DNA from: a virus | Reading direction: 5' to 3' (one strand) | Virus record (IMG/VR): IMGVR_UViG_3300022821_000014 | Location: 1-64,000 of that record | Length of the DNA stretch: 64,000 nucleotides | Shown: piece after piece, positions 1-64,000 of the stretch | How positions within the stretch are numbered: the stretch's first letter is position 1 | Layout of the letters: the number at the start of each line of letters is the position of its first letter | Made by a program: the position numbers and the translations under genes | The notes under the pieces: generated by a model | Seen by the model: the letters and a program-made list of their open reading frames with translations, nothing else | Told to the model about the DNA's origin: nothing | Databases searched by the model: none

Positions 1-531
1 AACCTTGTAGTTGAGTTTGTATTTACGACAAACAGCTTCTACAACTGCTAAATCTTGAGCAGACCTGTTTTTATGATATATGAGACAATCTATTTCCCCG
101 TTCCTGTCGACTGGTTTCCACTCTTCGGTATCAATCCCAACTGACCAAACTTGAATGTCTTTTTCTTTCATTAAATCAAACTGTTGATACTTCTCCTTGA
201 CCCACTGAGAAGGTACAACAAAATGGTCAAACATCTTGCACAGGGAAGGGTTGTCTGTCGGAAGCACAAAAAGGTTAGGCCCCATCAGAGCAGGCGCCTT
301 TTCCTGATGAAGTTCATTGATCAATTCAGGGTGGCAAAACTGCAAAACTCCTGTCATCGATGATGCAACCGAGGAGTGTACCCCAATAGGCACCAGTCCT
401 GCGGCGTCCAGCCCTTTTGTAAGATTCCGCACAACCATTCCTGGCCCTCGGTGGGTACTATTAGCGAAGAGCAGTCGGACGGTTTTATCGAATCTTGAGA
501 GGTCTTTGAGTACAATCATGGTTGACTTCAT
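1..531 (-). CDS. glycosyltransferase (GT-B/GT4-like), partial, runs off the window
   Basis: Manual translation MKSTMIVLKD...GPGMVVRNL...GPNLFVLP...VVPSQWVKEKY...WSVGIDTEEWKP; the VVPS..VK and GIDTE.W.P motifs are typical of GT4-like enzymes. Not in the ORF track. Confidence 0.6.
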   Translation of the reverse strand, partial: MKSTMIVLKDLSRFDKTVRLLFANSTHRGPGMVVRNLTKGLDAAGLVPIGVHSSVASSMTGVLQFCHPELINELHQEKAPALMGPNLFVLPTDNPSLCKMFDHFVVPSQWVKEKYQQFDLMKEKDIQVWSVGIDTEEWKPVDRNGEIDCLIYHKNRSAQDLAVVEAVCRKYKLNYKV

Positions 532-566
532 TCTACATCAACCAAATAAGGATTTATACTCCTGTG

Positions 567-3500
567 TTATCCTGTATTCCCACTTCCGCCTGAGGCTTCA
601 CCGCTGCTGTTTGCGTTACCTTCATTTTCACGAGCGACTGCGTCCCCAAGATGATCAAGTGCCGTTCCTACTGTGCTAATGAGCGAGCGATAGGTTCCCC
701 AGGCATCCGATGGTACAAAGGTGACACTTGTGCTGAAATCTCCTTGTGTGAACTTGTGTTCCACGCCTGTGATAGCGTAAAGGTTGTCAGCCGTAGTCCC
801 CGTCTGGAAATCAATGAAATAAGTTTGCATGAAGTTGAGAAGGGGATTCCCAACACAATCCATTGAAAGTTGTGTTGGGATAATTTGCATTGGAAGCCCA
901 CCAGAGTTTTCTCCGTTTGGCGTAATGGCCTCTTCACGTCGCATACTACGCAGAAGGTTGACTGTCGCAAGTTGTGAGTTCTGCATTGAAGCAAGGCTGG
1001 CTGCCTTCACTGTAGTTCCAGCTGCACCGTATATTATGTAAGGTGAATTTGCCATAATAAATTCCTTCAACTTCTGGGAACCTCCTACAACACGGTAAGT
1101 TCTTTCCGAGTTATTCGGCGTTTGCCTAGAATTGGCTTGTTCATTTCTTGTTTCTGATTCATATGGCAGCCACTCAATAAGTCCCATGCTGGTTGCAGAT
1201 TCAATAATGGTCGAAGCAATTTCTTGGTTGTTATCTACAACAGCCTGGTTTCCTCCTTCAAGATTTGGAAAACTGCCAATGGTACCAATTTGGTCTCGAC
1301 GTGTGGCCTGGATGAGTCGCCCAAGTGACTCGTAGGTTGTTGCTGCCTGGTCAAATACGTGGAGCCTTAATATTGTACGACCATTGGCCTCTTCAGAATC
1401 CTCACCATCATTCTGACCTACTTTCTCTGGAAGTGCCTCAACATATATCCCCACTTGAGGCATGCGGAAAGTTCCATCTGGAGTAACGCCCTGAAGCGCT
1501 CGTTCCATTCGAACACGGAACACAGCTGCATCATCACTGGCTGCGACTGTCGAACGGACTCGCCCCTCTTCATCTGGAAATGACAGACGATGCAAGGCCT
1601 CACCGTCGAGAGTCAAACCATAGGAATTAGCAGCTGGGTCGTCGACCAAGGTATCAGCAACAAAGTTCATGAACTGCTCAAGCGACATGACTGATGAACG
1701 TGAAATGTGTTCCAGGCGGTAACGTGCCAATTCATCAGCAAAATACTCGATATCCACAATGAAATTGGCTATGTTTAGTTTCGACGCTTGCCCTGCATAT
1801 TCGTTGAAAGGATAGAAGAACATCTGCACTTCGTCATAATTGCCAGTGTTAGCAAGCGGTTCTCCGACAAATAGCAGTAAAAGTTTGCCAAGGGAGCAAG
1901 GAAAGGTGTTAGAAATATTAGCTGTGAGTGCGCCACGTCTTGAGTCATTAAAGCGTCGCTGTGAGCTACGCTCACTTTGAGGTAGACTTCTACTTGAGAG
2001 ATATCTCTGCCCCCCGTTTCCATAACCTGGTAAAAGGAATGGGTCAGGGGAATCTTCAAGTTGTGTGACTTTGCGCCCAATTGATTCCTGAATGCTTCTT
2101 CTGAGCGTTGCGATAAGAGTCGGCTGACCAGACGGACCACTCGAACCCCCTCCACGGTGTTGGGTAACCTGATCACCATATAGTTCTTGAATGACTTCAT
2201 ATAGCCGACGAGCGCTCGGGTTTTCGCTTGTCCGATATGCTGTTCTAAATTGAGCCAGCGCTTCCCTTAGGTCGCTTCCGAGCACTGGGTTGTTTGTTGC
2301 ATCCTGAGCTGCATCAAGGATCTGGCGACCACGAATTTCAACTGAAGTAGTAGCTGTGCTTGCTGGGAATGCTCGTGCCCTCAACTCAGCAATTTGCCTT
2401 TGTAGTTCACCAATTTCACGAACCGTATTCGAAAAAGTTTCATTGTCGCTTGACATGAGTTCTGTGTCAAACTCTGAGGAGCCACGCATCGCAATGTTCA
2501 GTTTAATTGACACCTGTCCATCTGCTTCAAAGTTAAATGATGAGTTCACAACCATAAACTTTTCTTTGACACGCATGCCATCAATCAGATCACCATATGC
2601 GTTTTCTGAAACACTGATTTGACCGTCTGGGTGTGTCCAACCATACTCAATTGTAATTTCGTTGGTTCCATATAAGTCTGCTCGAATAAACTCCGCTACT
2701 TCTGGAAGGCGTGAACGGTCGTGAAGTAGAAGTGAGAGGCTGCCACGTTTAAAGCTCCTCAGACCTCTCGAAGGCTCAATTGTAATACTCAGATCAGACA
2801 AGGTCATCAGGGGACGAAACTTGTCAATGATTGGATTGGCTCTTGCTGAGAAGCTGGTATTGTCATCTGCATTTATCAAGGTTTGCGGTGCAGTAAACAA
2901 CTCCATACCTGCACGTGAATAGCGATCTGGTATTGGGTTTTCTTCCGTGGCATTCCTTGAGGAGATACTGGTCCCTTGGACCGTGTCGCCTTCAGCCATA
3001 ATGTCAAGTACTGAGCCTTCTTGTGGTATTACACCCCCGAGCAAAAACTTATTCAACGACAAGTTTTGAAGTCGACCAGATATATCGGACTTCGGCCCTC
3101 GTGGAAAGAAAAACTCAACATTAACATAAGGCATTGCACGTTGTAGTTCAACATTCGGAATTCCATTTAGAAAAATCGTTGCAGCTGCTGTATTTTGTGA
3201 TTCTAAGGTAACTCGTTTTGAATTGGAAAGGTATATCGAAAGTCCTGGGGCATCTTTGGTCGGCTGGTTAGGGGATGAATTAAGTCTTACATTCGAATCT
3301 CCACCTGGTGCGGAGTACCCTAGCATTTGACGAACTCCAGCAGTAGTAACTTCTCTGCGTTCTTCTTCGGATAACTCTGCGTTTCCAATAACAGCTTCTG
3401 GCCTGTAAAAAGTTGCATCTCCTTCATAGTGGACCTGGAGTAATTTTGCGAAGTCATTTTCCAGGACTTCACTTTGTTCAATTTGGGTATTGAAATTCTC

Positions 3501-3725
3501 CATGAAGGTAGTTGTTAAAAACGCACCATCCGAAGTATCGATCAGGTATTCAATAAGCGTCGCCTCGGTTTCTGTTGGCCTAGATATTTCTATGTCTACT
3601 GATGATTCGGAATCATTGACGCTGTCTAGTGAAATCCTTTCGGCCAACTCTCTTATGCTGTGGATACCGTAATATTTTCCTAGGACTTTAACAGCATTGG
3701 AAAGTTTTTGTTGTCTAGTAGGCAT
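567..3725 (-). CDS. baseplate hub / tail-associated structural protein
   Basis: 1052 aa downstream of the tape measure and LysM genes; C-terminal GNPLLNFMQTYFIDFQTGTTADNLYAITGVEHKFTQGDFSTSVTF resembles hub (gp27/gpD-like) C-termini. Confidence 0.55.
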   Translation of the reverse strand: MPTRQQKLSNAVKVLGKYYGIHSIRELAERISLDSVNDSESSVDIEISRPTETEATLIEYLIDTSDGAFLTTTFMENFNTQIEQSEVLENDFAKLLQVHYEGDATFYRPEAVIGNAELSEEERREVTTAGVRQMLGYSAPGGDSNVRLNSSPNQPTKDAPGLSIYLSNSKRVTLESQNTAAATIFLNGIPNVELQRAMPYVNVEFFFPRGPKSDISGRLQNLSLNKFLLGGVIPQEGSVLDIMAEGDTVQGTSISSRNATEENPIPDRYSRAGMELFTAPQTLINADDNTSFSARANPIIDKFRPLMTLSDLSITIEPSRGLRSFKRGSLSLLLHDRSRLPEVAEFIRADLYGTNEITIEYGWTHPDGQISVSENAYGDLIDGMRVKEKFMVVNSSFNFEADGQVSIKLNIAMRGSSEFDTELMSSDNETFSNTVREIGELQRQIAELRARAFPASTATTSVEIRGRQILDAAQDATNNPVLGSDLREALAQFRTAYRTSENPSARRLYEVIQELYGDQVTQHRGGGSSGPSGQPTLIATLRRSIQESIGRKVTQLEDSPDPFLLPGYGNGGQRYLSSRSLPQSERSSQRRFNDSRRGALTANISNTFPCSLGKLLLLFVGEPLANTGNYDEVQMFFYPFNEYAGQASKLNIANFIVDIEYFADELARYRLEHISRSSVMSLEQFMNFVADTLVDDPAANSYGLTLDGEALHRLSFPDEEGRVRSTVAASDDAAVFRVRMERALQGVTPDGTFRMPQVGIYVEALPEKVGQNDGEDSEEANGRTILRLHVFDQAATTYESLGRLIQATRRDQIGTIGSFPNLEGGNQAVVDNNQEIASTIIESATSMGLIEWLPYESETRNEQANSRQTPNNSERTYRVVGGSQKLKEFIMANSPYIIYGAAGTTVKAASLASMQNSQLATVNLLRSMRREEAITPNGENSGGLPMQIIPTQLSMDCVGNPLLNFMQTYFIDFQTGTTADNLYAITGVEHKFTQGDFSTSVTFVPSDAWGTYRSLISTVGTALDHLGDAVARENEGNANSSGEASGGSGNTG

Positions 3726-3788
3726 GTTATTGATTAAGTACTCTTATGACTCACTTCCTATGAAGTTTGAATCAACAGCTCTGTTTCC

Positions 3789-4082
3789 CTATCCGATAAA
3801 ACGAAACACGTCTTCCAGATTGGGAATTCGGATCTGCGTCCCAGGAGGAGCTTGAAGCATCCATCCAATATTGGATGCGGCCGCTATAACCCAGCTATAT
3901 CGCCCGTCACCATATGCTTTCCCAGCCAACGTATCAAGTCGCTCACGTTCTACTAAGGTGATTTCGTCAAAGCGTATATTACCATTTTTTATATTATTGC
4001 GAATTGCCGTAATCGCAAAAGAAGTGGCAAACCTCTTTTCCGCTCCAAGGATTCTTGTTCGTGCGTACCTGCTATTGACCAT
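3789..4082 (-). CDS. LysM-like baseplate protein (gp53/gpX-like)
   Basis: ERLDTLAGKAYGDGRYSWVIAAASNI...PGTQIRIP LysM-type pattern within the tail module. Confidence 0.7.
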   Translation of the reverse strand: MVNSRYARTRILGAEKRFATSFAITAIRNNIKNGNIRFDEITLVERERLDTLAGKAYGDGRYSWVIAAASNIGWMLQAPPGTQIRIPNLEDVFRFIG

Positions 4083-4096
4083 TCAAAGTTCCCTGT

Positions 4097-7000
4097 TTAT
4101 TGTTCATCTAAAGGAGTTGAACCTTCGTTTGGGCTGGTGAGAGATTCATTTGAGGTGGATTGAGCCCTGCTTGTCTGCTCTTCGGTGTCACCCGCTCTAC
4201 GAACCTTCATCTGTTGTAATATCGAACCAATGTTATAAATGGGTGCAGTCATGTTTCCATTTGAGTCAATGCCAGGATTTAAGTCGTGGACTGGTGCAAA
4301 CTCAAGAGTTATCGTGCACCATCTTGGTGCTTTGGAATTTTCCTCATTTGTCTCCCAAACGGCTCCATCCCAATCGAAGTTGAGGCTTTTAATAAAGCCA
4401 GCTAGGCCTTTTCCTCGTGTACTCCTAAAGGACTGAAAAATAGGATTTCCTCCTACTGAGCCTTGGCTGGTACCTGTTGAACCTGGACCATTGCTTGTAT
4501 TTGCTGCCTGCTCAGACGGAGTTGAGTTTCTCGTGGTCCCAGCTGTTCCATCTGGATTGAAGAAGTTAGCAACATCTTCACGTGTTGTTTCAAACTCAGT
4601 GGTGTCCCTGCCCTGGGTCGCATCCTCTACTGCTTGGGCGTTCACTGAAACTTCGTCTATCCTAATAAATGCATTGGCTTCAACCTGGCTGAAGTCGATC
4701 TCGTACAAGGTTCCTTGTTGTTCACCCGCCAAAGCAGGTTGAAAGGAAATGCGATAGACTCCAGGACTGACTTGACTGTTTACAACAGCCCGTGCACCAA
4801 TAGGCACATCTGGAATGCCTCCTCGACGACGGCTAGCACCTGCCCGCTCAACTTCTCTAATTCGGGCGGCGGTAACGCCCCTGGTAGGACTTGGAACACG
4901 CCTTATAGGCATTTGAGCCGTAAATTCTCTGCTACCTATCTGCAACACTTGTTCTTTGATGCGGAAAAATTCACCTTGGTTGAATACGGGGAGTTCTTCA
5001 ACCTGACCGACACCAAGCTGCCTATCTGTGATATTTTGCCGAAGTTGACGTATACGCTGCCGAGTTTCTGCATCAAATGCCGACTGTTGTTCCGAGATCT
5101 TGAATTTGCTAGAACCAAGCCCAAACAATCTAGCCAAATCAAATTCGCTGAAGTTCGACTTTATTAAATCACCAACTCTAAGACGGATCATAGGAGATGC
5201 AGCTGGTAGTTGGGAGAACGGCTGGATAAACTTTTGGCTGTCAAGAGTTATAGAACGACCTTGCGTATATTGTGGGTAGAGCATCATAAGCAGCTTGTTT
5301 AGCTTAAACCACATAGCATCGAAGTCACCTGGATTTACTGCCACAACCTTGAAACTAAGATTGATAGAACGATTAGTGTTCTTGTAAGTGTATATCTTGC
5401 CAATTCTTCCATAACCCTCTGATTCATTATATTCGGCACTATGTGAATCCGTAACTGAGTCCAGGAATGCATGGAAGGCTATTATTTCATTTGTCCTTAG
5501 ATCATGAAAATAGAATGGCATGTAGTATGAATCCAGGCGCTTTTCCATTTCATCTACAAAATCTCCAGGGAGACGTTTCTTGTCCGTGAGATTGTAATTG
5601 CGGCCCGAGGCCAACCTGTTGTAATTGTTTGTTTCACCAAACAACTCTTCAGCATTTAATATGTCACTATTAATCATGTACATCGACGGAAGAGTATCAG
5701 CGCCCCAGGCAAGCGAGTTTCTGTATTTTGGCCCAAGGCGATCAGACAAACGACTTTTCTTAATCAGAGCTGCTGGGTTTGGAACTTTAGACGTTGTTGG
5801 ATTCGGGCCAAGACCAACTTCACTATAATAATCATTTACACCATCGACAGTCGATTCATCGGTTGATTCTGGCGCAGCCAGCAGGGAAACATCTCCAATA
5901 CTAGCCAGGATATTCATAAACTTAAGAAATTTTGATTCTTTTATGAGGCGAACAGAACCCGCCAAAGCAATTGGGTCACTGTTGGACCCGACTAGTGGAT
6001 TGTAATCAGCCAGGCCACGAGCAGATGAAGAGGCCCCTGGGCCGCCGACAAGTGTTTCCACACTGCCACCAACCGTAGCTAATGGATCGGTAACAGAGCG
6101 GACCAACAACCTGAGGATGCCATTATAGTACCCTGGGTTATTAACAACTTTGGTTGCTGCTGCCCCTAGAGACCTGCCAACAGAACCTACATTGCTAATG
6201 TCAGTATCAAGACCAAAAAATTGCCTTAGTCCCTCTTGAACAGCCGACCCATAGTTATTAGCCGTTTGTATGAGCAAGTTCCCGCCGAGGCCCAGGGCAT
6301 CTAAACCGAAATCAGGATTACTAGTGTCCATCTGAGGCACGAAATGACCCAGGCGTTTCTTCTTGTTTTCCCCAGGCGTGGTTTTGTCTACGTTCAAGCT
6401 ACTTGGATTAGCATTTTCAAGCAATGCTGCTAGTGCTCTAAAAATAGTAGCAAACACACCCACCAGGAGCGTGCTAACCAACAAGCTAGACTGCCCACTG
6501 GATATTGTGTCGAAAGGCACTAAAGGGTTGTTAACAGAGCCAAATGTCGGCTTGCCAACTCCAGCGAGATCAATTTCTACATTCGGCTTGCGAACGTCGT
6601 TATTAATTTTGTTGATAACTTCCTGGGCACCGAAACGGCTAGAATCTATCCTAAAACCCAACCTGGCAATACCAGGAGCAGCTGCCGCTGCTGCTTGTGC
6701 CGCAACTACCTGTTCTAGGTCTTCGAAGTCCGTAGGGATATAAACTTCACCAGAGGCTTCCAGGAGAATCCGACAGCCAAGGCTTCTAAGATTGCTAATG
6801 GTGACCGTCGGGTCCTGCTCAGCATTCTTGAATGTTTTTTGAGGCGAATGTGTACCCAGCCTGCTTTGGATGACGTGCCTACCAGGGCCTGAGTCGTCCT
6901 CAGTGGGCCTGTCAGGGGTTACAAATAAGTCATCTGGTCCATGCAGTGCATTTAAACTTATGGTCCTTGAGACCTCATCTGAGACGATCCCTGGGCTCTC

Positions 7001-7387
7001 TCTAAGAACGGTCAAAAGGGTTGAGGCTTGCTGTTCTGTTTCAGTGTCCAAATCTCCTTTGTCGCCTGGGACGGTTTTTCGCTCGAACTGTCCACTATTT
7101 CCAATTTGCTCGTGATAACCACGAGCCTCTATAGGTTGTTTTGCGAGGTAGGTGTCATCTCGCTCAGGTGTGTCGTCAAAAGTTGTAGCCCCAGGGCTAT
7201 CACTAATTTTGGCAGTTGACGTATTGTTCCCGTCAGTCAGCTTTTGACGAAAGTAGTCGCCAATTTTTTGCTTCGTATCATTTGAATAATCGTCTTCTTC
7301 AAAACGTAATAGTGGGTCATCACCAAGTGGTGCCCTCTCAGTGTTTTCCAGATCAATTTTCTGTGGGATGTCGTCTCTATCTACCAT
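4097..7387 (-). CDS. baseplate/tail-tube initiator-like structural protein
   Basis: Contains YMPFYFHDLRTNEIIAFHAFLDSVTDSHSAEYNESEGYGRIGKIYTYKNTNRSINLSF and GFIKSLNFDW, tube-initiator-like segments; lies after the tape measure gene. Confidence 0.55.
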   Translation of the reverse strand: MVDRDDIPQKIDLENTERAPLGDDPLLRFEEDDYSNDTKQKIGDYFRQKLTDGNNTSTAKISDSPGATTFDDTPERDDTYLAKQPIEARGYHEQIGNSGQFERKTVPGDKGDLDTETEQQASTLLTVLRESPGIVSDEVSRTISLNALHGPDDLFVTPDRPTEDDSGPGRHVIQSRLGTHSPQKTFKNAEQDPTVTISNLRSLGCRILLEASGEVYIPTDFEDLEQVVAAQAAAAAAPGIARLGFRIDSSRFGAQEVINKINNDVRKPNVEIDLAGVGKPTFGSVNNPLVPFDTISSGQSSLLVSTLLVGVFATIFRALAALLENANPSSLNVDKTTPGENKKKRLGHFVPQMDTSNPDFGLDALGLGGNLLIQTANNYGSAVQEGLRQFFGLDTDISNVGSVGRSLGAAATKVVNNPGYYNGILRLLVRSVTDPLATVGGSVETLVGGPGASSSARGLADYNPLVGSNSDPIALAGSVRLIKESKFLKFMNILASIGDVSLLAAPESTDESTVDGVNDYYSEVGLGPNPTTSKVPNPAALIKKSRLSDRLGPKYRNSLAWGADTLPSMYMINSDILNAEELFGETNNYNRLASGRNYNLTDKKRLPGDFVDEMEKRLDSYYMPFYFHDLRTNEIIAFHAFLDSVTDSHSAEYNESEGYGRIGKIYTYKNTNRSINLSFKVVAVNPGDFDAMWFKLNKLLMMLYPQYTQGRSITLDSQKFIQPFSQLPAASPMIRLRVGDLIKSNFSEFDLARLFGLGSSKFKISEQQSAFDAETRQRIRQLRQNITDRQLGVGQVEELPVFNQGEFFRIKEQVLQIGSREFTAQMPIRRVPSPTRGVTAARIREVERAGASRRRGGIPDVPIGARAVVNSQVSPGVYRISFQPALAGEQQGTLYEIDFSQVEANAFIRIDEVSVNAQAVEDATQGRDTTEFETTREDVANFFNPDGTAGTTRNSTPSEQAANTSNGPGSTGTSQGSVGGNPIFQSFRSTRGKGLAGFIKSLNFDWDGAVWETNEENSKAPRWCTITLEFAPVHDLNPGIDSNGNMTAPIYNIGSILQQMKVRRAGDTEEQTSRAQSTSNESLTSPNEGSTPLDEQ

Positions 7388-7404
7388 GTTGACTCACAGG
7401 GTAA

Positions 7405-7569
7405 TTACTCATCCTGTAAGTTTCGGATAGGATTAAGTAATTTCCGCTCAAATTGTTCTGTGATCTCACGGAGTGCTTTTACCACCACCTCCCGTTCGTC
7501 GTCTGGCAGATTTTTTAGAAGCTCCTGATAGATCGGGTCCTGTAAGAATTTTTCAAATAGTTCTGACAT
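7405..7569 (-). CDS. small hypothetical protein (54 aa)
   Basis: MSELFEKFLQDPIYQELLKNLPDDEREVVVKALREITEQFERKLLNPIRNLQDE fills the gap after the tape measure gene; below the ORF-track cutoff. Confidence 0.6.
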   Translation of the reverse strand: MSELFEKFLQDPIYQELLKNLPDDEREVVVKALREITEQFERKLLNPIRNLQDE

Positions 7570-7572
7570 GTT

Positions 7573-10500
7573 TTATTCTAGTCCTGCGAACCTAGAGTTA
7601 GGCCTGGAAATAAGCACATTCTCCAATTCTTGGGCATCGATATTTACAGTGAAGTTGACGTGGAACTGGATTGGCTCTTCTCTTATATCAAGACGTCCAG
7701 TAGAGCGTAGGCCAAGTTTGTTATTTAGTTCACGGAGTCGGGTATTAATGTTTATCACTCTCAGCCGCTGGAGTGCCGAATCAATGTCACCTATGTGTTG
7801 CACCATTCCCACTACAGCATCTTTTGTCATCATCATTAGGTTGGTGTCAATAGTTTCTACACCAGCAAAATACTCACCATTGGTAAAGTTTGCCACTCCT
7901 TCCAAAATTGAGCCAAGTGATCGCAGGGCACCTAGGAATCCACCTGCACCCGTTTCAAGGCTGGGACCTAGCTCAGAAAACAGTTCCATCGGTCGACCGA
8001 TTCCTCTAACAAAATCTGTAAGTGTAAAGCGACCACCTGGATTATAAATCACTTTGAAAACTGCACACAACGAATCGCTCATACGGTTTCCCATCTCCGT
8101 GATGTCTCCGTTGGCCGATCCTGACAAGAAGCTGGTTGTTTGTTCGATTATTTGACCTATGGCTTCAAATATTGTTGAAATCGACTCAACACCGACCTTA
8201 ATATTTCGGCCAGCACGAGGGCTTATAGCAGAGAATGTACTGACTAAATTGTCCAGCATTCCAGTTATTCCTTCGCCAAAGCCACTTGTAACAGCCTCAA
8301 CAACACTAACCAGGGAAGCCATAATGCTTCCTATTTGTTCAGGGTTCGACGCAACCCCTGTGCTATTAGCAAGGTTTCCTACCAAGGCTGACATGCCAGC
8401 TATGGCAGTAAACATTGAGGAAATTAGTGGCGTTGCAGCTTTCAATGCTCCTAACTGTGAACTATCCAGACCAGTAATGGCATCAACAACTAGCCTGACC
8501 ACGTTTACCATACGTGTGAAAATATTACTTCCGTCTGTTCCAATTATTGCATCCAAAAGTGTGGTTATTACCCTGCCGATAGTTCTGCTGACACTTCCTA
8601 GCTCACTGGGATTGTCACGGAACTCCTGTGTAACAAATGTAGTCATCATTCTTGCAAGTGTGCCGACGGCACCGATTATTTCTCCCAGTGCAGATGCTGC
8701 GGTAATCGCTTCTTCGGAGAAACCACCAGAACCTGCCAGCTGGTTTATTTGTTCTACTATTTGTGTTAACGCTCCTTTAATACTGTTAATCACAGTGACA
8801 ATAAACATAGCAAGTTGTGTTGTACGAGCATTAACGGTGTCTCCAGTCAACTCTCCCCACAGGCTGGTGTCGTTGAATGAATCTGGCGGGCGTAAATCTC
8901 TGGCAACTGTACCGATTGTTGAAAGCATATCAGCCAAAAACCTGGTTCTCTCCATGGCGCCGGTGTCACCACTTATACCCTCTAGTCTATCGGCCTCGGA
9001 TATAAGTGTGCTAATGACATCCGTCATTGATGCCGTCATGGTTTGCACTAGTCTTCCAACTGAATTTAGTCGATCAGTCATCGACTCACCTTGTCCCAGG
9101 AGATCTGCCAGGCCAGGTGAAGTTGCTGCCGCAATTGTACCAACGTCAGCAGCAAAACTACCAATAGCTGTCAACACACTTGTAAACAGGTCCATCTTTC
9201 GTTCAGTTGCTGAGTCTAATCTAATTCTACCAATGGCTTGTAACACCTGAACCGTTGTGTCTACCATAGCGAGGATGACATTAGACAAAGCAGCCAAACC
9301 AGTTAGGATGACGGCGGCGCCTGCGCCATAAGTAGCAACTATTACTGTGCCGATTACTCCCGCTGCCGCAGCTACCGCCGCCGCTGCCAAGAAAAACACA
9401 CTCGTCGCTTGCATTATCCTAACCGTTTTATTAATAGATGATTCTGAGTAGCTCTGGAACATGTCGATCATCTCCCTAGCCCCCAGTGCCATCGCAGCGC
9501 CGACCAATCCAATCGCAGCTACGCCGATTATAACTTGCAATGCAAAGCTCTTAATTGCCTCACCCGCCAGTGCCAAAACTGCTATTACTCCAGCAATCTC
9601 TAACATGACAGCACCCGTAGCAATCATAATCAAGGCGGCGCCTTTAATTGCTTCAATCGATATCCCCGCTTTTTGGATATGTCCAGCCAACGCCGTCATG
9701 GCCAAGGCAACAGCAATCAACCCTACAGTGATAACAGTAGCCAACAATGCCATCTTAGCTACATCCCCAGGTGAAATACGTGTGCGTCTTGCTGCCTTGA
9801 CAGCATCACCTGCGCTGCTTGCAGCCTCGCCAACTGCGCTCGCCTGTCGACCGCCACGAGAGACTGAACCACCCCTGGCCACCCTATCCATTCCTTTGAG
9901 TGCACCAGATATAGCGCCTGGTGCTCCTTTGACCGCCGAGCCAATTCCAAACACCATTGACTTTAGAAGACCGCCAGCCAAAGCTGTACCGAGGCCTCGA
10001 ACGAGGCCTCCTATAACTGCTGGACCGAATAAAACACCAAGGATAGTTGGCCAGTTGTCTTCCAGGAAACTTGTGAGTCTTGGACGAACAAAACCCCAAC
10101 CCGCCTCTAACATCTCTGTAAATGATTCCCAGAGCTGGTTCATCAGCCGTCGTCCTTCAGAACTTTCGAAGAAGCTGACAATAGGCTCAAAAACTTCCAT
10201 TAGGAAGCCCATTACCCCAGACGATGCATCTTGCGCCGCTCCTGCCATGGTGCCCATTGGGTCACCAGAAATGAATGATGTTATTCCCCTAAAAACTTCT
10301 GTTAACCCAGAGATGACTTGCCTGGCAAGCCCTGCAAAAATAACCGCCAGGGCCTTTCCAAAAGTTTTGAATCCATTTAACATCCGTCGTCCAGAAGGCG
10401 TACTTGAATCAAACCAGTCAGTAAAAGATTCCTTTAATCGATCAAGCAAGTTAGACAAGGCTAAATTGGGATTGGTTGTCATTTCCTTAAAGAAGTCCCT

Positions 10501-12177
10501 GAAGGCCCCCTTTACGCCGCCGAGCATCTTTGTAAATCTTGCGGGATCAAACAGGTCACCTATACTAGTGAGAATGTCAGAAACCCCAGGGAAGAATTTA
10601 ACAAACATCTGGCCCACCTCACGTCCAGCCCGATAAGTCGCTCTCATAGCTCTACGCAAATTGCGCATTAACCCATAGAACTCTTTGGTACGCCTTATAC
10701 CTCTCAAGAACCCTTGCAAGAATATGTCAATGAAACCGCCCTTCAGGGCGCTTCCCGATTTAACTAATCGTTCAATTGAGCCTGCTAATTTTTGCATAGC
10801 TTCAGCTTGAGACACCTGTTGCTTCTCTGCGTTCTCCCCTTGTTTTTGAATGTCCTGATAGGACAAAGCCTGATTCTGCTGTGAGAAGACTAGGGAAGCT
10901 GTTTTTTCATCTAGGCCAGTTTGTGTGGCTAACAGAGCACGTTCTTGCCTGGTCATTGTTTCTATAGACCTGCCCGCAGCAAAGAAAGCCTTCCTTAAAC
11001 GGTCTATATTTGCCGCAGGATCCTGCTCTTGGACCAACTGCATTGTGTCCAACTGAATACCGAAAGCCTGTGACAACTGAGCTACCGATTCAGCTGCCTT
11101 GTCAAAATCAGCAAACTGGTCTAGCGCACCCGTGAGCTTCTCGATTTCTACACCAAGTTTTCGGGCGTACACAGACACCTGAGAAAGTTCTTGAACACCC
11201 AGGGAGCCGAAGTGTTCAAAATCATCCATCATATTACCGATGTCCTGGGAGATCAGGGCTCCGTTCATACCGAACGCTTCACCCATAGCGAATGCGGTCG
11301 AGGTCATGTGACGACCTACTTCTTGGATGGTGTCACCAGAACGAGCTGCGGTTTGGGTCATAGCCCGCATGCCCTCTTCAGTTAAATGTAAACCCTTTTG
11401 ATAGGCGAAAATTCTTTCGCCTCCCTCAGCTAATTGTCTTTGGAAATTGTGGAACAGAGGACCCATCTGCTCAGCAATCTCACGGAGCGCCGCCATGGAC
11501 TCAGCCATGTTTCCCATTGTACGCCAAACAGATAATCCAGTTTCAGCAAGTTGTCCACCAAAATGAGATATGCCACGCCAAGAGTCAATGACCGATTTAC
11601 CTTCGTTTGATGCAAGGTCGCCAAATGTCGCCCTAACCTTTTCGAACTCTTGTCTGAGCCCAGAGCCTCCGCTACCTACCTGGCCCATCAAACCAGTAAG
11701 CATCTTAAATGGCAGGGCTATAATAGATGCGCCAAGATTAAACAACGTTGATATGAGGCCACCCCCAATATTGATCAAACCAGACATGGCATTCATGGTG
11801 AGCTTGAAGCCACCCGCCATTCCCTCAATAGTTCCCACAACTGGGGCGAGCTTTAACATGGTTTTGCCGAAGCTCTCGGCCTTTTGGCCCATCTTGTCAA
11901 GGTTATCTACGTTTTCTTCAGCTGCGTCCCTAAGGTCCTGCATTACTTTGCCGCTGCTACCAAGTTCTTCAACGGCATCTGCTGCGTTTTTTACAGCTCC
12001 GCTCAAGTTTTCAATGCCACGACCAAGTCCTTCAACGTTCATCTGACGAACAGCCTCGGACATCTGCTGCATAATACCCAATTGGGTATTAAGCAAGGAT
12101 GTCTGTTTAGACATGAGCTTGTTCTGCTCTTCTAGGAGAGCTTTCAGCTCTTTTGCTTGTTCAATTGATGTGGCCAC
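7573..12177 (-). CDS. tail tape measure protein
   Basis: 1534 aa, helical Ala/Gly-rich, with a central hydrophobic region; located in the tail module. Confidence 0.85.
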   Translation of the reverse strand: MATSIEQAKELKALLEEQNKLMSKQTSLLNTQLGIMQQMSEAVRQMNVEGLGRGIENLSGAVKNAADAVEELGSSGKVMQDLRDAAEENVDNLDKMGQKAESFGKTMLKLAPVVGTIEGMAGGFKLTMNAMSGLINIGGGLISTLFNLGASIIALPFKMLTGLMGQVGSGGSGLRQEFEKVRATFGDLASNEGKSVIDSWRGISHFGGQLAETGLSVWRTMGNMAESMAALREIAEQMGPLFHNFQRQLAEGGERIFAYQKGLHLTEEGMRAMTQTAARSGDTIQEVGRHMTSTAFAMGEAFGMNGALISQDIGNMMDDFEHFGSLGVQELSQVSVYARKLGVEIEKLTGALDQFADFDKAAESVAQLSQAFGIQLDTMQLVQEQDPAANIDRLRKAFFAAGRSIETMTRQERALLATQTGLDEKTASLVFSQQNQALSYQDIQKQGENAEKQQVSQAEAMQKLAGSIERLVKSGSALKGGFIDIFLQGFLRGIRRTKEFYGLMRNLRRAMRATYRAGREVGQMFVKFFPGVSDILTSIGDLFDPARFTKMLGGVKGAFRDFFKEMTTNPNLALSNLLDRLKESFTDWFDSSTPSGRRMLNGFKTFGKALAVIFAGLARQVISGLTEVFRGITSFISGDPMGTMAGAAQDASSGVMGFLMEVFEPIVSFFESSEGRRLMNQLWESFTEMLEAGWGFVRPRLTSFLEDNWPTILGVLFGPAVIGGLVRGLGTALAGGLLKSMVFGIGSAVKGAPGAISGALKGMDRVARGGSVSRGGRQASAVGEAASSAGDAVKAARRTRISPGDVAKMALLATVITVGLIAVALAMTALAGHIQKAGISIEAIKGAALIMIATGAVMLEIAGVIAVLALAGEAIKSFALQVIIGVAAIGLVGAAMALGAREMIDMFQSYSESSINKTVRIMQATSVFFLAAAAVAAAAGVIGTVIVATYGAGAAVILTGLAALSNVILAMVDTTVQVLQAIGRIRLDSATERKMDLFTSVLTAIGSFAADVGTIAAATSPGLADLLGQGESMTDRLNSVGRLVQTMTASMTDVISTLISEADRLEGISGDTGAMERTRFLADMLSTIGTVARDLRPPDSFNDTSLWGELTGDTVNARTTQLAMFIVTVINSIKGALTQIVEQINQLAGSGGFSEEAITAASALGEIIGAVGTLARMMTTFVTQEFRDNPSELGSVSRTIGRVITTLLDAIIGTDGSNIFTRMVNVVRLVVDAITGLDSSQLGALKAATPLISSMFTAIAGMSALVGNLANSTGVASNPEQIGSIMASLVSVVEAVTSGFGEGITGMLDNLVSTFSAISPRAGRNIKVGVESISTIFEAIGQIIEQTTSFLSGSANGDITEMGNRMSDSLCAVFKVIYNPGGRFTLTDFVRGIGRPMELFSELGPSLETGAGGFLGALRSLGSILEGVANFTNGEYFAGVETIDTNLMMMTKDAVVGMVQHIGDIDSALQRLRVININTRLRELNNKLGLRSTGRLDIREEPIQFHVNFTVNIDAQELENVLISRPNSRFAGLE

Positions 12178-12250
12178 GTTTTACCTTGACTGCTGGTAAT
12201 TATCCCCTGACTTAGTTTTCAACGCCTATGAAGTTTCGTATACTCAATAC

Positions 12251-13060
12251 ATGCAATTAAAAATTGAAAAAGCAAACCAGACCAAGGCAGGAATCTACAA
12301 GATAACAAATTTACACAATGGACGCTTCTACATAGGAAGTGCCAAAAACCTTTCTTCAAGGTACAAATCACATCACTCAAGCCTTCGTCGAAACAAGCAC
12401 CATAACCAATACCTCCAGAACGACTGGAACAAGTATAAAGATACTGCCATATACGAGTTCACAGCAATCCAATTTACCAGCGAAGAACAACGATTGCTCG
12501 TCGAGCAAAAATGGCTCGACAAATTATTTGATGACCCAGGGTGCTGTAATCACAAAAGAAAGGTTAACTCAAAACCTAGAAGCCGATATTCCAACACTCC
12601 CGAAGAAACTGGAAGGAAAATATCAGAAATTCGCAAGAGAAACTGGAAGGACCTCAAGTATAGGAAAGAGCAGACCAAGAAGTTGAAAAAATATGCTTTC
12701 AAGCCTAAGACGTGTACTTTCATCAGCCCAGAAGGTAACGTGACAACCATCACCAATTATAGCGAATTTTGTAGAAACAACCCGCAATATAGAAAACAGG
12801 GGTTCGTTGGGCTCGGCCTCGAAAAAACAAAATCGTACAAAGGTTGGACAAAATACAAACCCACCAGCAAAAAAATTATTCAAATGAATAAGAACGGAGC
12901 CAAGACTTGGTGGTTTAGGAATCCCGCTGGTGAGGAAATCAAAATAATCAACCTACTTAAATTTTGTAGAGAAAATAGTTTAAGCTGTCCTAGTATGCAC
13001 ATGGTTCATAGTGGAAAGCGAAATTCTCACAAAGGATGGACAAAGGCAAATGCCTGGTAA
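12251..13060 (+). CDS. GIY-YIG homing endonuclease
   Basis: GIYKITNLHNGRFYIGSA...HHNQYLQNDWNKY; C-terminal repeated (Y/H)KGW DNA-binding modules. Confidence 0.85.
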   Translation: MQLKIEKANQTKAGIYKITNLHNGRFYIGSAKNLSSRYKSHHSSLRRNKHHNQYLQNDWNKYKDTAIYEFTAIQFTSEEQRLLVEQKWLDKLFDDPGCCNHKRKVNSKPRSRYSNTPEETGRKISEIRKRNWKDLKYRKEQTKKLKKYAFKPKTCTFISPEGNVTTITNYSEFCRNNPQYRKQGFVGLGLEKTKSYKGWTKYKPTSKKIIQMNKNGAKTWWFRNPAGEEIKIINLLKFCRENSLSCPSMHMVHSGKRNSHKGWTKANAW

Positions 13061-13409
13061 AAACCCAGAAAACAAGTGTATTGTGGGCCTAGAAGAGGCT
13101 CCCATTAAAGTCAAGGGCGAAAAGCTTGATGAAATTAAGCTCTCGTGGGCAGGTAAGTTATTCTTCGCTGGTGCAGCCGCCTACATTACTGGCAAAGGCT
13201 TACAGCAAAAGGTGAAGTTGCCCATCAAAGTTCGTGGGACTCCACAGCAAATGAGAGCTGTAGTCGATGCAATTGTCAGCTCGAAAGAGTTTCAAAGAGA
13301 GGTTGGTAAGCCTGGCGCTACAATTGACTCCGTTGTTAACAAACTGAGACTTCGGAACTTAACGAAGCAGCGATTCCAGCAATTGACTGGCGTTCCCTGG
13401 CCTCTTTGA
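13050..13409 (+). CDS. hypothetical protein
   Basis: MPGKNPENK...GVPWPL; ATG overlaps the end of the endonuclease gene. Confidence 0.6.
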   Translation: MPGKNPENKCIVGLEEAPIKVKGEKLDEIKLSWAGKLFFAGAAAYITGKGLQQKVKLPIKVRGTPQQMRAVVDAIVSSKEFQREVGKPGATIDSVVNKLRLRNLTKQRFQQLTGVPWPL

Positions 13410-13449
13410 CGCCATACAAAACACCCTCTAGACCTAGAAACGATACCAA

Positions 13450-13542
13450 ATGAAAATCACCAAAACGCAACTTAAAAAGTTAATTCAAGAAGCTGTTAGA
13501 GAGCAAGTCGAAGCTTGTTGCTTTTTTACGAGGGCAGGCTGA
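13450..13542 (+). pseudogene. leader-only ORF / gene remnant (30 aa)
   Basis: MKITKTQLKKLIQEAVREQVEACCFFTRAG*; a plausible continuation (KLVAFLRGQADILERFTEDL*) lies in another frame. Confidence 0.5.
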
Positions 13543-13629
13543 CATCCTAGAGAGATTCACCGAAGACTTGTAGAATGGTGGGGTAAAGGCGGTCGTCGTG
13601 CACAATTGTTTTCCCGCTTGGTTTGAATT

Positions 13630-13658
13630 AAAAAAGCCTCCCTTTTGGGAGGCTTTTT
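13630..13658. terminator. bidirectional rho-independent terminator
   Basis: AAAAAAGCCTCCC-TTTT-GGGAGGCTTTTT between convergent genes. Confidence 0.85.
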
Positions 13659-13677
13659 GGTTACTGCTATGACTAGT

Positions 13678-14331
13678 TCATAGTCCGAGGCGGCGTAGTT
13701 CCTCAAGGGTGGCCTGCGGGTTGTCGAATTGGTGGTGAATAGCAAGTCCACCCGCATTCCTCCACGGAACCACATATTTTGGAAGGTCATCGATGAGCAA
13801 TGCTACTTTACCTGCCTCAGCCACACGACGGATTTCTTCATGCTTTGTATGAGTGATAACAATACGGTTTCTGCCGAGACCAAGTTCACGCTTGACCCAA
13901 TCAGTTTTGCCCTTCTTTGAGTTGGGACCCATCGGGCCCGTACAAATTGTTGGGCGGTAACACTCAATATGTTCCCACAACTCACGACCGCCAGGCATCC
14001 AGTCTAAGCTGGCCCACCAAGAGCGATTGTCGGAAATGAGAGTGTACATGAGGCTACGAACCTTTTTCTTTAACTGAGGGGAGGTCTTGCCTACATTGTC
14101 AAAGCAAACGGGATTGCCCACGAGCCCAGCATCCAGGTCACCGTCAAGCTCTTGGACTGCTTTTTTTATTGCCTTGTAGAACTTTGGACTACGTTCTTTG
14201 TATCGGTTTGGTGCCGCTGCGGCCTGTTCGATTGTCTCATTCATATGAGACACAACGCCACCCATGAAGTTAACAAGGACTCCATCCAGGTCACAGAATA
14301 CTCTGAGTTTATTTCGGTCTATCTTCATCAT
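13678..14331 (-). CDS. HAD-family 5'(3')-deoxyribonucleotidase-like
   Basis: VFCDLDGVLVNF, K..W, LLIDD motifs. Confidence 0.8.
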   Translation of the reverse strand: MMKIDRNKLRVFCDLDGVLVNFMGGVVSHMNETIEQAAAAPNRYKERSPKFYKAIKKAVQELDGDLDAGLVGNPVCFDNVGKTSPQLKKKVRSLMYTLISDNRSWWASLDWMPGGRELWEHIECYRPTICTGPMGPNSKKGKTDWVKRELGLGRNRIVITHTKHEEIRRVAEAGKVALLIDDLPKYVVPWRNAGGLAIHHQFDNPQATLEELRRLGL

Positions 14332-14989
14332 TGAACGTTTCTACTAGGTTTGCCCACTGTGCTACAGCAACCCCTTCTACAGAGTCATCGCCACCAACAC
14401 CTAACCATAGTTTAGTATCTGAGTGGTCATGATTGTAATTGCCACCAGAAGCCTTGTTGAGAATATGAACCAGTTCATGAATTGCAGGTTGTGCCCTATC
14501 AATCGTTGTCTTCATATGTTTGCTGCGAATTACTGCAATTGGAGTCCGCTTGGTGCCGAACATACCCACTACACTAGTGCTGTAGGCTGCTGTTCCTTTT
14601 GACCAGGCCTGCCACCATGAAGCGTTTCCTGTTTCATAGTTTTGATCGGTCTGATATAAGAATACTACACGATCTTCACCAGCTTTTTGAACTCCTTTTT
14701 TACTAAAAGCCGATTCGGTTGCTGCGATAGCTGCTGCACACTTTTTTGCAAGTTCTACTGCATCAATTTTAGTGCCGTCGACCAGCCAAGCGGTTACCTC
14801 CGAGGTGTCCTTGTCCCTAATTACCGCAATGTCATTATCAACGATGACGATTGCCTTGTTTCCAGCAATTTCTGCTTCTACCCTATGCCCTTCAGGCAGT
14901 TTAGGACCCTTCACTATTTTTACAATGACAAAGATGCCCAGGGCCAAAAAAGCCACTAACGTTACAATTAAAATGATCAAACCTTCCAT
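14309..14989 (-). CDS. membrane-anchored protein with HExxH zinc-peptidase-like motif
   Basis: N-terminal TM helix; PAIHELVHILNKASGGNYNHDH. Confidence 0.55.
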   Translation of the reverse strand: MEGLIILIVTLVAFLALGIFVIVKIVKGPKLPEGHRVEAEIAGNKAIVIVDNDIAVIRDKDTSEVTAWLVDGTKIDAVELAKKCAAAIAATESAFSKKGVQKAGEDRVVFLYQTDQNYETGNASWWQAWSKGTAAYSTSVVGMFGTKRTPIAVIRSKHMKTTIDRAQPAIHELVHILNKASGGNYNHDHSDTKLWLGVGGDDSVEGVAVAQWANLVETFNDEDRPK

Positions 14990-15025
14990 AGTCTTCTCCC
15001 TTTGTTGATAAGTAGAGCAACGAAT

Positions 15026-15057
15026 AAAAGAAAAGGCGGCCAGAGCTGGCCGCCTTT
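15026..15057 (-). terminator. rho-independent terminator
   Basis: AAAGGCGGCCAG/CTGGCCGCCTTT inverted repeat followed on the minus strand by a T-rich tract. Confidence 0.75.
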
Positions 15058-15076
15058 CCTGAGTTTCATTTTAAGC

Positions 15077-16057
15077 TTAGCGAAGTGTATCCATCGAAAG
15101 CGCTTCTTCGACAAGCTCCTGACAAAGTTCGTCGATCTCCTCTGTCCGAGGCTTCTCAGGAAGTGTTGACGCATCGTAGAGTGCCTGCATCTCACTTTCC
15201 TGCTTGTCGGCCCACTCGATTAGTTCGTCGTAGCTCCAGGCACCATTTCGGATAGCCAGAAGCTCCTCAGCATCGGGGCGGCGAACATTCACTGTGCCGT
15301 CTGTGAGGATCTCACGACACATCCTCATAAGTCGAACAAGGTGCCCCGCATGCTTGGTATCAAAACCAAAGTCAGCCTCAAGCGCCGCTCGCTTCTTGTT
15401 GCGGTTCCGCTTCCAACCCTCGTATTGCTTCCACTCACGGTGTGCACCCTGATACTTCTGTTCCTGACAGAACAGGTGCATAACACTGTCATCAAGCTTG
15501 ATGTTTTGTTCGATCAACTTTTCGGTCGCACCCAACTCGCTTGCTGAGAGCTTACATTCCGTAGGCAGCCCGAACTCTTCACGTGTAGGCTTGTGCGTGG
15601 GAGGCTCTAAAAGCCAACGCTTGTGACCCTTGATCCGCTTCAGCTGCTGATGGGCATATCCGCTAAAAGTGAATTTGGCTTTCTTGCTCAAAAACATCTC
15701 ACGGTGGTCGTAGAGCTTTCGGTACAGCGAAGTTTCAACAATCCAATCCTCGGGGTCAGTAAACAAAACTTCGATGATGTTGGGGTTGGTCTGGCTTGCA
15801 AGCTTCATGAACTTGCGGAGACCATAAACGACCATATCATAAGGGTCATTTCCCTCGACCTGCTCGAAAGTGTTGCGAAGGCCATGGAAGTACTCCTTCG
15901 GCGGGATGCAGAGACCCTTGATGTCGATGTCCGACGTTGGCATCGATGTGCCATATGCTCTACTGCCGTGCACTGTCATAAAGATGGTGCGCTTCTCAAG
16001 CCAGGGGCAAGCCCCGTTGTAGCCCTCGAAAGGGTCAAATGTCCATTTCTTGGTCAT
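15077..16057 (-). CDS. Pol-beta-type nucleotidyltransferase (YcgL/RlaP-like)
   Basis: HGSRAYGTSMPTSDIDIKG, NPNIIEVLF, FSGYAHQQL, DTKHAGHLVRL. Confidence 0.85.
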   Translation of the reverse strand: MTKKWTFDPFEGYNGACPWLEKRTIFMTVHGSRAYGTSMPTSDIDIKGLCIPPKEYFHGLRNTFEQVEGNDPYDMVVYGLRKFMKLASQTNPNIIEVLFTDPEDWIVETSLYRKLYDHREMFLSKKAKFTFSGYAHQQLKRIKGHKRWLLEPPTHKPTREEFGLPTECKLSASELGATEKLIEQNIKLDDSVMHLFCQEQKYQGAHREWKQYEGWKRNRNKKRAALEADFGFDTKHAGHLVRLMRMCREILTDGTVNVRRPDAEELLAIRNGAWSYDELIEWADKQESEMQALYDASTLPEKPRTEEIDELCQELVEEALSMDTLR

Positions 16058-16093
16058 GTTTTGCTCGCTTCCTTAGGAGAATGAAAGACAGGT

Positions 16094-16387
16094 TTAAAAA
16101 CTGTAGTTGATATGGCTGTTCAGCCCGATGGCATATGGCATTAGGACGGCGACCTTCTTACCGTCTTCAAACAAGATACCTTGTCGAAGGACCAAGTGTG
16201 ACGCATCCTTGAAATTCATGCTTTGCCGCATGTCTTCCGAACAACCTAGGTAAATATCACCCAGGCTACACTCAGGGTTTGCAGGAACAAACATGGCCTG
16301 GTACCGTGCTGGGGAGTTAAAACTGCCGTCTTTTTTCAGCCACATAACAGAAATGTCAGTATTGTACACTTTTTTTGTCTTGGTCAT
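16094..16387 (-). CDS. hypothetical protein
   Basis: 97-aa ORF with GAGG RBS. Confidence 0.55.
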   Translation of the reverse strand: MTKTKKVYNTDISVMWLKKDGSFNSPARYQAMFVPANPECSLGDIYLGCSEDMRQSMNFKDASHLVLRQGILFEDGKKVAVLMPYAIGLNSHINYSF

Positions 16388-16431
16388 ACCTCATTATGAC
16401 ATATTCAGGGAGTTTATGAACCTCTTTTAGA

Positions 16432-16725
16432 TTATTCTTCGGGTTTTTCTTTGTTGGCTTTCTCTTTCTGGAGTCCGAGTAAGCCGTAACCAACAATGTC
16501 CCCATATGGGTTTTCACCGAAAGCGTCCTTTTTGGTGGCAATCCGTTTCATCTTGTCAAAGATGCGTACCACACAAAGCATGTCAGTGTACTTCTCGGGT
16601 GGCACTCCGTTAGGATAGAGAAGTTTCAGAAATTCCCCTGCGTCCCTAAACGAACTCCCGTAAGCCTTGTCTTTCTCGTCAACAAGCGCTCCTACTGTTT
16701 TTCCTAAATCTTCGAACTTGCCCAT
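16432..16725 (-). CDS. nucleotide-modification-associated small helical protein (DUF1599-like)
   Basis: KDKAYGSSF...RIFDKMKRI...DIVGYGLLG; start moved to MGKFEDLG. Confidence 0.65.
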   Translation of the reverse strand: MGKFEDLGKTVGALVDEKDKAYGSSFRDAGEFLKLLYPNGVPPEKYTDMLCVVRIFDKMKRIATKKDAFGENPYGDIVGYGLLGLQKEKANKEKPEE

Positions 16726-16842
16726 TCTCTTCCTGCCTTTCTCTGGGTGAGTGTAGCATGGCTTGAATCTACTTGAAATGCAATTCGACACGCTATTTAC
16801 AACAAATGGCATTTCTAATGTCGATAACTGGAAGACCGTTAG

Positions 16843-17385
16843 ATGGGTTGTCATAAAAAAGTTGGCGAAAAGCATGTGAAGATCAAAGATGAGATCTCAG
16901 GTTATGACAAGGATGTCCTAATCAAAACATACCGACTCCCTAGCGGGGTCCTCGAAAACTTCTTTGTTGATGATAACAACGATTCAGTCCAAATACTAGC
17001 TATCTGTGAAGATGGTATGGTGCTCACTGTGAAACAGTTCCGTCCTGGCCTTGAGAAGGACTGTGTAGAGCTTCCAGGCGGCGGTTTGGAGCCTGGCGAA
17101 GATCCAAAAGAAGCGGCCGTTAGGGAACTTATAGAAGAAACTGGATTCCAAAGCGGAACCATGACTTTCCTTGGAAAGGTTCCATACAGCCCTTACTCAA
17201 CAGGATTTCGATATATGTTTGTCGCTGATGGTTGTGAACGTGTTAGCCGCTTGAACCTGGACGAGAATGAATTCCTAAAGGTCATCAAATGGCCAATGGA
17301 AAGGTTCCGTGAAGAGATCAAAAAAGGAGGTATCAGGGGAACTGATTGCGCCTATGCTGGCCTGGACCAACTAAACCTACTTTAG
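16843..17385 (+). CDS. NUDIX hydrolase (ADP-ribose pyrophosphatase-like)
   Basis: ELPGGGLEPGEDPKEAAVRELIEETG Nudix box; KQFRP; LDENEFL. Confidence 0.9.
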   Translation: MGCHKKVGEKHVKIKDEISGYDKDVLIKTYRLPSGVLENFFVDDNNDSVQILAICEDGMVLTVKQFRPGLEKDCVELPGGGLEPGEDPKEAAVRELIEETGFQSGTMTFLGKVPYSPYSTGFRYMFVADGCERVSRLNLDENEFLKVIKWPMERFREEIKKGGIRGTDCAYAGLDQLNLL

Positions 17386-17705
17386 TCGTCTATTGGTTGT
17401 CCTTCTAGGATCTTAACACGAATTACAGTTCTAAGGCTTGTGTGTTCCAATTCAGTAAGTCGTGTATCAGTGGCTGATTGCCAGTCACGACGGTTCTCAT
17501 TCACATCTTCTCTGAGACTTAGGATCTGTTGCCTTAGGCTCGTTGTCTCCCTCGTCTGGAGTTCAATTTGGTAACGTGTCTCAGCCTTAAACACAAAATA
17601 CCCGACTACTATTGTGCCTAAAGTTACTACAATTGGTAACCAGGTTTTGGTTATAGAGGCTATTTTATCTAGCGTAAGTGGTGATTCTTTTTTACCGTCT
17701 GGCAT
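17382..17705 (-). CDS. single-TM coiled-coil protein
   Basis: WLPIVVTLGTIVVGYFVF followed by a coiled coil; TACTTA 8 nt upstream of the ATG. Confidence 0.55.
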   Translation of the reverse strand: MPDGKKESPLTLDKIASITKTWLPIVVTLGTIVVGYFVFKAETRYQIELQTRETTSLRQQILSLREDVNENRRDWQSATDTRLTELEHTSLRTVIRVKILEGQPIDD

Positions 17706-17731
17706 AACATTCGTAAGTAGTGTCACGAATA

Positions 17732-17977
17732 TCAGGAATCTTCTTCACCTGAATCTGGCCTGGTAACAACTCTATCCGAACTTCCACTGCTGTAAGTGTA
17801 ATCCAGGAAAAACAATAGATCAGATGGTAACGTCATCGGTTGGACTGATACCATCTCGTTGACAAAATTACTTGGGAAGATTCGTCTGGAGAATGGGAAG
17901 GTGCGACTAGACTTGTATCTGGCAATCAGCTTACGGAAGCCTTTCACCGTCAACTTTAGTTCGTCGCAATCATTCAT
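17732..17977 (-). CDS. mini-protein: shared leader helix + major-capsid-protein (Gol-region)-like fragment
   Basis: LTVKGFRKLIARYKS then FPFSRRIFPSNFVNEMVSVQPMTLPSDLLFFLDYTY, matching the gp23 pattern RR..P.......VQPM..P.G..F. Confidence 0.7.
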   Translation of the reverse strand: MNDCDELKLTVKGFRKLIARYKSSRTFPFSRRIFPSNFVNEMVSVQPMTLPSDLLFFLDYTYSSGSSDRVVTRPDSGEEDS

Positions 17978-18046
17978 ATTGCCTTGGCCCAACCTCGACT
18001 CCTGCCTGTAGAATCAGTGTAATTTTGAGGTCTCATTTTGTATGGC

Positions 18047-18335
18047 CTACGTAAATCTTCGAAGTTTACTTGGCACAACTGCTCTTTGTTTACCAGACAT
18101 GGCTCGGACATCGGGTGTGTTATGGTGAGCCCCCTTTGAAGGAACCTGTGAACCACCACCCTTGTTAACTTCAACAGCTTTACGGATTTCCTTGTCAATT
18201 CTTTCGATGAGCCAACGTCGGTACCGCACAGGCATGTTGTAGTATGTCCTGAAATCTAGTCCAAAGTAGTACCCAAGCAAGAAGAAGGGTTCAAGGAAAA
18301 CTAACTCTCTATGTTCTGGCGTTAGGCCAAAAAAA
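18047..18335 (-). CDS. tail assembly chaperone frameshift extension (GT-like)
   Basis: FFGLTPEHRELVFLEPFFLLGYYFGLDFRTYYNMPVRYRRWLIERI overlaps the chaperone end at a T7 run. Confidence 0.7.
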
Positions 18336-19217
18336 CGTGGGGCCCATGGGAAGAGCAATGTCTGCCACATGGTCACAATTCTGGCACATGAATTCTACGG
18401 TCATGTCCACACCTGGTTCATTCTCATCGATGTATTGTCGGAGAGCAAGAGAGTCACGTGCAGGCATATACTGCACAAATTTGGAAATCTGACCTCTGTC
18501 GGTCACGCCATCAATCTCGACGATGGAAGATAGGAGCCTTGTCGTGATTAGGTTTTCGTTCTGGATGCCCTTCTTCTTTTTGACTTCAAGTGCCTGAAGG
18601 ATCTTTTCCTCTTCTTCACCCGTGAGGAACCTGAATCCTATACGCCTTTTGGTCATTGGAAGGTCGAAGTAGAAAAGGTTGGCAAAGTCGTTACCAGGAG
18701 TAAGTTTTAATGGCTTGATGTCGAGGGACGCAAGGTCAACCTGTAGTTCATTTTGTACGCTGCAAGACGGGCAGTTGAATACAGGGTTGTACTCACGGCC
18801 ATAGCCCGAGACTCGGATTGCAACCATGAGTGCATTTCGGTCACCAGAAATCATCTCATTTACATTGACAGACTTATCCAGAAGACAAGACTTGATCAGC
18901 TCAGTAATAACCGTGCCCTTTTTGATGTAAGCACGGCTCATAAGAATATCTTCTTCCCGTGCAGTCATTGCTCGGAACTCGACACGAGTTTTGGCGTGCA
19001 GAGCGTGACCTGCTTCGTATATACGACCTGCTGAAGGCAGTGGTACAGCGTCAACAGGGATATCGAGGCCAAGCTCTTGTTTGGCATACTCCTGCCTGCT
19101 AAGTGGTTGCAATTCGCCCCCACTAGCATCCTCTGCCGCCTGTTTGGCGGCGAACACAGAGTTGCGTAGTTCACGCCTCTCATCTTCAGTCATCGGTTGT
19201 TGTTGGCCTTCGGACAT
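18309..19217 (-). CDS. tail/baseplate assembly chaperone (T4 gp26-like)
   Basis: VPLPSAG..Y, MTAREEDIL, GDRNALMVAIRVSGYG, two CxxC pairs, ends FFWP. Confidence 0.8.
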   Translation of the reverse strand: MSEGQQQPMTEDERRELRNSVFAAKQAAEDASGGELQPLSRQEYAKQELGLDIPVDAVPLPSAGRIYEAGHALHAKTRVEFRAMTAREEDILMSRAYIKKGTVITELIKSCLLDKSVNVNEMISGDRNALMVAIRVSGYGREYNPVFNCPSCSVQNELQVDLASLDIKPLKLTPGNDFANLFYFDLPMTKRRIGFRFLTGEEEEKILQALEVKKKKGIQNENLITTRLLSSIVEIDGVTDRGQISKFVQYMPARDSLALRQYIDENEPGVDMTVEFMCQNCDHVADIALPMGPTFFWPNART

Positions 19218-19330
19218 TAATTTAACTCCTTGTTACATTGTTGTGGGCAAATCATATGTATGTCTGACCTATTTTTCTCAACACTCATTTATTCACCTCA
19301 ACAAATGACAATCTTGCCATAAAACTCAGG

Positions 19331-19654
19331 TTACAGAGTCTTCTGAGTGTACTGGTTTTTCAGGTGTACGCCCTTTGTGAACTGTGCGTTTGAATCACGA
19401 TACTCCATGACCGCAGCAATGAGCCTCCTGGCTTCTCCGACTGTCATTGGAGCATCTGGCTTTGCCTTTGTCGAACTCACAAGTATTGGAAATACCATGA
19501 TTGGTGACACCATAAGTGGCACATAGGGTGCGTACACGTAACCTGTACTTAAATAAGAATATCCCTTTCGGGTCTGTAAATAGATGTCACGTATTTTGAG
19601 TTCAACTAGGTACTTGGCAATAATCTTTCGAATGTCACCTATCTTCAAAACCAA
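19331..19654 (-). CDS. mini-protein: two leader helices + major-capsid C-terminal-like fragment
   Basis: LKIGDIRKIIAKYL...RKGYSYLSTGYVYAPYVPLMVSP...MTVGEARRLIAAVMEY; G..YAPYVPL is a gp23 hallmark. Confidence 0.7.
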   Translation of the reverse strand: MVLKIGDIRKIIAKYLVELKIRDIYLQTRKGYSYLSTGYVYAPYVPLMVSPIMVFPILVSSTKAKPDAPMTVGEARRLIAAVMEYRDSNAQFTKGVHLKNQYTQKTL

Positions 19655-19799
19655 GCTTACTTTCTATCAACGACCAAAGAATTTTTTGGTCAATCAACTT
19701 GTCAATATTCTGGGCTGCTCTACGAAAGCACCTCATGGTTTCTGGTTCAACAGCGTGTAGGTAACCAGCTATTTTTATCCTCATTGCATTTTTTGTCAT
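19635..19799 (-). CDS. mini-protein with shared leader helix (54 aa)
   Basis: MTKNAMRIKIAGYLHAVEPETMRCFRRAAQNIDKLIDQKILWSLIESKLGFEDR; manual translation. Confidence 0.55.
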   Translation of the reverse strand: MTKNAMRIKIAGYLHAVEPETMRCFRRAAQNIDKLIDQKILWSLIESKLGFEDR

Positions 19800-19821
19800 C
19801 GATTACCAAATTCTAGAATCA

Positions 19822-19950
19822 TTATAGGTTCCTAAAGTTTCGAATTATCTTAGGGCCTAGGCCGAGCAATGTTTCTAAATGACGGACGTTGATTGCACTT
19901 CTCTCTTCAAGGTGCAATGCGATAATTTTTCGAGCTTCGTTGATTGACAT
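19822..19950 (-). CDS. mini-protein with shared leader helix (42 aa)
   Basis: MSINEARKIIALHLEERSAINVRHLETLLGLGPKIIRNFRNL; TAATG coupling to the FkbM gene stop. Confidence 0.6.
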   Translation of the reverse strand: MSINEARKIIALHLEERSAINVRHLETLLGLGPKIIRNFRNL

Positions 19951-20597
19951 TATGTACCTCTGAGATATAGGGCATCACCCCAAGTGCGCTCAGGCGCAGC
20001 TGTAAGCAGACGTGTGAAATTGTACTCTAGAAGAAAGTCATCTAGTTCTTCAATGAGACAGCAGTCTTTGTAAACTTCCTCGAAGTTCACCTTAGTATAG
20101 ATCGCTCTAAAATCAAAGCGTTCAAATAACGAACCAAACCCCTTGAGGACTTTCAACTCGGCTCCTTGAACATCAATATTGATAAAGTCATAAAGATCCA
20201 GGTCAATCTGTGCGATGTTTTCTCGGACCAGGCTATCGAAGGTTTTTGTTTTGACAGCCTGAGCTTCTACGTACCGAACGTCTGGATATGCTGTTGCGTG
20301 TGTACCAAGTTCTAATAGTGAAGACGACTTTCCATCGTTGGCAATGTTGAACTCAACCATTTCATCCTTTACGTCAGAAATAACAGTACAAAAATACAGG
20401 GAATTGATGGGTACTTTGTGTGTCTTATCATACAAGGGTTTCATCATTTCTTTGTTCGCCTCGATCCACAAGACGTTCTTTACACCAGCTTGAGCGTATG
20501 CCTCTGCTTCCTCACCATGGTATGCTCCAAAGTGGACCACACCCTTGAACGGCCTATCAACATTGGCCTTGATACACTCTTCCATGGAGATGAACAT
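19950..20597 (-). CDS. FkbM-family methyltransferase
   Basis: HFGAYHGEE, WIEAN, SSSLL, NIDVQGAELKVLKG, WGDALY. Confidence 0.9.
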   Translation of the reverse strand: MFISMEECIKANVDRPFKGVVHFGAYHGEEAEAYAQAGVKNVLWIEANKEMMKPLYDKTHKVPINSLYFCTVISDVKDEMVEFNIANDGKSSSLLELGTHATAYPDVRYVEAQAVKTKTFDSLVRENIAQIDLDLYDFINIDVQGAELKVLKGFGSLFERFDFRAIYTKVNFEEVYKDCCLIEELDDFLLEYNFTRLLTAAPERTWGDALYLRGT

Positions 20598-20598
20598 G

Positions 20599-21456
20599 TT
20601 AACTTTTCCCTTTTTTGCTGCTGTTTACAAATTTGATTTCGACAGGCACGTGCACTGTACTAGGCTTCACGCCTTTGTAACTGTCAATATCAATCAACTT
20701 ACCTTCAAGGTACTTTTCATTGAGTTCTTCAGGTGTAAATCCTTTAGCAAATCTGTTTTTATACTGGCTTTGTACACGGTTAGCTGGGATGTTAATAAGT
20801 CGTGGCCCTTCTGGATAGCAACTTAGGTAGTCTGGAGTGTCAGGTCGTTTGCTTGCCATGTCCAAAGCTGCCTCGAAAGTATTGGGGTTGTTGTACTCGG
20901 TCGTTTCAACCAGGCTATTGATAAACTCGGTGTTGAATATGTTGCCATCAACCGACATCGGGTAACCCCAGTCACCCTGACAGCCCACCCAAGACCAGAC
21001 GCAGCCTTTGACAAACTTGGGTACTTTCGTATCTTCATTAGTTGCGTAGCAGCGTGTTACACCATCGTGAAGCCGCAAACTAAGTCCCAGCATCAGGACA
21101 TTGTTGCGAATCAAATCAAACTGTTTGTCGCTTGTAGAGACATCATTTACAAAGATTATGTCATCAACCAAAAACATGGTAAATTGTGATGGTGCCCAGG
21201 GAAAACCACGTACCCCTTTTATTGTTTGAGAACGGAAGTTGACCTCCTCATCCCAGATAAGGTATTCAGACTCAGGGAAGTGAGACTGAACTTTTTCGTA
21301 GCCCTTGCGAAACACCTCACTGGTAGCCTTCCAAATAATTGTTACAGTTGGCTCTTCTTCACTCTTAAAGTGTTTGTAAAAGGATTGCAAGCACGCATGA
21401 ACCTGGCAAGCTCGGTTACAAGAGAATATTACTACATTTGTTCTGTCGCTTATCAT
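20599..21456 (-). CDS. glycosyltransferase (GT-A-like)
   Basis: VVIFSCNRACQ, FLVDDIIF, DWGYPMSVDG, NPNTFE. Confidence 0.7.
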   Translation of the reverse strand: MISDRTNVVIFSCNRACQVHACLQSFYKHFKSEEEPTVTIIWKATSEVFRKGYEKVQSHFPESEYLIWDEEVNFRSQTIKGVRGFPWAPSQFTMFLVDDIIFVNDVSTSDKQFDLIRNNVLMLGLSLRLHDGVTRCYATNEDTKVPKFVKGCVWSWVGCQGDWGYPMSVDGNIFNTEFINSLVETTEYNNPNTFEAALDMASKRPDTPDYLSCYPEGPRLINIPANRVQSQYKNRFAKGFTPEELNEKYLEGKLIDIDSYKGVKPSTVHVPVEIKFVNSSKKGKS

Positions 21457-21526
21457 TGTCCCTCAACTTTTACTAGCCTACCCACTTGACTAACAAATGC
21501 ATAGAAGTCCGCAAGGCTTAAATTAA

Positions 21527-21778
21527 TCATAGCGGGCTTTTGGTAATGATGCCAATGTTGGCTTTTGTGAGCGCAAGAAGCAACAGCACTTCTTGCATGC
21601 TATCAATTCGTTCTGTCAAATAAGCTTCTTCAATGCCTCGAATCTTCTTATACCTTGCCTGAGCATGTATGAAAACATCTATGTCACGTGCGATAGTAAC
21701 ACACATCGCATTCAGAAGACCCATTATAGCACCTTCATCCTTGGATCTAAGGACTTCTTGTGTGGTCTCTTTTTGCAT
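21527..21778 (-). CDS. hypothetical protein
   Basis: 83-aa ORF coupled to its neighbours. Confidence 0.5.
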   Translation of the reverse strand: MQKETTQEVLRSKDEGAIMGLLNAMCVTIARDIDVFIHAQARYKKIRGIEEAYLTERIDSMQEVLLLLALTKANIGIITKSPL

Positions 21779-22188
21779 CAGCCTTTCGTTTCGCCGAACT
21801 CATAGAGTGTATACATCGTTGGTTTTCCATTGGCCCAGCCCCACTTGTAAGCATTTTTACACTCTGGGCAAGGACATTTGATATCCTCGTGCGGGCCCAT
21901 GCCTTTCTGTGCAACCTCGGATTCCTTAACAATCCCAAACACTCTACGACTTGAAACGACTCGACGAAAGATGAGATTCTCAGGTGTCGACTCTATCACT
22001 TTACCATAGGCATGACGCTTCAAGACGGAATTGTAGCCACCACTGGTTTGGTCTTTCCAAGAGCAGTTATTCCTCTCAACCTTTTCCTTCCACTCGATGG
22101 CATATCGCCAGGCTGCTTCAAACTGCTCGTTAGACAGTCCAGCTTGAATTACAAATCGATAGCCTCTTTTTTTCTCGGTGTCACGCAT
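21778..22188 (-). CDS. hypothetical protein (CxCxxC)
   Basis: 136-aa ORF overlapping the thyX end; KCPCPECK. Confidence 0.55.
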   Translation of the reverse strand: MRDTEKKRGYRFVIQAGLSNEQFEAAWRYAIEWKEKVERNNCSWKDQTSGGYNSVLKRHAYGKVIESTPENLIFRRVVSSRRVFGIVKESEVAQKGMGPHEDIKCPCPECKNAYKWGWANGKPTMYTLYEFGETKG

Positions 22189-22933
22189 CTTCTGTTGGCG
22201 GGTTTAGATTCCCATTTTCGTCTGTGTAACCAAAGGCCTTAAGAGAAATGTCAAAATCACCTGTCAGCCTTACTGCTTCAAGCATCTTTGAAGCAAGATC
22301 TCGGACTTCACGCTGAGCATGTGTGCTGTATCGCAATCTCCCGAAATGAGCAAAACTTCTAAAATTGAATTGAATATCGCAGGTTAGTTGGTTACCATAA
22401 GGTAGGTAAAAACGTGCAGACTCTTTAGCACGTGAGCGAGCCTTTCTTTTTGACATACCTTCCTTCTCCGTATAGTGCACTGTCAGATTTTTGAGTGAAC
22501 GGTGATAATGTTCGTAGGTCTGTTCCATGTGAGCAAGGTATACACGCTTCTCTGATTCAGGCCACTCGGTTGGCATATATAGTTTGTCGTTCTTCAGTTC
22601 TTTATAACGGGCGGATTCGCCATTAATAGAGACGCCAATTCTATGTTTTAAGAGATGAATATGAGTGGCTATGTCGGATGTCACAAGAAAGTGCAAGGCG
22701 CTTTTTTCAAATGGTGTGTGGTGCCCGTTTTCCGCAAGCATTTTCAACAATGGGACAACCCTACCTCTTTTCGTTACACCTTTTGAATTTGGTGTGTCCA
22801 GATCTCTGGTGGTGCTTGTCCAAGCTGAGAGGGCGTGTGTTGTATCAGAGCCATAGGTCCCGATCAGCTCGACCTTGTTGTTCAGGTCACCGAAAGTCTC
22901 ATACCAGTTTTCTTCATTAAAATCATCACTCAT
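22181..22933 (-). CDS. thyX: flavin-dependent thymidylate synthase
   Basis: HHTPFE, KHRIGVSINGESARY, ESARFYLP, NFRSFAHF..LR...HAQREVR. Confidence 0.92.
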   Translation of the reverse strand: MSDDFNEENWYETFGDLNNKVELIGTYGSDTTHALSAWTSTTRDLDTPNSKGVTKRGRVVPLLKMLAENGHHTPFEKSALHFLVTSDIATHIHLLKHRIGVSINGESARYKELKNDKLYMPTEWPESEKRVYLAHMEQTYEHYHRSLKNLTVHYTEKEGMSKRKARSRAKESARFYLPYGNQLTCDIQFNFRSFAHFGRLRYSTHAQREVRDLASKMLEAVRLTGDFDISLKAFGYTDENGNLNPPTEDA

Positions 22934-23291
22934 CTAACTTCCTCAATTCTTCTATTTCATCTTCCAAGAATGTCATTTTGCGAAGCATCCCTGGCATATC
23001 TGGACTACTATAGGTGGCAACCTCTAGAATCATCGCCTTCAGTCCTTCATCCCTCCAGATTCGGGTGACACTTCCATGCACCTTACGCCCTGAAGCTTCT
23101 TTCGGATTCAGACGAGTCAATGAAAGCTCCTGCCCAGAGACTATCCCTATTTCATCTGGAGTCTTGAATCTGAGAGAAACCATATCGCCAACACCAAGGT
23201 CTGTTAAACCTTCTACAATTGTTTTCTTCGCTACCGTTTCTTTAAAGCCGAAGAATCTTTTCCAGAAGCCCATCTGGGTAGTATGGGGCAT
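22926..23291 (-). CDS. hypothetical protein
   Basis: 121-aa ORF overlapping the thyX start. Confidence 0.55.
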   Translation of the reverse strand: MPHTTQMGFWKRFFGFKETVAKKTIVEGLTDLGVGDMVSLRFKTPDEIGIVSGQELSLTRLNPKEASGRKVHGSVTRIWRDEGLKAMILEVATYSSPDMPGMLRKMTFLEDEIEELRKLDE

Positions 23292-23320
23292 ACATGTTTT
23301 AGTTGTTACTACTTACCTTC

Positions 23321-24019
23321 ATGCGTGAACCAGAAATGTGGGAATCAAAGTGGAAAAAGTTTCTTTACGAAGGAATGTCGACCGAGGCGGTTGAGGCCGA
23401 GGATCTATCGGGACTGTTCAATTTTTTTCACATTTCCGAACAAAAGCTATCCAGAGAAGACTTTTTCACCTTCAGCCCACGAAGACCACGACATCCGTTT
23501 GAGGATGATGAGGGCAACATTACAGAGGACGATTACACACCTCGTATTTCTGTGGCGCCAACCGTGAACGATGCACTAGTGGCTCTGGGAGAAGGAAGTT
23601 TAAAAAACGTGGATGGTTGGGGTCACCTTTATGCTGGTCTGAGCCATGCAGACGCAGAAGCCAAGACAGAAGACTGTCCAGAAACAAGTGATATGGAATA
23701 CGGTACGATATTCCGAATGTCAGCCTGGTTGCAAAACAAACTTGATTCGGGAGAAATTGTTCCTCCGTATAAATCCTCAGTTTCACGTTGGCTAGACGGC
23801 GGTGAACAGGGCATAGCACCTTCAAGCCTTCCTAAGGAACTCGCAGATGAATTCGAGTACTGTGTCCCAGACGCCGACGAAACAAAAGAGCAGTGGCTCT
23901 TGAAACCAACCAAACTCATTTACTTAGGTGAAATTGAGGCAGAGACTGGAGATGTTATCCTGTCAGCTGCTGGTCTGCGAGCCGTCCGACAGGCTGGTTT
24001 AAGGACACATAGTTACTGA
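23321..24019 (+). CDS. hypothetical protein, possible ADP-ribosyltransferase-like fold
   Basis: FFHIS...PR.P...EDDYTPRISVAPTV...VPDADETKEQWLL; N-terminal WKKFLYE; TACTTA 5 nt upstream. Confidence 0.5.
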   Translation: MREPEMWESKWKKFLYEGMSTEAVEAEDLSGLFNFFHISEQKLSREDFFTFSPRRPRHPFEDDEGNITEDDYTPRISVAPTVNDALVALGEGSLKNVDGWGHLYAGLSHADAEAKTEDCPETSDMEYGTIFRMSAWLQNKLDSGEIVPPYKSSVSRWLDGGEQGIAPSSLPKELADEFEYCVPDADETKEQWLLKPTKLIYLGEIEAETGDVILSAAGLRAVRQAGLRTHSY

Positions 24020-24061
24020 CACCGTGGTGACGGAAGCGGGTAGGCAAAACCCGAGAACAAA

Positions 24062-24184
24062 TTAGTCCTCCTTCTTATCGGCTTCCAGCTCTTGTTGCTT
24101 TTTACCTGCGATTTTTAAAACGAACTTGACTATCTTGTCAAAGTTTACTAGGACGAACTCCAAGCCTTTCATAAACCATTTCAT
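24062..24184 (-). CDS. small hypothetical protein (40 aa)
   Basis: MKWFMKGLEFVLVNFDKIVKFVLKIAGKKQQELEADKKED immediately after the upstream stop. Confidence 0.5.
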   Translation of the reverse strand: MKWFMKGLEFVLVNFDKIVKFVLKIAGKKQQELEADKKED

Positions 24185-24808
24185 TTAATCTTCCTCCAGG
24201 ACATCAGATACCAATTCATCCCAGGCTTCCTTGATGCTGACAAACATAGTTGAATCTGGCTCTGGCATAATCCTTTTTGAGTTGCCATGATTGGCAATCT
24301 GATGTTTGACTGCCTGCTGGACCATTTCTTCCGAGCGCTTCCAATTAGGGTCGTAAGGATATAGATAAACATCGGTCTTTAGATCACCTTGACGATCAGC
24401 AATTTTCGCATACCCAAGCTTACTTATTCGGTGGTCCCCACGACCATCTAAGTAGCCTGGCTCTTTTTCAGGAATGACGTTTTCAGGGTTTATTACCATG
24501 CTGATTTGGCGTTTATACTGTGGGTCCATGTGATCGACATAAACCTCTTCTCTTGAAGCGGATGTCACACCAGTGACGTCAAGTTTGTCTATGAACTCCT
24601 TATTCTTTTCAGTGTTTTTCTTACTCACTCTTGGTGAATCCTGTGACTCCCAGCGATCTGGCTCTACATTCCCAGCTACTATACCAGCCCTAAAAAGAGC
24701 ATTCTGTTCATGCAGTTTAGCTCTAAGTCTGGCTGCACGGTCTCTTTGACGTACAAGTTGAAGTCTTTGGCGGTAATCATTAGGGGTCTTGCTCATTTGT
24801 CGTACCAC
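24185..24808 (-). CDS. hypothetical protein
   Basis: 207-aa ORF in the operon. Confidence 0.6.
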   Translation of the reverse strand: MVRQMSKTPNDYRQRLQLVRQRDRAARLRAKLHEQNALFRAGIVAGNVEPDRWESQDSPRVSKKNTEKNKEFIDKLDVTGVTSASREEVYVDHMDPQYKRQISMVINPENVIPEKEPGYLDGRGDHRISKLGYAKIADRQGDLKTDVYLYPYDPNWKRSEEMVQQAVKHQIANHGNSKRIMPEPDSTMFVSIKEAWDELVSDVLEED

Positions 24809-25371
24809 CTTTTTTCTGGTCGGTCTTTGTCCTTCTTTTTCTTTTCACGCTTCTTTTTTATCTTCTTGTCAGTGTTGCCGCCAAGGCCTGGGTCACGTGT
24901 TGGACGACCCTCGCTGTCTAGATTATATAAATGGTCTGGGAGGGAACTACCCATTTGGAAATACTCAACAGAACCTCGTGATCCAATACGTTCTTCGCAC
25001 ATTATGTCTTCGAGCGTTGTTGTTCTAATAAAAGATTCCCAGACATAGTTTTTCGGTAAGTCTATCACCCAAGCTTCAGCGCTCTTCTCACCAGACAATT
25101 TTTTACTACTTAGGCGGTGGTGCCCGTCCTGGATATATAACATCCCGTCGTAGTTGCGAATCACTACAGGTGAACCACCACTGCTCCACTCACCAGATGC
25201 TTGCTTGGTTAGAGTTTCCTGGTCAATTTCTTCTTGTGTGGCTCTAAGTCTTGGATTGTCAAGTCGAATACTCTCCATCCTGCCTTCATCCCACAGCGGT
25301 TCGAGTTTCGAGACAATATATTTGCCTGGGTTTTCTATGACGTCTTGAGCTACTTTGAACGGAGGTTTCAT
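24793..25371 (-). CDS. ParB/Srx-like domain protein
   Basis: LRATQEEI...PVVIRNYDGMLYIQDGHHRL; Lys-rich C-terminus. Confidence 0.7.
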   Translation of the reverse strand: MKPPFKVAQDVIENPGKYIVSKLEPLWDEGRMESIRLDNPRLRATQEEIDQETLTKQASGEWSSGGSPVVIRNYDGMLYIQDGHHRLSSKKLSGEKSAEAWVIDLPKNYVWESFIRTTTLEDIMCEERIGSRGSVEYFQMGSSLPDHLYNLDSEGRPTRDPGLGGNTDKKIKKKREKKKKDKDRPEKRWYDK

Positions 25372-26201
25372 TTCCTACCCTTTTTTTGGGTATCAGGTTC
25401 ATCACCTGACCACATACGCTCGTGCTCGACCGACATATCTTTACCCAGTGGTGTGCCTCCTGTGCCTGATACTTTTCCAGAAGATTGTAGAGCGCCACCG
25501 CCAATTCCGATGGCACTAACTTCATTCATGCCCTTGAGTTTGGCGATGACTTCCTCAAGTTCTTTAATAGTCTTCGAAGCTTCGGTATGCATGATGGCGG
25601 TGCCGCCAGCTGCTCGAAAGCGATTGACATATTTGGGGCGATCATCAATGAGGATATCCCACTCGCTTTTGGCGAAGTTCTCTTTGCCTTTAGTACAATG
25701 GAACTCATCTGTGAGCTTGTCGATTCCATGCATCTTGACCCACTCAATTTTTTCTTCCTCACAACGTGGGTGCCTTGTCATTGGAGCTGTGAGAATGTGT
25801 GGCTTCTTACCCGTGAGTTCGGTAGCAGCCGCAATCATCTCTAATACACCAGGCATCACTTCAAGCTCTAGGAAATGTCCATCTTCACTGGCGACCTTGT
25901 AAAGCAAGCCCTCGTGCTTCTGATAGAGCTTCTTCAGCTTCTTCAGATATGGTTCTGATTGCTCGCCCTTGAGGAGTGTCTTGACATCATCCTTGTGCAT
26001 GTTGGCAATCTCGGGCTTCTTTGCCATGAAGGCCTCAAGCTCTTCTCTTGCCTGGCTAGCACTAGGGTTTGCGTCAACACGACCTGTGAAGTCAGCCAAT
26101 ACGCCATCCATATCAAAATAAATTGTTGGTTCTTGTTTTTCCAGCAACTCTTCTATCACTTCTGTTATCATGAATTTAACTAGCTTTTGTATGTTTTTCA
26201 T
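25368..26201 (-). CDS. HAD-family 5'(3')-deoxyribonucleotidase-like with N-terminal leader
   Basis: IYFDMDGVLADF, ILTAP, EKIEW, ILIDDR. Confidence 0.85.
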   Translation of the reverse strand: MKNIQKLVKFMITEVIEELLEKQEPTIYFDMDGVLADFTGRVDANPSASQAREELEAFMAKKPEIANMHKDDVKTLLKGEQSEPYLKKLKKLYQKHEGLLYKVASEDGHFLELEVMPGVLEMIAAATELTGKKPHILTAPMTRHPRCEEEKIEWVKMHGIDKLTDEFHCTKGKENFAKSEWDILIDDRPKYVNRFRAAGGTAIMHTEASKTIKELEEVIAKLKGMNEVSAIGIGGGALQSSGKVSGTGGTPLGKDMSVEHERMWSGDEPDTQKKGRK

Positions 26202-26217
26202 AGTAAAATATGGTGTT

Positions 26218-27057
26218 ATGGTTGTATTAGAATATACGAATGTGCTTGAATTAATAGGCCTCCCAATAAGTAGGTTTTACGTTTATGCTTTGTGTGACCC
26301 ATTGACTGGAAATCCTTTTTATATTGGTAAAGGTTCAAAAAAACGTTACAGAGACCACTTCAAAGAAGCAGCCAACAACAAGTCTTTCAACAAGTACAAA
26401 ACAAACAAAATTAATAAAATACTACGCAAAGGGAATAAAGTTATTGTTGACATAGTCTTTTCCTCCTACGCATCAAAAAAGTGTTATGTGATTGAAAAAC
26501 AATTAATAAAAAAATTTGGAAGGAAAAACAATAAAACAGGCATCTTGACCAACCTAACGGATGGTGGTGAGGGTGGTGTGTGGCGACACACAGAATTACA
26601 CAAGCAAAAACTTCGTAAAAATAACCCAGGTGCGACTGCAACGGCCAAACTGATACATCAAATAGAACCAAAATCTGGCGAAGTTATCAGAACATGGCCT
26701 TCTACTAGACAAGCGGGCCTAAATCTAAAAATTAGATCGTGGAGAAACATATCCGACTCAGCAAATAATCATAAAAACAGAGTCGTCGGCGGCTTCTATT
26801 GGAGATGGGTAAATGATAATTCAATTTTTGAAAACAAACTAATCGGTGTAGAACAACTCAACAACAACAGAAGAGATAAAAGCTTATGTGCGGGTATAAG
26901 AATTCAACAACTCTCCAAAGAAAAAAACTTTATTGCCGAATGGAAAAACATGTCGGTGGCCGCCAGGGAGTTGGGCTTTAACGTCGCTTCAATTTCACGA
27001 GCTATAAAAACAAATAAATTGTATCGTGGTTGTTACTGGTCGAAAGTGTCGAAGTAG
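26218..27057 (+). CDS. GIY-YIG homing endonuclease with NUMOD1-like repeats
   Basis: FYVYALCDPLTGNPFYIGKG..R, LTNLTDGGEG, GGFYWRW / RGCYWS; AT-rich and antisense to its neighbours; start uncertain. Confidence 0.85.
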   Translation: MVVLEYTNVLELIGLPISRFYVYALCDPLTGNPFYIGKGSKKRYRDHFKEAANNKSFNKYKTNKINKILRKGNKVIVDIVFSSYASKKCYVIEKQLIKKFGRKNNKTGILTNLTDGGEGGVWRHTELHKQKLRKNNPGATATAKLIHQIEPKSGEVIRTWPSTRQAGLNLKIRSWRNISDSANNHKNRVVGGFYWRWVNDNSIFENKLIGVEQLNNNRRDKSLCAGIRIQQLSKEKNFIAEWKNMSVAARELGFNVASISRAIKTNKLYRGCYWSKVSK

Positions 27058-27128
27058 ACTGTTGGTTCTTGGGTCTCCACAAGTTCATCCATGACTTGCT
27101 CAACCAATAGTTCGATTAGCTTTTTCAT
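27033..27128 (-). pseudogene. truncated 5' end of the HAD gene (31 aa)
   Basis: MKKLIELLVEQVMDELVETQEPTVYFDTFDQ* versus MKNIQKLVKFMITEVIEELLEKQEPTIYFDMDG. Confidence 0.8.
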
Positions 27129-28243
27129 CCGTATGTGTGTTTCACTTGCATCTTGGTCTGGATAGCTTTAAACTTATTCAAGTCAATAAAGCGGACGTCG
27201 TAGACCTTGTCTAGACCATATTCAAATACCGTTTTGATTATGTCCCTTGAATTTGACATTTCCCTGGTCCACGAATTACTGTCTATATCGATACCAAGCT
27301 TTGGCTCTTCACCCTTTGAGAGTTTGGCCTGAGCAGCCTCTGGGAAATCTGAGAGCGGCGCTTCGACTGCCACTAGTAGTCTTGAACCACGAGGAATTTT
27401 AAGAGTATCAGAGTCTACAACCCACTCCCCCTCTGTAGAATATGTGCGAACTGAATCAACGATAGCCTTCTTCACGTGGGATGTCCACATGTCTAATGAG
27501 ACATCCTTGAATTCCTGTCGGTGTGTTGCCTTATCAACTTCCATCTTGAGGTAGCCAGCAAATTCTTTAGGAGTGTCAAGAGTAAACCCACCATCTCCAT
27601 ATGGCGCCAGAATTTTATACCCAGGTAAATACCCGTCTCGCATCGAGCGCCCCAAGTCTTCCAAGACTTTGTCTCCGTCTTTAATCATATTTTTGGCCAG
27701 GTGACTCCAAACGTTGTCAATAATACGGCGGTTTCCCCTTGGCGCCTCGTCTGCATTGAAAATGCGTCGCAGATAAGCTAAATCATCCCGAGTCAGGTCG
27801 TACGGATCATCATAGCGTACTCGGTCAACACGGCCTTGATTATCATTCATCAGTTTCTTGGCATCCATCACTAAAACAGCGTTGCGTCCAATACCGAGCC
27901 AATGCATCAGGATTTTGCGATTGTCAGAAATGCCCGATACCCCATGGAGAACACCATCGGCGAGGTCTTCTACTTTGTCCGTAACCTTTTCGTTGATTGT
28001 TGTTACGAGCCAAAATACGTTTGGGTTGCCTGGTGTAGACTTCGCTTCATCTAAAACTTCTTTTACGCACTCACTAATGAGATTTTGCAGTTCTTGCTTT
28101 TTGTTCATTTCATGTCGACTGAGTTTTTTGAAGTGCGCTAAATTAAAACCTCTGAAGGCTTCCGTTAGTGGAGCCCGCTCAGCTTCAACAAACACCTCTC
28201 TAACACATTCGCTGATGAGGACTTGCAACTCCTGTTTCTTCAT
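27125..28243 (-). CDS. hypothetical protein, paralogue of 28240-29238, with duplicated leader
   Basis: KKQELQVLISECVREV / KKQELQNLISECVKEV (second ATG at 28108); VFWLVT, GISD, WLGIGRNAVL, YSTEGEW. Confidence 0.7.
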   Translation of the reverse strand: MKKQELQVLISECVREVFVEAERAPLTEAFRGFNLAHFKKLSRHEMNKKQELQNLISECVKEVLDEAKSTPGNPNVFWLVTTINEKVTDKVEDLADGVLHGVSGISDNRKILMHWLGIGRNAVLVMDAKKLMNDNQGRVDRVRYDDPYDLTRDDLAYLRRIFNADEAPRGNRRIIDNVWSHLAKNMIKDGDKVLEDLGRSMRDGYLPGYKILAPYGDGGFTLDTPKEFAGYLKMEVDKATHRQEFKDVSLDMWTSHVKKAIVDSVRTYSTEGEWVVDSDTLKIPRGSRLLVAVEAPLSDFPEAAQAKLSKGEEPKLGIDIDSNSWTREMSNSRDIIKTVFEYGLDKVYDVRFIDLNKFKAIQTKMQVKHTYG

Positions 28244-29238
28244 TGCTTTGATTTCCTTGTCCAGAATTTTTTCTTGTATGCATCAAATTTCTTCATTGAG
28301 ATGAACTTGAGTCGGTAGTGGTTTTCAAGCCCATACCGTTTAGCTAGCGCCATAATCTCCAGCGCTTGTTTCTCTTGTACCATCTGCGGTGTAGGCCAGC
28401 CATTTACATGCGATCTAGGGTCTGGGTCTTGAGCAAATTCCTCACGGGCCTCATCGGAAATTGTCTTGGGGTCCACGTCAACGCCAATAAACAATATGCT
28501 GTCCTTAGGGACTGACATAGCATCGTCTTTGACAAACCATTCACCTTCAGATCGGTAGGTGGCACCGATGGCTTTGAGTGCCTTTTCCACGAGGGGCATC
28601 CAATCATCCAAAGTCAGCAACTCCGCATCCTTGACAATGTGTTTCTCATTGTCATTGGCAATCTTGATTGTGGCTTTATGAATCCATGCTGTCAGATCTT
28701 TTAGGGTATTGATAGAAGGCTTCTCAGTTTTGTATGCCCTTCCATACCAACTTGGCGCCAAAGTGCCATAGTCAATATTGTATAAGACTGTAGCCATAGG
28801 TTTACTGGCCTGCTCTGACTTCTTGCCCTGGGCCTTGACATAATCCATGACGGTTTGCATGAGGCCTGTCCAGTCGTAATCATTTTCTGGAGAGCGGTTG
28901 AAAAGCCTGAATAGGGCAGCCATCCCCTTTGAGACAAGGTAATGAGGATTGTCATACATCACACGAGAAACATTATTTACCTCAAGGAACTTCTTTGCTG
29001 GGATGACCAGGACGGCGTTTCGAGCTACTCCGAGCCATTGAACCACAATCTCCTTTGTATCGGAGATTCCTTTGACCCCTACAAGCTCCCCCGTGGCCAG
29101 CTGCTCAAGGGTATCTTCAGAGTGTTCATCGACGGAAGTCACCATCCAAAAAACCTTGGGGATGTCCGCTTCGGTGTAAGAAGCTTCACGGAGTACCTTG
29201 CGGACCTCTTGTTCTATTAAATTATTTAGGGTGCTCAT
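28240..29238 (-). CDS. hypothetical protein, paralogue of 27125-28243
   Basis: MSTLNNLIEQEVRKVLREA; VFWMVT, GISD, WLGVARNAVL, YRSEGEW. Confidence 0.7.
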   Translation of the reverse strand: MSTLNNLIEQEVRKVLREASYTEADIPKVFWMVTSVDEHSEDTLEQLATGELVGVKGISDTKEIVVQWLGVARNAVLVIPAKKFLEVNNVSRVMYDNPHYLVSKGMAALFRLFNRSPENDYDWTGLMQTVMDYVKAQGKKSEQASKPMATVLYNIDYGTLAPSWYGRAYKTEKPSINTLKDLTAWIHKATIKIANDNEKHIVKDAELLTLDDWMPLVEKALKAIGATYRSEGEWFVKDDAMSVPKDSILFIGVDVDPKTISDEAREEFAQDPDPRSHVNGWPTPQMVQEKQALEIMALAKRYGLENHYRLKFISMKKFDAYKKKFWTRKSKQ

Positions 29239-29239
29239 G

Positions 29240-29410
29240 TTATCTGGTTCTCCCAACGCCACTGCCAAGGGGGTCTAGATGTGCATCTGCGTATGCGTAC
29301 ATCTCCTCGTAGGATTCAAGTTGCTGAAAGTGTCTGAAGTTAAACCCTCTAACGGATTCTGCCAGTGTCTTTCGCACTTGACTTTCAATTAATTTTTGCA
29401 AGGCGTACAT
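29240..29410 (-). pseudogene. truncated paralogue of the kinase-like gene (56 aa)
   Basis: MYALQKLIESQVRKTLAESVRGFNFRHFQQLESYEEMYAYADAHLDPLGSGVGRTR*; aligns to the N-terminus of 29410-30114. Confidence 0.75.
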
Positions 29411-30114
29411 CAATCCATAAACCCTTCTTCGGTAAGCCCATAATCAGCAATAACTAGGCGTCCATCTGTTGTCATACCCCAGTGGTCATAACGCTCAATA
29501 TCCTCTATGCCTGCTCTAGTGGCCTCAAAAGCCTTTTCAAACAGTTCAAGGTCCAAGTTATTCAAATCACTCAATTCAATAGGCTTGTTTATGGTAAATT
29601 TAGTGAACTCATCTTTGTAGTGGTTGTTATGGTATTCAATGCCTTGAACCAATGCCTCGTCGAATTCTATATTCTGGTAAGCAAGCATAATCACCCATTC
29701 CAGAGCTACCTCGCTAACATGCATTTTACTCATCAGGTCAGCATTGTCAGCGATTATTTTGACACCTTCAGCTATCAACCACATATAATTTTCAGAATCG
29801 AAGTCATAAATCTTAGCCAGGAAGTCTTCAGCACCACTTTTCGTATAAGCTTCTACTTCGTTTCTTGTCTGTGTGTTGCCACGTTTACTGTGAACTATCT
29901 TCAGTATTTTGCCTGAGCCTAGTCCAAATACAATTCTTGCTGCGCCCCTGCCAAGGCGTGGAAGATGGTCTAGCGCATATTGGACTCTCTCTTCGGGAGT
30001 TTCTAAGAGCTTGAAACGCTTCATGTTAAAACCTCTCCAAGACTCAGACAAAGAAACACCTCGTAGTTCTTCAACCACAAGGCTTTCTACAAGTTGTTTT
30101 AGCGTGTTTGTCAC
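29410..30114 (-). CDS. protein-kinase-like fold protein with N-terminal leader
   Basis: LGRGAARIVF Gly loop, KILKI, NEVE, D....HWG...LVIADYG. Confidence 0.75.
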   Translation of the reverse strand: MTNTLKQLVESLVVEELRGVSLSESWRGFNMKRFKLLETPEERVQYALDHLPRLGRGAARIVFGLGSGKILKIVHSKRGNTQTRNEVEAYTKSGAEDFLAKIYDFDSENYMWLIAEGVKIIADNADLMSKMHVSEVALEWVIMLAYQNIEFDEALVQGIEYHNNHYKDEFTKFTINKPIELSDLNNLDLELFEKAFEATRAGIEDIERYDHWGMTTDGRLVIADYGLTEEGFMD

Positions 30115-30122
30115 GCCTATAA

Positions 30123-30989
30123 CTATTCTAGTTCAGGCAAGGAGCATGTAATGTTTTGACACGCAGATGAAGAAACTGGGTGGTCGGTTAAAATAGTCGG
30201 TTCACCAAGCATCACCACTGGCTGCGACACGAGTCTCTGAACCTCTGAAATAACTGTTGCAAACCCGATATAATGTGCGTCTCTTACAAAAGAAGTTGTC
30301 ACACCAACTGCTTGGCCAAAGTTATTAAACAAGGGCCCACCAGAAGCTCCTGGCGAGACGTGTGCTTGGTGAATAATTCTAGTCCTGCCGTTTGGAAACT
30401 CACGAATAGATGAGATCATCCCCTCAGTGAAAAGCCAGAACTGGCTGCTTGGCATCCCAATTTCATAGACCCTTTCACCAATCCTTGGTAAAGCAGGAGC
30501 CATAGAAAACCAATGTACTGAATCTGGTTCACCCTCTACCAGGCGCAGTAAGGCTACATCCTCGCTTGGATTAGTCTGTACCACAATTGCTCTGTGAGTT
30601 ACAGGTTCAGAAATTCGGCTATAGTTTCTAATGAAATTCATGTGAACTTCGTGAGTAATAAACAAGACTTCGCTTCCGATTGTTGGTTCCGCATCAGGTA
30701 TTGGTAACCTTATGGTCAAATCAGATCCAAGTGAATAAACCTGGTATTGGGGGATTTCCACACAATGATTTGCTGTTGCCAAAATTCTCGGTCCAACAAA
30801 AAAGGCTGTGCATTGTGGCGCCGACAAGCCGTCATCCCCTCTCTCAACAAGAGCAACCGTTGAATTCATTGCAGCATTTACCAACTCTGCATTGTCAGCG
30901 AGCCGCTGCTCGGTAGCAGCTGCCAAAACAGTACAACCACCAACTAACAGCCCAAACAGGACTACTAATCCAACAAGTTTTTTATGCAT
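30123..30989 (-). CDS. trypsin-like serine protease, probable lipoprotein
   Basis: signal peptide ending LVGGC; TANHC, EDVALL, PGASGGP. Confidence 0.85.
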   Translation of the reverse strand: MHKKLVGLVVLFGLLVGGCTVLAAATEQRLADNAELVNAAMNSTVALVERGDDGLSAPQCTAFFVGPRILATANHCVEIPQYQVYSLGSDLTIRLPIPDAEPTIGSEVLFITHEVHMNFIRNYSRISEPVTHRAIVVQTNPSEDVALLRLVEGEPDSVHWFSMAPALPRIGERVYEIGMPSSQFWLFTEGMISSIREFPNGRTRIIHQAHVSPGASGGPLFNNFGQAVGVTTSFVRDAHYIGFATVISEVQRLVSQPVVMLGEPTILTDHPVSSSACQNITCSLPELE

Positions 30990-31827
30990 TTTCTCTTATC
31001 AACTCTCGGAAATTCCTGTCCATCTGTTCGATTTCTCGTTGTCCTTCCAGAACCCTGATCATAGTTTGGATGTAGTTGATGGGTTTTGCCTGACCTAAAA
31101 CGATCCCTGAGCTTTGTGTGCCCCAACCAGCTGAGTTAACACCGATCATTCGGCCTCTCGCATCCATCAGAGCAGAGCCCGATGAGCCTGGTCCCATGCG
31201 AACTTGGTGAAGGATGTCAATCGTATTGTTTAGGCGAATATGAACCCTAGAGATGATGCCCTCCGTTAAAATCCAAATCTGTCCAACGGGCATTCCTACT
31301 GAGTAAGCAACTTCTCCAGCTCTGAGAGGTTCATTTGTGAGATTCCTCATTTCGAGCCAGTGCTCGGCATCTGGTTCATCAGCTGTAAGTTCTAGCAACG
31401 CTACATCGTGTTCATCTGCATCATCTACTACCACTACAGTAGCGTGTGTAAGTACGGGATGGTTCTCATCCTCGTCGTCTCTACCAACCCATTCAGAATA
31501 ATGCTGATGCTCGATGAAAGAAACCGATTGTCCAACTGGCGATTGATTGCTAGATCCTGGAAGTACGACTGTTATGCCAGGTGCCAGAGTGACTCTGTTT
31601 ACGGCTGGCACACAATGCGCTGCTGTTGCCAAAAGCCTTGGGCTGACATATGTTGCAGTGCAATACGAGCCTCTAATGTTCTCGTTTTCTTCGTGAACCA
31701 GCGCTACAACTGCCTCGTAAACATTCCCCAATTCATCTGGATTACCTGGCACATGCAGGTCTGGGAGCCTGGCCCCACAACTCGTAAGGAACAACGCTCC
31801 CATTAACCAAAAAACTACTTTGTTCAT
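30982..31827 (-). CDS. trypsin-like serine protease, probable lipoprotein
   Basis: MNKVVFWLMGALFLTSC lipobox; TAAHC, HDVALL, PGSSGSA. Confidence 0.85.
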   Translation of the reverse strand: MNKVVFWLMGALFLTSCGARLPDLHVPGNPDELGNVYEAVVALVHEENENIRGSYCTATYVSPRLLATAAHCVPAVNRVTLAPGITVVLPGSSNQSPVGQSVSFIEHQHYSEWVGRDDEDENHPVLTHATVVVVDDADEHDVALLELTADEPDAEHWLEMRNLTNEPLRAGEVAYSVGMPVGQIWILTEGIISRVHIRLNNTIDILHQVRMGPGSSGSALMDARGRMIGVNSAGWGTQSSGIVLGQAKPINYIQTMIRVLEGQREIEQMDRNFRELIRENA

Positions 31828-31954
31828 CTTTGCCTCTACTTTCAAAACGTGTGAGAACACGCATATGAATAAATAGAAACAAAACACCGCTTTGTTACAT
31901 TATTGTTACAAATGCTTAATTGCCTAGTTATTACGGCATTCTACGTAATGAGTC

Positions 31955-34900
31955 TTACCCGCACTTTGAATGCCCACAACCTTGGCAGGTAATACAACCT
32001 TCTTGGTAAGCTAGGTCTTTTGAACTACAGTTCGGACACTTTTTGAGTGAAGGTTTAGTACCATTCTCGATGTAATGTTTGAGTACCCGCATCAGACCCT
32101 TGGCCATTGTAAACATCTCATTGTCCTTGTCAGCACCCTTTTCAATTTGTTCGGTGACATATTGGACAGGAGCACCATGCCGAAGTGCAAGTGAAACGGT
32201 CCTAGTGAACGCACTTTCTGTGGTGTTTGCGAAAACTGATGCAAGGTCCTTGATCACAAGCTCATTTTCACCTTCACCTGTGTACAGATTGTAAGTGCCA
32301 TTTTTCTTGATCACACCCCTCTTGCGACTACGTGGAAGGTGGATGTGTTCCGAGCGGCCAGCGAAAATCTCGTAAGGTTTATCATCGTAGATCCCTACAA
32401 AGAAGTTCCACTTCTCACCACGAACCTGCATATGGTAGATGTCACAAGGGAGTTGTCCAGGGCGCTTTGGAGCATGGTGATAGGCAAATTTGTCTGATGA
32501 ACGAATTTCATCCTCCGACACTAATACACCTGTACGACACTTGTCACGATACACAGTAACTCCCTTGCAGCCCGTTTCCCATCCAGCCATGTAAATGTCT
32601 TTGATTGTATCTACTGTAGTATCTTCTGGCACGTTGGTAGTGTTGCTGATTGAGTGACAAACCCACTGTTGAGCAGCGGCCTGGGCCTTTACTTTGTTTA
32701 ACCAGTTAATATCGTTCGAAGTGGCGCCGTGGTAAGGACTGTCCTTTGGATCAGACTTTCCAGTTACTTCCATCCACTTCTTAAACCAGTGATGGTAAAC
32801 CGTGTATTCCTGCCACTTGTCGCCCATGTCGTCAACAAAATCAACACGGGCATCATGATCTCCTGGGTTGATCTTTCGTCGGCGCTTGTAGGACAGCATG
32901 AACGCTGGTTCAATGCCGCTGGTAGTTTGAGTAAGAACTGAAACAGAACCAGCTGGAGCTGTTGTCGTGTTTGCGATGTTCCGTCGACCGTACTTTTGCC
33001 AGGATTTTTTCATTTCTGGATCAAGGTCCATGATGCGGTTGATAAAGGGGTGATCCTTCTCAAGCTCGTAATCATACACAGGGAAGGCACCACGCTCTTC
33101 AGCAAGTTTCACGCTAGAACGGTGTGAATTTAGTGCCAGATTCTTGTATATTTCGTTGATAAGCTCAATCGACTCTGGGGACCCGTAGACAACATTCATC
33201 GCTGCAACGGCATCACCTACCGCTGTAAGTCCAAGTCCAGTCCGTCGCCCATTTTCAGCAGTTGTTCGAATCTTGTTCCATAGATCAGCCTCCATTTTCT
33301 TTACATCAGGAGGTTCTGGATCGGCATCGATTTTCGCCAGGATTCGATCAATAGCTTCCAGCTCAAGCTCAACCAGGTCGTCCATGAGGCGCTGTGAATC
33401 CTGTACAACATTTGCAAACTCTTCCCAGTCAAATGCAGCTTCGGCTGTAAACGGGTTCTTGACGAATGTTACAGAATTGACAAGTAGCAGTCTACACGAA
33501 TCATATGGTGAGAGAGTTATTTCTCCGCAATTATGTGCAAAGGTTCCCTTGAATGACTTTGTACCATCTTGTTGCCCTGTTATACCAGTAATGATGCCAA
33601 CTGTGTGGCTGTCATCTACTGTAATATTGTACACAGAGTGTGTGCCTTCAACCTCTTCAACTAAAACAATCTTATGGTTGTACTCAATACCTGCATCGCA
33701 AACTTCACTGTAGCTTTTAAAGCCATGCTTTATTTTTTGACCCAGCCTAAATGGGACGTTTTCTTGTTTACAGGCAGTTTCCCACTCCTTGGCCAACGGC
33801 TTTCGTCCTAGCTCGTACTGCAAGGAACTCCAAATTTTAATCTGGTCTCGCATTCGAAGCTCAGCCTTTTCTTTTGCCTTACGGTTAATGGCCTTTGTTC
33901 GCTTCGCATTTATACTCTGATCAGAATTCACGTATTCAAGTGAACATGCATGTGTACAGAAAGAAATTTCTCTTCTGTTGTGTTCAGTTACAAATGATGT
34001 TGCACAAGTTTCGCACTCTTTCTTTACCTGAACCGTATTGTCAGAAATAAACGCCTCATAACCTTGTCTGATCATCTCTTGTAGTGTTCTAACCAAACGT
34101 GGGTCTTTGTCAGTGTGTTCATAGCCCAAAGTACTGGCGCAAAGCATAGAAAGTTCAGCAGGGCTTCGGCCTAAGACCGCATGATGCATTTTAGAGAATG
34201 TCTGTGGCAACCCTTTATTCTTGGCAAAATCTTGCCATTCCTGGTGTGAGAACCTTCGGCCAAGATCCTGAGTAAAATTCAGTGCTTCTTTATAGATTTC
34301 CTTAGATTTTTTTCCGAGGAATTTACCGTTGTTTGAACCATTGTTATCATGCGTTGCATGAAATTGCTGATGTTCACGAAAAGTCATTATCTCAAGATTA
34401 TCAGGATCATTATTGGTGCCATCATAATCTTTGTGATGTACAACCAACCCTCCTTTTACCCAGCCATTTTGTTTCTCAGCTTGGTACTTTTCGGTCCACA
34501 ACTTACCTTGAGTGGCTTCAGCTATGAGTCTATGTTCGTATCTCTTTTTAGGTTCTGCCGAGCGGGTCTCAGTTTTTACTTGGTAGTATTTATTACCAGA
34601 CTTATTCATGCAGACAGGAGTCTTGCTGAATGAGGGCAGGCTATCGCCAGGCACTAGATCCCTAGCATTCTTTGTTTGACCGTCCCTGAGAATCATTTTA
34701 TGATTCGGAGTGACCCTAAGGGTCGTTCCATCATCAAGCGTTATTTTTAATAGCTTCTGATTGAGGTTTGTCAGGCGAGGGTTTCTTCCTGTTTTTATTT
34801 CAACATGACCGTTTTTTGGATTTACTGAGTACAGTAGGACATCTTTACCTTCATCTGCGAGCTGTTTAATTGAAACAGCATCTCTACCGTCAGCCAACGC

Positions 34901-35800
34901 AATTAGTGTATCACTAGAAAAACATGGGTTAGTTGATACTGTTCCGAATCCTACTGATTCGTAGGCGTCTGCTGGAGAGTATTTCTTAACTGTATCCCAG
35001 AACAGAAGTCCAGGCTCAGCTGATTCATGGGCTGACTCAATAATTTCGTGCCAAAGCTCTGCTGCATCGACCCAGGCTTCGACCTTTGGGTCTACTTTTT
35101 GAGTGATGGGCCAGCGAAGCTGAACTTCTTGACCCTTCTTGACTGCATTCATAAACTCATCCGAAAGTCGAATGGAAATGTTGGCTCCAGTCACACGCTT
35201 GCGGTCACGTTTGATGTTGATAAACGTGCGAATTTCTGGGTGGTGTACTGAGATTGAGAGCATTAGTGCACCTCGACGCCCTCCTTGTCCTACTTCACGA
35301 CAGGTGTTTGAAAAACGATCCATGAAAACAGCTATACCATCCGTAGTCCTTGCTGCATTTGCCGTTAGGAGACCTTGAGGTCGGATACTTGAGATGTCAA
35401 AGCCAACACCGCCTCGGCGCTTCATCAGCTGAGCCTGTTCTTGGTCTGTCTTAAGGATACCTCCGTAAGAATCATACGGCTCCTCAATCACAAAACAGTT
35501 GGATAGAGACATAACCTGATAAGGGTTTCCGACACCAGCCATCGGCGATCCTTGGGGGATTATGTATTTGAAATCTTTGAGGTACTGGTAAATTGCCTCT
35601 TCGGACAGCCCGTTTTTAAACTTACCTTCAATTCTTGCAAACTCGCTTGCAAGCCTCCTGTGCATATCTTCAGGAGTTGTTTCTTCTAAACCACCTCTTG
35701 GGTTGTTTATAGCATATTTTGTAATAAAAACATTGGCTGCTAGTTCATCGTTCTTGAAATATTTTAGTGATTGCTTATGTGCTTCTTCGAATGTTGCCAT
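31955..35800 (-). CDS. nrdJ: class II (B12-dependent) ribonucleotide reductase, intein-containing
   Basis: SNCFV, KRRGGVG, GGRRGALM, TNP|CGE, TTAPAGS, TSGIEP, GCKGVTVYR; C-terminal Zn ribbon. Confidence 0.92.
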   Translation of the reverse strand: MATFEEAHKQSLKYFKNDELAANVFITKYAINNPRGGLEETTPEDMHRRLASEFARIEGKFKNGLSEEAIYQYLKDFKYIIPQGSPMAGVGNPYQVMSLSNCFVIEEPYDSYGGILKTDQEQAQLMKRRGGVGFDISSIRPQGLLTANAARTTDGIAVFMDRFSNTCREVGQGGRRGALMLSISVHHPEIRTFINIKRDRKRVTGANISIRLSDEFMNAVKKGQEVQLRWPITQKVDPKVEAWVDAAELWHEIIESAHESAEPGLLFWDTVKKYSPADAYESVGFGTVSTNPCFSSDTLIALADGRDAVSIKQLADEGKDVLLYSVNPKNGHVEIKTGRNPRLTNLNQKLLKITLDDGTTLRVTPNHKMILRDGQTKNARDLVPGDSLPSFSKTPVCMNKSGNKYYQVKTETRSAEPKKRYEHRLIAEATQGKLWTEKYQAEKQNGWVKGGLVVHHKDYDGTNNDPDNLEIMTFREHQQFHATHDNNGSNNGKFLGKKSKEIYKEALNFTQDLGRRFSHQEWQDFAKNKGLPQTFSKMHHAVLGRSPAELSMLCASTLGYEHTDKDPRLVRTLQEMIRQGYEAFISDNTVQVKKECETCATSFVTEHNRREISFCTHACSLEYVNSDQSINAKRTKAINRKAKEKAELRMRDQIKIWSSLQYELGRKPLAKEWETACKQENVPFRLGQKIKHGFKSYSEVCDAGIEYNHKIVLVEEVEGTHSVYNITVDDSHTVGIITGITGQQDGTKSFKGTFAHNCGEITLSPYDSCRLLLVNSVTFVKNPFTAEAAFDWEEFANVVQDSQRLMDDLVELELEAIDRILAKIDADPEPPDVKKMEADLWNKIRTTAENGRRTGLGLTAVGDAVAAMNVVYGSPESIELINEIYKNLALNSHRSSVKLAEERGAFPVYDYELEKDHPFINRIMDLDPEMKKSWQKYGRRNIANTTTAPAGSVSVLTQTTSGIEPAFMLSYKRRRKINPGDHDARVDFVDDMGDKWQEYTVYHHWFKKWMEVTGKSDPKDSPYHGATSNDINWLNKVKAQAAAQQWVCHSISNTTNVPEDTTVDTIKDIYMAGWETGCKGVTVYRDKCRTGVLVSEDEIRSSDKFAYHHAPKRPGQLPCDIYHMQVRGEKWNFFVGIYDDKPYEIFAGRSEHIHLPRSRKRGVIKKNGTYNLYTGEGENELVIKDLASVFANTTESAFTRTVSLALRHGAPVQYVTEQIEKGADKDNEMFTMAKGLMRVLKHYIENGTKPSLKKCPNCSSKDLAYQEGCITCQGCGHSKCG
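33530..34924 (-). mobile_element. contiguous intein (465 aa) with HNH endonuclease in nrdJ
   Basis: STNP|CFSSDT...TPNH...VVHHKDYDGTNNDPDNL...VYNITV...FAHN|CGEI. Confidence 0.92.
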
Positions 35801-35822
35801 TGATTATACCTGGTGTTTCAGT

Positions 35823-37220
35823 TCAGCTGCCTGACTTGTTGCTCTGTATCTCACGAAGCTTCCTTCGAATGAAGGAATGGTCGTCAGAGCCCATGTCGCT
35901 TGAGTATTCAGCAACTTCGTCATCTGTCAGGATACGAAGCTTAGACTTAGCTGTGTCAAGGTGAATTTGATATTTGATGCCATCGACGCCAGCTCGGTTC
36001 TTCGCAATGAAGATATTGCCGAAACCATTGGCCTTTTGTGCTGACTTTCTTGAAAGCCCTACAACAAAATCTGCTACGTGTGCCTGACCATAGCCTTCAG
36101 CCATGTTAGTCAGATCGACAACATCATTTTGAGCGCCTTCCTTGTTGGACTGAATTGCTGTCCAACAAGGAACATCAATTTCAGTCGCAAGCTGTCGCAA
36201 CTCTTCCATGACCTTTTTTAGCTCCATGCGAAGCAAGTCATAACGCTCGGAAGACCTCATGATGCCTGCGTAATCTACAATAATGACATCGGGTCGGAAA
36301 TTCTGTGTGGCAAGTTTCTCAATATGCCCACGCAAAGTCATAGCCGTAACTGAAGAAGTAGGGTAGTACTTGATTCGTAGACGACCTAGATTCTCTGCGT
36401 TATCCTGGTAGAACTCTTGGATCGCAGCTTTGTGGTCAAAACATTCAAGACTTGGAAGGTCCAAGATGTGTGAATCATAGCGAATGCCCATGGCACGTTC
36501 ATTCAACTCAAAAGTGTAATGGACAACGTTCTTCTGCTTTAGGAGAGCTTGTGCACCGACGTGCACCAGGAAGTGAGATTTGCCGACACCAGTAGGTGCT
36601 ACACAAACGCCTAGCTCACCAGCACCGAGTCCGCCGTTCAGGATCTTCCGCTGGTCCAACTCGGTAATTCCTGTTGGAACTGTACGGCGGTAGGTTTCTG
36701 AGTAGCGGCTTTCAACGTCTTCAAAAAGATCAAGACCTGGGGAGTGGTGGTTTCCAGCGTGAATCGCTTTCTTCACTATCTCGATTACCTTGTCGTAATT
36801 TTCTGATTCAACCAGGTCAACCGACTGCATTAGTGCGTGTGTGAGCCTTCTACGTTTGCACCAGTCTAATGATTTGTCCTTTACAAGGGGAAGGTCGCCC
36901 AGATCTTCGTGCGTTTTGACCCTCTTTAGGAAAGTCTTTACCTGGTCAAGAAGTACTGCGTCATGTTTGTTTTTCAACTGCTCCTTTAGTTCAGAAATAA
37001 GCAGGTCGATTGAAGGAAACTCTTTGTACTTCTGGTAATACCCGAGGTGCGTGGCTGCTACGAGTCTGAGATGTGCTAGGGTAAAGTACTCTGTGTCGAG
37101 AACCTCGTTCATCTGAGCCGCCCATGGGCGATCTACGATGAGTGCTTGGACAATCTTCGCTTGGAAGTTCTTGTCAAATGAAAAGTGTTGTTTTGGTGGT
37201 GTTGGCATTTCTTCGGTCAT
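35823..37220 (-). CDS. replicative DnaB/gp41-like helicase
   Basis: APTGVGKS, HYTFEL, IIVDYA, WTAIQSN, IAKNRAG. Confidence 0.9.
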   Translation of the reverse strand: MTEEMPTPPKQHFSFDKNFQAKIVQALIVDRPWAAQMNEVLDTEYFTLAHLRLVAATHLGYYQKYKEFPSIDLLISELKEQLKNKHDAVLLDQVKTFLKRVKTHEDLGDLPLVKDKSLDWCKRRRLTHALMQSVDLVESENYDKVIEIVKKAIHAGNHHSPGLDLFEDVESRYSETYRRTVPTGITELDQRKILNGGLGAGELGVCVAPTGVGKSHFLVHVGAQALLKQKNVVHYTFELNERAMGIRYDSHILDLPSLECFDHKAAIQEFYQDNAENLGRLRIKYYPTSSVTAMTLRGHIEKLATQNFRPDVIIVDYAGIMRSSERYDLLRMELKKVMEELRQLATEIDVPCWTAIQSNKEGAQNDVVDLTNMAEGYGQAHVADFVVGLSRKSAQKANGFGNIFIAKNRAGVDGIKYQIHLDTAKSKLRILTDDEVAEYSSDMGSDDHSFIRRKLREIQSNKSGS

Positions 37221-37437
37221 TTACTGCTCCTGTTTTGGCCTTGTAGAGAAAAGTCTGCCATCCTCGAATAGGTGTTTAAACGAGTCTGGTACGTTCGTAA
37301 CCTACGAGCCTGGCAGTAGACAATTGCGGAGCATCGTAGCTTAAAGAGATCCGTCGTGGACAAAATTCCAAGGTAGACCAAAATGATTTGTTTACTATTT
37401 TGTTTGTAAAATACGCATAAAACACGTATTTATGGTT

Positions 37438-37995
37438 ATGAAAAAAGGCTACCTAAAACAGCTAATCGAAATGGCCGTTTCGGCGGTCCTAAAAGAAATT
37501 GATAATAATGATGAATCTCATCTAGTGCCAGATGAACAAGGTGAATTTCATTCATCGGATGGTGACGATTCTAGATTTTGGGGTAATCGTGGGGCAGGTA
37601 TTTTACTGGTCGCTCAAGATACGGGCAAACTTCTTCTTGTCCTCCGTAGCGGTTATGTGAATGAACCAGGTACCTGGGGCGTCCCAGGCGGGAAGATAGA
37701 TGATGAGGATGAATCCCCAAGTGTTGCGGCCAATAGAGAAGCTGAGGAGGAGCTAGGATACTCGGGCCCTATAGACCTCGTCCCTGCTCATGTCTTCAAA
37801 TCAGGCAAGTTTCGATTCTACAACTTCATTGGTGTCGTACCAAATGAGTTTAAACCCACACTTGACTGGGAAAATGATGATGTAGGTTGGTTTTCAATTA
37901 ACGACCTTCCTTCACCACTACATTTCGGTATTCAATCACTGCTAACAAACTCCGAAAATCAAATCCTAGACGTGTTCAACTCAGTAGGTCATTAG
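37438..37995 (+). CDS. NUDIX hydrolase with N-terminal leader
   Basis: GTWGVPGGKID...AANREAEEELG, LDWEND, PLHFG; leader YLKQLIEMAVSAVLKE. Confidence 0.88.
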   Translation: MKKGYLKQLIEMAVSAVLKEIDNNDESHLVPDEQGEFHSSDGDDSRFWGNRGAGILLVAQDTGKLLLVLRSGYVNEPGTWGVPGGKIDDEDESPSVAANREAEEELGYSGPIDLVPAHVFKSGKFRFYNFIGVVPNEFKPTLDWENDDVGWFSINDLPSPLHFGIQSLLTNSENQILDVFNSVGH

Positions 37996-38994
37996 CAGAC
38001 GCATTTCGCTTGTAAACTTCTCAAAGTCAAAAGCGATTGCCATTCCTGAAGCCAATACGTCCTTGATCAAAGCGATCTTATCCATCTTGGGCTCGTGGTT
38101 TTCAGCGATATGAGTTATCTTGGCAATCTCTTTCGCAGATAGCATTGCTGAAGACAGGTGCATGAGTTTCCAATTGCGCTTTACAATATCTTCTGATTCA
38201 CGAACTTGCTTGAAGACCTTTTGCCGAGCCTTAGCCGCTACTTGCTTATCACAGAATTCCATAATCATACCAGTGTTCAGGTCCATAGATCTATCAGCAA
38301 TTTGTGGGAATCTCTTGACAACCGTCTTTAGCCCAACTCCTGCGACGCCGTGAAGGTTGTCACTGTTATCACCGACAAGGGCACGGGCCATACAGAAATT
38401 TCGAGGTGCTATTCCATACTTTTCAAAAATTTTATCGCCATCATAAACCGTTCTTGTCGCATGATCATAGATGGTTACACTGTCGTCTTCTAGCAGCTGA
38501 TAGAAATCTTTGTCGTTCGACACAATAATTTTATCGGTTGAGTCACTTCTAAAGTGTTGCGATACTAGATAAGCAAGCACATCGTCACATTCTGTGCCAC
38601 TTACAAAGACTTGACACACAGGTGTATGTTTTAATAGCTTGTATAACTGTGACAGTTGTTTAACTTTAGTTTCACCGTCTGTTACGAGTGTATCTCGCAT
38701 AGAGGCAGTCCCTGCCTTGAGCTTCTTAAACTCTTTAATTTTGCCTCTATTGGCTTTGTATTCCTTGTAGATTTTACGGCGTCGGGCTGAGCCGCCGCCC
38801 GTTTCCCATACAACAAACACCTTGGACGGTGCAAAGGTGTCAATAGCGTAGTTTAAAAAACGAAGAAAGCCTACTACTCCTCCGATTGGCTCGCTTTTCG
38901 AGCTAACAGTTTGGTTGACCAAATAATGGCGGATAAACACATTTAATCCGTCTATGAACAGGTATGGCCTATTTTTTTTCTCTCTGGTACTCAC
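37981..38994 (-). CDS. 5'-3' exonuclease / T4 RNase H-like flap nuclease
   Basis: FIDGLN, YKANR, ECDDV, SNDKDFYQL, GDNSDNLHGVAGVGLKT. Confidence 0.9.
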   Translation of the reverse strand: MSTREKKNRPYLFIDGLNVFIRHYLVNQTVSSKSEPIGGVVGFLRFLNYAIDTFAPSKVFVVWETGGGSARRRKIYKEYKANRGKIKEFKKLKAGTASMRDTLVTDGETKVKQLSQLYKLLKHTPVCQVFVSGTECDDVLAYLVSQHFRSDSTDKIIVSNDKDFYQLLEDDSVTIYDHATRTVYDGDKIFEKYGIAPRNFCMARALVGDNSDNLHGVAGVGLKTVVKRFPQIADRSMDLNTGMIMEFCDKQVAAKARQKVFKQVRESEDIVKRNWKLMHLSSAMLSAKEIAKITHIAENHEPKMDKIALIKDVLASGMAIAFDFEKFTSEMRLLMTY

Positions 38995-39164
38995 GCATTT
39001 TCCTTATTTTTGATCCGCATGTTTTTGTTGCCTTATGATACACGACGCACAACGAGTGGGCATTCAACTGTTACTGTGGTAAGCAGCACCTGGTGCCAAT
39101 ACATTCTAGGACGCCTTCTTTCTTGTTTAAAGACCTTTCCACACTCATGTGAAACCAGCCAAAA

Positions 39165-39422
39165 TCAGTTTGAGCATTCAACTATGAAGTTGGTTTCACC
39201 ATTATTAAATCTTTCAACGTGGATAAGTTCATATTCTTGCTCATGTCTGCAAAGACAAATGTTGTTGTCACAACCGACATAACTGACATCGAGTTCTTTG
39301 CATGCCTGCTCACAAAAAAAAGCTGGCTTGAGCATATCATGAACTTTAAAACCTACAAGGAAGAAGAAAGGCAGCATCAAGATGAACCCTAGAATTAAAT
39401 GCTCGAACTGGTGTCTAGTCAT
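39165..39422 (-). CDS. small membrane protein
   Basis: N-terminal TM helix followed by a Cys-rich segment. Confidence 0.55.
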
Positions 39423-39928
39423 TTATATCCTGTGGAACCAAGTCCACCATCTCCCCGTTCTGTATCTTCAAGAGTCTCTACCGTGTGAATAGAAGGTTGC
39501 TCAACACGAGCGATTACCATTTGTGCGATGCGGTCCCCAGAAGCAATAGCAAATTCTTCTTGGCTATGGTTAATAAGGATCACTTTTAATTCACCACGAT
39601 AATCAGAATCAATTGTCCCTGGAGAGTTGAGGACGGTAATACCATATTTTGCTGCTAGGCCGCTACGTGGTCTTATTTGAGCCTCAAAGCCTTTGGGCAA
39701 TGACATGGCTAGTCCTGTAGATACAATAGCAGAGCGTCCTGGAGGCAGTACTACGGCTTCTGTGGCACTCAGATCCATTCCAGCTGCTTCTGAGGATTTA
39801 TACTCGGGTATCTTTGCCCAGCGGTTAAGTCTTTTGAAACAAATAGCTATCTCTTTTCCTAGAAGAGCTTTTCTGGGCGGTTCGACCCATCGTGGGTCAT
39901 CAGTCTTGTAATCTTCTTTGTACTTCAT
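39419..39928 (-). CDS. dut: dUTPase
   Basis: [38 protein letters not shown]. Confidence 0.95.
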
Positions 39929-40389
39929 TTGTCTTGTTCCATGTCTAGAATGATAATAGGTGTATAGATGCCTTCGTCGGTCACATAATACATTCCTCCT
40001 TCTACAATTGTCTTGTCAAAATAAACCCGAACGGTTTCCATCTCATCAACAACTGAGTCTTGAAAATTCAATTCTCCATGTGTGTACTTACCTTTGTCTA
40101 CAAGATTGTCGTATGCAAACTTTGCACGGAAGCAGAGAAGGTGTTCCAGGATCAAATGCGGTCCCCTAGAAGTTACAATAACTCCTTTGCCGCTGTTCTC
40201 ACGAGAAATATTCCTAATCAATTCTGCCAAACCTTTGTTCCATTGAAATTTGTCAAAAAAGAACGGCGCTCCCGCTTTTATAGCTTCTTCTGGGGGAATT
40301 GGTTCGCTGGTGTCTTGATCAATATATACACCTGGCTTCTTCGACCAGAATTTCAATTTGCCCGACTTCTCTTTTAACTCGTACTCCAT
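39925..40389 (-). CDS. possible degenerate major-capsid A-domain paralogue
   Basis: [16 protein letters not shown]...[14 protein letters not shown]...VIVTS...[10 protein letters not shown]; similar to the adjacent ORF. Confidence 0.45.
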
Positions 40390-40405
40390 ACTACCTCTTC
40401 AACCA

Positions 40406-40813
40406 CTAGCCTATTATGACCAATTCAACATGTCCACTATCCTTAATCGACAGGAACAAACTTTCTGTTTTAAACTTGTCAATCTTATACAGTGGAATTT
40501 CTGTACCAGCTAGAATCAAGCTGCCAAAAACAACTTCGTCTGTGTTACAAGGACTAATCTCTGGTGGTCTAAAATTAATGAGAACTTCCATGATTACGCT
40601 AACCAAACTTTCAGGGTCGAGTGAGATCGCCTTGACAATTCCAAGCTCATCTTGTATTGACATTATTAGTGGCATGAGGGTATGATACCACTCGTATACA
40701 CTGTACCGACCTGTACTCCCACTATTCCAGTCATCTGATAACACATCACCTGTTTTGGGGTCTACTAGCTTTCCTGGCAATCTTGACCAATATCTTCTGG
40801 TGGCGAGTTTCAC
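40406..40813 (-). CDS. possible major-capsid A-domain paralogue
   Basis: YWSRLPGKLVDPKTG...SVYEWYHTLMPLI...VSVIMEVLINFR...VFGSL. Confidence 0.55.
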   Translation of the reverse strand: MKLATRRYWSRLPGKLVDPKTGDVLSDDWNSGSTGRYSVYEWYHTLMPLIMSIQDELGIVKAISLDPESLVSVIMEVLINFRPPEISPCNTDEVVFGSLILAGTEIPLYKIDKFKTESLFLSIKDSGHVELVIIG

Positions 40814-41772
40814 TTTCCATGCGCCTTTAGTGCCTCAGCCTCTTCAACGGAATCCTTGTTTACACCCGCAAAAGTCAAATGTTCCTTTGCATCACGTTGC
40901 ATGACCAATGCATCGGTATATAGTGCGTCAACGTACTCTTGGTAAGCAGGGTTGTAAAGAACCCTGTTGAAATTAGGCTTGTAGAATTTTTCCTCAACAA
41001 GAATTTCACCCGTACTCTGGTCAGTCACAGTGAATGTTTTCCAAGCAGCTGTGCCAGCGACGAGGATCGATTTCCCGTTATGAACTACACCGTAAGCATC
41101 CTTATCTTGTTTGATAACTTCCGTACAATGTGCACGAAACAAGTCAAAAACTTCTTCATGTTCAACAACGCCGACGCCGAAGATAATCTGGAACTCACAA
41201 GTGCGGAATGGCCGAGCTACACGGTTCTTGATCGTCTTGGCTTTCACCTTAATGCCAATGACGTTCCCTGCATTATCTTTAATTTGCTGCTGCCCAGTAG
41301 AAGAAATACGAACACGGACTGAACTTGCGTAAGGGATAGCCATCCCACCAGGTGTTGTAGTGTTGTGGTTAATAAACCCTTCAGCAATATAGTTGTGAGT
41401 GTCTTCCACTTCGCAATCAACAACTTGTATGGGGTGTTGTACTTGTTCAGCACCAATGTAGTCTTCAAGACGAATATACTCGCCATCAACAAAGATCTTA
41501 TGGTCTTTGGTGCCGTGAAGAGTATTTGCTTGGTAGTGCTCGTCTGCATTTTGTTTGACGACAAACGTTTTCAGTGGCTTCCAAACTTCCTGCTTGGATT
41601 CGTGATCATATGAGAGGATTTCATATTTTTCATGTTCTATATTGTAGATTTCTGGCGTATTTAGATCTTCTATACCTATACGTTTTGCCAATTCACGAAA
41701 TGTGATTTCCTCTTCCACGAACTGACGTTCATGCCTTGTTTCAAGATTGTGTTTTTTTATTTCGGTTTCCAT
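40810..41772 (-). CDS. recA: RecA C-terminal half fused to split-intein C fragment (~137 aa)
   Basis: ...HGTKDH...VVDCEVEDTHNYIAEGFINHN|TTTPGGMAIPYASSVRVRI...KNRVARPFR; start uncertain (41772 or 41859). Confidence 0.88.
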   Translation of the reverse strand: METEIKKHNLETRHERQFVEEEITFRELAKRIGIEDLNTPEIYNIEHEKYEILSYDHESKQEVWKPLKTFVVKQNADEHYQANTLHGTKDHKIFVDGEYIRLEDYIGAEQVQHPIQVVDCEVEDTHNYIAEGFINHNTTTPGGMAIPYASSVRVRISSTGQQQIKDNAGNVIGIKVKAKTIKNRVARPFRTCEFQIIFGVGVVEHEEVFDLFRAHCTEVIKQDKDAYGVVHNGKSILVAGTAAWKTFTVTDQSTGEILVEEKFYKPNFNRVLYNPAYQEYVDALYTDALVMQRDAKEHLTFAGVNKDSVEEAEALKAHGK

Positions 41773-42586
41773 AAGTTTCTGTCTTTCGGTGGCAAGCTTC
41801 ACACAATGTTCTTCCGTTTGAGGTTCTCCAAAGAGGTTCATATCTTTTTGCCTCTTCAACAGATTTGATATTACCTTCTTCTAAAAGCAAACAAAAAGGA
41901 TAAATGTGATCTACGTGCAATTTTTCTGTTCTATCGCATCTGATGCATTTGTGCTCATCACGTTTCAGAGCACTCTGCCTCCATTTTCGATATGCGTAAC
42001 TTTTCCTAATCAAACTAGCGGTTTTCGTTAAACCACTTTTCCAATTTGGATTTTTTTCTTTTCTTTTTGGGTTTGCTTTATTGTATCTTATTATCCAAGA
42101 ACGCAATTTTTTCCTGTGTTCCTCGGTCGGCTGATATCTTGGACTTGGTATAGCTTTTATTGGATAAAACTGGCTAAGCTTGTCTATAATTCGTTTTGTT
42201 TTTCTTAGTTTGAGATTTAGTTTATTGGCTATGTGCCCGTAAGGTACTTCCGCCTGGCACAATGCAATTATTTGTTCATAATCTTCTGGTGATAAATCCT
42301 GGGGCAGGTATTTGATCTGCTTTTTAGCGCACTGATCCCGAACATATCTGCGATAAACCCTATCGGAAATTCCTAGTTTAGTCTTAATCCACCTGGGCGG
42401 GACGAACCTTTTATCCCAATAACCGTGAAGTTATTTAACTTGTTCCTCCGAAAGGATAACCTTCTGAGCTTCTCCAATGTTTCTTCGCCGCTCTTTCGAA
42501 AAGACCTTTCCCGTATTCGCTGCTGCGATTTTCCGCCTTGTTTCTTTTGAGTGTGCATACCTTTTTTTGTTCTTTGCTGGTTTCAT
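41741..42586 (-). pseudogene. NUMOD3/HNH homing endonuclease with internal TAA
   Basis: HSKETRRKI (NUMOD3)...VK*LHGYW...RDEHKCIRC...HVDHI...NGRTLCEACH in a single frame; stop at 42431-42433. Confidence 0.8.
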
Positions 42587-42590
42587 GCAG

Positions 42591-43325
42591 CTAAACATAC
42601 TTGCGAATTCGAATCCTAGTGTCTGGAGTAACGCAAGGGTCTCCAAACATGACACCGATCTTCTGACGTTGTTGGTTAATGAGAAGGAAGAGGACATTTT
42701 GGTTACCAATAATATTGACGATTTTACGCATGCCTTTACCTAACACACGGGCTTGGAGGCCAATCGTGTTAGAGTCATAATCGCCCTCAAGCTCAGCTTT
42801 AGGAGACGAGGCGGCAATAGAATCCCACACGATTGTTACTGGAACATTCTTTTGCATAGCACGAGCCTTAAGGATCGTTGATTCAGCAATTTTGAAAATT
42901 TCTTCCGTGCACGCTGTCTGACAAAAGATGAAACGGTTACTTACGTCGATACCAATTGCACTAAGGTTATCAAGGCTAGTGGCGTTTTCCGTATCTATGT
43001 AAACAACTATTCCTCCCATCTTCTGGGTCGCCTTAGAGGCTTCGAAAGCAATGTGTGATTTGCCGCTTGATGTTGGCCCCTGAATTTCTACAATCCTACC
43101 TTCTGGAAAGCCCCCGACTGCTTGGTTTGCAATGATCGCATCAAGCTGTCGTGAGCCTGTGCTAATCCATCGTTTGATATTTGTTGGGGCGTCATCGGTA
43201 GAAAGATTGAAAGCGATATTCTCGCCGTTCTCCTTGTTCAACTGCTTAATAAGGTCAGTTGTAAAGTCATCACCCATGTCATCTGCACTGGCGGTGTCTG
43301 TTGTTGTTTTTTTCTTTTTGGCCAC
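42591..43325 (-). CDS. recA: RecA N-terminal half with 14-aa split-intein N fragment
   Basis: GRIVEIQGPTSSGKS, YIDTE, VWDSIAA, GLQARVL, INQ...KIGVMFGDP|CVTPDTRIRIRKYV*. Confidence 0.9.
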   Translation of the reverse strand: MAKKKKTTTDTASADDMGDDFTTDLIKQLNKENGENIAFNLSTDDAPTNIKRWISTGSRQLDAIIANQAVGGFPEGRIVEIQGPTSSGKSHIAFEASKATQKMGGIVVYIDTENATSLDNLSAIGIDVSNRFIFCQTACTEEIFKIAESTILKARAMQKNVPVTIVWDSIAASSPKAELEGDYDSNTIGLQARVLGKGMRKIVNIIGNQNVLFLLINQQRQKIGVMFGDPCVTPDTRIRIRKYV

Positions 43326-43383
43326 GGTACCTCTTGTCTTTAATTGTAGCTGTGCCCATTAATTGATTAAACAGGCTTAGACG

Positions 43384-43414
43384 AAAAAAGGCCAGCGTTA
43401 GCTGGCCTTCTTCG
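43384..43414 (-). terminator. rho-independent terminator
   Basis: AAGGCCAGC-TAAC-GCTGGCCTTTTTT on the minus strand after the SSB gene. Confidence 0.75.
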
Positions 43415-43432
43415 TTTTAAAGGAGCGGGGAC

Positions 43433-44311
43433 TTAGAAAACAGTACCAACGTCATCATCCAAGTCGGCGAATGCATCTTCAATGCTCTTCACCGTGTTGG
43501 AGTGTTCCTTATCTCGATCGGCACCCTTAGAAGCATTGTGATCCTTGCCTGTGCCCAGTTCCTTGCTCTCGGTATCCTCCTCACCGTCATCTCCAGCTGT
43601 TTTAGCAAGGAAGTTCTCAACCGTTTGCTGAAGCTGCTCAGGGTTACGAACCTGACCCTTGAAGTAAGCCTCAAGGTCTGGTACGGATGCGACAAGAGCG
43701 TCGACGTCCTTTTTTCCCTTGGCGAGCCTTGTGGGCTTGCGGCGAGGAGTCAGGTTGTAGTTCTTGACTTTCCACTTGCCGAACATCTTACCAGAGTCTT
43801 CTACGTCAAGAGTGAAATCAAATCCGTTCTCAGCATCCATCATGTCCTCATCGGCATAATCAGGGTGAGCAAGAATAGAGTAAATGTCCTTGAGGATCTT
43901 GGAGTTCAACTCCCAAATCTGAACGCCCCGATCCTCTTCTCCACGCACAACAATAGGTGCATAAAAGCGATCCTTTGGACGCAGGTTGTTCATAAGACGC
44001 CAGGTCTCACGTGTATTCTCTTTACGAAGCTCATTGATAAGGTCGAAGATTGGGTCTTCTAGCTGATACTGAGCGGGGGATACGAAACGGCGCTCAGAAA
44101 GCTCCTTGTTGTCGTAATAAGACACTTCCTCGAAAGGTTGACCCTGTCGATCGGTGTAGGGCATGAAACGAATTTCATAACTGTTTTTACTGCCATCCGC
44201 AAGTAGTGAAGGCTTGAACCAGGTGAGTTTCACTCGGTCACTTTTGCCCCCGTTGCGGCCACCAGAAAGGTCAGCGATTTTTTGTTTGATTGCATCAAGA
44301 TTATATGCCAT
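43433..44311 (-). CDS. single-stranded DNA-binding protein (gp32-like)
   Basis: WFKP...IRFMP...RFYAPIVVRGEE...GFDFTL; acidic C-terminal tail. Confidence 0.8.
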   Translation of the reverse strand: MAYNLDAIKQKIADLSGGRNGGKSDRVKLTWFKPSLLADGSKNSYEIRFMPYTDRQGQPFEEVSYYDNKELSERRFVSPAQYQLEDPIFDLINELRKENTRETWRLMNNLRPKDRFYAPIVVRGEEDRGVQIWELNSKILKDIYSILAHPDYADEDMMDAENGFDFTLDVEDSGKMFGKWKVKNYNLTPRRKPTRLAKGKKDVDALVASVPDLEAYFKGQVRNPEQLQQTVENFLAKTAGDDGEEDTESKELGTGKDHNASKGADRDKEHSNTVKSIEDAFADLDDDVGTVF

Positions 44312-44346
44312 GTGTATTTCCTATTTGTTTCTATTGTTTGTGTTTA

Positions 44347-45234
44347 TTATTTGGTTGCGCAAACATCATGCTTGCGTGTCATGTAGAATTTACCCATGGT
44401 TTTTGGGTAAACATACTTTTTAATTTTCGTGCTAAGATTATTCCCACTGTATTTCAACTCATAACATTGGGCAGTCTTTATTTTGTACGGTCTTTTATTG
44501 GGAATGCCAGTATTCTCGGTTAACTGGCGTTGTAACTCTTTCAAGAAATCTTGTGAGGCAGACGCAATTTGCAGTCCTAATGTTGGCGTAACACCTTCTC
44601 TGTTTCTAATAAACCAGCAACCATCTCCATCAATAAACCCTCTGATATAATGTGGGTAAAAAGATTCTTTCAGATTGGGCCAGGACAAATTGTGAGTTTT
44701 TTGTGGTGTCACCCCATAACAAGATAAATCAGACTTTAATCTTCTGCTGCTGACTTCAAAAGTCGAATAAGGTCCGTACGTTCTGACCTTATTTTCTGCC
44801 TCTAATTCTTCTCTAAGGTATTCTAACAAATATGCATCTTCATTTTTCAGTGTCAATTTAATTGCATTGCGTTTCGTTGAAACACATCCATCGGCTGCCA
44901 ACAATCCTAGAAAGTAAGCTTTGGAAGGTGTGTTAATATGTGAAAAATATTTTTGATTGACCTTGTTGGACCTGGGTCCAGGTGAACGTAATTTACGGTT
45001 GTGTTTTGTCAGTAACCATCTGACCCAGGATAAACTCTTGTTGAAATATTTGGCTGTCTTAGACACACCTTCGACAAGGTATTTTTTATACACCTCATCA
45101 GGATTATAAGCCATTCGTTGTCTGTTCCATTCCTTTCTATAAGTATGGTTCATTGGGTCGAAATTGACCAATTCTAAGCGTCCGAGATGAAGATTTATCT
45201 TCAATGATTTCAAGTACTTACGCACTGCAAGCAA
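44347..45234 (-). CDS. LAGLIDADG homing endonuclease
   Basis: AYFLGLLAADGCV and HYIRGFIDGDGCW; start uncertain. Confidence 0.88.
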   Translation of the reverse strand: MLAVRKYLKSLKINLHLGRLELVNFDPMNHTYRKEWNRQRMAYNPDEVYKKYLVEGVSKTAKYFNKSLSWVRWLLTKHNRKLRSPGPRSNKVNQKYFSHINTPSKAYFLGLLAADGCVSTKRNAIKLTLKNEDAYLLEYLREELEAENKVRTYGPYSTFEVSSRRLKSDLSCYGVTPQKTHNLSWPNLKESFYPHYIRGFIDGDGCWFIRNREGVTPTLGLQIASASQDFLKELQRQLTENTGIPNKRPYKIKTAQCYELKYSGNNLSTKIKKYVYPKTMGKFYMTRKHDVCATK

Positions 45235-45259
45235 TTTATTTTGGCCATGTTTTCGAGTG

Positions 45260-45409
45260 TTAAATTGACGCAGAATTGAGGGAAGTTTTACTACTTATGT
45301 GCAAGTTTGTAAGTTTGAGTACCGCTTCTTTAATAGCTACATTCAGTGTGAGTTTGACTACCACCAGACGATACTTCATGATAAGTTTTTGTGCTTCCTT
45401 CACTGTCAT
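45260..45409 (-). CDS. mini-protein with shared leader helix (49 aa)
   Basis: MTVKEAQKLIMKYRLVVVKLTLNVAIKEAVLKLTNLHISSKTSLNSASI; TGATG coupling. Confidence 0.6.
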   Translation of the reverse strand: MTVKEAQKLIMKYRLVVVKLTLNVAIKEAVLKLTNLHISSKTSLNSASI

Positions 45410-45558
45410 CACAATTTCCTCTTCCACTCAGGCCATGAGGCAACCTGTTGCTTCGCTTTTTCGCTAGCGGAAATGATATCCTTGAGATAATATACCCTGC
45501 GCCAGGCGACCCTTGACTTATATCGGGCTATCAACTTCTTACAATCAGCGGGGTTCAT
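45409..45558 (-). CDS. mini-protein with shared leader helix (49 aa)
   Basis: MNPADCKKLIARYKSRVAWRRVYYLKDIISASEKAKQQVASWPEWKRKL. Confidence 0.6.
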   Translation of the reverse strand: MNPADCKKLIARYKSRVAWRRVYYLKDIISASEKAKQQVASWPEWKRKL

Positions 45559-45646
45559 ACATTTTTACCATATTGCTGGCTGCCTTGACAAGTTCCCAGT
45601 ATCTGGTGTAGTACGTGATCAGCTTTCTACAGTCAGTCTTAGTCAA
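45545..45646 (-). CDS. mini-protein with shared leader helix (33 aa)
   Basis: TTG start; MTKTDCRKLITYYTRYWELVKAASNMVKMYEPR. Confidence 0.5.
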   Translation of the reverse strand: MTKTDCRKLITYYTRYWELVKAASNMVKMYEPR

Positions 45647-46247
45647 TAACGGAAGTCTTACCAGACGCCTGCATGCAAGCAACTCGAACGGCTGTCTGAA
45701 GAACAACGGACAACATTGGAGATTCGTACAACTCTGAGGAGTACATTTGGTTCATGTGCCCAAGACTAGAAATTGCGTGCACTTCTTCTTCTGTGAGAAG
45801 AACTCTGGAGGAGTTTAACCACCAAAGCGAACGTTGAGTTGGATGCATCTTTGGGAGATTGGTATTCAACTCGTACATCATGCCCTTGTTGCGGTGCCAG
45901 TCACTTTCCTGCTCGACATAGTGGTCTTCTTCCTGATTGCCGATTTTACCTAGGTCGTGAAAAAGGCACGTAACAATCAAACTATCTGCTGATAACTTGG
46001 ACCCGAAAACCCTGTTAAGGTCTTTCGCAAGCTTGAGTACATTCAAGCTGTACTCAACAAGCCCACCTGGGTAGGCACCGACGAATTCAAGACGTGTAGA
46101 GGCTGGCGCAGCTGCCAGCCGTTCTTTTACTTCATCACAGAGTGAAAGAAGTTCAGTTTTCACATCTTCGTTTTTAATGCGACCAACTAGGCTCATATAA
46201 AGTTCCCAATTGGATTCAAGTCTTGCGACCAATTTATCGTGGCTCAT
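45639..46247 (-). CDS. HD-domain protein
   Basis: APAS...AYPGGLVEYSLNV...LFHDLGKIG; several family His residues appear substituted. Confidence 0.75.
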   Translation of the reverse strand: MSHDKLVARLESNWELYMSLVGRIKNEDVKTELLSLCDEVKERLAAAPASTRLEFVGAYPGGLVEYSLNVLKLAKDLNRVFGSKLSADSLIVTCLFHDLGKIGNQEEDHYVEQESDWHRNKGMMYELNTNLPKMHPTQRSLWWLNSSRVLLTEEEVHAISSLGHMNQMYSSELYESPMLSVVLQTAVRVACMQASGKTSVID

Positions 46248-46403
46248 TTTGTTTCCTCTCAACAACTACAAGGTAGCAATGCCGATTAGACTCATAAACC
46301 AAGTTACTAAAGAATTTTTTTCCAAGAAACAGGAACGTTATCGGGGCATTCAGATAAAACTATGTCATCAGACATGCCGCTTATCTTAAACATGTTCTAT
46401 CTC

Positions 46404-47039
46404 TCAGTCTAATGAGGCGGCGAGGTATCCGACGACAAAGCCAACCGCAGCTGCACCAACTACTACAAGTCCCCACTGGAGTATTTCACCAAAATCTGTA
46501 TTCCAGAATCCTCCATTGCGTTCTTCTACATAACTTTCGTGTATTTGGATGCGTCGTTCTACTTCACGTTCTAGACCAGCAATGATTACATCGGCCTGAC
46601 GTCGGTCAGAAGTTACCCTTAGTCTCAGCTGACCCACTTCAAGCCTCAAACGGTTCCAGTCAGATTCACGTTGACGTTGCAAAGCTGCTTCTGCTCGACT
46701 GCGTGCCGCTTCTGCTTCGGCGATTAGGTAAGCTACCGCTGATGGATTTAGGAGTACTCCTGGCCATGGCGCCACCTCACCTCTTTGCAGGTACGTCTGG
46801 CGTTCGCCTCGTAAGCCATTTGAAAGTTGTGCAGGGGGTAGTTCAACTTCCTCAAGTGGAGCAAGTGTTAAATCAAGCTCAGGCCAATCAATTGTTGCAC
46901 GAACAGTATCCTCTGTAGAATCCTCTGTAACCTCCTCAGAAGCCCCAGACTCTTCTTGGGCGTATGCACCAGAAGAATTTAGACCAAGGGTTAGGAAAAC
47001 GCTAAAAGCGACTATGGTAGTTATCTTATGCATGTTCAT
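46404..47039 (-). CDS. membrane/secreted coiled-coil protein (spanin-like?)
   Basis: signal peptide, GEVAPWPGVLL, coiled coil, C-terminal TM helix. Confidence 0.5.
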   Translation of the reverse strand: MNMHKITTIVAFSVFLTLGLNSSGAYAQEESGASEEVTEDSTEDTVRATIDWPELDLTLAPLEEVELPPAQLSNGLRGERQTYLQRGEVAPWPGVLLNPSAVAYLIAEAEAARSRAEAALQRQRESDWNRLRLEVGQLRLRVTSDRRQADVIIAGLEREVERRIQIHESYVEERNGGFWNTDFGEILQWGLVVVGAAAVGFVVGYLAASLD

Positions 47040-47449
47040 TCCGAAGGAATCCCGAAAGTGTTAGTAACAGCCCCTGTGAGAGTTGTTGGGTCCCTATCGT
47101 GTCTGCGCACAATTTGAGTTTGCGTATTATCACGGGTGTCGTCGATTTGACCAAGAACCTCCTTGAACTCAGTCTCAAGCCTATTCTGCTCTACTAAATA
47201 CTCTTGCAGGAGCCTCGCTTGTTCAATCCGCTCTTCTTCAACAATTAGTCTCAATTCTTTGATTTGCTGCTGGTGATCCCTAGATTCCTGGTGATACTGC
47301 TCCAACAGATTTTTATATGACTTAGTTTGATCAAACTGTGAGAATGCACTAGCCGTAAGAAGGCAGACACCAATCACAATAAGAATTGTTAACCAGTTCT
47401 TCTTGACCCAGTCCCAGACTGCGCCGAAGAACTTCTTAAGTTTTTCCAT
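47036..47449 (-). CDS. N-anchored coiled-coil membrane protein (i-spanin-like?)
   Basis: WDWVKKNW + TM helix + coiled coil. Confidence 0.5.
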   Translation of the reverse strand: MEKLKKFFGAVWDWVKKNWLTILIVIGVCLLTASAFSQFDQTKSYKNLLEQYHQESRDHQQQIKELRLIVEEERIEQARLLQEYLVEQNRLETEFKEVLGQIDDTRDNTQTQIVRRHDRDPTTLTGAVTNTFGIPSE

Positions 47450-47458
47450 GAATAAACC

Positions 47459-47794
47459 CTAGTTTAACCCGTACTTCTTCTCTTCGGAGTGTACGGTCAA
47501 CTTGGGTGTGTTGTCTGTCTGTTGTTCAAATTGATCAATGGTGTACATCAATTCTTCTGCGAGTGTCGAGCAGTTTACAACTTGTTCATTTAACAGCTCG
47601 ACCCTGTCAATCAAGGTTGAAACCTTCATGCTTAAATTGCTTACGAGTGTAGTCAGGTCTAGATAGTTTTTGTCGGGTTCCTCCTGAGAGATCTTTGTAA
47701 ACGCCTTTTGGTGTATTGAGGCGTCCTTTTCGGAACTTCTGGCATCTTCCAAGATTGTCTCTAGGGCTTCGGTTAGTTTCGTTTTGAACGACAT
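47459..47794 (-). CDS. hypothetical coiled-coil protein
   Basis: 111-aa ORF. Confidence 0.55.
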   Translation of the reverse strand: MSFKTKLTEALETILEDARSSEKDASIHQKAFTKISQEEPDKNYLDLTTLVSNLSMKVSTLIDRVELLNEQVVNCSTLAEELMYTIDQFEQQTDNTPKLTVHSEEKKYGLN

Positions 47795-47796
47795 GG

Positions 47797-48111
47797 CTAA
47801 ACTCCATTTTTATTATTCTCCTTGAGGCGGTCCTCAATGAGCTTATATAACAACTCGGCATCATGCTGGTTAGCACGATGTCTTCCCGAGTTCGTTTGCT
47901 TATGTGTAAGTGCCTCATCCATAAATTGTGACACTCTATCGTCCCTTAAAGAAACAAGCTCAACAACATAAGTCAAAAATTGTTGAGGCGTAAGACCTCT
48001 CTTGAAGAGCACCTTGCGAAGCTCTTTTAAAGAATCAGAATCGAAATCAAGGACGATTTTCGTCTTTTTGATGGACACTTTAGCCTCCAACGGGGCCAGT
48101 GACACCTGCAC
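47797..48111 (-). CDS. hypothetical protein, possible ribbon-helix-helix
   Basis: KTKIVLDFDSDSLKELRKVLFKRGLTPQQFL. Confidence 0.45.
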   Translation of the reverse strand: MQVSLAPLEAKVSIKKTKIVLDFDSDSLKELRKVLFKRGLTPQQFLTYVVELVSLRDDRVSQFMDEALTHKQTNSGRHRANQHDAELLYKLIEDRLKENNKNGV

Positions 48112-48745
48112 GTGGCTCAGGGTTTTGTGGCAAGTTCTGAGAACTTACCTCATCTTCCGTTGGCCTAAGGTCGTAGCTTGTGTCAAGAATCTCCATCATT
48201 TCTTTTGCTGTTCTCTCATCGTAGTTACTCTGAACATACTTTTCAGCACGGTTCAGGATCAGTGTGTTTAGATCAATCAGTGATGGAAGGTTATTAGTAA
48301 GCCTCGCCACGCTTCTTGTAAAGTCTTGTAGGTTGATCTTAGGGGTGTTTATAACTGGTTGTTCGCCAGCACCTGCGTCTTCACCATCTGCGGCTGGGTC
48401 TTCTTCGCCTAGATCACCACCTAGATCACCACCTAGGTCACCACCCAAATCCCCTCCGAGGTCAAGGCCGCCTTCTGCGTCAGCTTCGTCGTCAACTGGT
48501 TCTTCATCTTGTTCAAGCAGGAAATCAACAAGTGAGTCAACATTTGCCGATTCGAACATTTCAGAGGTAGGAATAGCTTCACGTTCATATTGAACGAAGT
48601 ACCGATCGATTGCTTGGTCCAACGAAAAAGCCTTGTCAGCCACACTTGCAAAATCCTGCATGGCTTCTGGGCGTTCTTGTGGTTGATATTCTTTTAGTAA
48701 GCTCTCAAGCAACACTTCAAGATTGTTTTTGTTTTTCTTGCGCAT
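48080..48745 (-). CDS. acidic hypothetical (probable virion) protein
   Basis: SLDQAIDRYFVQYE, LLEQ, GGDL repeats. Confidence 0.6.
   Translation of the reverse strand: MRKKNKNNLEVLLESLLKEYQPQERPEAMQDFASVADKAFSLDQAIDRYFVQYEREAIPTSEMFESANVDSLVDFLLEQDEEPVDDEADAEGGLDLGGDLGGDLGGDLGGDLGEEDPAADGEDAGAGEQPVINTPKINLQDFTRSVARLTNNLPSLIDLNTLILNRAEKYVQSNYDERTAKEMMEILDTSYDLRPTEDEVSSQNLPQNPEPRAGVTGPVGG
48408..48455. repeat. 12-bp coding tandem repeat (GGDL x4)
   Basis: CCTAGATCACCA x2, CCTAGGTCACCA, plus one degenerate copy. Confidence 0.8.
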
Positions 48746-49668
48746 CAGTAACGCTCCTCTTCTGGACGTACTGGTGAGGGTGTTTCAGGTCCTGGAGGCG
48801 TCGTTGGTGGAACGTCGACCTCCCCTGAAGTGGTCACTTGATCGATAGGCGGACTCATAGCATTGTCGAGCATTTCCTGTGGAACTGCATTATACACAGG
48901 CTTAATCATGAAAAGTGCATCCAGATCACATCTTTCAGCAAGCGCCATACGAGCTTCAACCACGTTCCAGTTGATTTCACGCATCATTGCAACTATGTAA
49001 TCATTTTTGTCATTTTCGTAATCGCAAATGTAAGCATGCTCCCACATGTCCATCACGAGAACAGGTACAGCACCTAGCGGAATGCCAATGTTGTGTGAGT
49101 CAATCACGACATTCATGTAGGTGTTTTTGTAAGGCTCGTAAACCAATACAGCCCAACCACTTTTTGCTGACCTACAAGCTGCCATAAAGTTGAACTGCCA
49201 ATTCTCAAAGGTGCCAAAGTCTCTTGCAAGCCTCATATATGGCAATGCGTCCACACTGATTTCTGATGCTCTATCAGCGACGTTGTGAAAGTAAAGTTCA
49301 TGAAGCTTGATTGAATTCAAGTTATAGTTTTCGTCAACCTTCAGGGAACGATACTCAGAAGAGTTGGAATTCGCCTCATGTTTGCCAGCCCCGTCAAGCG
49401 CCGAGCTTGATTTGTTGAAAGTGTCAACGTAAGAGTTATAAAGCTGTTGGTGTACTCGTTTAGTAACTTCCGACAATGATTCTGTGTTTAAAGTAAAGGC
49501 CTGTGGTATTGCCACTAGTGCTTCTTTGATTACTCTTTTGGCGGTCTTCACAGACTCCACTAAATTTGTGGTTGGCCTGGCCACTTCTTTTTTCGTGTAT
49601 TCAGGTAGCTTTCCTGACCTCTGAAGAGAGTCACGGATAGCACCGTTGATGATTTGCTTCAAATCCAT
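48745..49668 (-). CDS. Fe/Mn superoxide dismutase-like protein with N-terminal extension
   Basis: VHQQLYNSYV, LHELYF, DFGTFENW, SGWAVL, VMDMWEHAY..DY. Confidence 0.85.
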   Translation of the reverse strand: MDLKQIINGAIRDSLQRSGKLPEYTKKEVARPTTNLVESVKTAKRVIKEALVAIPQAFTLNTESLSEVTKRVHQQLYNSYVDTFNKSSSALDGAGKHEANSNSSEYRSLKVDENYNLNSIKLHELYFHNVADRASEISVDALPYMRLARDFGTFENWQFNFMAACRSAKSGWAVLVYEPYKNTYMNVVIDSHNIGIPLGAVPVLVMDMWEHAYICDYENDKNDYIVAMMREINWNVVEARMALAERCDLDALFMIKPVYNAVPQEMLDNAMSPPIDQVTTSGEVDVPPTTPPGPETPSPVRPEEERY

Positions 49669-49769
49669 GGGAATTCTTTCGTTGCGCAACACGGTTAAGT
49701 ATGTGCAGCAATCCAAAAGAAAACCCTAGGAAGGCGCCTAAGCGTGGTGCCTAAGTTTTATTACAATAC

Positions 49770-50933
49770 TCAGCTCTTCTTATTTTTCCTTGGTTTACTT
49801 TTGGTCTCCCAGGGCTCAAACTGTTTGAAGACATCCGATCGAATCACATCCAAACCATACAAGGTCATATTACATAAAGCAGATTGGTGTGTCACCATAA
49901 TGGCATCCAGGTGTCTCAAATGGTCTGGTTCTCCCTTGAGTTTGGCGATGGGTATGTTGTAATTGGCGCCACAACCTCGACGTAATCGGTAATGGTTTAT
50001 TTTCTTCCTGGTTTGGTTTTCGCAGCTTCTTCGCACACTGTTGACAATGTCCGTGGGTAAGTCGACTTGAAATTTTGGTTCCCTGGTAATATAGCTGTGA
50101 CTCTTTTTACACTGAAAAGCGTAGCTGGCGTGTGGACTATGAATATAGTCATTGACTTGTTTCATAAGAGTTTCTGACGTCTGTTTATTACCGTTCCAGG
50201 TTACTATATGGAATTCAAACCAGAGCGACGCCAACTTCTTTTTTAAGAACCGAACCTTGAAGTCTTGAACTGGCGTTTTTTTGGTTAGCTGCTGATGATT
50301 CCAGGAAAGGTGAGACTTTACTCCTATCGGTAAATCGACCACAATGGTCTCTGTGTTCACATAACCTAAAAATAGTGCGGAATTTCCGACGGCCGTTTTG
50401 TAAACATTGCCAACAACCAAGTCTTTGACTTTGATCGAAGCCTGGGCCTTCTTTCCTGCACGCCTGAGTATGCTTTTATAGATGCCCGAGCCTACTTGAA
50501 TCGGTATGAGCTTACGATTGGCCTGCACAAAAATAAATTCACCCTTCAATGTCCTTTTATCCTTTTCGAAACCTTTGCTTCGGATAGCATTGAATAGGAT
50601 GTCAGGCGTGAGTTCAACAACATGTCCAGTAGGTAAACAAGCCTGCATGTATTCGGCACTCCAACCAACTACAGCAAGCTTTGTAGGCTTGTTCAAGTGA
50701 ATATATTTTAGCTTTTCCTTAGCACGTTGCTCTACTTCCTTTTTTGAGGACGTTCCCCAGTAAACCCAGTTAAACAACTTCTCAGAAAACCTTCTTGCAT
50801 CTCCCTGATGTGGGTCTGTAGTTGGTAATCTGTCCCAGTCAGCTCTTGTTGGGGTCTTCTTGCCTTTGAATGAACCATTGAATATTATATGTTTTGGGAT
50901 TGTTGCTGAGTACGCCATTGTATTTCCTAACAA
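49770..50933 (-). CDS. hypothetical basic protein
   Basis: 387-aa ORF. Confidence 0.6.
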   Translation of the reverse strand: MLGNTMAYSATIPKHIIFNGSFKGKKTPTRADWDRLPTTDPHQGDARRFSEKLFNWVYWGTSSKKEVEQRAKEKLKYIHLNKPTKLAVVGWSAEYMQACLPTGHVVELTPDILFNAIRSKGFEKDKRTLKGEFIFVQANRKLIPIQVGSGIYKSILRRAGKKAQASIKVKDLVVGNVYKTAVGNSALFLGYVNTETIVVDLPIGVKSHLSWNHQQLTKKTPVQDFKVRFLKKKLASLWFEFHIVTWNGNKQTSETLMKQVNDYIHSPHASYAFQCKKSHSYITREPKFQVDLPTDIVNSVRRSCENQTRKKINHYRLRRGCGANYNIPIAKLKGEPDHLRHLDAIMVTHQSALCNMTLYGLDVIRSDVFKQFEPWETKSKPRKNKKS

Positions 50934-50979
50934 TAAACATTGTAACAGCCGAACAAATTGAAGTAAACACTATTGTAGC

Positions 50980-52497
50980 TTAGCCTACCTTTGTTTTAAT
51001 CTTGAAGCTAATTTTGCCTTTGATGCCCGTAGTAAAGAAGTTCTTCCCTGAGTTAGCATAGATTTTACCCTGGAAGTTTGGTGGGTATACCACATTAAAG
51101 TCTTTAAAGAAGGCATCGACCTTGTTCACACGACCCATTTTACTATTAACTTGGATGACAGAGCTATGATTTAAAATTGCTCTAACAGCTGCATCAAATG
51201 AGTCTTCTCTGTTAATCTGAGCTGTTAGTCTCTTTGCAATTCCTGCGAGCAGATGAAAGAATGGGTGGTAGGTAGGTGGTGGGTCGATGATCTCCCAAGG
51301 AGTTTTGCCCCACATTTGCTTAGAAAGCTCAATGAGATTTGGTGTAGACAAGCTTGGGTGGTTTGCCTTCATTCCCTGAACAGCTTTGTCCCTACGCATC
51401 CTTCTCATGTTGACGACAACCTTCATATCCTGGTCGTCTACAATACCCATAATTTTAGCTGATTCCAAGACACCGAGGATTGCGTTGTTGTTGTTAATTG
51501 TTTGAATGATGCTGATTGGAAATCCATATTCGCTCAGGATATGCTGATAACCCTTAGGGTTCTTAGATTGAATTTCGTTCAAAATAGAAAGAAGTGAAGT
51601 CACAGATGCTGCTGCACCTGTGCCAGCCTTAGAGCTAATTCCAACCTTCATTCCATTTGGCGCTTCCAACTCTGAATCTACAAGAGCATTGGTGGCTGAC
51701 TGGAAGAAGCGAATTCTGCACTGAGCATATGAACTTTGTGGTAACAGTATCTTCTCGGAAGAAGCTCTGTCTCCTGTGGACACCCAATTGGACACGACGG
51801 ATATTGGTGCAAGTATCTCGCCAAGATACTTGTTGTATGCCTTCGCATATTTGTTACCACCAGGCAAAACTGGGGACTGCCCGCCTTTTAAGGCGGCGTC
51901 TAATAGCATCTCAACGTGCTCTCCAGCTTCAGCAGGCAAGCCTCCAGATTTTACCATTAGTGCAGTGTTGGTCTTCGCAGTTGATACTACTTCTGCCACA
52001 GTACGGAGATTTTCATCCTGTATGAGGTCACTAGGCTTTAGCGCAAAACCTTCAAGGGCTGCGGCCCCCTTCTTGAGTTTCAGGCCCGTGTCTCTAGCAA
52101 ACTTGGCCATCGTCCATTTGCCATATCCACCATTTTTTGTATTTTGGACATACCTGATATAACCACGGTAGGTGTTATCCTCTTTATTTAAGAGATAAAT
52201 TAAGATGGCACCTTTTTTGTCAGCAGTGATTGAGTTAACTTCTATTAACTCAACATCTATTTCTTCAGTGTTCAGCTCCAGAAATGAATCGACAGCATCT
52301 GAAAGCTCTTCTGAGGAATCGAATGAATCAGATTCACCTGGGAACTTTCGGATGTTGGCAATTTCATATTCTGTTCCATCATTATCAACTAGCAATTGCC
52401 CAGTTTCTCTCGCAGCTACCCCACGGGCTTCGCTCAGGTATAGGCTGATTTCACTATCAATCGCTGACTCAATTAAACGGAGAAGTTGTTTGGACAT
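50980..52497 (-). CDS. hypothetical protein with leader, possible PD-(D/E)xK nuclease
   Basis: MSKQLLRLIESAIDSEISLYLSEA; YLGEILAP...NALVDS...GISSKAG. Confidence 0.5.
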   Translation of the reverse strand: MSKQLLRLIESAIDSEISLYLSEARGVAARETGQLLVDNDGTEYEIANIRKFPGESDSFDSSEELSDAVDSFLELNTEEIDVELIEVNSITADKKGAILIYLLNKEDNTYRGYIRYVQNTKNGGYGKWTMAKFARDTGLKLKKGAAALEGFALKPSDLIQDENLRTVAEVVSTAKTNTALMVKSGGLPAEAGEHVEMLLDAALKGGQSPVLPGGNKYAKAYNKYLGEILAPISVVSNWVSTGDRASSEKILLPQSSYAQCRIRFFQSATNALVDSELEAPNGMKVGISSKAGTGAAASVTSLLSILNEIQSKNPKGYQHILSEYGFPISIIQTINNNNAILGVLESAKIMGIVDDQDMKVVVNMRRMRRDKAVQGMKANHPSLSTPNLIELSKQMWGKTPWEIIDPPPTYHPFFHLLAGIAKRLTAQINREDSFDAAVRAILNHSSVIQVNSKMGRVNKVDAFFKDFNVVYPPNFQGKIYANSGKNFFTTGIKGKISFKIKTKVG

Positions 52498-52509
52498 ACT
52501 ATGGTGTAA

Positions 52510-54840
52510 TTAGTCATCTTTACGTTCGATCACATCCAACTTGGTAAAATGTGTTGAAAGGCCGAAATCTGACTTTTTAAATCTAGCTAACACAAGTGTA
52601 TTGCTAGGAATCACTGCATCACGCTTAGGGTTGAATCCCCAGATAAAACACCCCTGCTCTGAGCCAGACTCTCCATAGACTTTCATTCTCAGATATGGTT
52701 TTCCATTCCTTGTTTTGGCTACTACACTTCGTTTTACAACTGCCCAATAATAACTGTTTTCACTGCGCCATTCATCAACAGACCCAATACCATTTTCTTC
52801 GAAGTAGGCCTTGATCTCCTTTGTGATGATAAGGTTGATGTTCACTGAACCTGCAAGCGTCTGACTGTGCTCGATCTTCTCATCAATCGTCCAGTCCTTA
52901 AGCCCCTGAGCCTCCTTAATAAGGTCTTCCAGGATTTCTGGTGGACGTGGTTCTTTTTTCCGTGAACAGGCTCTTTTTAGATTATCAGCTTGGTCGACAA
53001 GCACATAATGCATTTGGCGATAGTTCTTGAACATCTTGTCTTCACCGACAAGGTCCATAGACTCAAAAGCTTCAAGCTTTATAAGAGTTGAAAGGGCTCT
53101 CTTGTTGAATTTGCTGTGCCTCCATGTCTGATCCTGATTCCATAGAAGCTCCTCAACCGTTTTGTAGGGTCGGAATTCTTGAATTTCCCTTAGTGTGGGC
53201 ATGCCAACATGCTTCAGTGCCTGGAAACTTGGAATTAGCACTCCGTTTTTGACCTGATAATCTGCCTCAGACTCGTTGATGTCAGGCTTCCCAACCTTGT
53301 AACCAAGACCCTTAGCTTCACCAAGGGCGATTGAGATAGGCGCTTCTTTGCCTGTAACGTGTCCCTTATCAGTTGCACAGTAATCGATATAACTGGCCAT
53401 CCACTCATCTGGATGATAGGTGAGAAGCCAAGCACACTGATATGAAGTGATGGCATAGGCGGTAGCGTGGCTCTTATTGAACGAGTATGCTACGAACTCT
53501 TCCATCTCGTCAAAAATCTTGTAGCTGGTAATCAGCTGCGTGCCGTGTACTTCTTTGCATTTGATGGCGAAATCTTCACGCATCTGCTTTCTCTGTGCGT
53601 CAGCTGCACCCTTGTTAGATTTGTCCTTCTTTGTGAAGGATTTACGAACCATGTCGGTCTCTTCGAGAGGAACCCCAGCCATCTGATGGTAGATGAGCTG
53701 TAGTTGCTCCTGGAAAACAATTAGTCCACAGGTGACATCCAGCACCTCTTCGAGTAACTCATGTTTGTAGATGATGCTCTCAGGGTTTTTGCGGTTGTTC
53801 AAATACAACTTGTCAGCTCCGATGGCTAGAGGTCCAGGGCGGAAAATCGAAGTTGCTGTTGCGATATCAAGGATGGTCCTTGGCTTCATCTTCTTAATGA
53901 ATTTCTGTACGGGAGGCTGGACGAACTGAAAAACTCCAGCCCAGTTGCCGTTCCAATACACATGTTTGTAGACTTTGATGTCATCCATCTGATTGTTGTC
54001 TGGATGAAGGTTCGTATAGAACCAGTCCTGCACATTTCGGAATGTTGGGTATTTGGTACCCTGTTTCTTTAGAATACGTCGAATTGTGTTCTCAAATATC
54101 CTAAGCGTACCAAGCCCAAGAATATCAAACTTTAGAAGCCCGAAACCTTCAAGGTGACGAAAATTCAATCCCTCTTGCCAAGGCGTTTGAAGAACCCCAC
54201 CGCTCTTGATGAGCGGCATGTGCTTATTGGGAGTCTCCGTAATGATGACGCCGCCAGCATGTCGTGAGACGTTTCTCATTTGCTTGAACAACACCTTGAT
54301 GTTGTTTTCAAGGTCAGGGAACTCAACCATAAGCTCCTGAAAAGTCTTGGACTTCTCAGCTGCCTCGTCAAATGTCAATGTCCACAGCTGTCGGTCGAAG
54401 CCTGGCTTCTTCTTCGCCTCACCCAATGCCTCACTTTCAATTTTACGTGTGTATTTATTGACCTCTTCGAATGGCACTCCATTCAAGCGACACAAGTCCT
54501 TAACCAATGAGCGCATTTGAAGTTGGTTGAAGTTAGAAATCGGGATGACGTTCTCTTCACCAAAGTGTTCAGCAATAAGCTGAACTGCTTTCTCACGGTC
54601 TGAGAAATCAGAGTCAATATCGGGAAAGCCTTTCTTGAAGCGTGTGAGGAAACGCTCAAAAAGTAGGCCATACCTGATCGGGTCTAGCTGAGTAATGTTC
54701 AGAACATAAGCAAGCAAAGACCCGCCAGCAGAATTGTGTACTCCTAATCCTTCAATGTTATATGAATGAGATTCACTGACGGTGAGATCATGAACCTTGC
54801 CTGTGTAATGGAATAGAGTCTTTTTTGTTAGCTTTGCCAA
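52510..54840 (-). CDS. dnaE: DNA polymerase III alpha, C-terminal half with 36-aa split-intein C fragment
   Basis: VHDLTVSESHSYNIEGLGVHN|SAGGSLLAY, LLFERFL, PDIDSDF, HAGGVII, KFDILGL, YSFNKSHA; TTG start with AAGGA RBS. Confidence 0.92.
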   Translation of the reverse strand: MAKLTKKTLFHYTGKVHDLTVSESHSYNIEGLGVHNSAGGSLLAYVLNITQLDPIRYGLLFERFLTRFKKGFPDIDSDFSDREKAVQLIAEHFGEENVIPISNFNQLQMRSLVKDLCRLNGVPFEEVNKYTRKIESEALGEAKKKPGFDRQLWTLTFDEAAEKSKTFQELMVEFPDLENNIKVLFKQMRNVSRHAGGVIITETPNKHMPLIKSGGVLQTPWQEGLNFRHLEGFGLLKFDILGLGTLRIFENTIRRILKKQGTKYPTFRNVQDWFYTNLHPDNNQMDDIKVYKHVYWNGNWAGVFQFVQPPVQKFIKKMKPRTILDIATATSIFRPGPLAIGADKLYLNNRKNPESIIYKHELLEEVLDVTCGLIVFQEQLQLIYHQMAGVPLEETDMVRKSFTKKDKSNKGAADAQRKQMREDFAIKCKEVHGTQLITSYKIFDEMEEFVAYSFNKSHATAYAITSYQCAWLLTYHPDEWMASYIDYCATDKGHVTGKEAPISIALGEAKGLGYKVGKPDINESEADYQVKNGVLIPSFQALKHVGMPTLREIQEFRPYKTVEELLWNQDQTWRHSKFNKRALSTLIKLEAFESMDLVGEDKMFKNYRQMHYVLVDQADNLKRACSRKKEPRPPEILEDLIKEAQGLKDWTIDEKIEHSQTLAGSVNINLIITKEIKAYFEENGIGSVDEWRSENSYYWAVVKRSVVAKTRNGKPYLRMKVYGESGSEQGCFIWGFNPKRDAVIPSNTLVLARFKKSDFGLSTHFTKLDVIERKDD

Positions 54841-55744
54841 TGTTATTTTCCTTGTGCCACTTTCGAGCTTCTTTAATCAGTTGTTTCGGAATGTCAGAGT
54901 CAAATACTAGTCTAGCATAAAACTCGTTGTCTTTGCACCACGCCTTCAGTGCATGGTCTTTTGCGTTGCAGCGCCATTGCAATTTTTTGTAATAGAGGCC
55001 ACCACGACCTTTCACTTCAACAATTCGATTTTGATTTACAATGAAATCTGGGTAGTATCGATGTTCTTTTCCTTCAAATACATACGGAATCCCCTCTAGA
55101 TCAAATCGCTTAAGCGAATAACCTTTTTCTAGTGACCAGATAATGAACGCCAATTCATAAGAACTTTGGTATGTAAGACCTTCATACATACCAGATATCG
55201 CAATAGAATTTTTGATTACATTTTCACGGTATTCTGCGCTCTTCCAAAGCCTTTTCTCAATTTGTCTATACTTCTCTTTCATGCCAGGTTGTGCATGTCT
55301 TCTTTTCTGTGAAGCTGTTTGCCTTGCAAGAGTTTCAGGCCGATTTTGCGCTATAAGTTGGGCTTTGCTATTGTTGGCTCGCCATTCGGTATCGTAGGCA
55401 AACTGTTCTTTGTAACAACTATCACAAACTGGTTTTTGGTGTTTCCTTCTCATAAACCCAAATACGATACAAACATAGTCCTTACCACACGGACATTGGA
55501 TGTAGAGGTTGTTTTTATTGTATTTGCTGTGAAGTTTTTGATTTGCCTGAAACTCCATCCAAGAGTACCCAAACTTAGTTTCGATGCCCGAGCGCCAGGC
55601 TCGTCGCTTCAATGAATGCCAGGTCATCTTCCACTCTGTTAACATAGGTGCTAGCATGTCCTCTGTCAGACATGGAGATTCTATGTTCTCGATTGTCTGT
55701 AGTTGTTCTGCGGTCAACTTTGGACAAATTACACGGCCACCCAT
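54788..55744 (-). CDS. TnsA-like PD-(D/E)xK homing endonuclease
   Basis: YQSSYELAF...IPY...YYPDFIV...IVEVKG; CPCG...CDSC Zn site. Confidence 0.8.
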   Translation of the reverse strand: MGGRVICPKLTAEQLQTIENIESPCLTEDMLAPMLTEWKMTWHSLKRRAWRSGIETKFGYSWMEFQANQKLHSKYNKNNLYIQCPCGKDYVCIVFGFMRRKHQKPVCDSCYKEQFAYDTEWRANNSKAQLIAQNRPETLARQTASQKRRHAQPGMKEKYRQIEKRLWKSAEYRENVIKNSIAISGMYEGLTYQSSYELAFIIWSLEKGYSLKRFDLEGIPYVFEGKEHRYYPDFIVNQNRIVEVKGRGGLYYKKLQWRCNAKDHALKAWCKDNEFYARLVFDSDIPKQLIKEARKWHKENNIGKANKKDSIPLHRQGS

Positions 55745-55787
55745 GTTCGTGAATAGTTGTGTTCAATGGTAAAGGCCGAGGGACTGG

Positions 55788-55915
55788 TTATGAAACCAAT
55801 ACATGGATTAGAAACATTGGCAAAGGGCAAAAATGCAAGTTTAAACCATCTGCTTTTTGTCCCAAAACAAACCAACCCACAAATCACGTGGTTCAAATTT
55901 CACTGCCAGCTTCAT
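55788..55915 (-). pseudogene. small phage protein with apparent 1-nt frameshift
   Basis: MKLAVKFEPRDLWVGLFWDKK/ADGLNLHFCPLPMFLIHVLVS needs one extra A in an A5 run; ATGA-coupled to the dnaE-N stop. Confidence 0.5.
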
Positions 55916-57654
55916 ACTTCAACGACAACATCTTCTTCGGTGAGGTGTTGAGCTTCGACCCAGCTTCTATTTGAAGTTAGAATCTCATGGTTCTTGGTAC
56001 ATCTAATCACCTTACCGTTGTCGAGTTCAAGTTCAATACATTCTTCATCGATGTCATATGTCATAGTGTTTTCCACAGATTGTTCATTACCAAATGCGTC
56101 TATTACTTTATCGCTGATGATGATATCTTGAATTTTGGCATGCAACCCATCCGCCATTTTCACACGAGACCCTGGGAGAAAGCATCCTCGGGCGTTTCCA
56201 ATCAGCATGTGTTCACTTACAATCTCCATAATTTTGGAGTACGTGAGGAAATACTTTGAGAAGTTCAGATGCTTGATGACCTTCAGCTCGTGCTTGAGTC
56301 GGGCAATGTACTCCTGGTTTTCAGCAAACCCTCTGCGTTTTATACCTGCAATTGCCTGACGCTTCAGTTCCTGAAAAGCAACCTGGTCTTCGGTCGCCTC
56401 GGTCCCAACCTTATCATAGATTGTTTCCAACTCAAACTTATCTACCATGCGACTGATCGATGGTAGTTTTACAGAACGATCTGGCGTGATATCATCAATC
56501 TGGTCGTGAGCAATTGTGTGTGTTCGTTCAATAGCCTCGCACACCAGATCGTCATCATAGAAATCCCAGCCCTTGCCTTCCTTATACCTGTGGTATGATT
56601 CCCAAACCTGCTCGGCATTCTTTGGATAAAGTTCACATTTCAACTCTTCCATCTTCTGCGGGAGTTTGGAAGTATCCAAGCCTTGGCCTCTGGAAGACCA
56701 CGCCATCATCTTGTAAATCTCACGCTGCTTCCAGTGGTCTGGGTGAGAGTAGTGTGCATCCACTGTTACAACAAGCTTAGTATTTGTACGCTTACTCGCT
56801 TCAATGAGATGTTGGTTTACAAGATGCTGCGCTCCCAGGGAGTTGAACTGAAGTTCGAGATAATAATTCTCTTCACCAAGAGCCCACTTGAAGCCATCAA
56901 CAACCTTTTTCAATTCCTGTTGAATCTCATCAAAGTGCAGGTCATTGGGCTCCCAGTTCTCGAAGTTTGGGTCTTTCTGTCGGTCAAATACCTTCCGTGC
57001 GGGTACTCCACCTACACATGCCGTTAGAGCAATGATGTTACCCTTTGCGTACTTCTTGAGCATCTCCAGGTCCATCCTGGGGTAGCGATAAAAGCCATCA
57101 ACGTAAGACTCAGAAACAAGCTGGTTAAGTGCTGTAAGGCCCTCACGGTTTTTTGGAAGTAAAACAAGGTGATTTCTCTGGTTCAGAGGGTCGCCATATT
57201 TATTGCCCTTCGTTTCTTCCTCGTTTTCTACTACCGTGCCCGCAACCGTATCTTCCAAATCAAGTTTTGTTGAGGCATATGCATCCCCAAGAAGCTCTAG
57301 ATGTCTCTTGAGCTGGTCCTTAGCATCGACATTACCCTTCTTTACTAGCTTCTCTAGACGCTTGATTTCTCTACGGCCATCATAAATTTCCTGCCATCGT
57401 GGAAGTGAATCAATGAAGTAAGCTTCAATGCCTGGCAGTGCCTTGAAGTTCACGCCCTTCTTTACCAGTTTTTCATGGTGAAAAAACTGGTGTGAATAAC
57501 CATTCATGTTGCCATGGTCTGTAAGCGCCAGGGCATCCATTCCGTTATCAATGGCATAATTGATATGATCTTGCGGCATGCCGATTGCATCACCAATCGA
57601 AAACGTACTGTGGGAATGCAATCCCACAAACTTCTTAGGGTATTTCTTATTCAT
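55912..57654 (-). CDS. dnaE: DNA polymerase III alpha, N-terminal (PHP) half with 90-aa split-intein N fragment
   Basis: LHSHSTFS, ALTDHG, DAHY, YFL...GNARG|CFLPGSRVKMADG...CTKNHEILT..WVEAQHL. Confidence 0.92.
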   Translation of the reverse strand: MNKKYPKKFVGLHSHSTFSIGDAIGMPQDHINYAIDNGMDALALTDHGNMNGYSHQFFHHEKLVKKGVNFKALPGIEAYFIDSLPRWQEIYDGRREIKRLEKLVKKGNVDAKDQLKRHLELLGDAYASTKLDLEDTVAGTVVENEEETKGNKYGDPLNQRNHLVLLPKNREGLTALNQLVSESYVDGFYRYPRMDLEMLKKYAKGNIIALTACVGGVPARKVFDRQKDPNFENWEPNDLHFDEIQQELKKVVDGFKWALGEENYYLELQFNSLGAQHLVNQHLIEASKRTNTKLVVTVDAHYSHPDHWKQREIYKMMAWSSRGQGLDTSKLPQKMEELKCELYPKNAEQVWESYHRYKEGKGWDFYDDDLVCEAIERTHTIAHDQIDDITPDRSVKLPSISRMVDKFELETIYDKVGTEATEDQVAFQELKRQAIAGIKRRGFAENQEYIARLKHELKVIKHLNFSKYFLTYSKIMEIVSEHMLIGNARGCFLPGSRVKMADGLHAKIQDIIISDKVIDAFGNEQSVENTMTYDIDEECIELELDNGKVIRCTKNHEILTSNRSWVEAQHLTEEDVVVEV

Positions 57655-57722
57655 TAATAACTTTCATGTGAAGGGACTGGCCACAATCCCAAATCTTATA
57701 TAGGCCTTTTTTATAACCAGAG

Positions 57723-58094
57723 TTACTTCGAAACTTCATACGATGGAAGCATGGGCGCTAAAAGTAAAGATTCACTTCCTTCCGTTGCCGCCAGATACAA
57801 GTGAATAACTTGTTCGCCATATAAAAACGACCTCCCTATATAAGGGAGGTTGAATAATGTGGTGCACCTTGTGCTAGCCAGGTACATTAGCAGGTCTCCA
57901 TGCTTTAGTTTAAATTCAAAGGGGCGGTTTTTCGATTCGACGTGCAGGAACGACTCGTGTAGTACTACTCCGTTTGCTTCACATGTTCTGAACTCGGCTT
58001 CTGATATCTCAAATTGCATCTGGGCATTATAGGTCTTGAAATCATGTTTAACACGATACAACTTGCCCTTACAGAACATAACACATTGTGACAT
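57723..58094 (-). CDS. hypothetical protein
   Basis: 123-aa ORF. Confidence 0.5.
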   Translation of the reverse strand: MSQCVMFCKGKLYRVKHDFKTYNAQMQFEISEAEFRTCEANGVVLHESFLHVESKNRPFEFKLKHGDLLMYLASTRCTTLFNLPYIGRSFLYGEQVIHLYLAATEGSESLLLAPMLPSYEVSK

Positions 58095-58153
58095 GCCCGC
58101 ATCTAGGTTTAAACCAATTTGGTAAATTTGAAAACGCCCGAGTCGGGAGATAT

Positions 58154-59062
58154 TCAGATATTTCTTGGCATTATAGCGGTAGGCCCGTTGAATAGCTCAG
58201 CTGGCCAGAGATTGCTTCGAATGGCAAACACTCGTGTACGATCGTATCTATTTCCACCATCAACTGTGTCATGCCATCTGCCATAATTGGTTGTCCCTAA
58301 CGTCTTGATAAGCCTTTTAGGCCATTCAGAAGATGCATCGGGCCGTGAGGCTTGTAATCTTATTCGACCCATACTAGGGGCATTTACGGAAAACGAGTGG
58401 TATACGTTCCAAGCTAGGTCATGCTCAGCCGAAATATTTTTCCCGAACTCGATTGCTGTCGGGTGTTCGAGACCAACTGTCTCTTTATACGCAGCAGATT
58501 CTACTCTTTGATTTCCTTTGACTAGAGACTCAATTGCCGAGTCAATCTGAACTTGGTAAGTTACCTCATCTGCAAACAAATCGTGGAAAAGAACAGCCCA
58601 CATTTCCGCCTTTTCCCACTTGGGACCTTTACGTGGAACACGTCCACCTGGAGGGGCTACCAGATCCCGAATTTCGGCGCCTGTTATTAAGCGGCCTGTT
58701 TCCCAGTGTCGGAGAGAACCATCTTGAGCAATGTACTTCTTGTCTCTTTTTAGTTCACTCCAAAGATTATCCAGAGCTTGACATGGAGCATGAAGTTCAA
58801 ACTCACGAAGCAAACGCCAAATTGAGCCTTGTTTCATTGAACGTGGATATACACCAATTTTATGTTCTAGACCAGCTGATATCCCTGCGCCGTCATAGGA
58901 CTGCACTGCGCCGAACTTACCACCACCTTCAGCCATAGCTGTTAGCCAAAGCCCACGCCATATGTGACGCTTTTTTTGCTCATCCGTAAGAACGAAATCT
59001 TTGATGCCCAAAATTTTCGCTCCCGACCAAGACCTATACTTTCTCCAGCTAACTTTTGTCAT
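58154..59062 (-). CDS. possible lysozyme-like peptidoglycan hydrolase
   Basis: AEGGGKFGAVQSYDGAGISAG resembles the lysozyme-fold E...(N/Q)xYD...S.G motif. Confidence 0.45.
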   Translation of the reverse strand: MTKVSWRKYRSWSGAKILGIKDFVLTDEQKKRHIWRGLWLTAMAEGGGKFGAVQSYDGAGISAGLEHKIGVYPRSMKQGSIWRLLREFELHAPCQALDNLWSELKRDKKYIAQDGSLRHWETGRLITGAEIRDLVAPPGGRVPRKGPKWEKAEMWAVLFHDLFADEVTYQVQIDSAIESLVKGNQRVESAAYKETVGLEHPTAIEFGKNISAEHDLAWNVYHSFSVNAPSMGRIRLQASRPDASSEWPKRLIKTLGTTNYGRWHDTVDGGNRYDRTRVFAIRSNLWPAELFNGPTAIMPRNI

Positions 59063-59525
59063 TTCCTAATTTTACCTTGTTGAATTGTTTCAAAATGGCT
59101 TTATTGGACATTTGGACAATGTTGACCCAACCAAACTTGTCCCCAAAACCAATATACAACATTCCAGAGTAAACTGTGTCCTTGGACTTGTAACGGATAC
59201 AGACACTATTCGTATTCCAATAACTGCGTTTTGTGCTAACAACAGTGTAGCCTTTTTTTACCAAATTGGCTGCCGCTGCTTTCTTTGATGCAACACAGAC
59301 CAAATTGGTCTTAGTGCCCTCTGACTCCCATAAATCCGCTTTAAGGAATATAACATAATCACCATGTTGAATTTTTGTGTGATTTCTACGCCACTCGGCC
59401 TTTTGTTCCTTGTATAGGTATCGAAAGCGCCCTTGAAAAGAGTATAGCTTACCTGGTACAAGACCAAGGTCTTCTAAATCTGTGATTCTTTTTTTTCGCT
59501 GTTTTCTCTTACGGCGGTCGGTCAT
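59049..59525 (-). CDS. hypothetical protein
   Basis: 158-aa basic ORF. Confidence 0.5.
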   Translation of the reverse strand: MTDRRKRKQRKKRITDLEDLGLVPGKLYSFQGRFRYLYKEQKAEWRRNHTKIQHGDYVIFLKADLWESEGTKTNLVCVASKKAAAANLVKKGYTVVSTKRSYWNTNSVCIRYKSKDTVYSGMLYIGFGDKFGWVNIVQMSNKAILKQFNKVKLGNDKS

Positions 59526-59599
59526 GATAAGAGTTTGCTCTTCTTGTTGACCCTTGTACAGAGCCCTGATTTATGAGTTAGAGAGCAGGTTTTATATCG

Positions 59600-60355
59600 T
59601 CACAACGACTCCAAATATGCTGGGTTCGTTGTTGTGCCTCTTCTGTAACAATAGAAAGGCATCTTGAGAACCGATGTTCGTTGAAGTAGAAGTGTCATCT
59701 TCGTGTTAAAGTCACTATCTTCGGCTTTCTGACACCTTAGTCCCAAGTTACCTGGCATGAACTTCATGCCATGATCCCAGAGCTGCCTGTAGAAAAGTGC
59801 TGATGCGCCATGCGTCTCGAAGCTTGGACCTACGTAGTAGTGGTTGATGCCACCCGTTTTGAATCCCGTAAAAACGTGCTGCACGACTGCGGAATGTGGC
59901 ATGATGTCTGACTCGGTTGGCCCGTCTGAATCTACTAAAACTGCCTGTGCTTTATCCATTTCCTCTTGTGTCCCACAATTAGCAAAACCGCATAGTGTAT
60001 GATGGCTTTTCATTTTCTGAAGGGTTTTTACCTGCCACTCCAGCCTTTGCGGACATGAAGCATCATCAGCATCTTGAGTTGTCACTAAGTCACCAGTCGC
60101 TTTGGCATCGATGCCATGGTTCAGTGCGAACCACTTTCCACGATTACTAGGGAGGAAAATTGGCTCAACAATTCGGTCATCAAGAGTGACGAGTTTATTA
60201 ATCACCTCACGTGAGTTGTCGTTGGAACAATCATCTACGATGATCACTTCAACATTTTTGTATGTCTGGTTCAAAACGGACGTGACGGCTTGTTCAATGA
60301 ATTGTGCATGATTGAAATTGGCTACGATCACCGAAATTTTAGGCGTGTCAGTCAT
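59600..60355 (-). CDS. GT2 glycosyltransferase
   Basis: ISVIVANFN, SVLNQTY, IVDDCSND, QDADD, EDSDF. Confidence 0.9.
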   Translation of the reverse strand: MTDTPKISVIVANFNHAQFIEQAVTSVLNQTYKNVEVIIVDDCSNDNSREVINKLVTLDDRIVEPIFLPSNRGKWFALNHGIDAKATGDLVTTQDADDASCPQRLEWQVKTLQKMKSHHTLCGFANCGTQEEMDKAQAVLVDSDGPTESDIMPHSAVVQHVFTGFKTGGINHYYVGPSFETHGASALFYRQLWDHGMKFMPGNLGLRCQKAEDSDFNTKMTLLLQRTSVLKMPFYCYRRGTTTNPAYLESL

Positions 60356-60374
60356 TTATCACATCCTTCCTGCT

Positions 60375-61400
60375 TTAAATGTTTTGGGCATGTTTCTTAC
60401 ACCATTCCAAAATAATTTTGGGTGGACGAGCTTCGAGGGTGACTGAATTGGTTCTATTACCTTGCCATGGAGTATGGAAAATATGCCCGCCTGTTTCTGT
60501 AGCAAGTTTATCAGACAATACCCTAATCTCCTCATCAGTGACTTCGTCCAGGCTCTTGTCGGCAAAGAATGGGTTCCAATCTTCCTTTTTCTTCTCGTTG
60601 TAAAGTGTAAGCCACGAACCATTCCAGAAGTGCTTGAACTTCAAGATTTTGCTCTCTATGGAAAACCAGGAGAAGTGGTAAACGGTTGGTAGATGACCAA
60701 CTATCATATTGAACCACATCTGGTATTGCTTGGCAGCGGCTTCATCAGTGACTGCGAGCTGTCGCATTTTTTCTACATCTTGGGTCATGAAGTTTGAGGA
60801 TACAATAACCTTACCCGTACTTTTGTCGATGTAATCACAGCCGTCTGTTCCACGCTGCGCATACAAAAGACCATCTTCCGTCTTGCGCAGATGTTTAGGA
60901 ATGCCGTGAGTGATATTTGGCAAATTCTTGCTAAGGCGCCATTTCCAAGGGTTTACATCAACCCTTACTTTGTCAAGACTGCCCCAATATTCAACAACTG
61001 GAAGGCACATCACTGGAGCCTTGTCTATATGTTCAGCCGCTTGTTCGATAAGATTTTCAAGCTTTGCACGAATTCCTTCTTCGGCGATCTCATCCACATC
61101 TTGCTGCCACAAGTAGTCACCTGTGCACTTGGATCGTGCGAGAGCTTTCATCTGACCATCATATATGCCGTGGTTGGGTGCATCCCAGGGGACATCCACG
61201 TGATATACAAAGAGATGATCAAATTCGTTCATCAACTCTTCTAGTTTAGCCATTGTACCATCGTCCTTGTCTGAGGAATCTCCGACAACAACCTCGTCGC
61301 AGAAAGCAAGCATGCTTCGGATTGCTTCCTCGAAAGGGTAATTCATTTCTACACAGCACCGTGTAGTGGTGTAGCCTGAGATCTTCATATAGTTTGCCAC
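60375..61400 (-). CDS. GT-A glycosyltransferase
   Basis: YPFEEAIRSML.FCDEVVV, ARSKCTGDYLWQQDVDE, VYHFSW. Confidence 0.8.
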   Translation of the reverse strand: MANYMKISGYTTTRCCVEMNYPFEEAIRSMLAFCDEVVVGDSSDKDDGTMAKLEELMNEFDHLFVYHVDVPWDAPNHGIYDGQMKALARSKCTGDYLWQQDVDEIAEEGIRAKLENLIEQAAEHIDKAPVMCLPVVEYWGSLDKVRVDVNPWKWRLSKNLPNITHGIPKHLRKTEDGLLYAQRGTDGCDYIDKSTGKVIVSSNFMTQDVEKMRQLAVTDEAAAKQYQMWFNMIVGHLPTVYHFSWFSIESKILKFKHFWNGSWLTLYNEKKKEDWNPFFADKSLDEVTDEEIRVLSDKLATETGGHIFHTPWQGNRTNSVTLEARPPKIILEWCKKHAQNI

Positions 61401-61416
61401 CGTTTCACATAAAGGA

Positions 61417-61443
61417 TGCCCTAAGGAGGGCTTCCTTAGGGCA
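61417..61443 (-). terminator. stem-loop, possible terminator
   Basis: TGCCCTAAGGA-GGGCT-TCCTTAGGGCA; weak U-tract. Confidence 0.5.
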
Positions 61444-61484
61444 GTGTATGTTTTTCTTTGTGAGTTGTAAGTCTCAGATTATCT

Positions 61485-61721
61485 TTATTTTTTTCTCTTC
61501 ATTTTATATCGGTACCTAACAGCACAAACTACTCGAAACAACAACCTCAGGAGAACTCCAATACCAAATATACAGGAGGCGGCGAAATTGATAACGGAAA
61601 ACCCTGGGGTTGCCAGGAGTGACATCGCAATGGCTAGGTTGTAAATTCCTATAACGAATAGAGGAATCTCCCAACTCCCAAAGACATACTCATTGAGATT
61701 ACTTATGTGATTTTGCGACAT
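61485..61721 (-). CDS. small two-TM membrane protein
   Basis: start moved to MSQNHIS; two hydrophobic helices and a basic tail. Confidence 0.55.
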   Translation of the reverse strand: MSQNHISNLNEYVFGSWEIPLFVIGIYNLAIAMSLLATPGFSVINFAASCIFGIGVLLRLLFRVVCAVRYRYKMKRKK

Positions 61722-61722
61722 C

Positions 61723-62625
61723 CTAGGGGCAGTGAACGGTGAATTTGTACGGGCAGAACCGACAGGACCATTTGTTTTTGACTGCTCGGCCAGAAATAAT
61801 CTGATTGATGGCGTCATGCACATTTGTAAGAGCCTTCTCGACTGTCTTGGGTCCTGCCGAGATTGGCAGGAAGATAATGCGACTACCATCTTTAGCAGGC
61901 CGACGGCGAAGAAGAACGAACCCACAACGGGCGTCTTTTAGATCAATACCGTGCTTTGAACACCAGAAATACTTATAGAGGATGATCTGCATCTGCTTTT
62001 GGAACGAACGTATTTGCTCAGCACGCCAGCCCCAATTAGTTGTCTTCCAATCGAGAATCCAATAGACATATTCTCCAGGAACGGTTTCACCCTTGAGTCC
62101 ACTGAGTCGGTTCTTCTTCCCAGCCTTCTTTTTCGGAACCTTGATTACTAGGTCGATAAAACCCTTGAAATGTTTATTAACCTGACCCTCGATTGGCTCA
62201 AATAGCTTTTCCTCAGCTGATACCAATTTCCAACCTGGAAATTCTTCATCGAGCCATTGGGGCGTTTTCTCAAGAATACCAGGCATGGCATCGATGAACT
62301 CTTGAGCTGACTCGGAATCCACTGCCTTTTCGCTAAAGAGTAATTTTCCGAGGCGTTCTTGAAACTCAGCTACACACTCTTCAAGAGGTGGAACTGTGCC
62401 CGTTAGGACATATTGCTCCATAGCACCGTGCATGACCTGGCCGAATTCGGTGTGGATGGAAGGCCCGTCCATATTCAGCTTCTTCACATGCTTCAATTTG
62501 TGCATGTGTGAACAATCCATCCAGTTGGCAATCTCCGAATAGGAGATATGCCACTTCTGCGTTGGTAGTACCGTTTTATCTTCAAAAAGAGGGAGTTGTA
62601 TCTTATCTTGGTTCTTATCGGCCAT
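61723..62625 (-). CDS. PD-(D/E)xK exonuclease (RecB/Cas4-like)
   Basis: ISYSE...C, FGQVMH, KGFIDLV, ILDWKT, Q..LY, CRFCPY...CP. Confidence 0.85.
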   Translation of the reverse strand: MADKNQDKIQLPLFEDKTVLPTQKWHISYSEIANWMDCSHMHKLKHVKKLNMDGPSIHTEFGQVMHGAMEQYVLTGTVPPLEECVAEFQERLGKLLFSEKAVDSESAQEFIDAMPGILEKTPQWLDEEFPGWKLVSAEEKLFEPIEGQVNKHFKGFIDLVIKVPKKKAGKKNRLSGLKGETVPGEYVYWILDWKTTNWGWRAEQIRSFQKQMQIILYKYFWCSKHGIDLKDARCGFVLLRRRPAKDGSRIIFLPISAGPKTVEKALTNVHDAINQIISGRAVKNKWSCRFCPYKFTVHCP

Positions 62626-63577
62626 TTCGGTATCCAATTTTGCAGTTCTCTCGGAACTCATCTAGTGTCAATGCATTTGAGTAGGAGAATGCGCTCTGTA
62701 GGCCACCCCTAATCTGCTGAACCACCTCTGCGACGTGCTGGCCGACAGGCATTGCCATTGTCTTACCTTCAGGTGTCGGCAGCTCATCTCCACTACGAAT
62801 TTCTCTCATGGCGTCAGCAGATGCCATACCCCGATAAAGCCCTGGATGGGGTGCCTCGGGGCACGAGGCGAACATCCGCCCACTCATAACGAGGTGGGCC
62901 CCAAGGCCGAGGGCCTTAGCAATATCTCCAATCTCACGGACTCCGCCATCAGCGATTATTCTGATATCTGGTCTGTTTAGTTCCTTGATACCTCGTACAA
63001 CGTTTTCGATTGCTGTCACTTGGGGTACAGTAACACCCGTGACGTTCTTTGTCGTGCATGCGGCACCTGGGCCAATACCAACCTTTACAGCGTTGGCGCC
63101 CCATGCAACAAGCGCAGCGGCCCCTTCATCAGTTGCTACATTTCCTGCTACAATATAGGGTTCGTCTCCGTAGTTAGACCTAAGGTGGCCCAGGATACTT
63201 TTCATTAGGTGATGGTGCCCATGGGCGATATCAATGATGAAGTGCTTTGCACCTGCCGTATGAAGCTCGTGAAAACGTTCCCGTGCATCCCCTGCTACAC
63301 CAATTGAGACAAAACAAGGTCTGCCTTGCACTTTTGTATACTCTTCTACAGCGTCACCGATTGATAGAAAGCGATGAATCGCTCCGATTCCACCAGCATC
63401 AGCCATCGCCAGTGCCATTGATCCATTCGTAACTGTATCCATATTTGCAGAAATCACTGGTACGTCAATGATGTTTTTGTGGTGCGCTGGATCTAATACA
63501 CATGCGGTATTCACCTGAGACCGTGAGGTCACAGAGGAGTATTGGGGTACGATGTATACGTCTTTGTATTCTGTCAT
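62615..63577 (-). CDS. IMP dehydrogenase / GMP reductase family (no CBS domain)
   Basis: SANMDTVT, IDIAHGH, AGNVAT, KVGIGPGAACTT, IADGG, YRGMAS. Confidence 0.9.
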   Translation of the reverse strand: MTEYKDVYIVPQYSSVTSRSQVNTACVLDPAHHKNIIDVPVISANMDTVTNGSMALAMADAGGIGAIHRFLSIGDAVEEYTKVQGRPCFVSIGVAGDARERFHELHTAGAKHFIIDIAHGHHHLMKSILGHLRSNYGDEPYIVAGNVATDEGAAALVAWGANAVKVGIGPGAACTTKNVTGVTVPQVTAIENVVRGIKELNRPDIRIIADGGVREIGDIAKALGLGAHLVMSGRMFASCPEAPHPGLYRGMASADAMREIRSGDELPTPEGKTMAMPVGQHVAEVVQQIRGGLQSAFSYSNALTLDEFRENCKIGYRNGR

Positions 63578-64000
63578 TTATCTAGTGTTTTCCAAAAGAA
63601 TGCTGTGCGGCCTCTAAGGTGTTGTTCAGTTTCATCAACCGAACCAACGAACCATCCCTCATCCTTGTGCTGCACGTTCTCACTTAGAATACACTCTAAG
63701 CCCATAAGTTTGGACTCAATTACGACCCGTGGGCATGTGTCATGCCCTGCTGGCCTGAATACCAGGCCTTTAAACCCACTCAATTTCCGCAAGAAAGCAG
63801 CTGGAGGAAGTCCACCAACAACCTCATATTTCATGCCTTTTTCTTCACACCATTTCTTTGTTTCCTCTTCCGCCTTGATCCAAGAATATCCACCAAGAAC
63901 TGCCCAGGTCTCTGTAGGACTTCGTGTCTCTCTGAGACCCGCTAACATGTCAAGCGTCTCACTTTTGAATGTGGAAGTCTGAACTATGAAATTTGTTGGC
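63574..64000 (-). CDS. glycosyltransferase-like protein, partial (5' end outside the window)
   Basis: frame open to the window edge; SWIK...GLVFRPAGHDTCPRVVIESKLMG GT-B-like motif. Confidence 0.65.
   Translation of the reverse strand, partial: PTNFIVQTSTFKSETLDMLAGLRETRSPTETWAVLGGYSWIKAEEETKKWCEEKGMKYEVVGGLPPAAFLRKLSGFKGLVFRPAGHDTCPRVVIESKLMGLECILSENVQHKDEGWFVGSVDETEQHLRGRTAFFWKTLDK

What the first reader, a model, noticed from the sequence alone, without database searches (positions are those of the whole stretch)
17732..19950. Mini-genes pairing a common leader helix with isolated fragments of a gp23-type major capsid protein
Seen: tiny ORFs flank the tail-chaperone gene, and each begins with a related helix followed by a different short payload. 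The helices are LTVKGFRKLIARYK, LKIGDIRKIIAKYL, MTVGEARRLIAAVM, MTKNAMRIKIAGYL and MSINEARKIIALHL. Two payloads match gp23-family hallmarks: FSRRIFPSNFVNEMVSVQPMTLPSDLLFFLDY (17732-17977) and RKGYSYLSTGYVYAPYVPLMVSP (19331-19654). Weaker matches are AAQNIDKLIDQKIL (backbone-helix EIDREIL-like) and FTKGVHLKNQYTQK (KGV..RY..K-like). Inference: these are not pieces of a decayed capsid gene, because they are out of order, translationally coupled and individually capped with the same leader. They look like a purpose-built library of capsid epitopes. They could be decoys for capsid-sensing host defences, dominant-negative poisons of a competing phage's capsid assembly, or assembly modulators.
Basis: partly seen in the sequence, partly recalled or inferred. 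Interest (0 to 1): 0.88.

Follow-up and report, generated by a model that had tools for sequence, protein, structure and literature searches.

The report
Helix-tagged capsid-excerpt mini-genes in giant phage
An uncultured giant T4-like phage carries small, conserved genes that each join a shared short helix to a copy of one highly conserved stretch of the head-shell (major capsid) protein; they belong to a widespread, undescribed family whose job, probably molecular mimicry of unassembled capsid protein, is untested.

Summary
The core observation holds. On the minus strand around a baseplate-hub gene (not a tail chaperone), ORF 17732-17977 copies residues ~78-128 of T4-type major capsid protein (MCP): Pfam Gp23 above cut-off, and E 2.5e-16 against a lineage MCP profile. 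ORF 19331-19654 copies MCP ~545-590 (E 8e-10; hhalign 98%). ORF 19635-19799 probably carries a spine-helix piece (hhalign 67%, through an orthologue). The fourth claimed match and ORF 19822-19950 show no MCP similarity. One listed "leader" is an internal helix of the 107-aa protein.

The leader helix is real: eight copies sit in two clusters, and nothing else in the 91-kb record resembles it.

Intact orthologues keep the same synteny in four related contigs. Identical residues mostly use different codons, which indicates selection on the protein. The N-terminal excerpt type belongs to a large unnamed metagenomic family of 60-140 aa proteins with its own signature (VFPS, against VFGG in MCPs).

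Function is untested. I favour competitive mimicry of unassembled MCP, as a defence decoy or an assembly/exclusion factor. Earlier AI notes of this scan describe similar capsid-excerpt mini-genes in other phage genomes. I found no paper describing them.

The parts
17732..17977 (-). 81-aa mini-gene: leader helix plus a copy of MCP residues ~78-128. This is the N-terminal region and the P-domain strand just before I-domain linker 1, the T4 Gol-region equivalent.
   Evidence: Pfam Gp23 30.8 bits, above the 24.4 cut-off. MCP HMM E 2.5e-16, positions 84-128. Aligns to T4 gp23 100-131. Orthologues at L002:5008-5214, L003:2077-2277, L172:6001-6249 and L199:2203-2607. AF2 gives mean pLDDT 67, with only the leader helix confident.
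19331..19654 (-). 107-aa mini-gene (TTG start): leader helix, a copy of MCP ~545-590 (C-terminal strands with the YAPYVP motif), a second internal leader-like helix and an unrelated tail.
   Evidence: MCP HMM E 8e-10, positions 545-583. hhalign Prob 98%, E 5e-14. Orthologues at L002:3538-3720, L172:3582-3887 and L199:778-942. The tail shows no MCP similarity.
19635..19799 (-). 54-aa mini-gene: leader helix plus a probable eroded copy of the MCP spine-helix segment (the EIDREIL region).
   Evidence: Orthologue L172:3431-3592, E 3e-6. The two-sequence profile against the MCP profile gives Prob 67%, E 5e-5, residues 15-48 against MCP 397-429. Alone it is not significant.
19822..19950 (-). 42-aa mini-gene with the leader helix and no detectable capsid payload (weak HTH-like look). 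Its ATG overlaps the methyltransferase stop.
   Evidence: Leader HMM 22.9 bits. No MCP similarity. No match to the L172 ORF in the same position. Pfam HTH_Mga E 0.043 only.
18309..19217 (-). Baseplate hub gene (T4 gp26-like) that the mini-genes flank.
   Evidence: PF12322 E 3e-17 and phrog_150 E 1.7e-21. 592 relatives found in IMG/VR.
18047..18376 (-). Conserved ~95-aa domain in the +1 frame of the hub gene. It is probably joined to the hub by a +1 frameshift at the T7 run 18329-18335.
   Evidence: Conserved in 79 of 80 related loci. It is +1 to the hub in 77 of 78, with a conserved junction TTT(T/C)TTTGGCCT and often no upstream start codon. Fused in frame to a second hub copy in L003 and L172.
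17382..17726 (-). Conserved downstream neighbour: a small membrane-helix plus coiled-coil protein.
   Evidence: Orthologues in L002 (49% identity) and L172. phrog_1863 E 0.0011.
45260..45706 (-). Second cluster of three overlapping micro-ORFs (55, 49 and 53 aa) that carry the same leader helix and no capsid payload, beside a LAGLIDADG endonuclease gene.
   Evidence: Found through the leader pattern. ORFs listed. Leader HMM 24-25 bits each. LAGLIDADG at 44347-45234.
39925..40813 (-). Two tandem, diverged paralogues (154 and 135 aa) resembling the C-terminal third of the MCP. They are further capsid-derived small proteins of the same genome and have no leader helix.
   Evidence: MCP HMM E 2e-5 (positions 424-520) and E 1.4e-6 (429-482), genome-wide. 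26% identical to each other, E 1e-4. No Pfam or PHROG family.

Best explanation
These are real, selected mini-protein genes built from excerpts of a T4-type major capsid protein (MCP). Each excerpt follows a short amphipathic helix that this phage uses on at least eight tiny proteins.

The excerpts are among the MCP's most conserved stretches: the N-terminal region with the first P-domain strand (the T4 Gol-region equivalent), the spine helix, and the C-terminal strands. Two of them overlap parts that are poorly ordered in a lone subunit.

I think they act as competitive mimics. A free peptide with the same invariant residues as the MCP occupies whatever partner normally binds that stretch of newly made, unassembled MCP. 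The shared helix would be a common handle.

My preferred target is a host factor that recognises unassembled MCP: a capsid-sensing defence protein, or an EF-Tu-linked, Lit-type system. That makes the mini-proteins accessory counter-defence decoys.

Shown: homology, conservation, protein-level selection, family breadth and the shared helix. Inferred: expression, binding, the target and the benefit. I put about 0.6 on the general claim (functional mimic proteins rather than debris) and about 0.3-0.35 on the specific decoy reading. The confidence given for this entry (0.4) lies between the two.
For: Homology:
- Pfam Gp23 above cut-off.
- The lineage MCP HMM finds only these ORFs, plus two other capsid-like small ORFs, in the whole record.
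- hhalign Prob 98% and 67%.

Selection:
- Intact orthologues in the same synteny in L002, L003, L172 and L199.
- Nucleotide identity is only 50-67%, yet 10-15 of 16-29 identical residues use different codons.

Family:
- 358 hits in an exhaustive search. 50 of the top 150 cluster representatives have neither the MCP prodomain nor the I-domain and end within 60 aa of the motif.
- 1072 short proteins match the family profile. This count mixes true mini-proteins with truncated MCP gene calls from tiny contigs. Some lie on contigs of 285-461 kb. All that are named are called 'hypothetical protein'.
- Own signature: Pro/Ser where MCPs have Gly-Gly, with the Q-P-M..P....F..D positions invariant as in MCPs. 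This points to a partner shared by MCP and mini-protein, or to the MCP itself.

Accessory character:
- Among ~245 fetched hub or MCP neighbourhoods, only this clade has them. Neighbours are auxiliary genes: methyltransferase, NUDIX, ThyX.

Structure:
- T4 gp23 aa 66-105 and 132-160 are unresolved in the unexpanded head and become ordered through neighbour contacts (PMC9546572).
- The AF2 model of a related MCP has pLDDT below 50 over 62-89, 91-112, 124-140 and 592-619.
- The 81-aa protein alone is not a confident fold.

Literature:
- The Gol region is a 29-residue stretch in the first quarter of gp23. It is described as gp23's most conserved region, binds EF-Tu and triggers Lit (PMC3014915).
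- MCPs are sensed by several defence families, and Avs7 incorporates EF-Tu (PMC13581612).
Against: - No expression data. No promoter or terminator signal above background, and no T4-type late promoter.
- The window copy of the 107-aa ORF has only a TTG start.
- A free Gol-like peptide would be expected to activate, not block, a Lit-type protease. Known structural sensors such as Avs7 read the folded MCP shape, not a linear peptide (PMC13581612).
- The genes sit on the same strand as a structural gene, which fits assembly as well as defence.
- The spine-helix excerpt is eroded or lost in some lineages, so not every member is under strong constraint.
- The phage's own MCP is not on the record, so self versus non-self similarity could not be measured.
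- No co-fold could be run.
Confidence: 0.4

Rival explanations
1. They are assembly modulators or inter-phage weapons. The excerpts bind the complementary surfaces of MCP subunits. Either they hold the phage's own MCP back from premature polymerisation, like a strand-donating chaperone, or they poison the capsid assembly of a co-infecting T4-like phage.
For: - Several different MCP segments are copied, not a single epitope.
- The N-terminal segment is ordered only through neighbour contacts in T4 heads (PMC9546572) and is low-confidence in the monomer model.
- The genes lie in one same-strand string with a baseplate gene and no terminator between them.
- The mini-protein motif stays close to the consensus of a wide MCP group.
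Against: - Sister clades with the same MCP type and hub gene lack them, so they are not core assembly factors.
- Self-poisoning would be costly.
- No binding test was possible.
Confidence: 0.22
2. They are leftovers of a duplicated MCP gene that was broken up, perhaps by the homing endonucleases abundant in this genome, and they persist without function.
For: - The upstream fragments are collinear with the MCP in L172 (345-395, 393-426, 559-587).
- The set erodes differently in each lineage.
- The window's 107-aa ORF has only a TTG start.
- The genome holds other genes in pieces and many endonuclease genes.
- T4 itself keeps old partial duplicates (the alt.-1/alt.-2 annotation).
Against: - The ORFs are intact in five contigs despite 50-67% nucleotide identity, with residues kept through codon changes.
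- The N-terminal excerpt lies out of order, downstream of the hub.
- Each piece has its own start and helix.
- The excerpt type has a family-wide signature distinct from MCPs, and dozens of divergent members end at the same point.
Confidence: 0.12
3. The shared helix is a head-loading tag, like the T4 capsid targeting sequence. The mini-proteins would be packed into the prohead, trimmed by the prohead protease, and delivered with the DNA into the next cell.
For: - One common N-terminal helix sits on eight small proteins with unrelated payloads.
- L-x-E-type motifs follow the helix in two ORFs, as read in the sequence.
- Earlier AI notes on this genome propose head-loading tags on other proteins. 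I did not check those notes.
Against: - The helix HMM matches nothing else in the genome above 6 bits.
- It shows no significant likeness to the MCP prodomain.
- Most copies lack a clear cleavage motif.
- In the 107-aa protein a second copy of the helix is internal.
Confidence: 0.1

Closest known systems
Gol region of T4 gp23 in the Gol / Lit / EF-Tu exclusion system (prophage e14)
   Same: The 81-aa ORF aligns to T4 gp23 100-131. This lies in the first quarter of gp23 and in its most conserved block, which is how review PMC3014915 describes the 29-residue Gol region. A short linear stretch of MCP that is biologically active on its own is the only precedent for a capsid excerpt with a function.
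   Different: Gol is part of the full-length capsid protein, not a separate gene. It triggers a host suicide protease and does not serve the phage. I could not check the exact Gol coordinates in a held paper (about 93-122, from memory and from an earlier AI note). EF-Tu binding by the mini-protein is untested.
T4-type major capsid and vertex proteins gp23/gp24 (Pfam PF07068, HK97 fold with insertion domain)
   Same: The excerpts are clearly homologous to segments of this family. Related giant phages have one or two full-length copies of 630-650 aa.
   Different: The mini-proteins keep about 35-50 residues of roughly 640. They lack the prodomain, the I-domain and the A-domain, and they carry an unrelated N-terminal helix or a small beta-rich domain. 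They cannot form a shell subunit.
Capsid targeting sequence of T4 internal proteins and other shared N-terminal tags
   Same: A short common N-terminal helix precedes unrelated payloads on a set of small proteins.
   Different: No significant sequence likeness was shown. A cleavage motif is present in only some copies. Loading and cleavage are untested.
Genes in pieces and old partial duplications in T4-like phages (for example T4 alt.-1/alt.-2; split genes next to homing endonucleases)
   Same: Fragments of a larger gene survive as small ORFs in a genome rich in homing endonucleases, with a RecA/UvsX gene in pieces. The upstream fragments are collinear.
   Different: The pieces do not add up to a capsid protein. 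Each has its own leader. They are conserved across divergent genomes, and one type forms a large independent family.

Membership tests
Pfam PF07068 Gp23 (T4-type major capsid protein) | Sequence match above the curated gathering score | tested here: met
   81-aa ORF: 30.8 bits against a cut-off of 24.4. The 107-aa ORF is below the cut-off (12.4 bits) but significant against a lineage-specific MCP profile.
Pfam PF07068 Gp23 (T4-type major capsid protein) | Full HK97-type subunit with P, A and I domains, about 500-650 aa | tested here: not met
   The matches cover only profile positions 10-56 of 376, or 84-128 and 545-583 of 620. The ORFs are 81 and 107 aa. They are excerpts, not capsid proteins.
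Metagenomic 'N-terminal capsid-excerpt' mini-protein family (unnamed) | A protein under about 140 aa with a non-MCP N-terminal part, then the conserved ~45-aa motif around VSVQPM, ending within about 20-60 aa after it | tested here: met
   The 81-aa ORF aligns with 22 such proteins (A1). 50 of the top 150 cluster representatives share this architecture.
Metagenomic 'N-terminal capsid-excerpt' mini-protein family (unnamed) | Family signature Pro-Ser, rather than the MCP's Gly-Gly, 8 and 7 residues before VSVQPM | tested here: met
   The window ORF reads F-P-S at these positions. Mini-proteins have Pro in 62% at position -8, while MCPs have Gly or Ala in 98-100%.
Gol / Lit / EF-Tu system | Peptide homologous to the Gol stretch of gp23 | tested here: inconclusive
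   It aligns to T4 gp23 100-131 at 34% identity. The exact Gol coordinates could not be verified in a held paper. The review gives only '29 residues, first quarter, most conserved region' (PMC3014915).
Gol / Lit / EF-Tu system | Binds EF-Tu domains II-III and licenses cleavage by a Lit-type protease | not testable with these tools
T4-type capsid targeting sequence | N-terminal tag followed by a prohead-protease site (L/I-x-E), removed after loading | tested here: inconclusive
   The helix is shared by 8 ORFs. An L-x-E-type motif follows it in only two of them, as read. The helix shows no significant match to the MCP prodomain HMM. Loading cannot be tested here.
Pseudogene remnants of one MCP copy | Fragments collinear with the parent gene | tested here: inconclusive
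   The upstream fragments are collinear (L172: 345-395, 393-426, 559-587), but the N-terminal excerpt lies downstream of the hub.
Pseudogene remnants of one MCP copy | No constraint on reading frame or residues | tested here: not met
   The ORFs are intact in five contigs. Most conserved residues are kept through synonymous codon changes at 50-67% nucleotide identity.

The most novel reading that the evidence does not exclude
Giant T4-like phages carry a modular 'capsid-excerpt' system. Small proteins join a common handle helix to copies of several of the capsid protein's most conserved segments: the Gol-region equivalent, the spine helix and the C-terminal strands. They are expressed to pre-empt host sensors of unassembled capsid protein, or to sabotage the capsid assembly of competing phages. 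This would be a new class of protein-mimic conflict genes made from the virus's own structural protein.
Probability: 0.3. Interest if true: 0.9.

Novelty: categorically new. Interest (0 to 1): 0.78.

Why it matters
The major capsid protein is the phage component that bacterial immunity senses most often (Lit, CapRel, Avs7/8/10, TIR systems). No phage counter-measure built from the capsid protein itself is known.

A widespread, selected family of free-standing capsid excerpts would give a concrete, testable candidate. The test is to express the mini-protein and ask whether it binds EF-Tu, a sensor or the MCP, and whether it changes defence or co-infection outcomes.

If instead they tune or poison assembly, they would be natural peptide inhibitors that map the contact segments of HK97-type shells. 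Either way, they show that very small ORFs in giant-phage genomes can be real, ancient genes that annotation pipelines leave unnamed.

Tried and rejected
DNA-level searches
- Megablast of the region against GenBank phages found nothing.
- tblastn of the 81-aa ORF there found only full-length MCP genes.

Structure and sequence databases
- phmmer of both excerpt ORFs against PDB sequences found nothing.
- The word-based protein search with the 107-aa and 154-aa ORFs found only themselves.
- Pattern scans for relatives of P0009 and of the 154-aa ORF in IMG/VR found none.
- The two family scans of IMG/VR returned almost only full-length MCPs (78 of 82 and 70 of 74 hits). Apart from this clade's own contigs they added no genomic contexts for mini-proteins.

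Ideas about the leader helix, all rejected
- The leader derives from the MCP prodomain: the HMM is not significant, E 0.1-10.
- The leader derives from the MCP's RKLRAKW stretch, suggested by BLAST scraps: the leader HMM scores MCPs below shuffled controls.

Claimed payloads rejected
- The tail of the 107-aa ORF and the 42-aa ORF against the MCP HMM gave negative scores.
- The 42-aa ORF against the L172 ORF in the same position gave no alignment.

Expression signals
- Sigma-70-like promoters are at the background rate and there are no terminators.
- The T4 late-promoter motif is absent.

Structure prediction and other look-ups
- AF2 of the 81-aa protein gave low confidence, so no fold search was run on it.
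- The ESM Atlas returned only Gp23-labelled clusters.

- I therefore ran no test of mini-protein pairing or partner binding, and I had no access to the 285-kb contig that holds this phage's own MCP.

Literature
- Searches for capsid-fragment decoys or truncated Gp23 small proteins found no description.
Full report
WHAT IS THERE

The window is the first 64 kb of a 91-kb IMG/VR viral record that CheckV rates about 20% complete. Identical copies of two of its small proteins occur on a contig of 284,850 bp, so the phage is a giant one. The nearest GenBank relatives of its hub protein are uncultured 484-595 kb phages and large myoviruses.

The region 17.3-20.6 kb is one same-strand (minus) gene string:
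- FkbM-type methyltransferase, 19950-20597.
- 42-aa ORF, 19822-19950.
- 54-aa ORF, 19635-19799.
- 107-aa ORF, 19331-19654.
- gp26-like baseplate hub, 18309-19217 (PF12322, phrog_150).
- A conserved ~95-aa domain in the +1 frame, 18047-18376.
- 81-aa ORF, 17732-17977.
- A small membrane/coiled-coil protein, 17382-17726.

The central gene is therefore a baseplate hub, not a tail chaperone.

CAPSID HOMOLOGY

The 81-aa ORF passes Pfam's own threshold for Gp23: 30.8 bits against 24.4, E 2.7e-7, profile positions 10-56. The 91-kb record holds no full-length MCP. I therefore took full-length MCPs (630-650 aa) from related giant-phage contigs.
- The 81-aa ORF is 55-63% identical to their residues ~85-123 and aligns to T4 gp23 100-131.
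- The 107-aa ORF is 70% identical over 27 residues to MCP ~569-598, and aligns to T4 gp23 424-456.

I built an HMM from 44 such MCPs (A3) and searched all 3,517 open frames of at least 15 aa in the whole record. It gave four significant hits only:
- the 81-aa ORF, E 2.5e-16, positions 84-128;
- the 107-aa ORF, E 8e-10, positions 545-583;
- two tandem ORFs 20 kb away, 40406-40813 and 39925-40389, E 1.4e-6 and 2e-5. These resemble the C-terminal third of the MCP.

Profile-profile comparison gives Prob 98%, E 5e-14 for the 107-aa family.

However, the 54-aa ORF has a clear orthologue in L172 (E 3e-6) that preserves the EIDR-IL motif better. The pair aligns to MCP 397-429, the spine helix, at Prob 67%, E 5e-5.

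The fourth claimed match (the tail of the 107-aa ORF) and the 42-aa ORF show nothing.

CONSERVATION AND SELECTION

A scan with the hub protein returned 80 related loci. A later scan with a family member added two more. Four contigs share the window's arrangement: L002 (same contig as L176), L003, L172 and L199. The arrangement is methyltransferase, C-terminal-excerpt ORF, hub (a second hub copy in two of them), +1-frame domain, N-terminal-excerpt ORF, then the membrane protein or NUDIX.

All the excerpt ORFs are intact. All but the window's 107-aa ORF start with ATG.

L172 has the richest set. It holds three consecutive leader-plus-excerpt ORFs upstream of the hub, covering MCP profile positions 345-395, 393-426 and 559-587, and the N-terminal excerpt (84-137) downstream.

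Between orthologues, nucleotide identity in the motif regions is only 50-67%. Of the residues that stay identical, roughly 50-85% are encoded by different codons. That is the pattern of selection on the protein, not of recent copying or neutral decay.

The set is not static:
- L002 has no spine-helix ORF, and its C-terminal-excerpt ORF lacks the second helix.
- In the window, the 54-aa ORF keeps only a weak spine-helix likeness compared with its L172 orthologue.
- The window has no counterpart of L172's first (345-395) excerpt.

Among about 245 hub or MCP neighbourhoods fetched from other related phages, no other clade has such ORFs.

A WIDESPREAD FAMILY

An exhaustive phmmer search of 1.84 billion cluster representatives with the 81-aa ORF gave 358 hits at E of 0.001 or better. 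Many are MCPs or truncated MCP gene calls.

Fifty of the top 150 match neither the MCP prodomain nor the I-domain, start with Met and end within 60 residues after the motif. They show at least two architectures: a short N-terminal helix (60-90 aa), or a small beta-rich domain (about 100-140 aa) in front of the same ~45-residue motif.

A profile search of 5.8 billion clusters found 1,072 short proteins.
- This count again mixes true mini-proteins with MCP fragments from tiny contigs.
- Some lie on contigs of 285-461 kb.
- All are unnamed or called 'hypothetical protein'.

The mini-proteins have their own signature. They carry Pro (62%) then Ser/Gly/Asn where MCPs have Gly-Gly. The MCP's invariant Q-P-M, P, F and D positions are kept at 96-100%. 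The family is thus an old lineage of its own, not a series of fresh copies of each phage's MCP.

GenBank phages gave only MCP hits. The C-terminal-excerpt type was found only in this clade.

THE LEADER HELIX

The pattern R[KR][LI]IA occurs five times in all six frames of the 91 kb. Four of them are in these ORFs. Shuffled sequence gives a mean of 0.82 and a maximum of 3.

A looser pattern led to a second cluster of three overlapping micro-ORFs at 45260-45706, beside a LAGLIDADG endonuclease gene.

An HMM of the eight helices scores them at 20-25 bits. That figure is circular, because they are the training set. The next best frame in the genome scores only 6 bits. The window-trained HMM also picks out the leader of an L172 ORF at E 4e-5.

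AF2 models the leader of the 81-aa protein as a helix with pLDDT about 81. The rest is uncertain: mean pLDDT 67, pTM 0.23.

I could not show that the helix derives from any part of the MCP.

WHICH PARTS OF THE CAPSID PROTEIN ARE COPIED

In T4 gp23, residues 66-105 and 132-160 (I-domain linker 1) are unresolved in the unexpanded head and become ordered through contacts with neighbours. The spine helix belongs to the P domain (PMC9546572). The 81-aa excerpt (T4 100-131) therefore spans the end of that flexible N-terminal region and the strand that leads into linker 1.

The AF2 model of a related MCP places a helix at 81-98 and a strand at 111-120. It has pLDDT below 50 across 62-89, 91-112, 124-140 and 592-619.

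Review PMC3014915 describes the Gol function as a 29-residue stretch in the first quarter of gp23. It calls this gp23's most conserved region, says it binds EF-Tu domains II-III, and says it licenses the Lit protease. The 81-aa excerpt matches that description. I could not verify the exact Gol coordinates in a held paper.

HOW IT MOST LIKELY WORKS

Shown: these are conserved, selected protein-coding genes that display MCP excerpts behind a shared helix.

Inferred: the same residues are invariant in MCPs and in mini-proteins that lack the rest of the fold. Those residues therefore probably contact something outside the excerpt, either a partner common to both or the MCP itself. That argues for competitive mimicry.

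The patchy, clade-specific distribution, the fast-changing N-terminal parts and the auxiliary-gene neighbourhood look like conflict genes rather than core assembly factors. MCPs are prime targets of bacterial sensors, one of which also recruits EF-Tu (PMC13581612).

I therefore favour a decoy or blocker of host factors that recognise unassembled MCP, at about 0.3-0.35. Against this:
- A Gol-like peptide would be expected to activate a Lit-type protease.
- Avs-type sensors read the folded shape of the MCP.

The rivals are:
- an assembly modulator or an inter-phage poison, 0.22;
- decaying remnants of a broken MCP copy, 0.12, given the collinearity of the upstream pieces and the lineage-specific erosion;
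- head-loaded cargo, with the helix as a loading tag, 0.10.

COMPARISON, NOVELTY AND LIMITS

The nearest known things are the Gol region of T4 gp23, the MCP family itself, T4's capsid targeting sequence, and genes in pieces or old partial duplicates in T4-like phages. None of them is a free-standing, conserved gene family made of capsid excerpts.

Literature searches found no description.

Earlier AI notes of this scan report similar capsid-excerpt mini-genes with other leaders in several other uncultured T4-like phage genomes, and they note this ORF and the second helix cluster in this genome. Those notes are unchecked leads. My own searches independently show the family's breadth.

No expression or binding evidence exists. 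The phage's own MCP was out of reach.

Noticed in passing
window 18309-18376, slip site 18327-18335 (minus strand); L002-L081: The baseplate hub gene ends five codons after a run of seven T followed by GG. A conserved ~95-aa domain continues from exactly there in the +1 frame. In 77 of 78 related loci the downstream ORF is +1 to the hub, with the junction TTT(T/C)TTTGGCCT and often no possible start codon. This suggests a conserved programmed +1 frameshift resembling the prfB CUU-UGA-C site. L003:1032-2075 and L172:4934-5983 encode the fusion in frame as a second hub copy, and L199:1927-2202 has its own ATG. I found no paper on it.
   Followed up: partly
window 39925-40389 and 40406-40813 (minus strand): Two tandem, diverged paralogues (154 and 135 aa, 26% identical) resemble the C-terminal third of the major capsid protein (HMM positions ~424-520). 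They have no Pfam or PHROG family and no leader helix. They lie between a RecA/UvsX fragment and dUTPase. No relatives were found by word or pattern searches.
   Followed up: partly
window 45260-45706 (minus strand), next to 44347-45234: Three overlapping micro-ORFs (55, 49 and 53 aa) carry the same leader helix as the capsid-excerpt genes but no capsid payload. They lie directly upstream of a LAGLIDADG homing endonuclease gene.
   Followed up: partly
window 40810-42262 (minus strand): The RecA/UvsX gene is in pieces. The 349-aa ORF holds only the C-terminal RecA part after an intein-like start (weak Intein_splicing hit), and an HNH endonuclease gene overlaps its upstream end.
   Followed up: no
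L002:2206-2919 and L172:1403-2212: A GIY-YIG-type homing endonuclease gene sits between the 285-aa gene and the methyltransferase in two relatives but not in the window. L172 also has an extra ORF (2826-3170) between the methyltransferase and the first excerpt ORF.
   Followed up: no
L082/L087 (G005:C1:176275-180147): A complete 293-kb relative with terminal repeats carries two tandem full-length MCP paralogues (640 and 631 aa) and no excerpt mini-genes.
   Followed up: no
L115:385-555 and L116:6064-6681: In two related contigs, MCP-homologous sequence lies in short open frames of 57 and 206 aa. These are probably frameshifted or mis-assembled MCP genes rather than mini-genes.
   Followed up: no

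What the first reader, a model, noticed from the sequence alone, without database searches (positions are those of the whole stretch)
45260..45646. Second tandem array of the same leader-helix micro-ORFs, 25 kb away
Seen: three overlapping, coupled ORFs of 33-49 aa, missed by the ORF track, start MTKTDCRKLITYY, MNPADCKKLIARYKS and MTVKEAQKLIMKYR. KLIARYKS is identical to the leader of the 17732 ORF. The window therefore has about eight copies of M[TS]xx[ED]x[RK]K[LI]IxxY with unrelated C-termini; these three payloads are not capsid-like. Inference: a constant docking helix plus variable payload, suggesting a modular peptide-effector or adaptor family.
Basis: partly seen in the sequence, partly recalled or inferred. 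Interest (0 to 1): 0.72.

Follow-up and report, generated by a model that had tools for sequence, protein, structure and literature searches.

The report
Small phage proteins sharing one head-helix
Three tiny back-to-back genes in an uncultured salt-lake giant phage are real and conserved. They encode single-helix proteins that begin with the same 13-residue helix as the phage's capsid-excerpt mini-proteins; what the helix binds is unknown.

Summary
On the minus strand, between an HD-phosphohydrolase gene and a LAGLIDADG homing-endonuclease gene upstream of gp32, lie three packed ORFs of 33, 49 and 49 aa. All three start with T-x-x-[ED]-x-[RK]-[KR]-[LI]-I-A-x-Y.

The motif is kept at the peptide level, with synonymous codon differences and no DNA repeat. 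It occurs only in two clusters of the 91-kb contig, eight copies in all.

The genes look real:
- Their codon usage is coding-like.
- A related metagenome contig (L101) has the same HD / three small ORFs / HEG / gp32 layout.
- ORF2 has a clear orthologue there: 22 identical residues, 15 of them through different codons.
- In ORF1 and ORF3 only the leader survives between genomes.

An HMM built only from unrelated metagenomic mini-proteins (helix plus major-capsid N-arm excerpt, the family of the 17732 ORF) hits the three N-termini in register. The three payloads match no capsid segment. AlphaFold models ORF2 and ORF3 as single long helices.

"Constant helix, exchangeable payload" is supported. 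"Docking" is inferred: no partner or function is shown.

This scan has noted similar tagged mini-gene sets in other giant phages. I found no published description. The family is narrow and low-copy.

The parts
45545..45646 (-). ORF1, 33 aa, TTG start overlapping the HD gene stop; leader helix plus short basic tail (pI 9.6)
   Evidence: Codon-usage score is 0.161, above the 99th percentile of wrong-frame small ORFs. The external mini-protein HMM hits residues 2-16 in register, p 0.01. L101 has a 33-aa leader ORF with an ATG start at the same place.
45409..45558 (-). ORF2, 49 aa, pI 10.2; leader helix containing KLIARYKS, and a conserved C-terminal S-W-P-E-W-K-R-x-L motif
   Evidence: The orthologue in L101 (1707-1850) gives Smith-Waterman z 15.3. 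There are 22 identical residues, 15 through synonymous-different codons. Weaker positional relatives exist in L005 (z 4.7) and L099 (z 2.8). AlphaFold2 models one helix over residues 3-40, pLDDT 91.6.
45260..45409 (-). ORF3, 49 aa, pI 10.2, ATG start behind a GAGG Shine-Dalgarno; leader helix plus a hydrophobic-faced helix
   Evidence: Codon-usage score is 0.186. It resembles the 19447 ORF (z 5.9). AlphaFold2 models one helix over residues 3-48, pLDDT 87.4. L101 has a 60-aa leader ORF at the same position.
45639..46247 (-). Context: upstream HD-domain phosphohydrolase gene, to whose stop ORF1 is coupled
   Evidence: Pfam HD and phrog_5889. It is syntenic in L002, L005, L007, L099, L100 and L101.
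44347..45234 (-). Context: downstream LAGLIDADG homing-endonuclease gene. The likely true start is ATG 45114, whose ribosome site and first codons copy the gp32 5' end.
   Evidence: Pfam LAGLIDADG_3. The 5' duplication is shown. The same HEG (52% aa identity) sits in the same place in L101 and is absent from L002, L005 and L099.
43433..44311 (-). Context: gp32 single-strand DNA-binding protein gene, the anchor used to find relatives
   Evidence: Pfam gp32; related loci.
17732..17953 (-). Family member in the first array: leader helix plus an excerpt of the major-capsid N-arm (Gol-equivalent region)
   Evidence: Pfam Gp23 scores 30.8 bits, over the cut-off. It matches capsid HMM positions 83-126 at 48.6 bits. 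Orthologues exist in G001, L016 and L020, and at least 13 small metagenomic proteins share this architecture.
19331..19950 (-). The rest of the first array. 19822-19950 is leader only. 19635-19799 is a weak leader. 19448-19654 is a leader plus a capsid C-terminal excerpt. 19331-19447 is a second leader-bearing unit.
   Evidence: The capsid HMM matches positions 563-597 at 29.8 bits. The orthologous row is in L016 at 3193-3887. The whole block is absent from G001, where the FkbM gene abuts the baseplate gene.

Best explanation
ORF1-3 are three real, co-transcribed and partly translationally coupled genes of a T4-like giant phage. The contig is 91 kb, about 20% of the genome; a relative's contig is 461 kb. 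They encode very small (33-49 aa), basic proteins, each modelled (ORF2, ORF3) as one long alpha-helix. They belong to a lineage-restricted family whose only constant element is an N-terminal 13-residue amphipathic helix: hydrophobic at positions 3, 6, 9, 10 and 13, basic at 7, 8 and 12.

The same helix heads mini-proteins that carry short excerpts of the major capsid protein. Those lie 25 kb away here, in a closer relative (L016), and, for the N-arm type, in many metagenomic phages.

Shown: the genes are real, they form one family, the helix is conserved at the protein level, the remainder turns over, and the payloads are not capsid-derived.

Inferred: the helix is a common interaction handle that brings different short C-terminal peptides to one partner, or to each other. 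That would make array B the non-capsid cargo members of the same adaptor set. They sit in the replication-gene cluster, so I infer they are made together with those genes. The partner and the biological effect (host takeover, anti-defence or assembly control) are unknown.
For: Gene reality:
- Codon-usage scores are 0.161, 0.117 and 0.186, against a wrong-frame null with 95th and 99th percentiles of 0.097 and 0.152. Each ORF scores best of its six frames.
- Starts sit exactly at the leader, and ORF3 has a strong Shine-Dalgarno.
- The array of three leader ORFs is kept in L101 in the same order and with similar sizes.
- ORF2 against L101-b gives z 15.3, with 15 of 22 identical residues encoded by different codons. 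This includes the C-terminal motif, whose embedded ribosome site is not conserved as DNA.

One family across both arrays:
- The cross-array HMM test is positive.
- There is no DNA repeat, and codons differ synonymously.

Link to the wider helix-plus-capsid-excerpt family:
- A profile search found small proteins matching from profile position 2-9.
- An HMM built from 13 of them, excluding this genome, hits ORF1, ORF2, ORF3 and the L005 ORF at their N-termini in register, with p 0.01, <0.002, 0.01 and 0.004.

Helix constrained, payload free:
- ORF1 against L101-a, and ORF3 against L101-c, are alike only in the leader.
- Column information peaks at positions 2, 7, 9, 10 and 13.

Structure: single long helices with pLDDT 91.6 and 87.4.

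The leader is not itself capsid-derived: the leader HMM scores at best -2.4 bits against 56 capsid proteins, and hhalign gives 0.3% probability.
Against: - No partner is known, and no transcription or translation data exist.
- The family is small: 8 copies in 91 kb, 5 in L016, 3 in L101, 1 in L005, and none in G001, G002 or G004. A general address tag would be expected on more proteins.
- ORF1's cross-array score is weak (5.0 bits), and it has a TTG start without a clear ribosome site.
- Some members are alike beyond the leader. Plain paralogy with a slower-evolving N-terminus explains part of the pattern.
- The AlphaFold models rest on alignments of only 5-10 sequences.
- In some external mini-proteins the helix is internal rather than N-terminal. 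'Leader' is therefore a positional habit of this lineage, not a rule.
Confidence: 0.45

Rival explanations
1. Ordinary fast-evolving paralogue family of single-helix proteins that self-associate. The N-terminal helix is conserved because it is the oligomerisation core (homo- or hetero-coiled coil among family members), not because it docks on an outside partner. The three coupled genes would encode subunits of one small helical bundle.
For: The genes are tightly packed and partly overlapping, and they are conserved as a trio in L101. Both modelled proteins are single long amphipathic helices, which are rarely stable alone. Similarity between some members extends beyond the leader. Leaders within one genome resemble each other more than their orthologues do, without DNA identity.
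Against: The payloads of ORF1 and ORF3 are not conserved between genomes, which is unexpected for subunits of a fixed complex. The same helix sits on capsid-excerpt proteins encoded elsewhere and in phages that lack array B.
Confidence: 0.25
2. A capsid-targeting signal like that of T4 internal proteins. The helix binds the scaffolding core, so the small proteins are packed into the prohead and injected with the DNA.
For: The logic is the same: a short conserved N-terminal peptide on otherwise dissimilar small basic proteins in variable loci (PMC3012670). The helix is also fused to capsid-protein excerpts.
Against: There is no consistent prohead-protease site ([LI]-x-E) after the leader (sequences). 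The genes sit among replication genes (HD, gp32, RecA), not head genes. Other notes of this scan point to a different, more CTS-like leader ending in L-x-E on many enzymes of this genome (e1-5984848), which I did not test. In external family members the helix can be internal.
Confidence: 0.1
3. Non-functional debris. The ORFs would be remnants of gene 5' ends duplicated by homing-endonuclease traffic or recombination, open by chance.
For: The array abuts a LAGLIDADG HEG whose own 5' end is a duplicate of the gp32 start. The genome is full of HEG-linked partial duplications and split genes. The arrays are insertions relative to G001/L002.
Against: Conservation is at the protein level, with synonymous turnover, across genomes whose HEG is only 52% identical. 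Codon usage is coding-like. L005 and L099 have a member at this site without any HEG. The leader matches no 5' end of a larger gene in the contig.
Confidence: 0.07
4. RiPP-like precursor peptides: a conserved leader recognised by a modifying enzyme, with variable cores.
For: A tandem array of small ORFs with a conserved leader and variable C-termini.
Against: No modifying enzyme, protease or exporter is nearby; the neighbours are HD, LAGLIDADG and gp32. The leader is only 13 residues. The cores are basic helices poor in Cys, Ser and Thr patterns. The leader is also fused to 40-60-aa capsid excerpts.
Confidence: 0.02

Closest known systems
Capsid targeting sequence (CTS) of T4-type internal proteins IPI/IPII/IPIII (PMC3012670)
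   Same: A short conserved N-terminal peptide shared by otherwise diverse small basic phage proteins encoded in variable loci. In both cases the tag, not the cargo, is what is conserved.
   Different: No consistent protease cleavage site follows the helix. The genes lie in a replication cluster. Packaging into heads is untested. By eye the sequence is unrelated to the T4 CTS as I recall it (recalled from memory, not run). Copy number is low.
Unnamed metagenomic mini-proteins: helix plus major-capsid N-arm (Gol-equivalent) excerpt (P0002-P0016, P0038, P0063, P0128; window ORF 17732-17953)
   Same: They carry the same helix motif in the same register. They are similarly very small with a hydrophilic tail, and occur in the same phage lineage and genome.
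   Different: ORF1-3 lack any capsid excerpt. Their C-terminal parts are other helices. ORF2's S-W-P-E-W-K-R tail has no counterpart there.
Small early genes of T4-type hyperplastic regions, shuffled through PeSL (promoter-early stem-loop) cassettes
   Same: Tiny, fast-turning-over accessory genes fill spacers between conserved core genes. They are present or absent between close relatives.
   Different: No repeated promoter or stem-loop DNA flanks the ORFs. The unifying feature is a peptide, not a DNA cassette.
Tagged mini-gene sets noted by this scan in other giant phages (e1-5675152, e1-5759298, e1-5380378 and others; unpublished AI notes)
   Same: Small proteins join a shared short helix to varied payloads, among them capsid and portal excerpts. 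Their function is also unknown.
   Different: Most of those tags are C-terminal and sit on dozens of proteins. Here the tag is N-terminal and on eight. I did not compare the sequences directly.

Membership tests
T4-type CTS-bearing internal proteins | Conserved about 10-residue N-terminal peptide on otherwise unrelated proteins | tested here: met
   The leader HMM and its information profile cover 18 sequences from 5 records.
T4-type CTS-bearing internal proteins | Prohead-protease cleavage site ([LI]-x-E) directly after the tag | tested here: not met
   Reading the sequences, only some members have such a triplet, at varying distances. ORF1 and ORF2 have none near the leader.
T4-type CTS-bearing internal proteins | Protein is packaged in the head and injected | not testable with these tools
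   This needs virion proteomics.
Gp23-type major capsid protein / capsid-excerpt mini-proteins (Pfam PF07068) | A segment alignable to the capsid protein profile | tested here: not met
   ORF1-3 get no Pfam hit at E<=10 and no hit to the 56-sequence capsid HMM, p 0.24-0.59. The positive controls 17953 and 19331 score 48.6 and 29.8 bits.
Helix-plus-N-arm mini-protein family (unnamed) | N-terminal helix motif in register | tested here: met
   An independent HMM gives p 0.01, <0.002 and 0.01 against 500 shuffles each.
Helix-turn-helix DNA-binding modules (NUMOD1 / HTH_17-like), considered because of the T-V-x-E-A-x-K-L start | HTH profile match or three-helix fold | tested here: not met
   No Pfam HTH hit for ORF1-3. 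AlphaFold gives one continuous helix.
RiPP precursor arrays | Adjacent leader-dependent modifying enzyme | tested here: not met
   The neighbours are HD, LAGLIDADG HEG, gp32, RecA and SOD.
PeSL-type shuffling cassettes | Repeated promoter plus stem-loop DNA between the small genes | tested here: not met
   No direct repeats were found. Promoter-like and terminator-like sites are not above the shuffle expectation.

The most novel reading that the evidence does not exclude
The 13-residue helix is a portable address. It hands a small library of short peptides to one common partner, such as a host immune sensor or the phage's own assembly or chaperone machinery. The library includes excerpts of the phage's own capsid protein in array A, and other helices such as ORF2's Trp-rich tail in array B. 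It would be a modular decoy/adaptor system not described in print.
Probability: 0.2. Interest if true: 0.85.

Novelty: new variant of a known kind. Interest (0 to 1): 0.55.

Why it matters
Giant phages carry hundreds of tiny unannotated genes. This case gives comparative evidence that three ORFs missed by gene callers are real. It also shows that their conserved part is a short helix shared with mini-proteins displaying capsid-protein excerpts.

If the helix is a common handle, its partner would reveal what the whole set does, including the puzzling capsid-excerpt genes seen repeatedly in giant phages. A 13-residue peptide is an easy bait for pull-downs. If it is only a paralogue family, the result is still a clean new small-protein family with a defined motif.

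Tried and rejected
No match was found in these searches:
- blastn of the region against the phage collection.
- ORF2, and the ORF2-family alignment, against the 5.8-billion protein set. Only the L101 orthologue came back.
- The 17732 ORF with lengths 'longer'.
- ESM Atlas for ORF2.
- Pfam and PHROGs for ORF1-3.

The search for related loci with the HD protein found nothing; gp32 worked as the anchor instead.

Ideas tested and dropped:
- The leader derives from the capsid spine-helix motif or the capsid N-terminus. The leader HMM against 56 capsid proteins, and hhalign, were negative.
- ORF2's R-R-V stretch equals the capsid N-arm. The HMM alignments stop before it.
- The leader is an HTH first helix.
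- The repeat is at the DNA level.
- A T4 late promoter is present; the motif is absent from the window.

Other attempts:
- Complex prediction of ORF1+ORF3+ORF2 gave no verdict (score 0.01). It counts neither for nor against binding.
- Sequencing runs: no RNA holder is listed.
- Laid contigs of four salt-lake runs are nearly identical to the window. There is one low-depth difference in the array, so no population signal of selection could be read.
- The records of L003, L005, L099 and L101 are not held, so the 461-kb relative could not be scanned.
- Literature searches found no description of such genes.

Full report
WHAT IS THERE. The window is the first 64 kb of a 90,967-bp IMG/VR virus contig that CheckV puts at about 20% of a genome. 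Its genes are T4-like: gp32, a RecA/UvsX-type recombinase, a split family-B DNA polymerase, DnaB helicase and a PF12322 baseplate protein. Nearly all lie on the minus strand. The finding's coordinates hold three minus-strand ORFs:
- ORF1, 45646-45545, TTG start, 33 aa.
- ORF2, 45558-45409, ATG start, 49 aa.
- ORF3, 45409-45260, ATG start, 49 aa.

They fill the space between an HD-phosphohydrolase gene (46247-45639) and a LAGLIDADG homing-endonuclease gene (45234/45114-44347), which is followed by gp32 (44311-43433). ORF1's start overlaps the HD stop, ORF2 overlaps ORF1 by 14 nt, and ORF3 overlaps ORF2 by 1 nt. ORF3 has a GAGG ribosome site.

IS THE MOTIF MORE THAN CHANCE? A loose expression of the motif matches six times in six-frame translation of the whole contig. 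All six are on the coding strand and in two clusters (17.9-19.95 kb and 45.4-45.65 kb), against 0.40 +/- 0.66 in shuffles. That expression was written from the data, so I cross-validated.
- An HMM from the four leaders of the first array ranks ORF3 (12.6 bits) and ORF2 (10.8) directly after its training set. The shuffle maximum is 10.1.
- The HMM from ORF1-3 finds the 17953 leader at 14.9 bits, with a shuffle maximum of 12.2.
- ORF1 is weak in this test (5.0 bits).

The copies differ by synonymous codons (three Arg codons, three Leu, three Ile), and there is no direct DNA repeat. The repeat is therefore a peptide, not a DNA element. Each copy begins at a start codon.

ARE THE ORFS GENES? Three lines of evidence say yes.
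- Codon usage. The log-odds scores are 0.161, 0.117 and 0.186, each the best of six frames. The 95th and 99th percentiles of 369 wrong-frame small ORFs are 0.097 and 0.152; the HD gene scores 0.196.
- Synteny. Relatives found through gp32 (65-69% identity: L002/G001, L003-L005, L099; 37-38%: L007, L100) keep the order SOD ... HD - spacer - gp32 - RecA.
- The spacer varies. It holds no ORF in L002. In L005 it holds one leader-bearing ORF overlapping the HD stop (Smith-Waterman z 4.7 to ORF2). In L099 it holds one ORF carrying ORF2's C-terminal motif (z 2.8).

The closest relative, L101 (gp32 N-terminus 93% identical), has the same layout as here. HD is followed by three leader ORFs of 33, 47 and 60 aa, then the LAGLIDADG gene (52% identical), then gp32. 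ORF2 and L101-b are clear orthologues (z 15.3). Of 22 identical residues, 15 use different codons, and Arg is AGG in one genome and CGT in the other inside the conserved S-W-P-E-W-K-R tail. This is protein-level purifying selection. ORF1 against L101-a, and ORF3 against L101-c, share only the leader. The helix is constrained while the rest turns over.

WHAT IS THE LEADER? I searched 1.84 billion representative proteins with a profile of the 17732 ORF plus its G001 orthologue. It returned real gp23-type capsid proteins, matching only the capsid part. It also returned a set of small proteins of 66-131 aa that match from profile position 2-9. These have a helix of the same pattern, a short linker, the capsid N-arm excerpt and a short hydrophilic tail. 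An HMM from 13 of these, none from this genome, hits ORF1, ORF2, ORF3 and the L005 ORF at their N-termini in register, with p 0.01, <0.002, 0.01 and 0.004 against shuffles. The leader is thus the head helix of a widespread mini-protein family.

In L016, a closer relative for the first array, four consecutive small ORFs each start with the helix and continue with a different capsid segment. These are profile positions 368-405, 404-437, 570-598 and 84-136 of a 631-position capsid HMM. The leader itself is not capsid-derived.

SHAPE. All members are basic, with pI 9.4-10.8. AlphaFold2 models ORF2 as one helix over residues 3-40 (pLDDT 91.6) and ORF3 as one helix over residues 3-48 (pLDDT 87.4). 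The alignments are shallow. Conservation peaks at positions 2, 7, 9, 10 and 13. This gives a hydrophobic stripe at 3, 6, 9, 10 and 13 flanked by basic residues, the pattern of a binding or pairing helix.

HOW IT MOST LIKELY WORKS. The following is shown: the genes are real, they form one family, the helix is constant and the payloads change. My inference (0.45) is that the helix is a common handle which brings varied short peptides to one partner. Array B would then be the non-capsid members.

The main rival (0.25) is that the helix is simply the self-association core of a fast-evolving paralogue family. The conserved trio and the single-helix models fit that reading too.

A T4-like capsid-targeting role (0.1) fails the cleavage-site test, and the genes sit among replication genes. 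Debris from homing-endonuclease traffic (0.07) is contradicted by the synonymous-site pattern and by members in genomes without the HEG. A RiPP reading (0.02) lacks any enzyme.

The family is narrow. The leader HMM finds nothing in G001 (81 kb), G002 (40 kb) or G004 (183 kb), and only the five known copies in L016's record. This argues against a genome-wide tagging system.

COMPARISON AND NOVELTY. No Pfam, PHROG, Atlas or protein-database family covers ORF1-3. Two literature searches found no description of such genes.

The nearest concept in print is the CTS of T4 internal proteins (PMC3012670). Here the logic is the same, but the defining cleavage site is not met and packaging is untested. 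This scan has already noted tagged capsid-excerpt mini-genes and shared-tag arrays in other giant phages. Those notes are unchecked leads. One later check priced the mimicry reading at only 13/100, which is why I keep the functional claim modest.

I rate this a new variant of a known kind: a tag-like shared peptide on small phage proteins. Interest is 0.55.

LIMITS. There is no expression evidence. No RNA run holds the stretch, and DNA contigs from at least 15 salt-lake runs are nearly clonal.

Noticed in passing
window 45055-45175 and 44255-44375 (minus strand): The LAGLIDADG gene probably starts at ATG 45114. About 60 nt around that start (ribosome site plus the first 6-7 codons) are a diverged copy of the gp32 5' end at 44311. 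The endonuclease cassette therefore carries a duplicate of its neighbour's translation start. The same HEG sits at the same site in L101 and is absent from L002, L005 and L099.
   Followed up: partly
L016 3193-3595 (+): Two consecutive leader-bearing mini-ORFs carry contiguous capsid-profile segments (368-405, then 404-437). The next ORF carries 570-598, and a fourth beyond the baseplate genes carries 84-136. Each slice of this capsid gene sits behind its own copy of the helix.
   Followed up: partly
window 18047-18376 (-); L010 186-1232; L016 4934-5983: The 109-aa ORF after the baseplate gene is the C-terminal remnant of a second PF12322 baseplate paralogue. That paralogue is intact in G001 and L016, so this phage has lost most of it.
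   Followed up: no
window 40810-43325 (-) against L002 6016-7242 and L005 6029-7192: RecA/UvsX is one continuous gene in the relatives. Here it is split by an intein-like insert and an HNH gene.
   Followed up: no
L101 1574-2029 against window 45260-45646: The three leaders of L101 all read M-L-T...I-K-x-x-I-V-x-Y, while the three here read K-L-I at the core. Leaders resemble their genome-mates more than their orthologues, although the DNA is not identical. This could be concerted evolution or co-evolution with a partner.
   Followed up: partly
L101 844-1574: The HD gene of this relative is read in two overlapping frames, which is a frameshift or a sequencing error.
   Followed up: no
window 52510-57654 (-): The family-B DNA polymerase is encoded as two ORFs of 580 and 776 aa that match the N- and C-terminal parts of phrog_405. 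A 318-aa ORF lies between them.
   Followed up: no
whole window: At least 15 salt-lake or lake-water metagenome runs from 2017-2019 hold half or more of the sampled words. The four runs laid differ by at most three letters over 1.2 kb, so the population is nearly clonal.
   Followed up: partly
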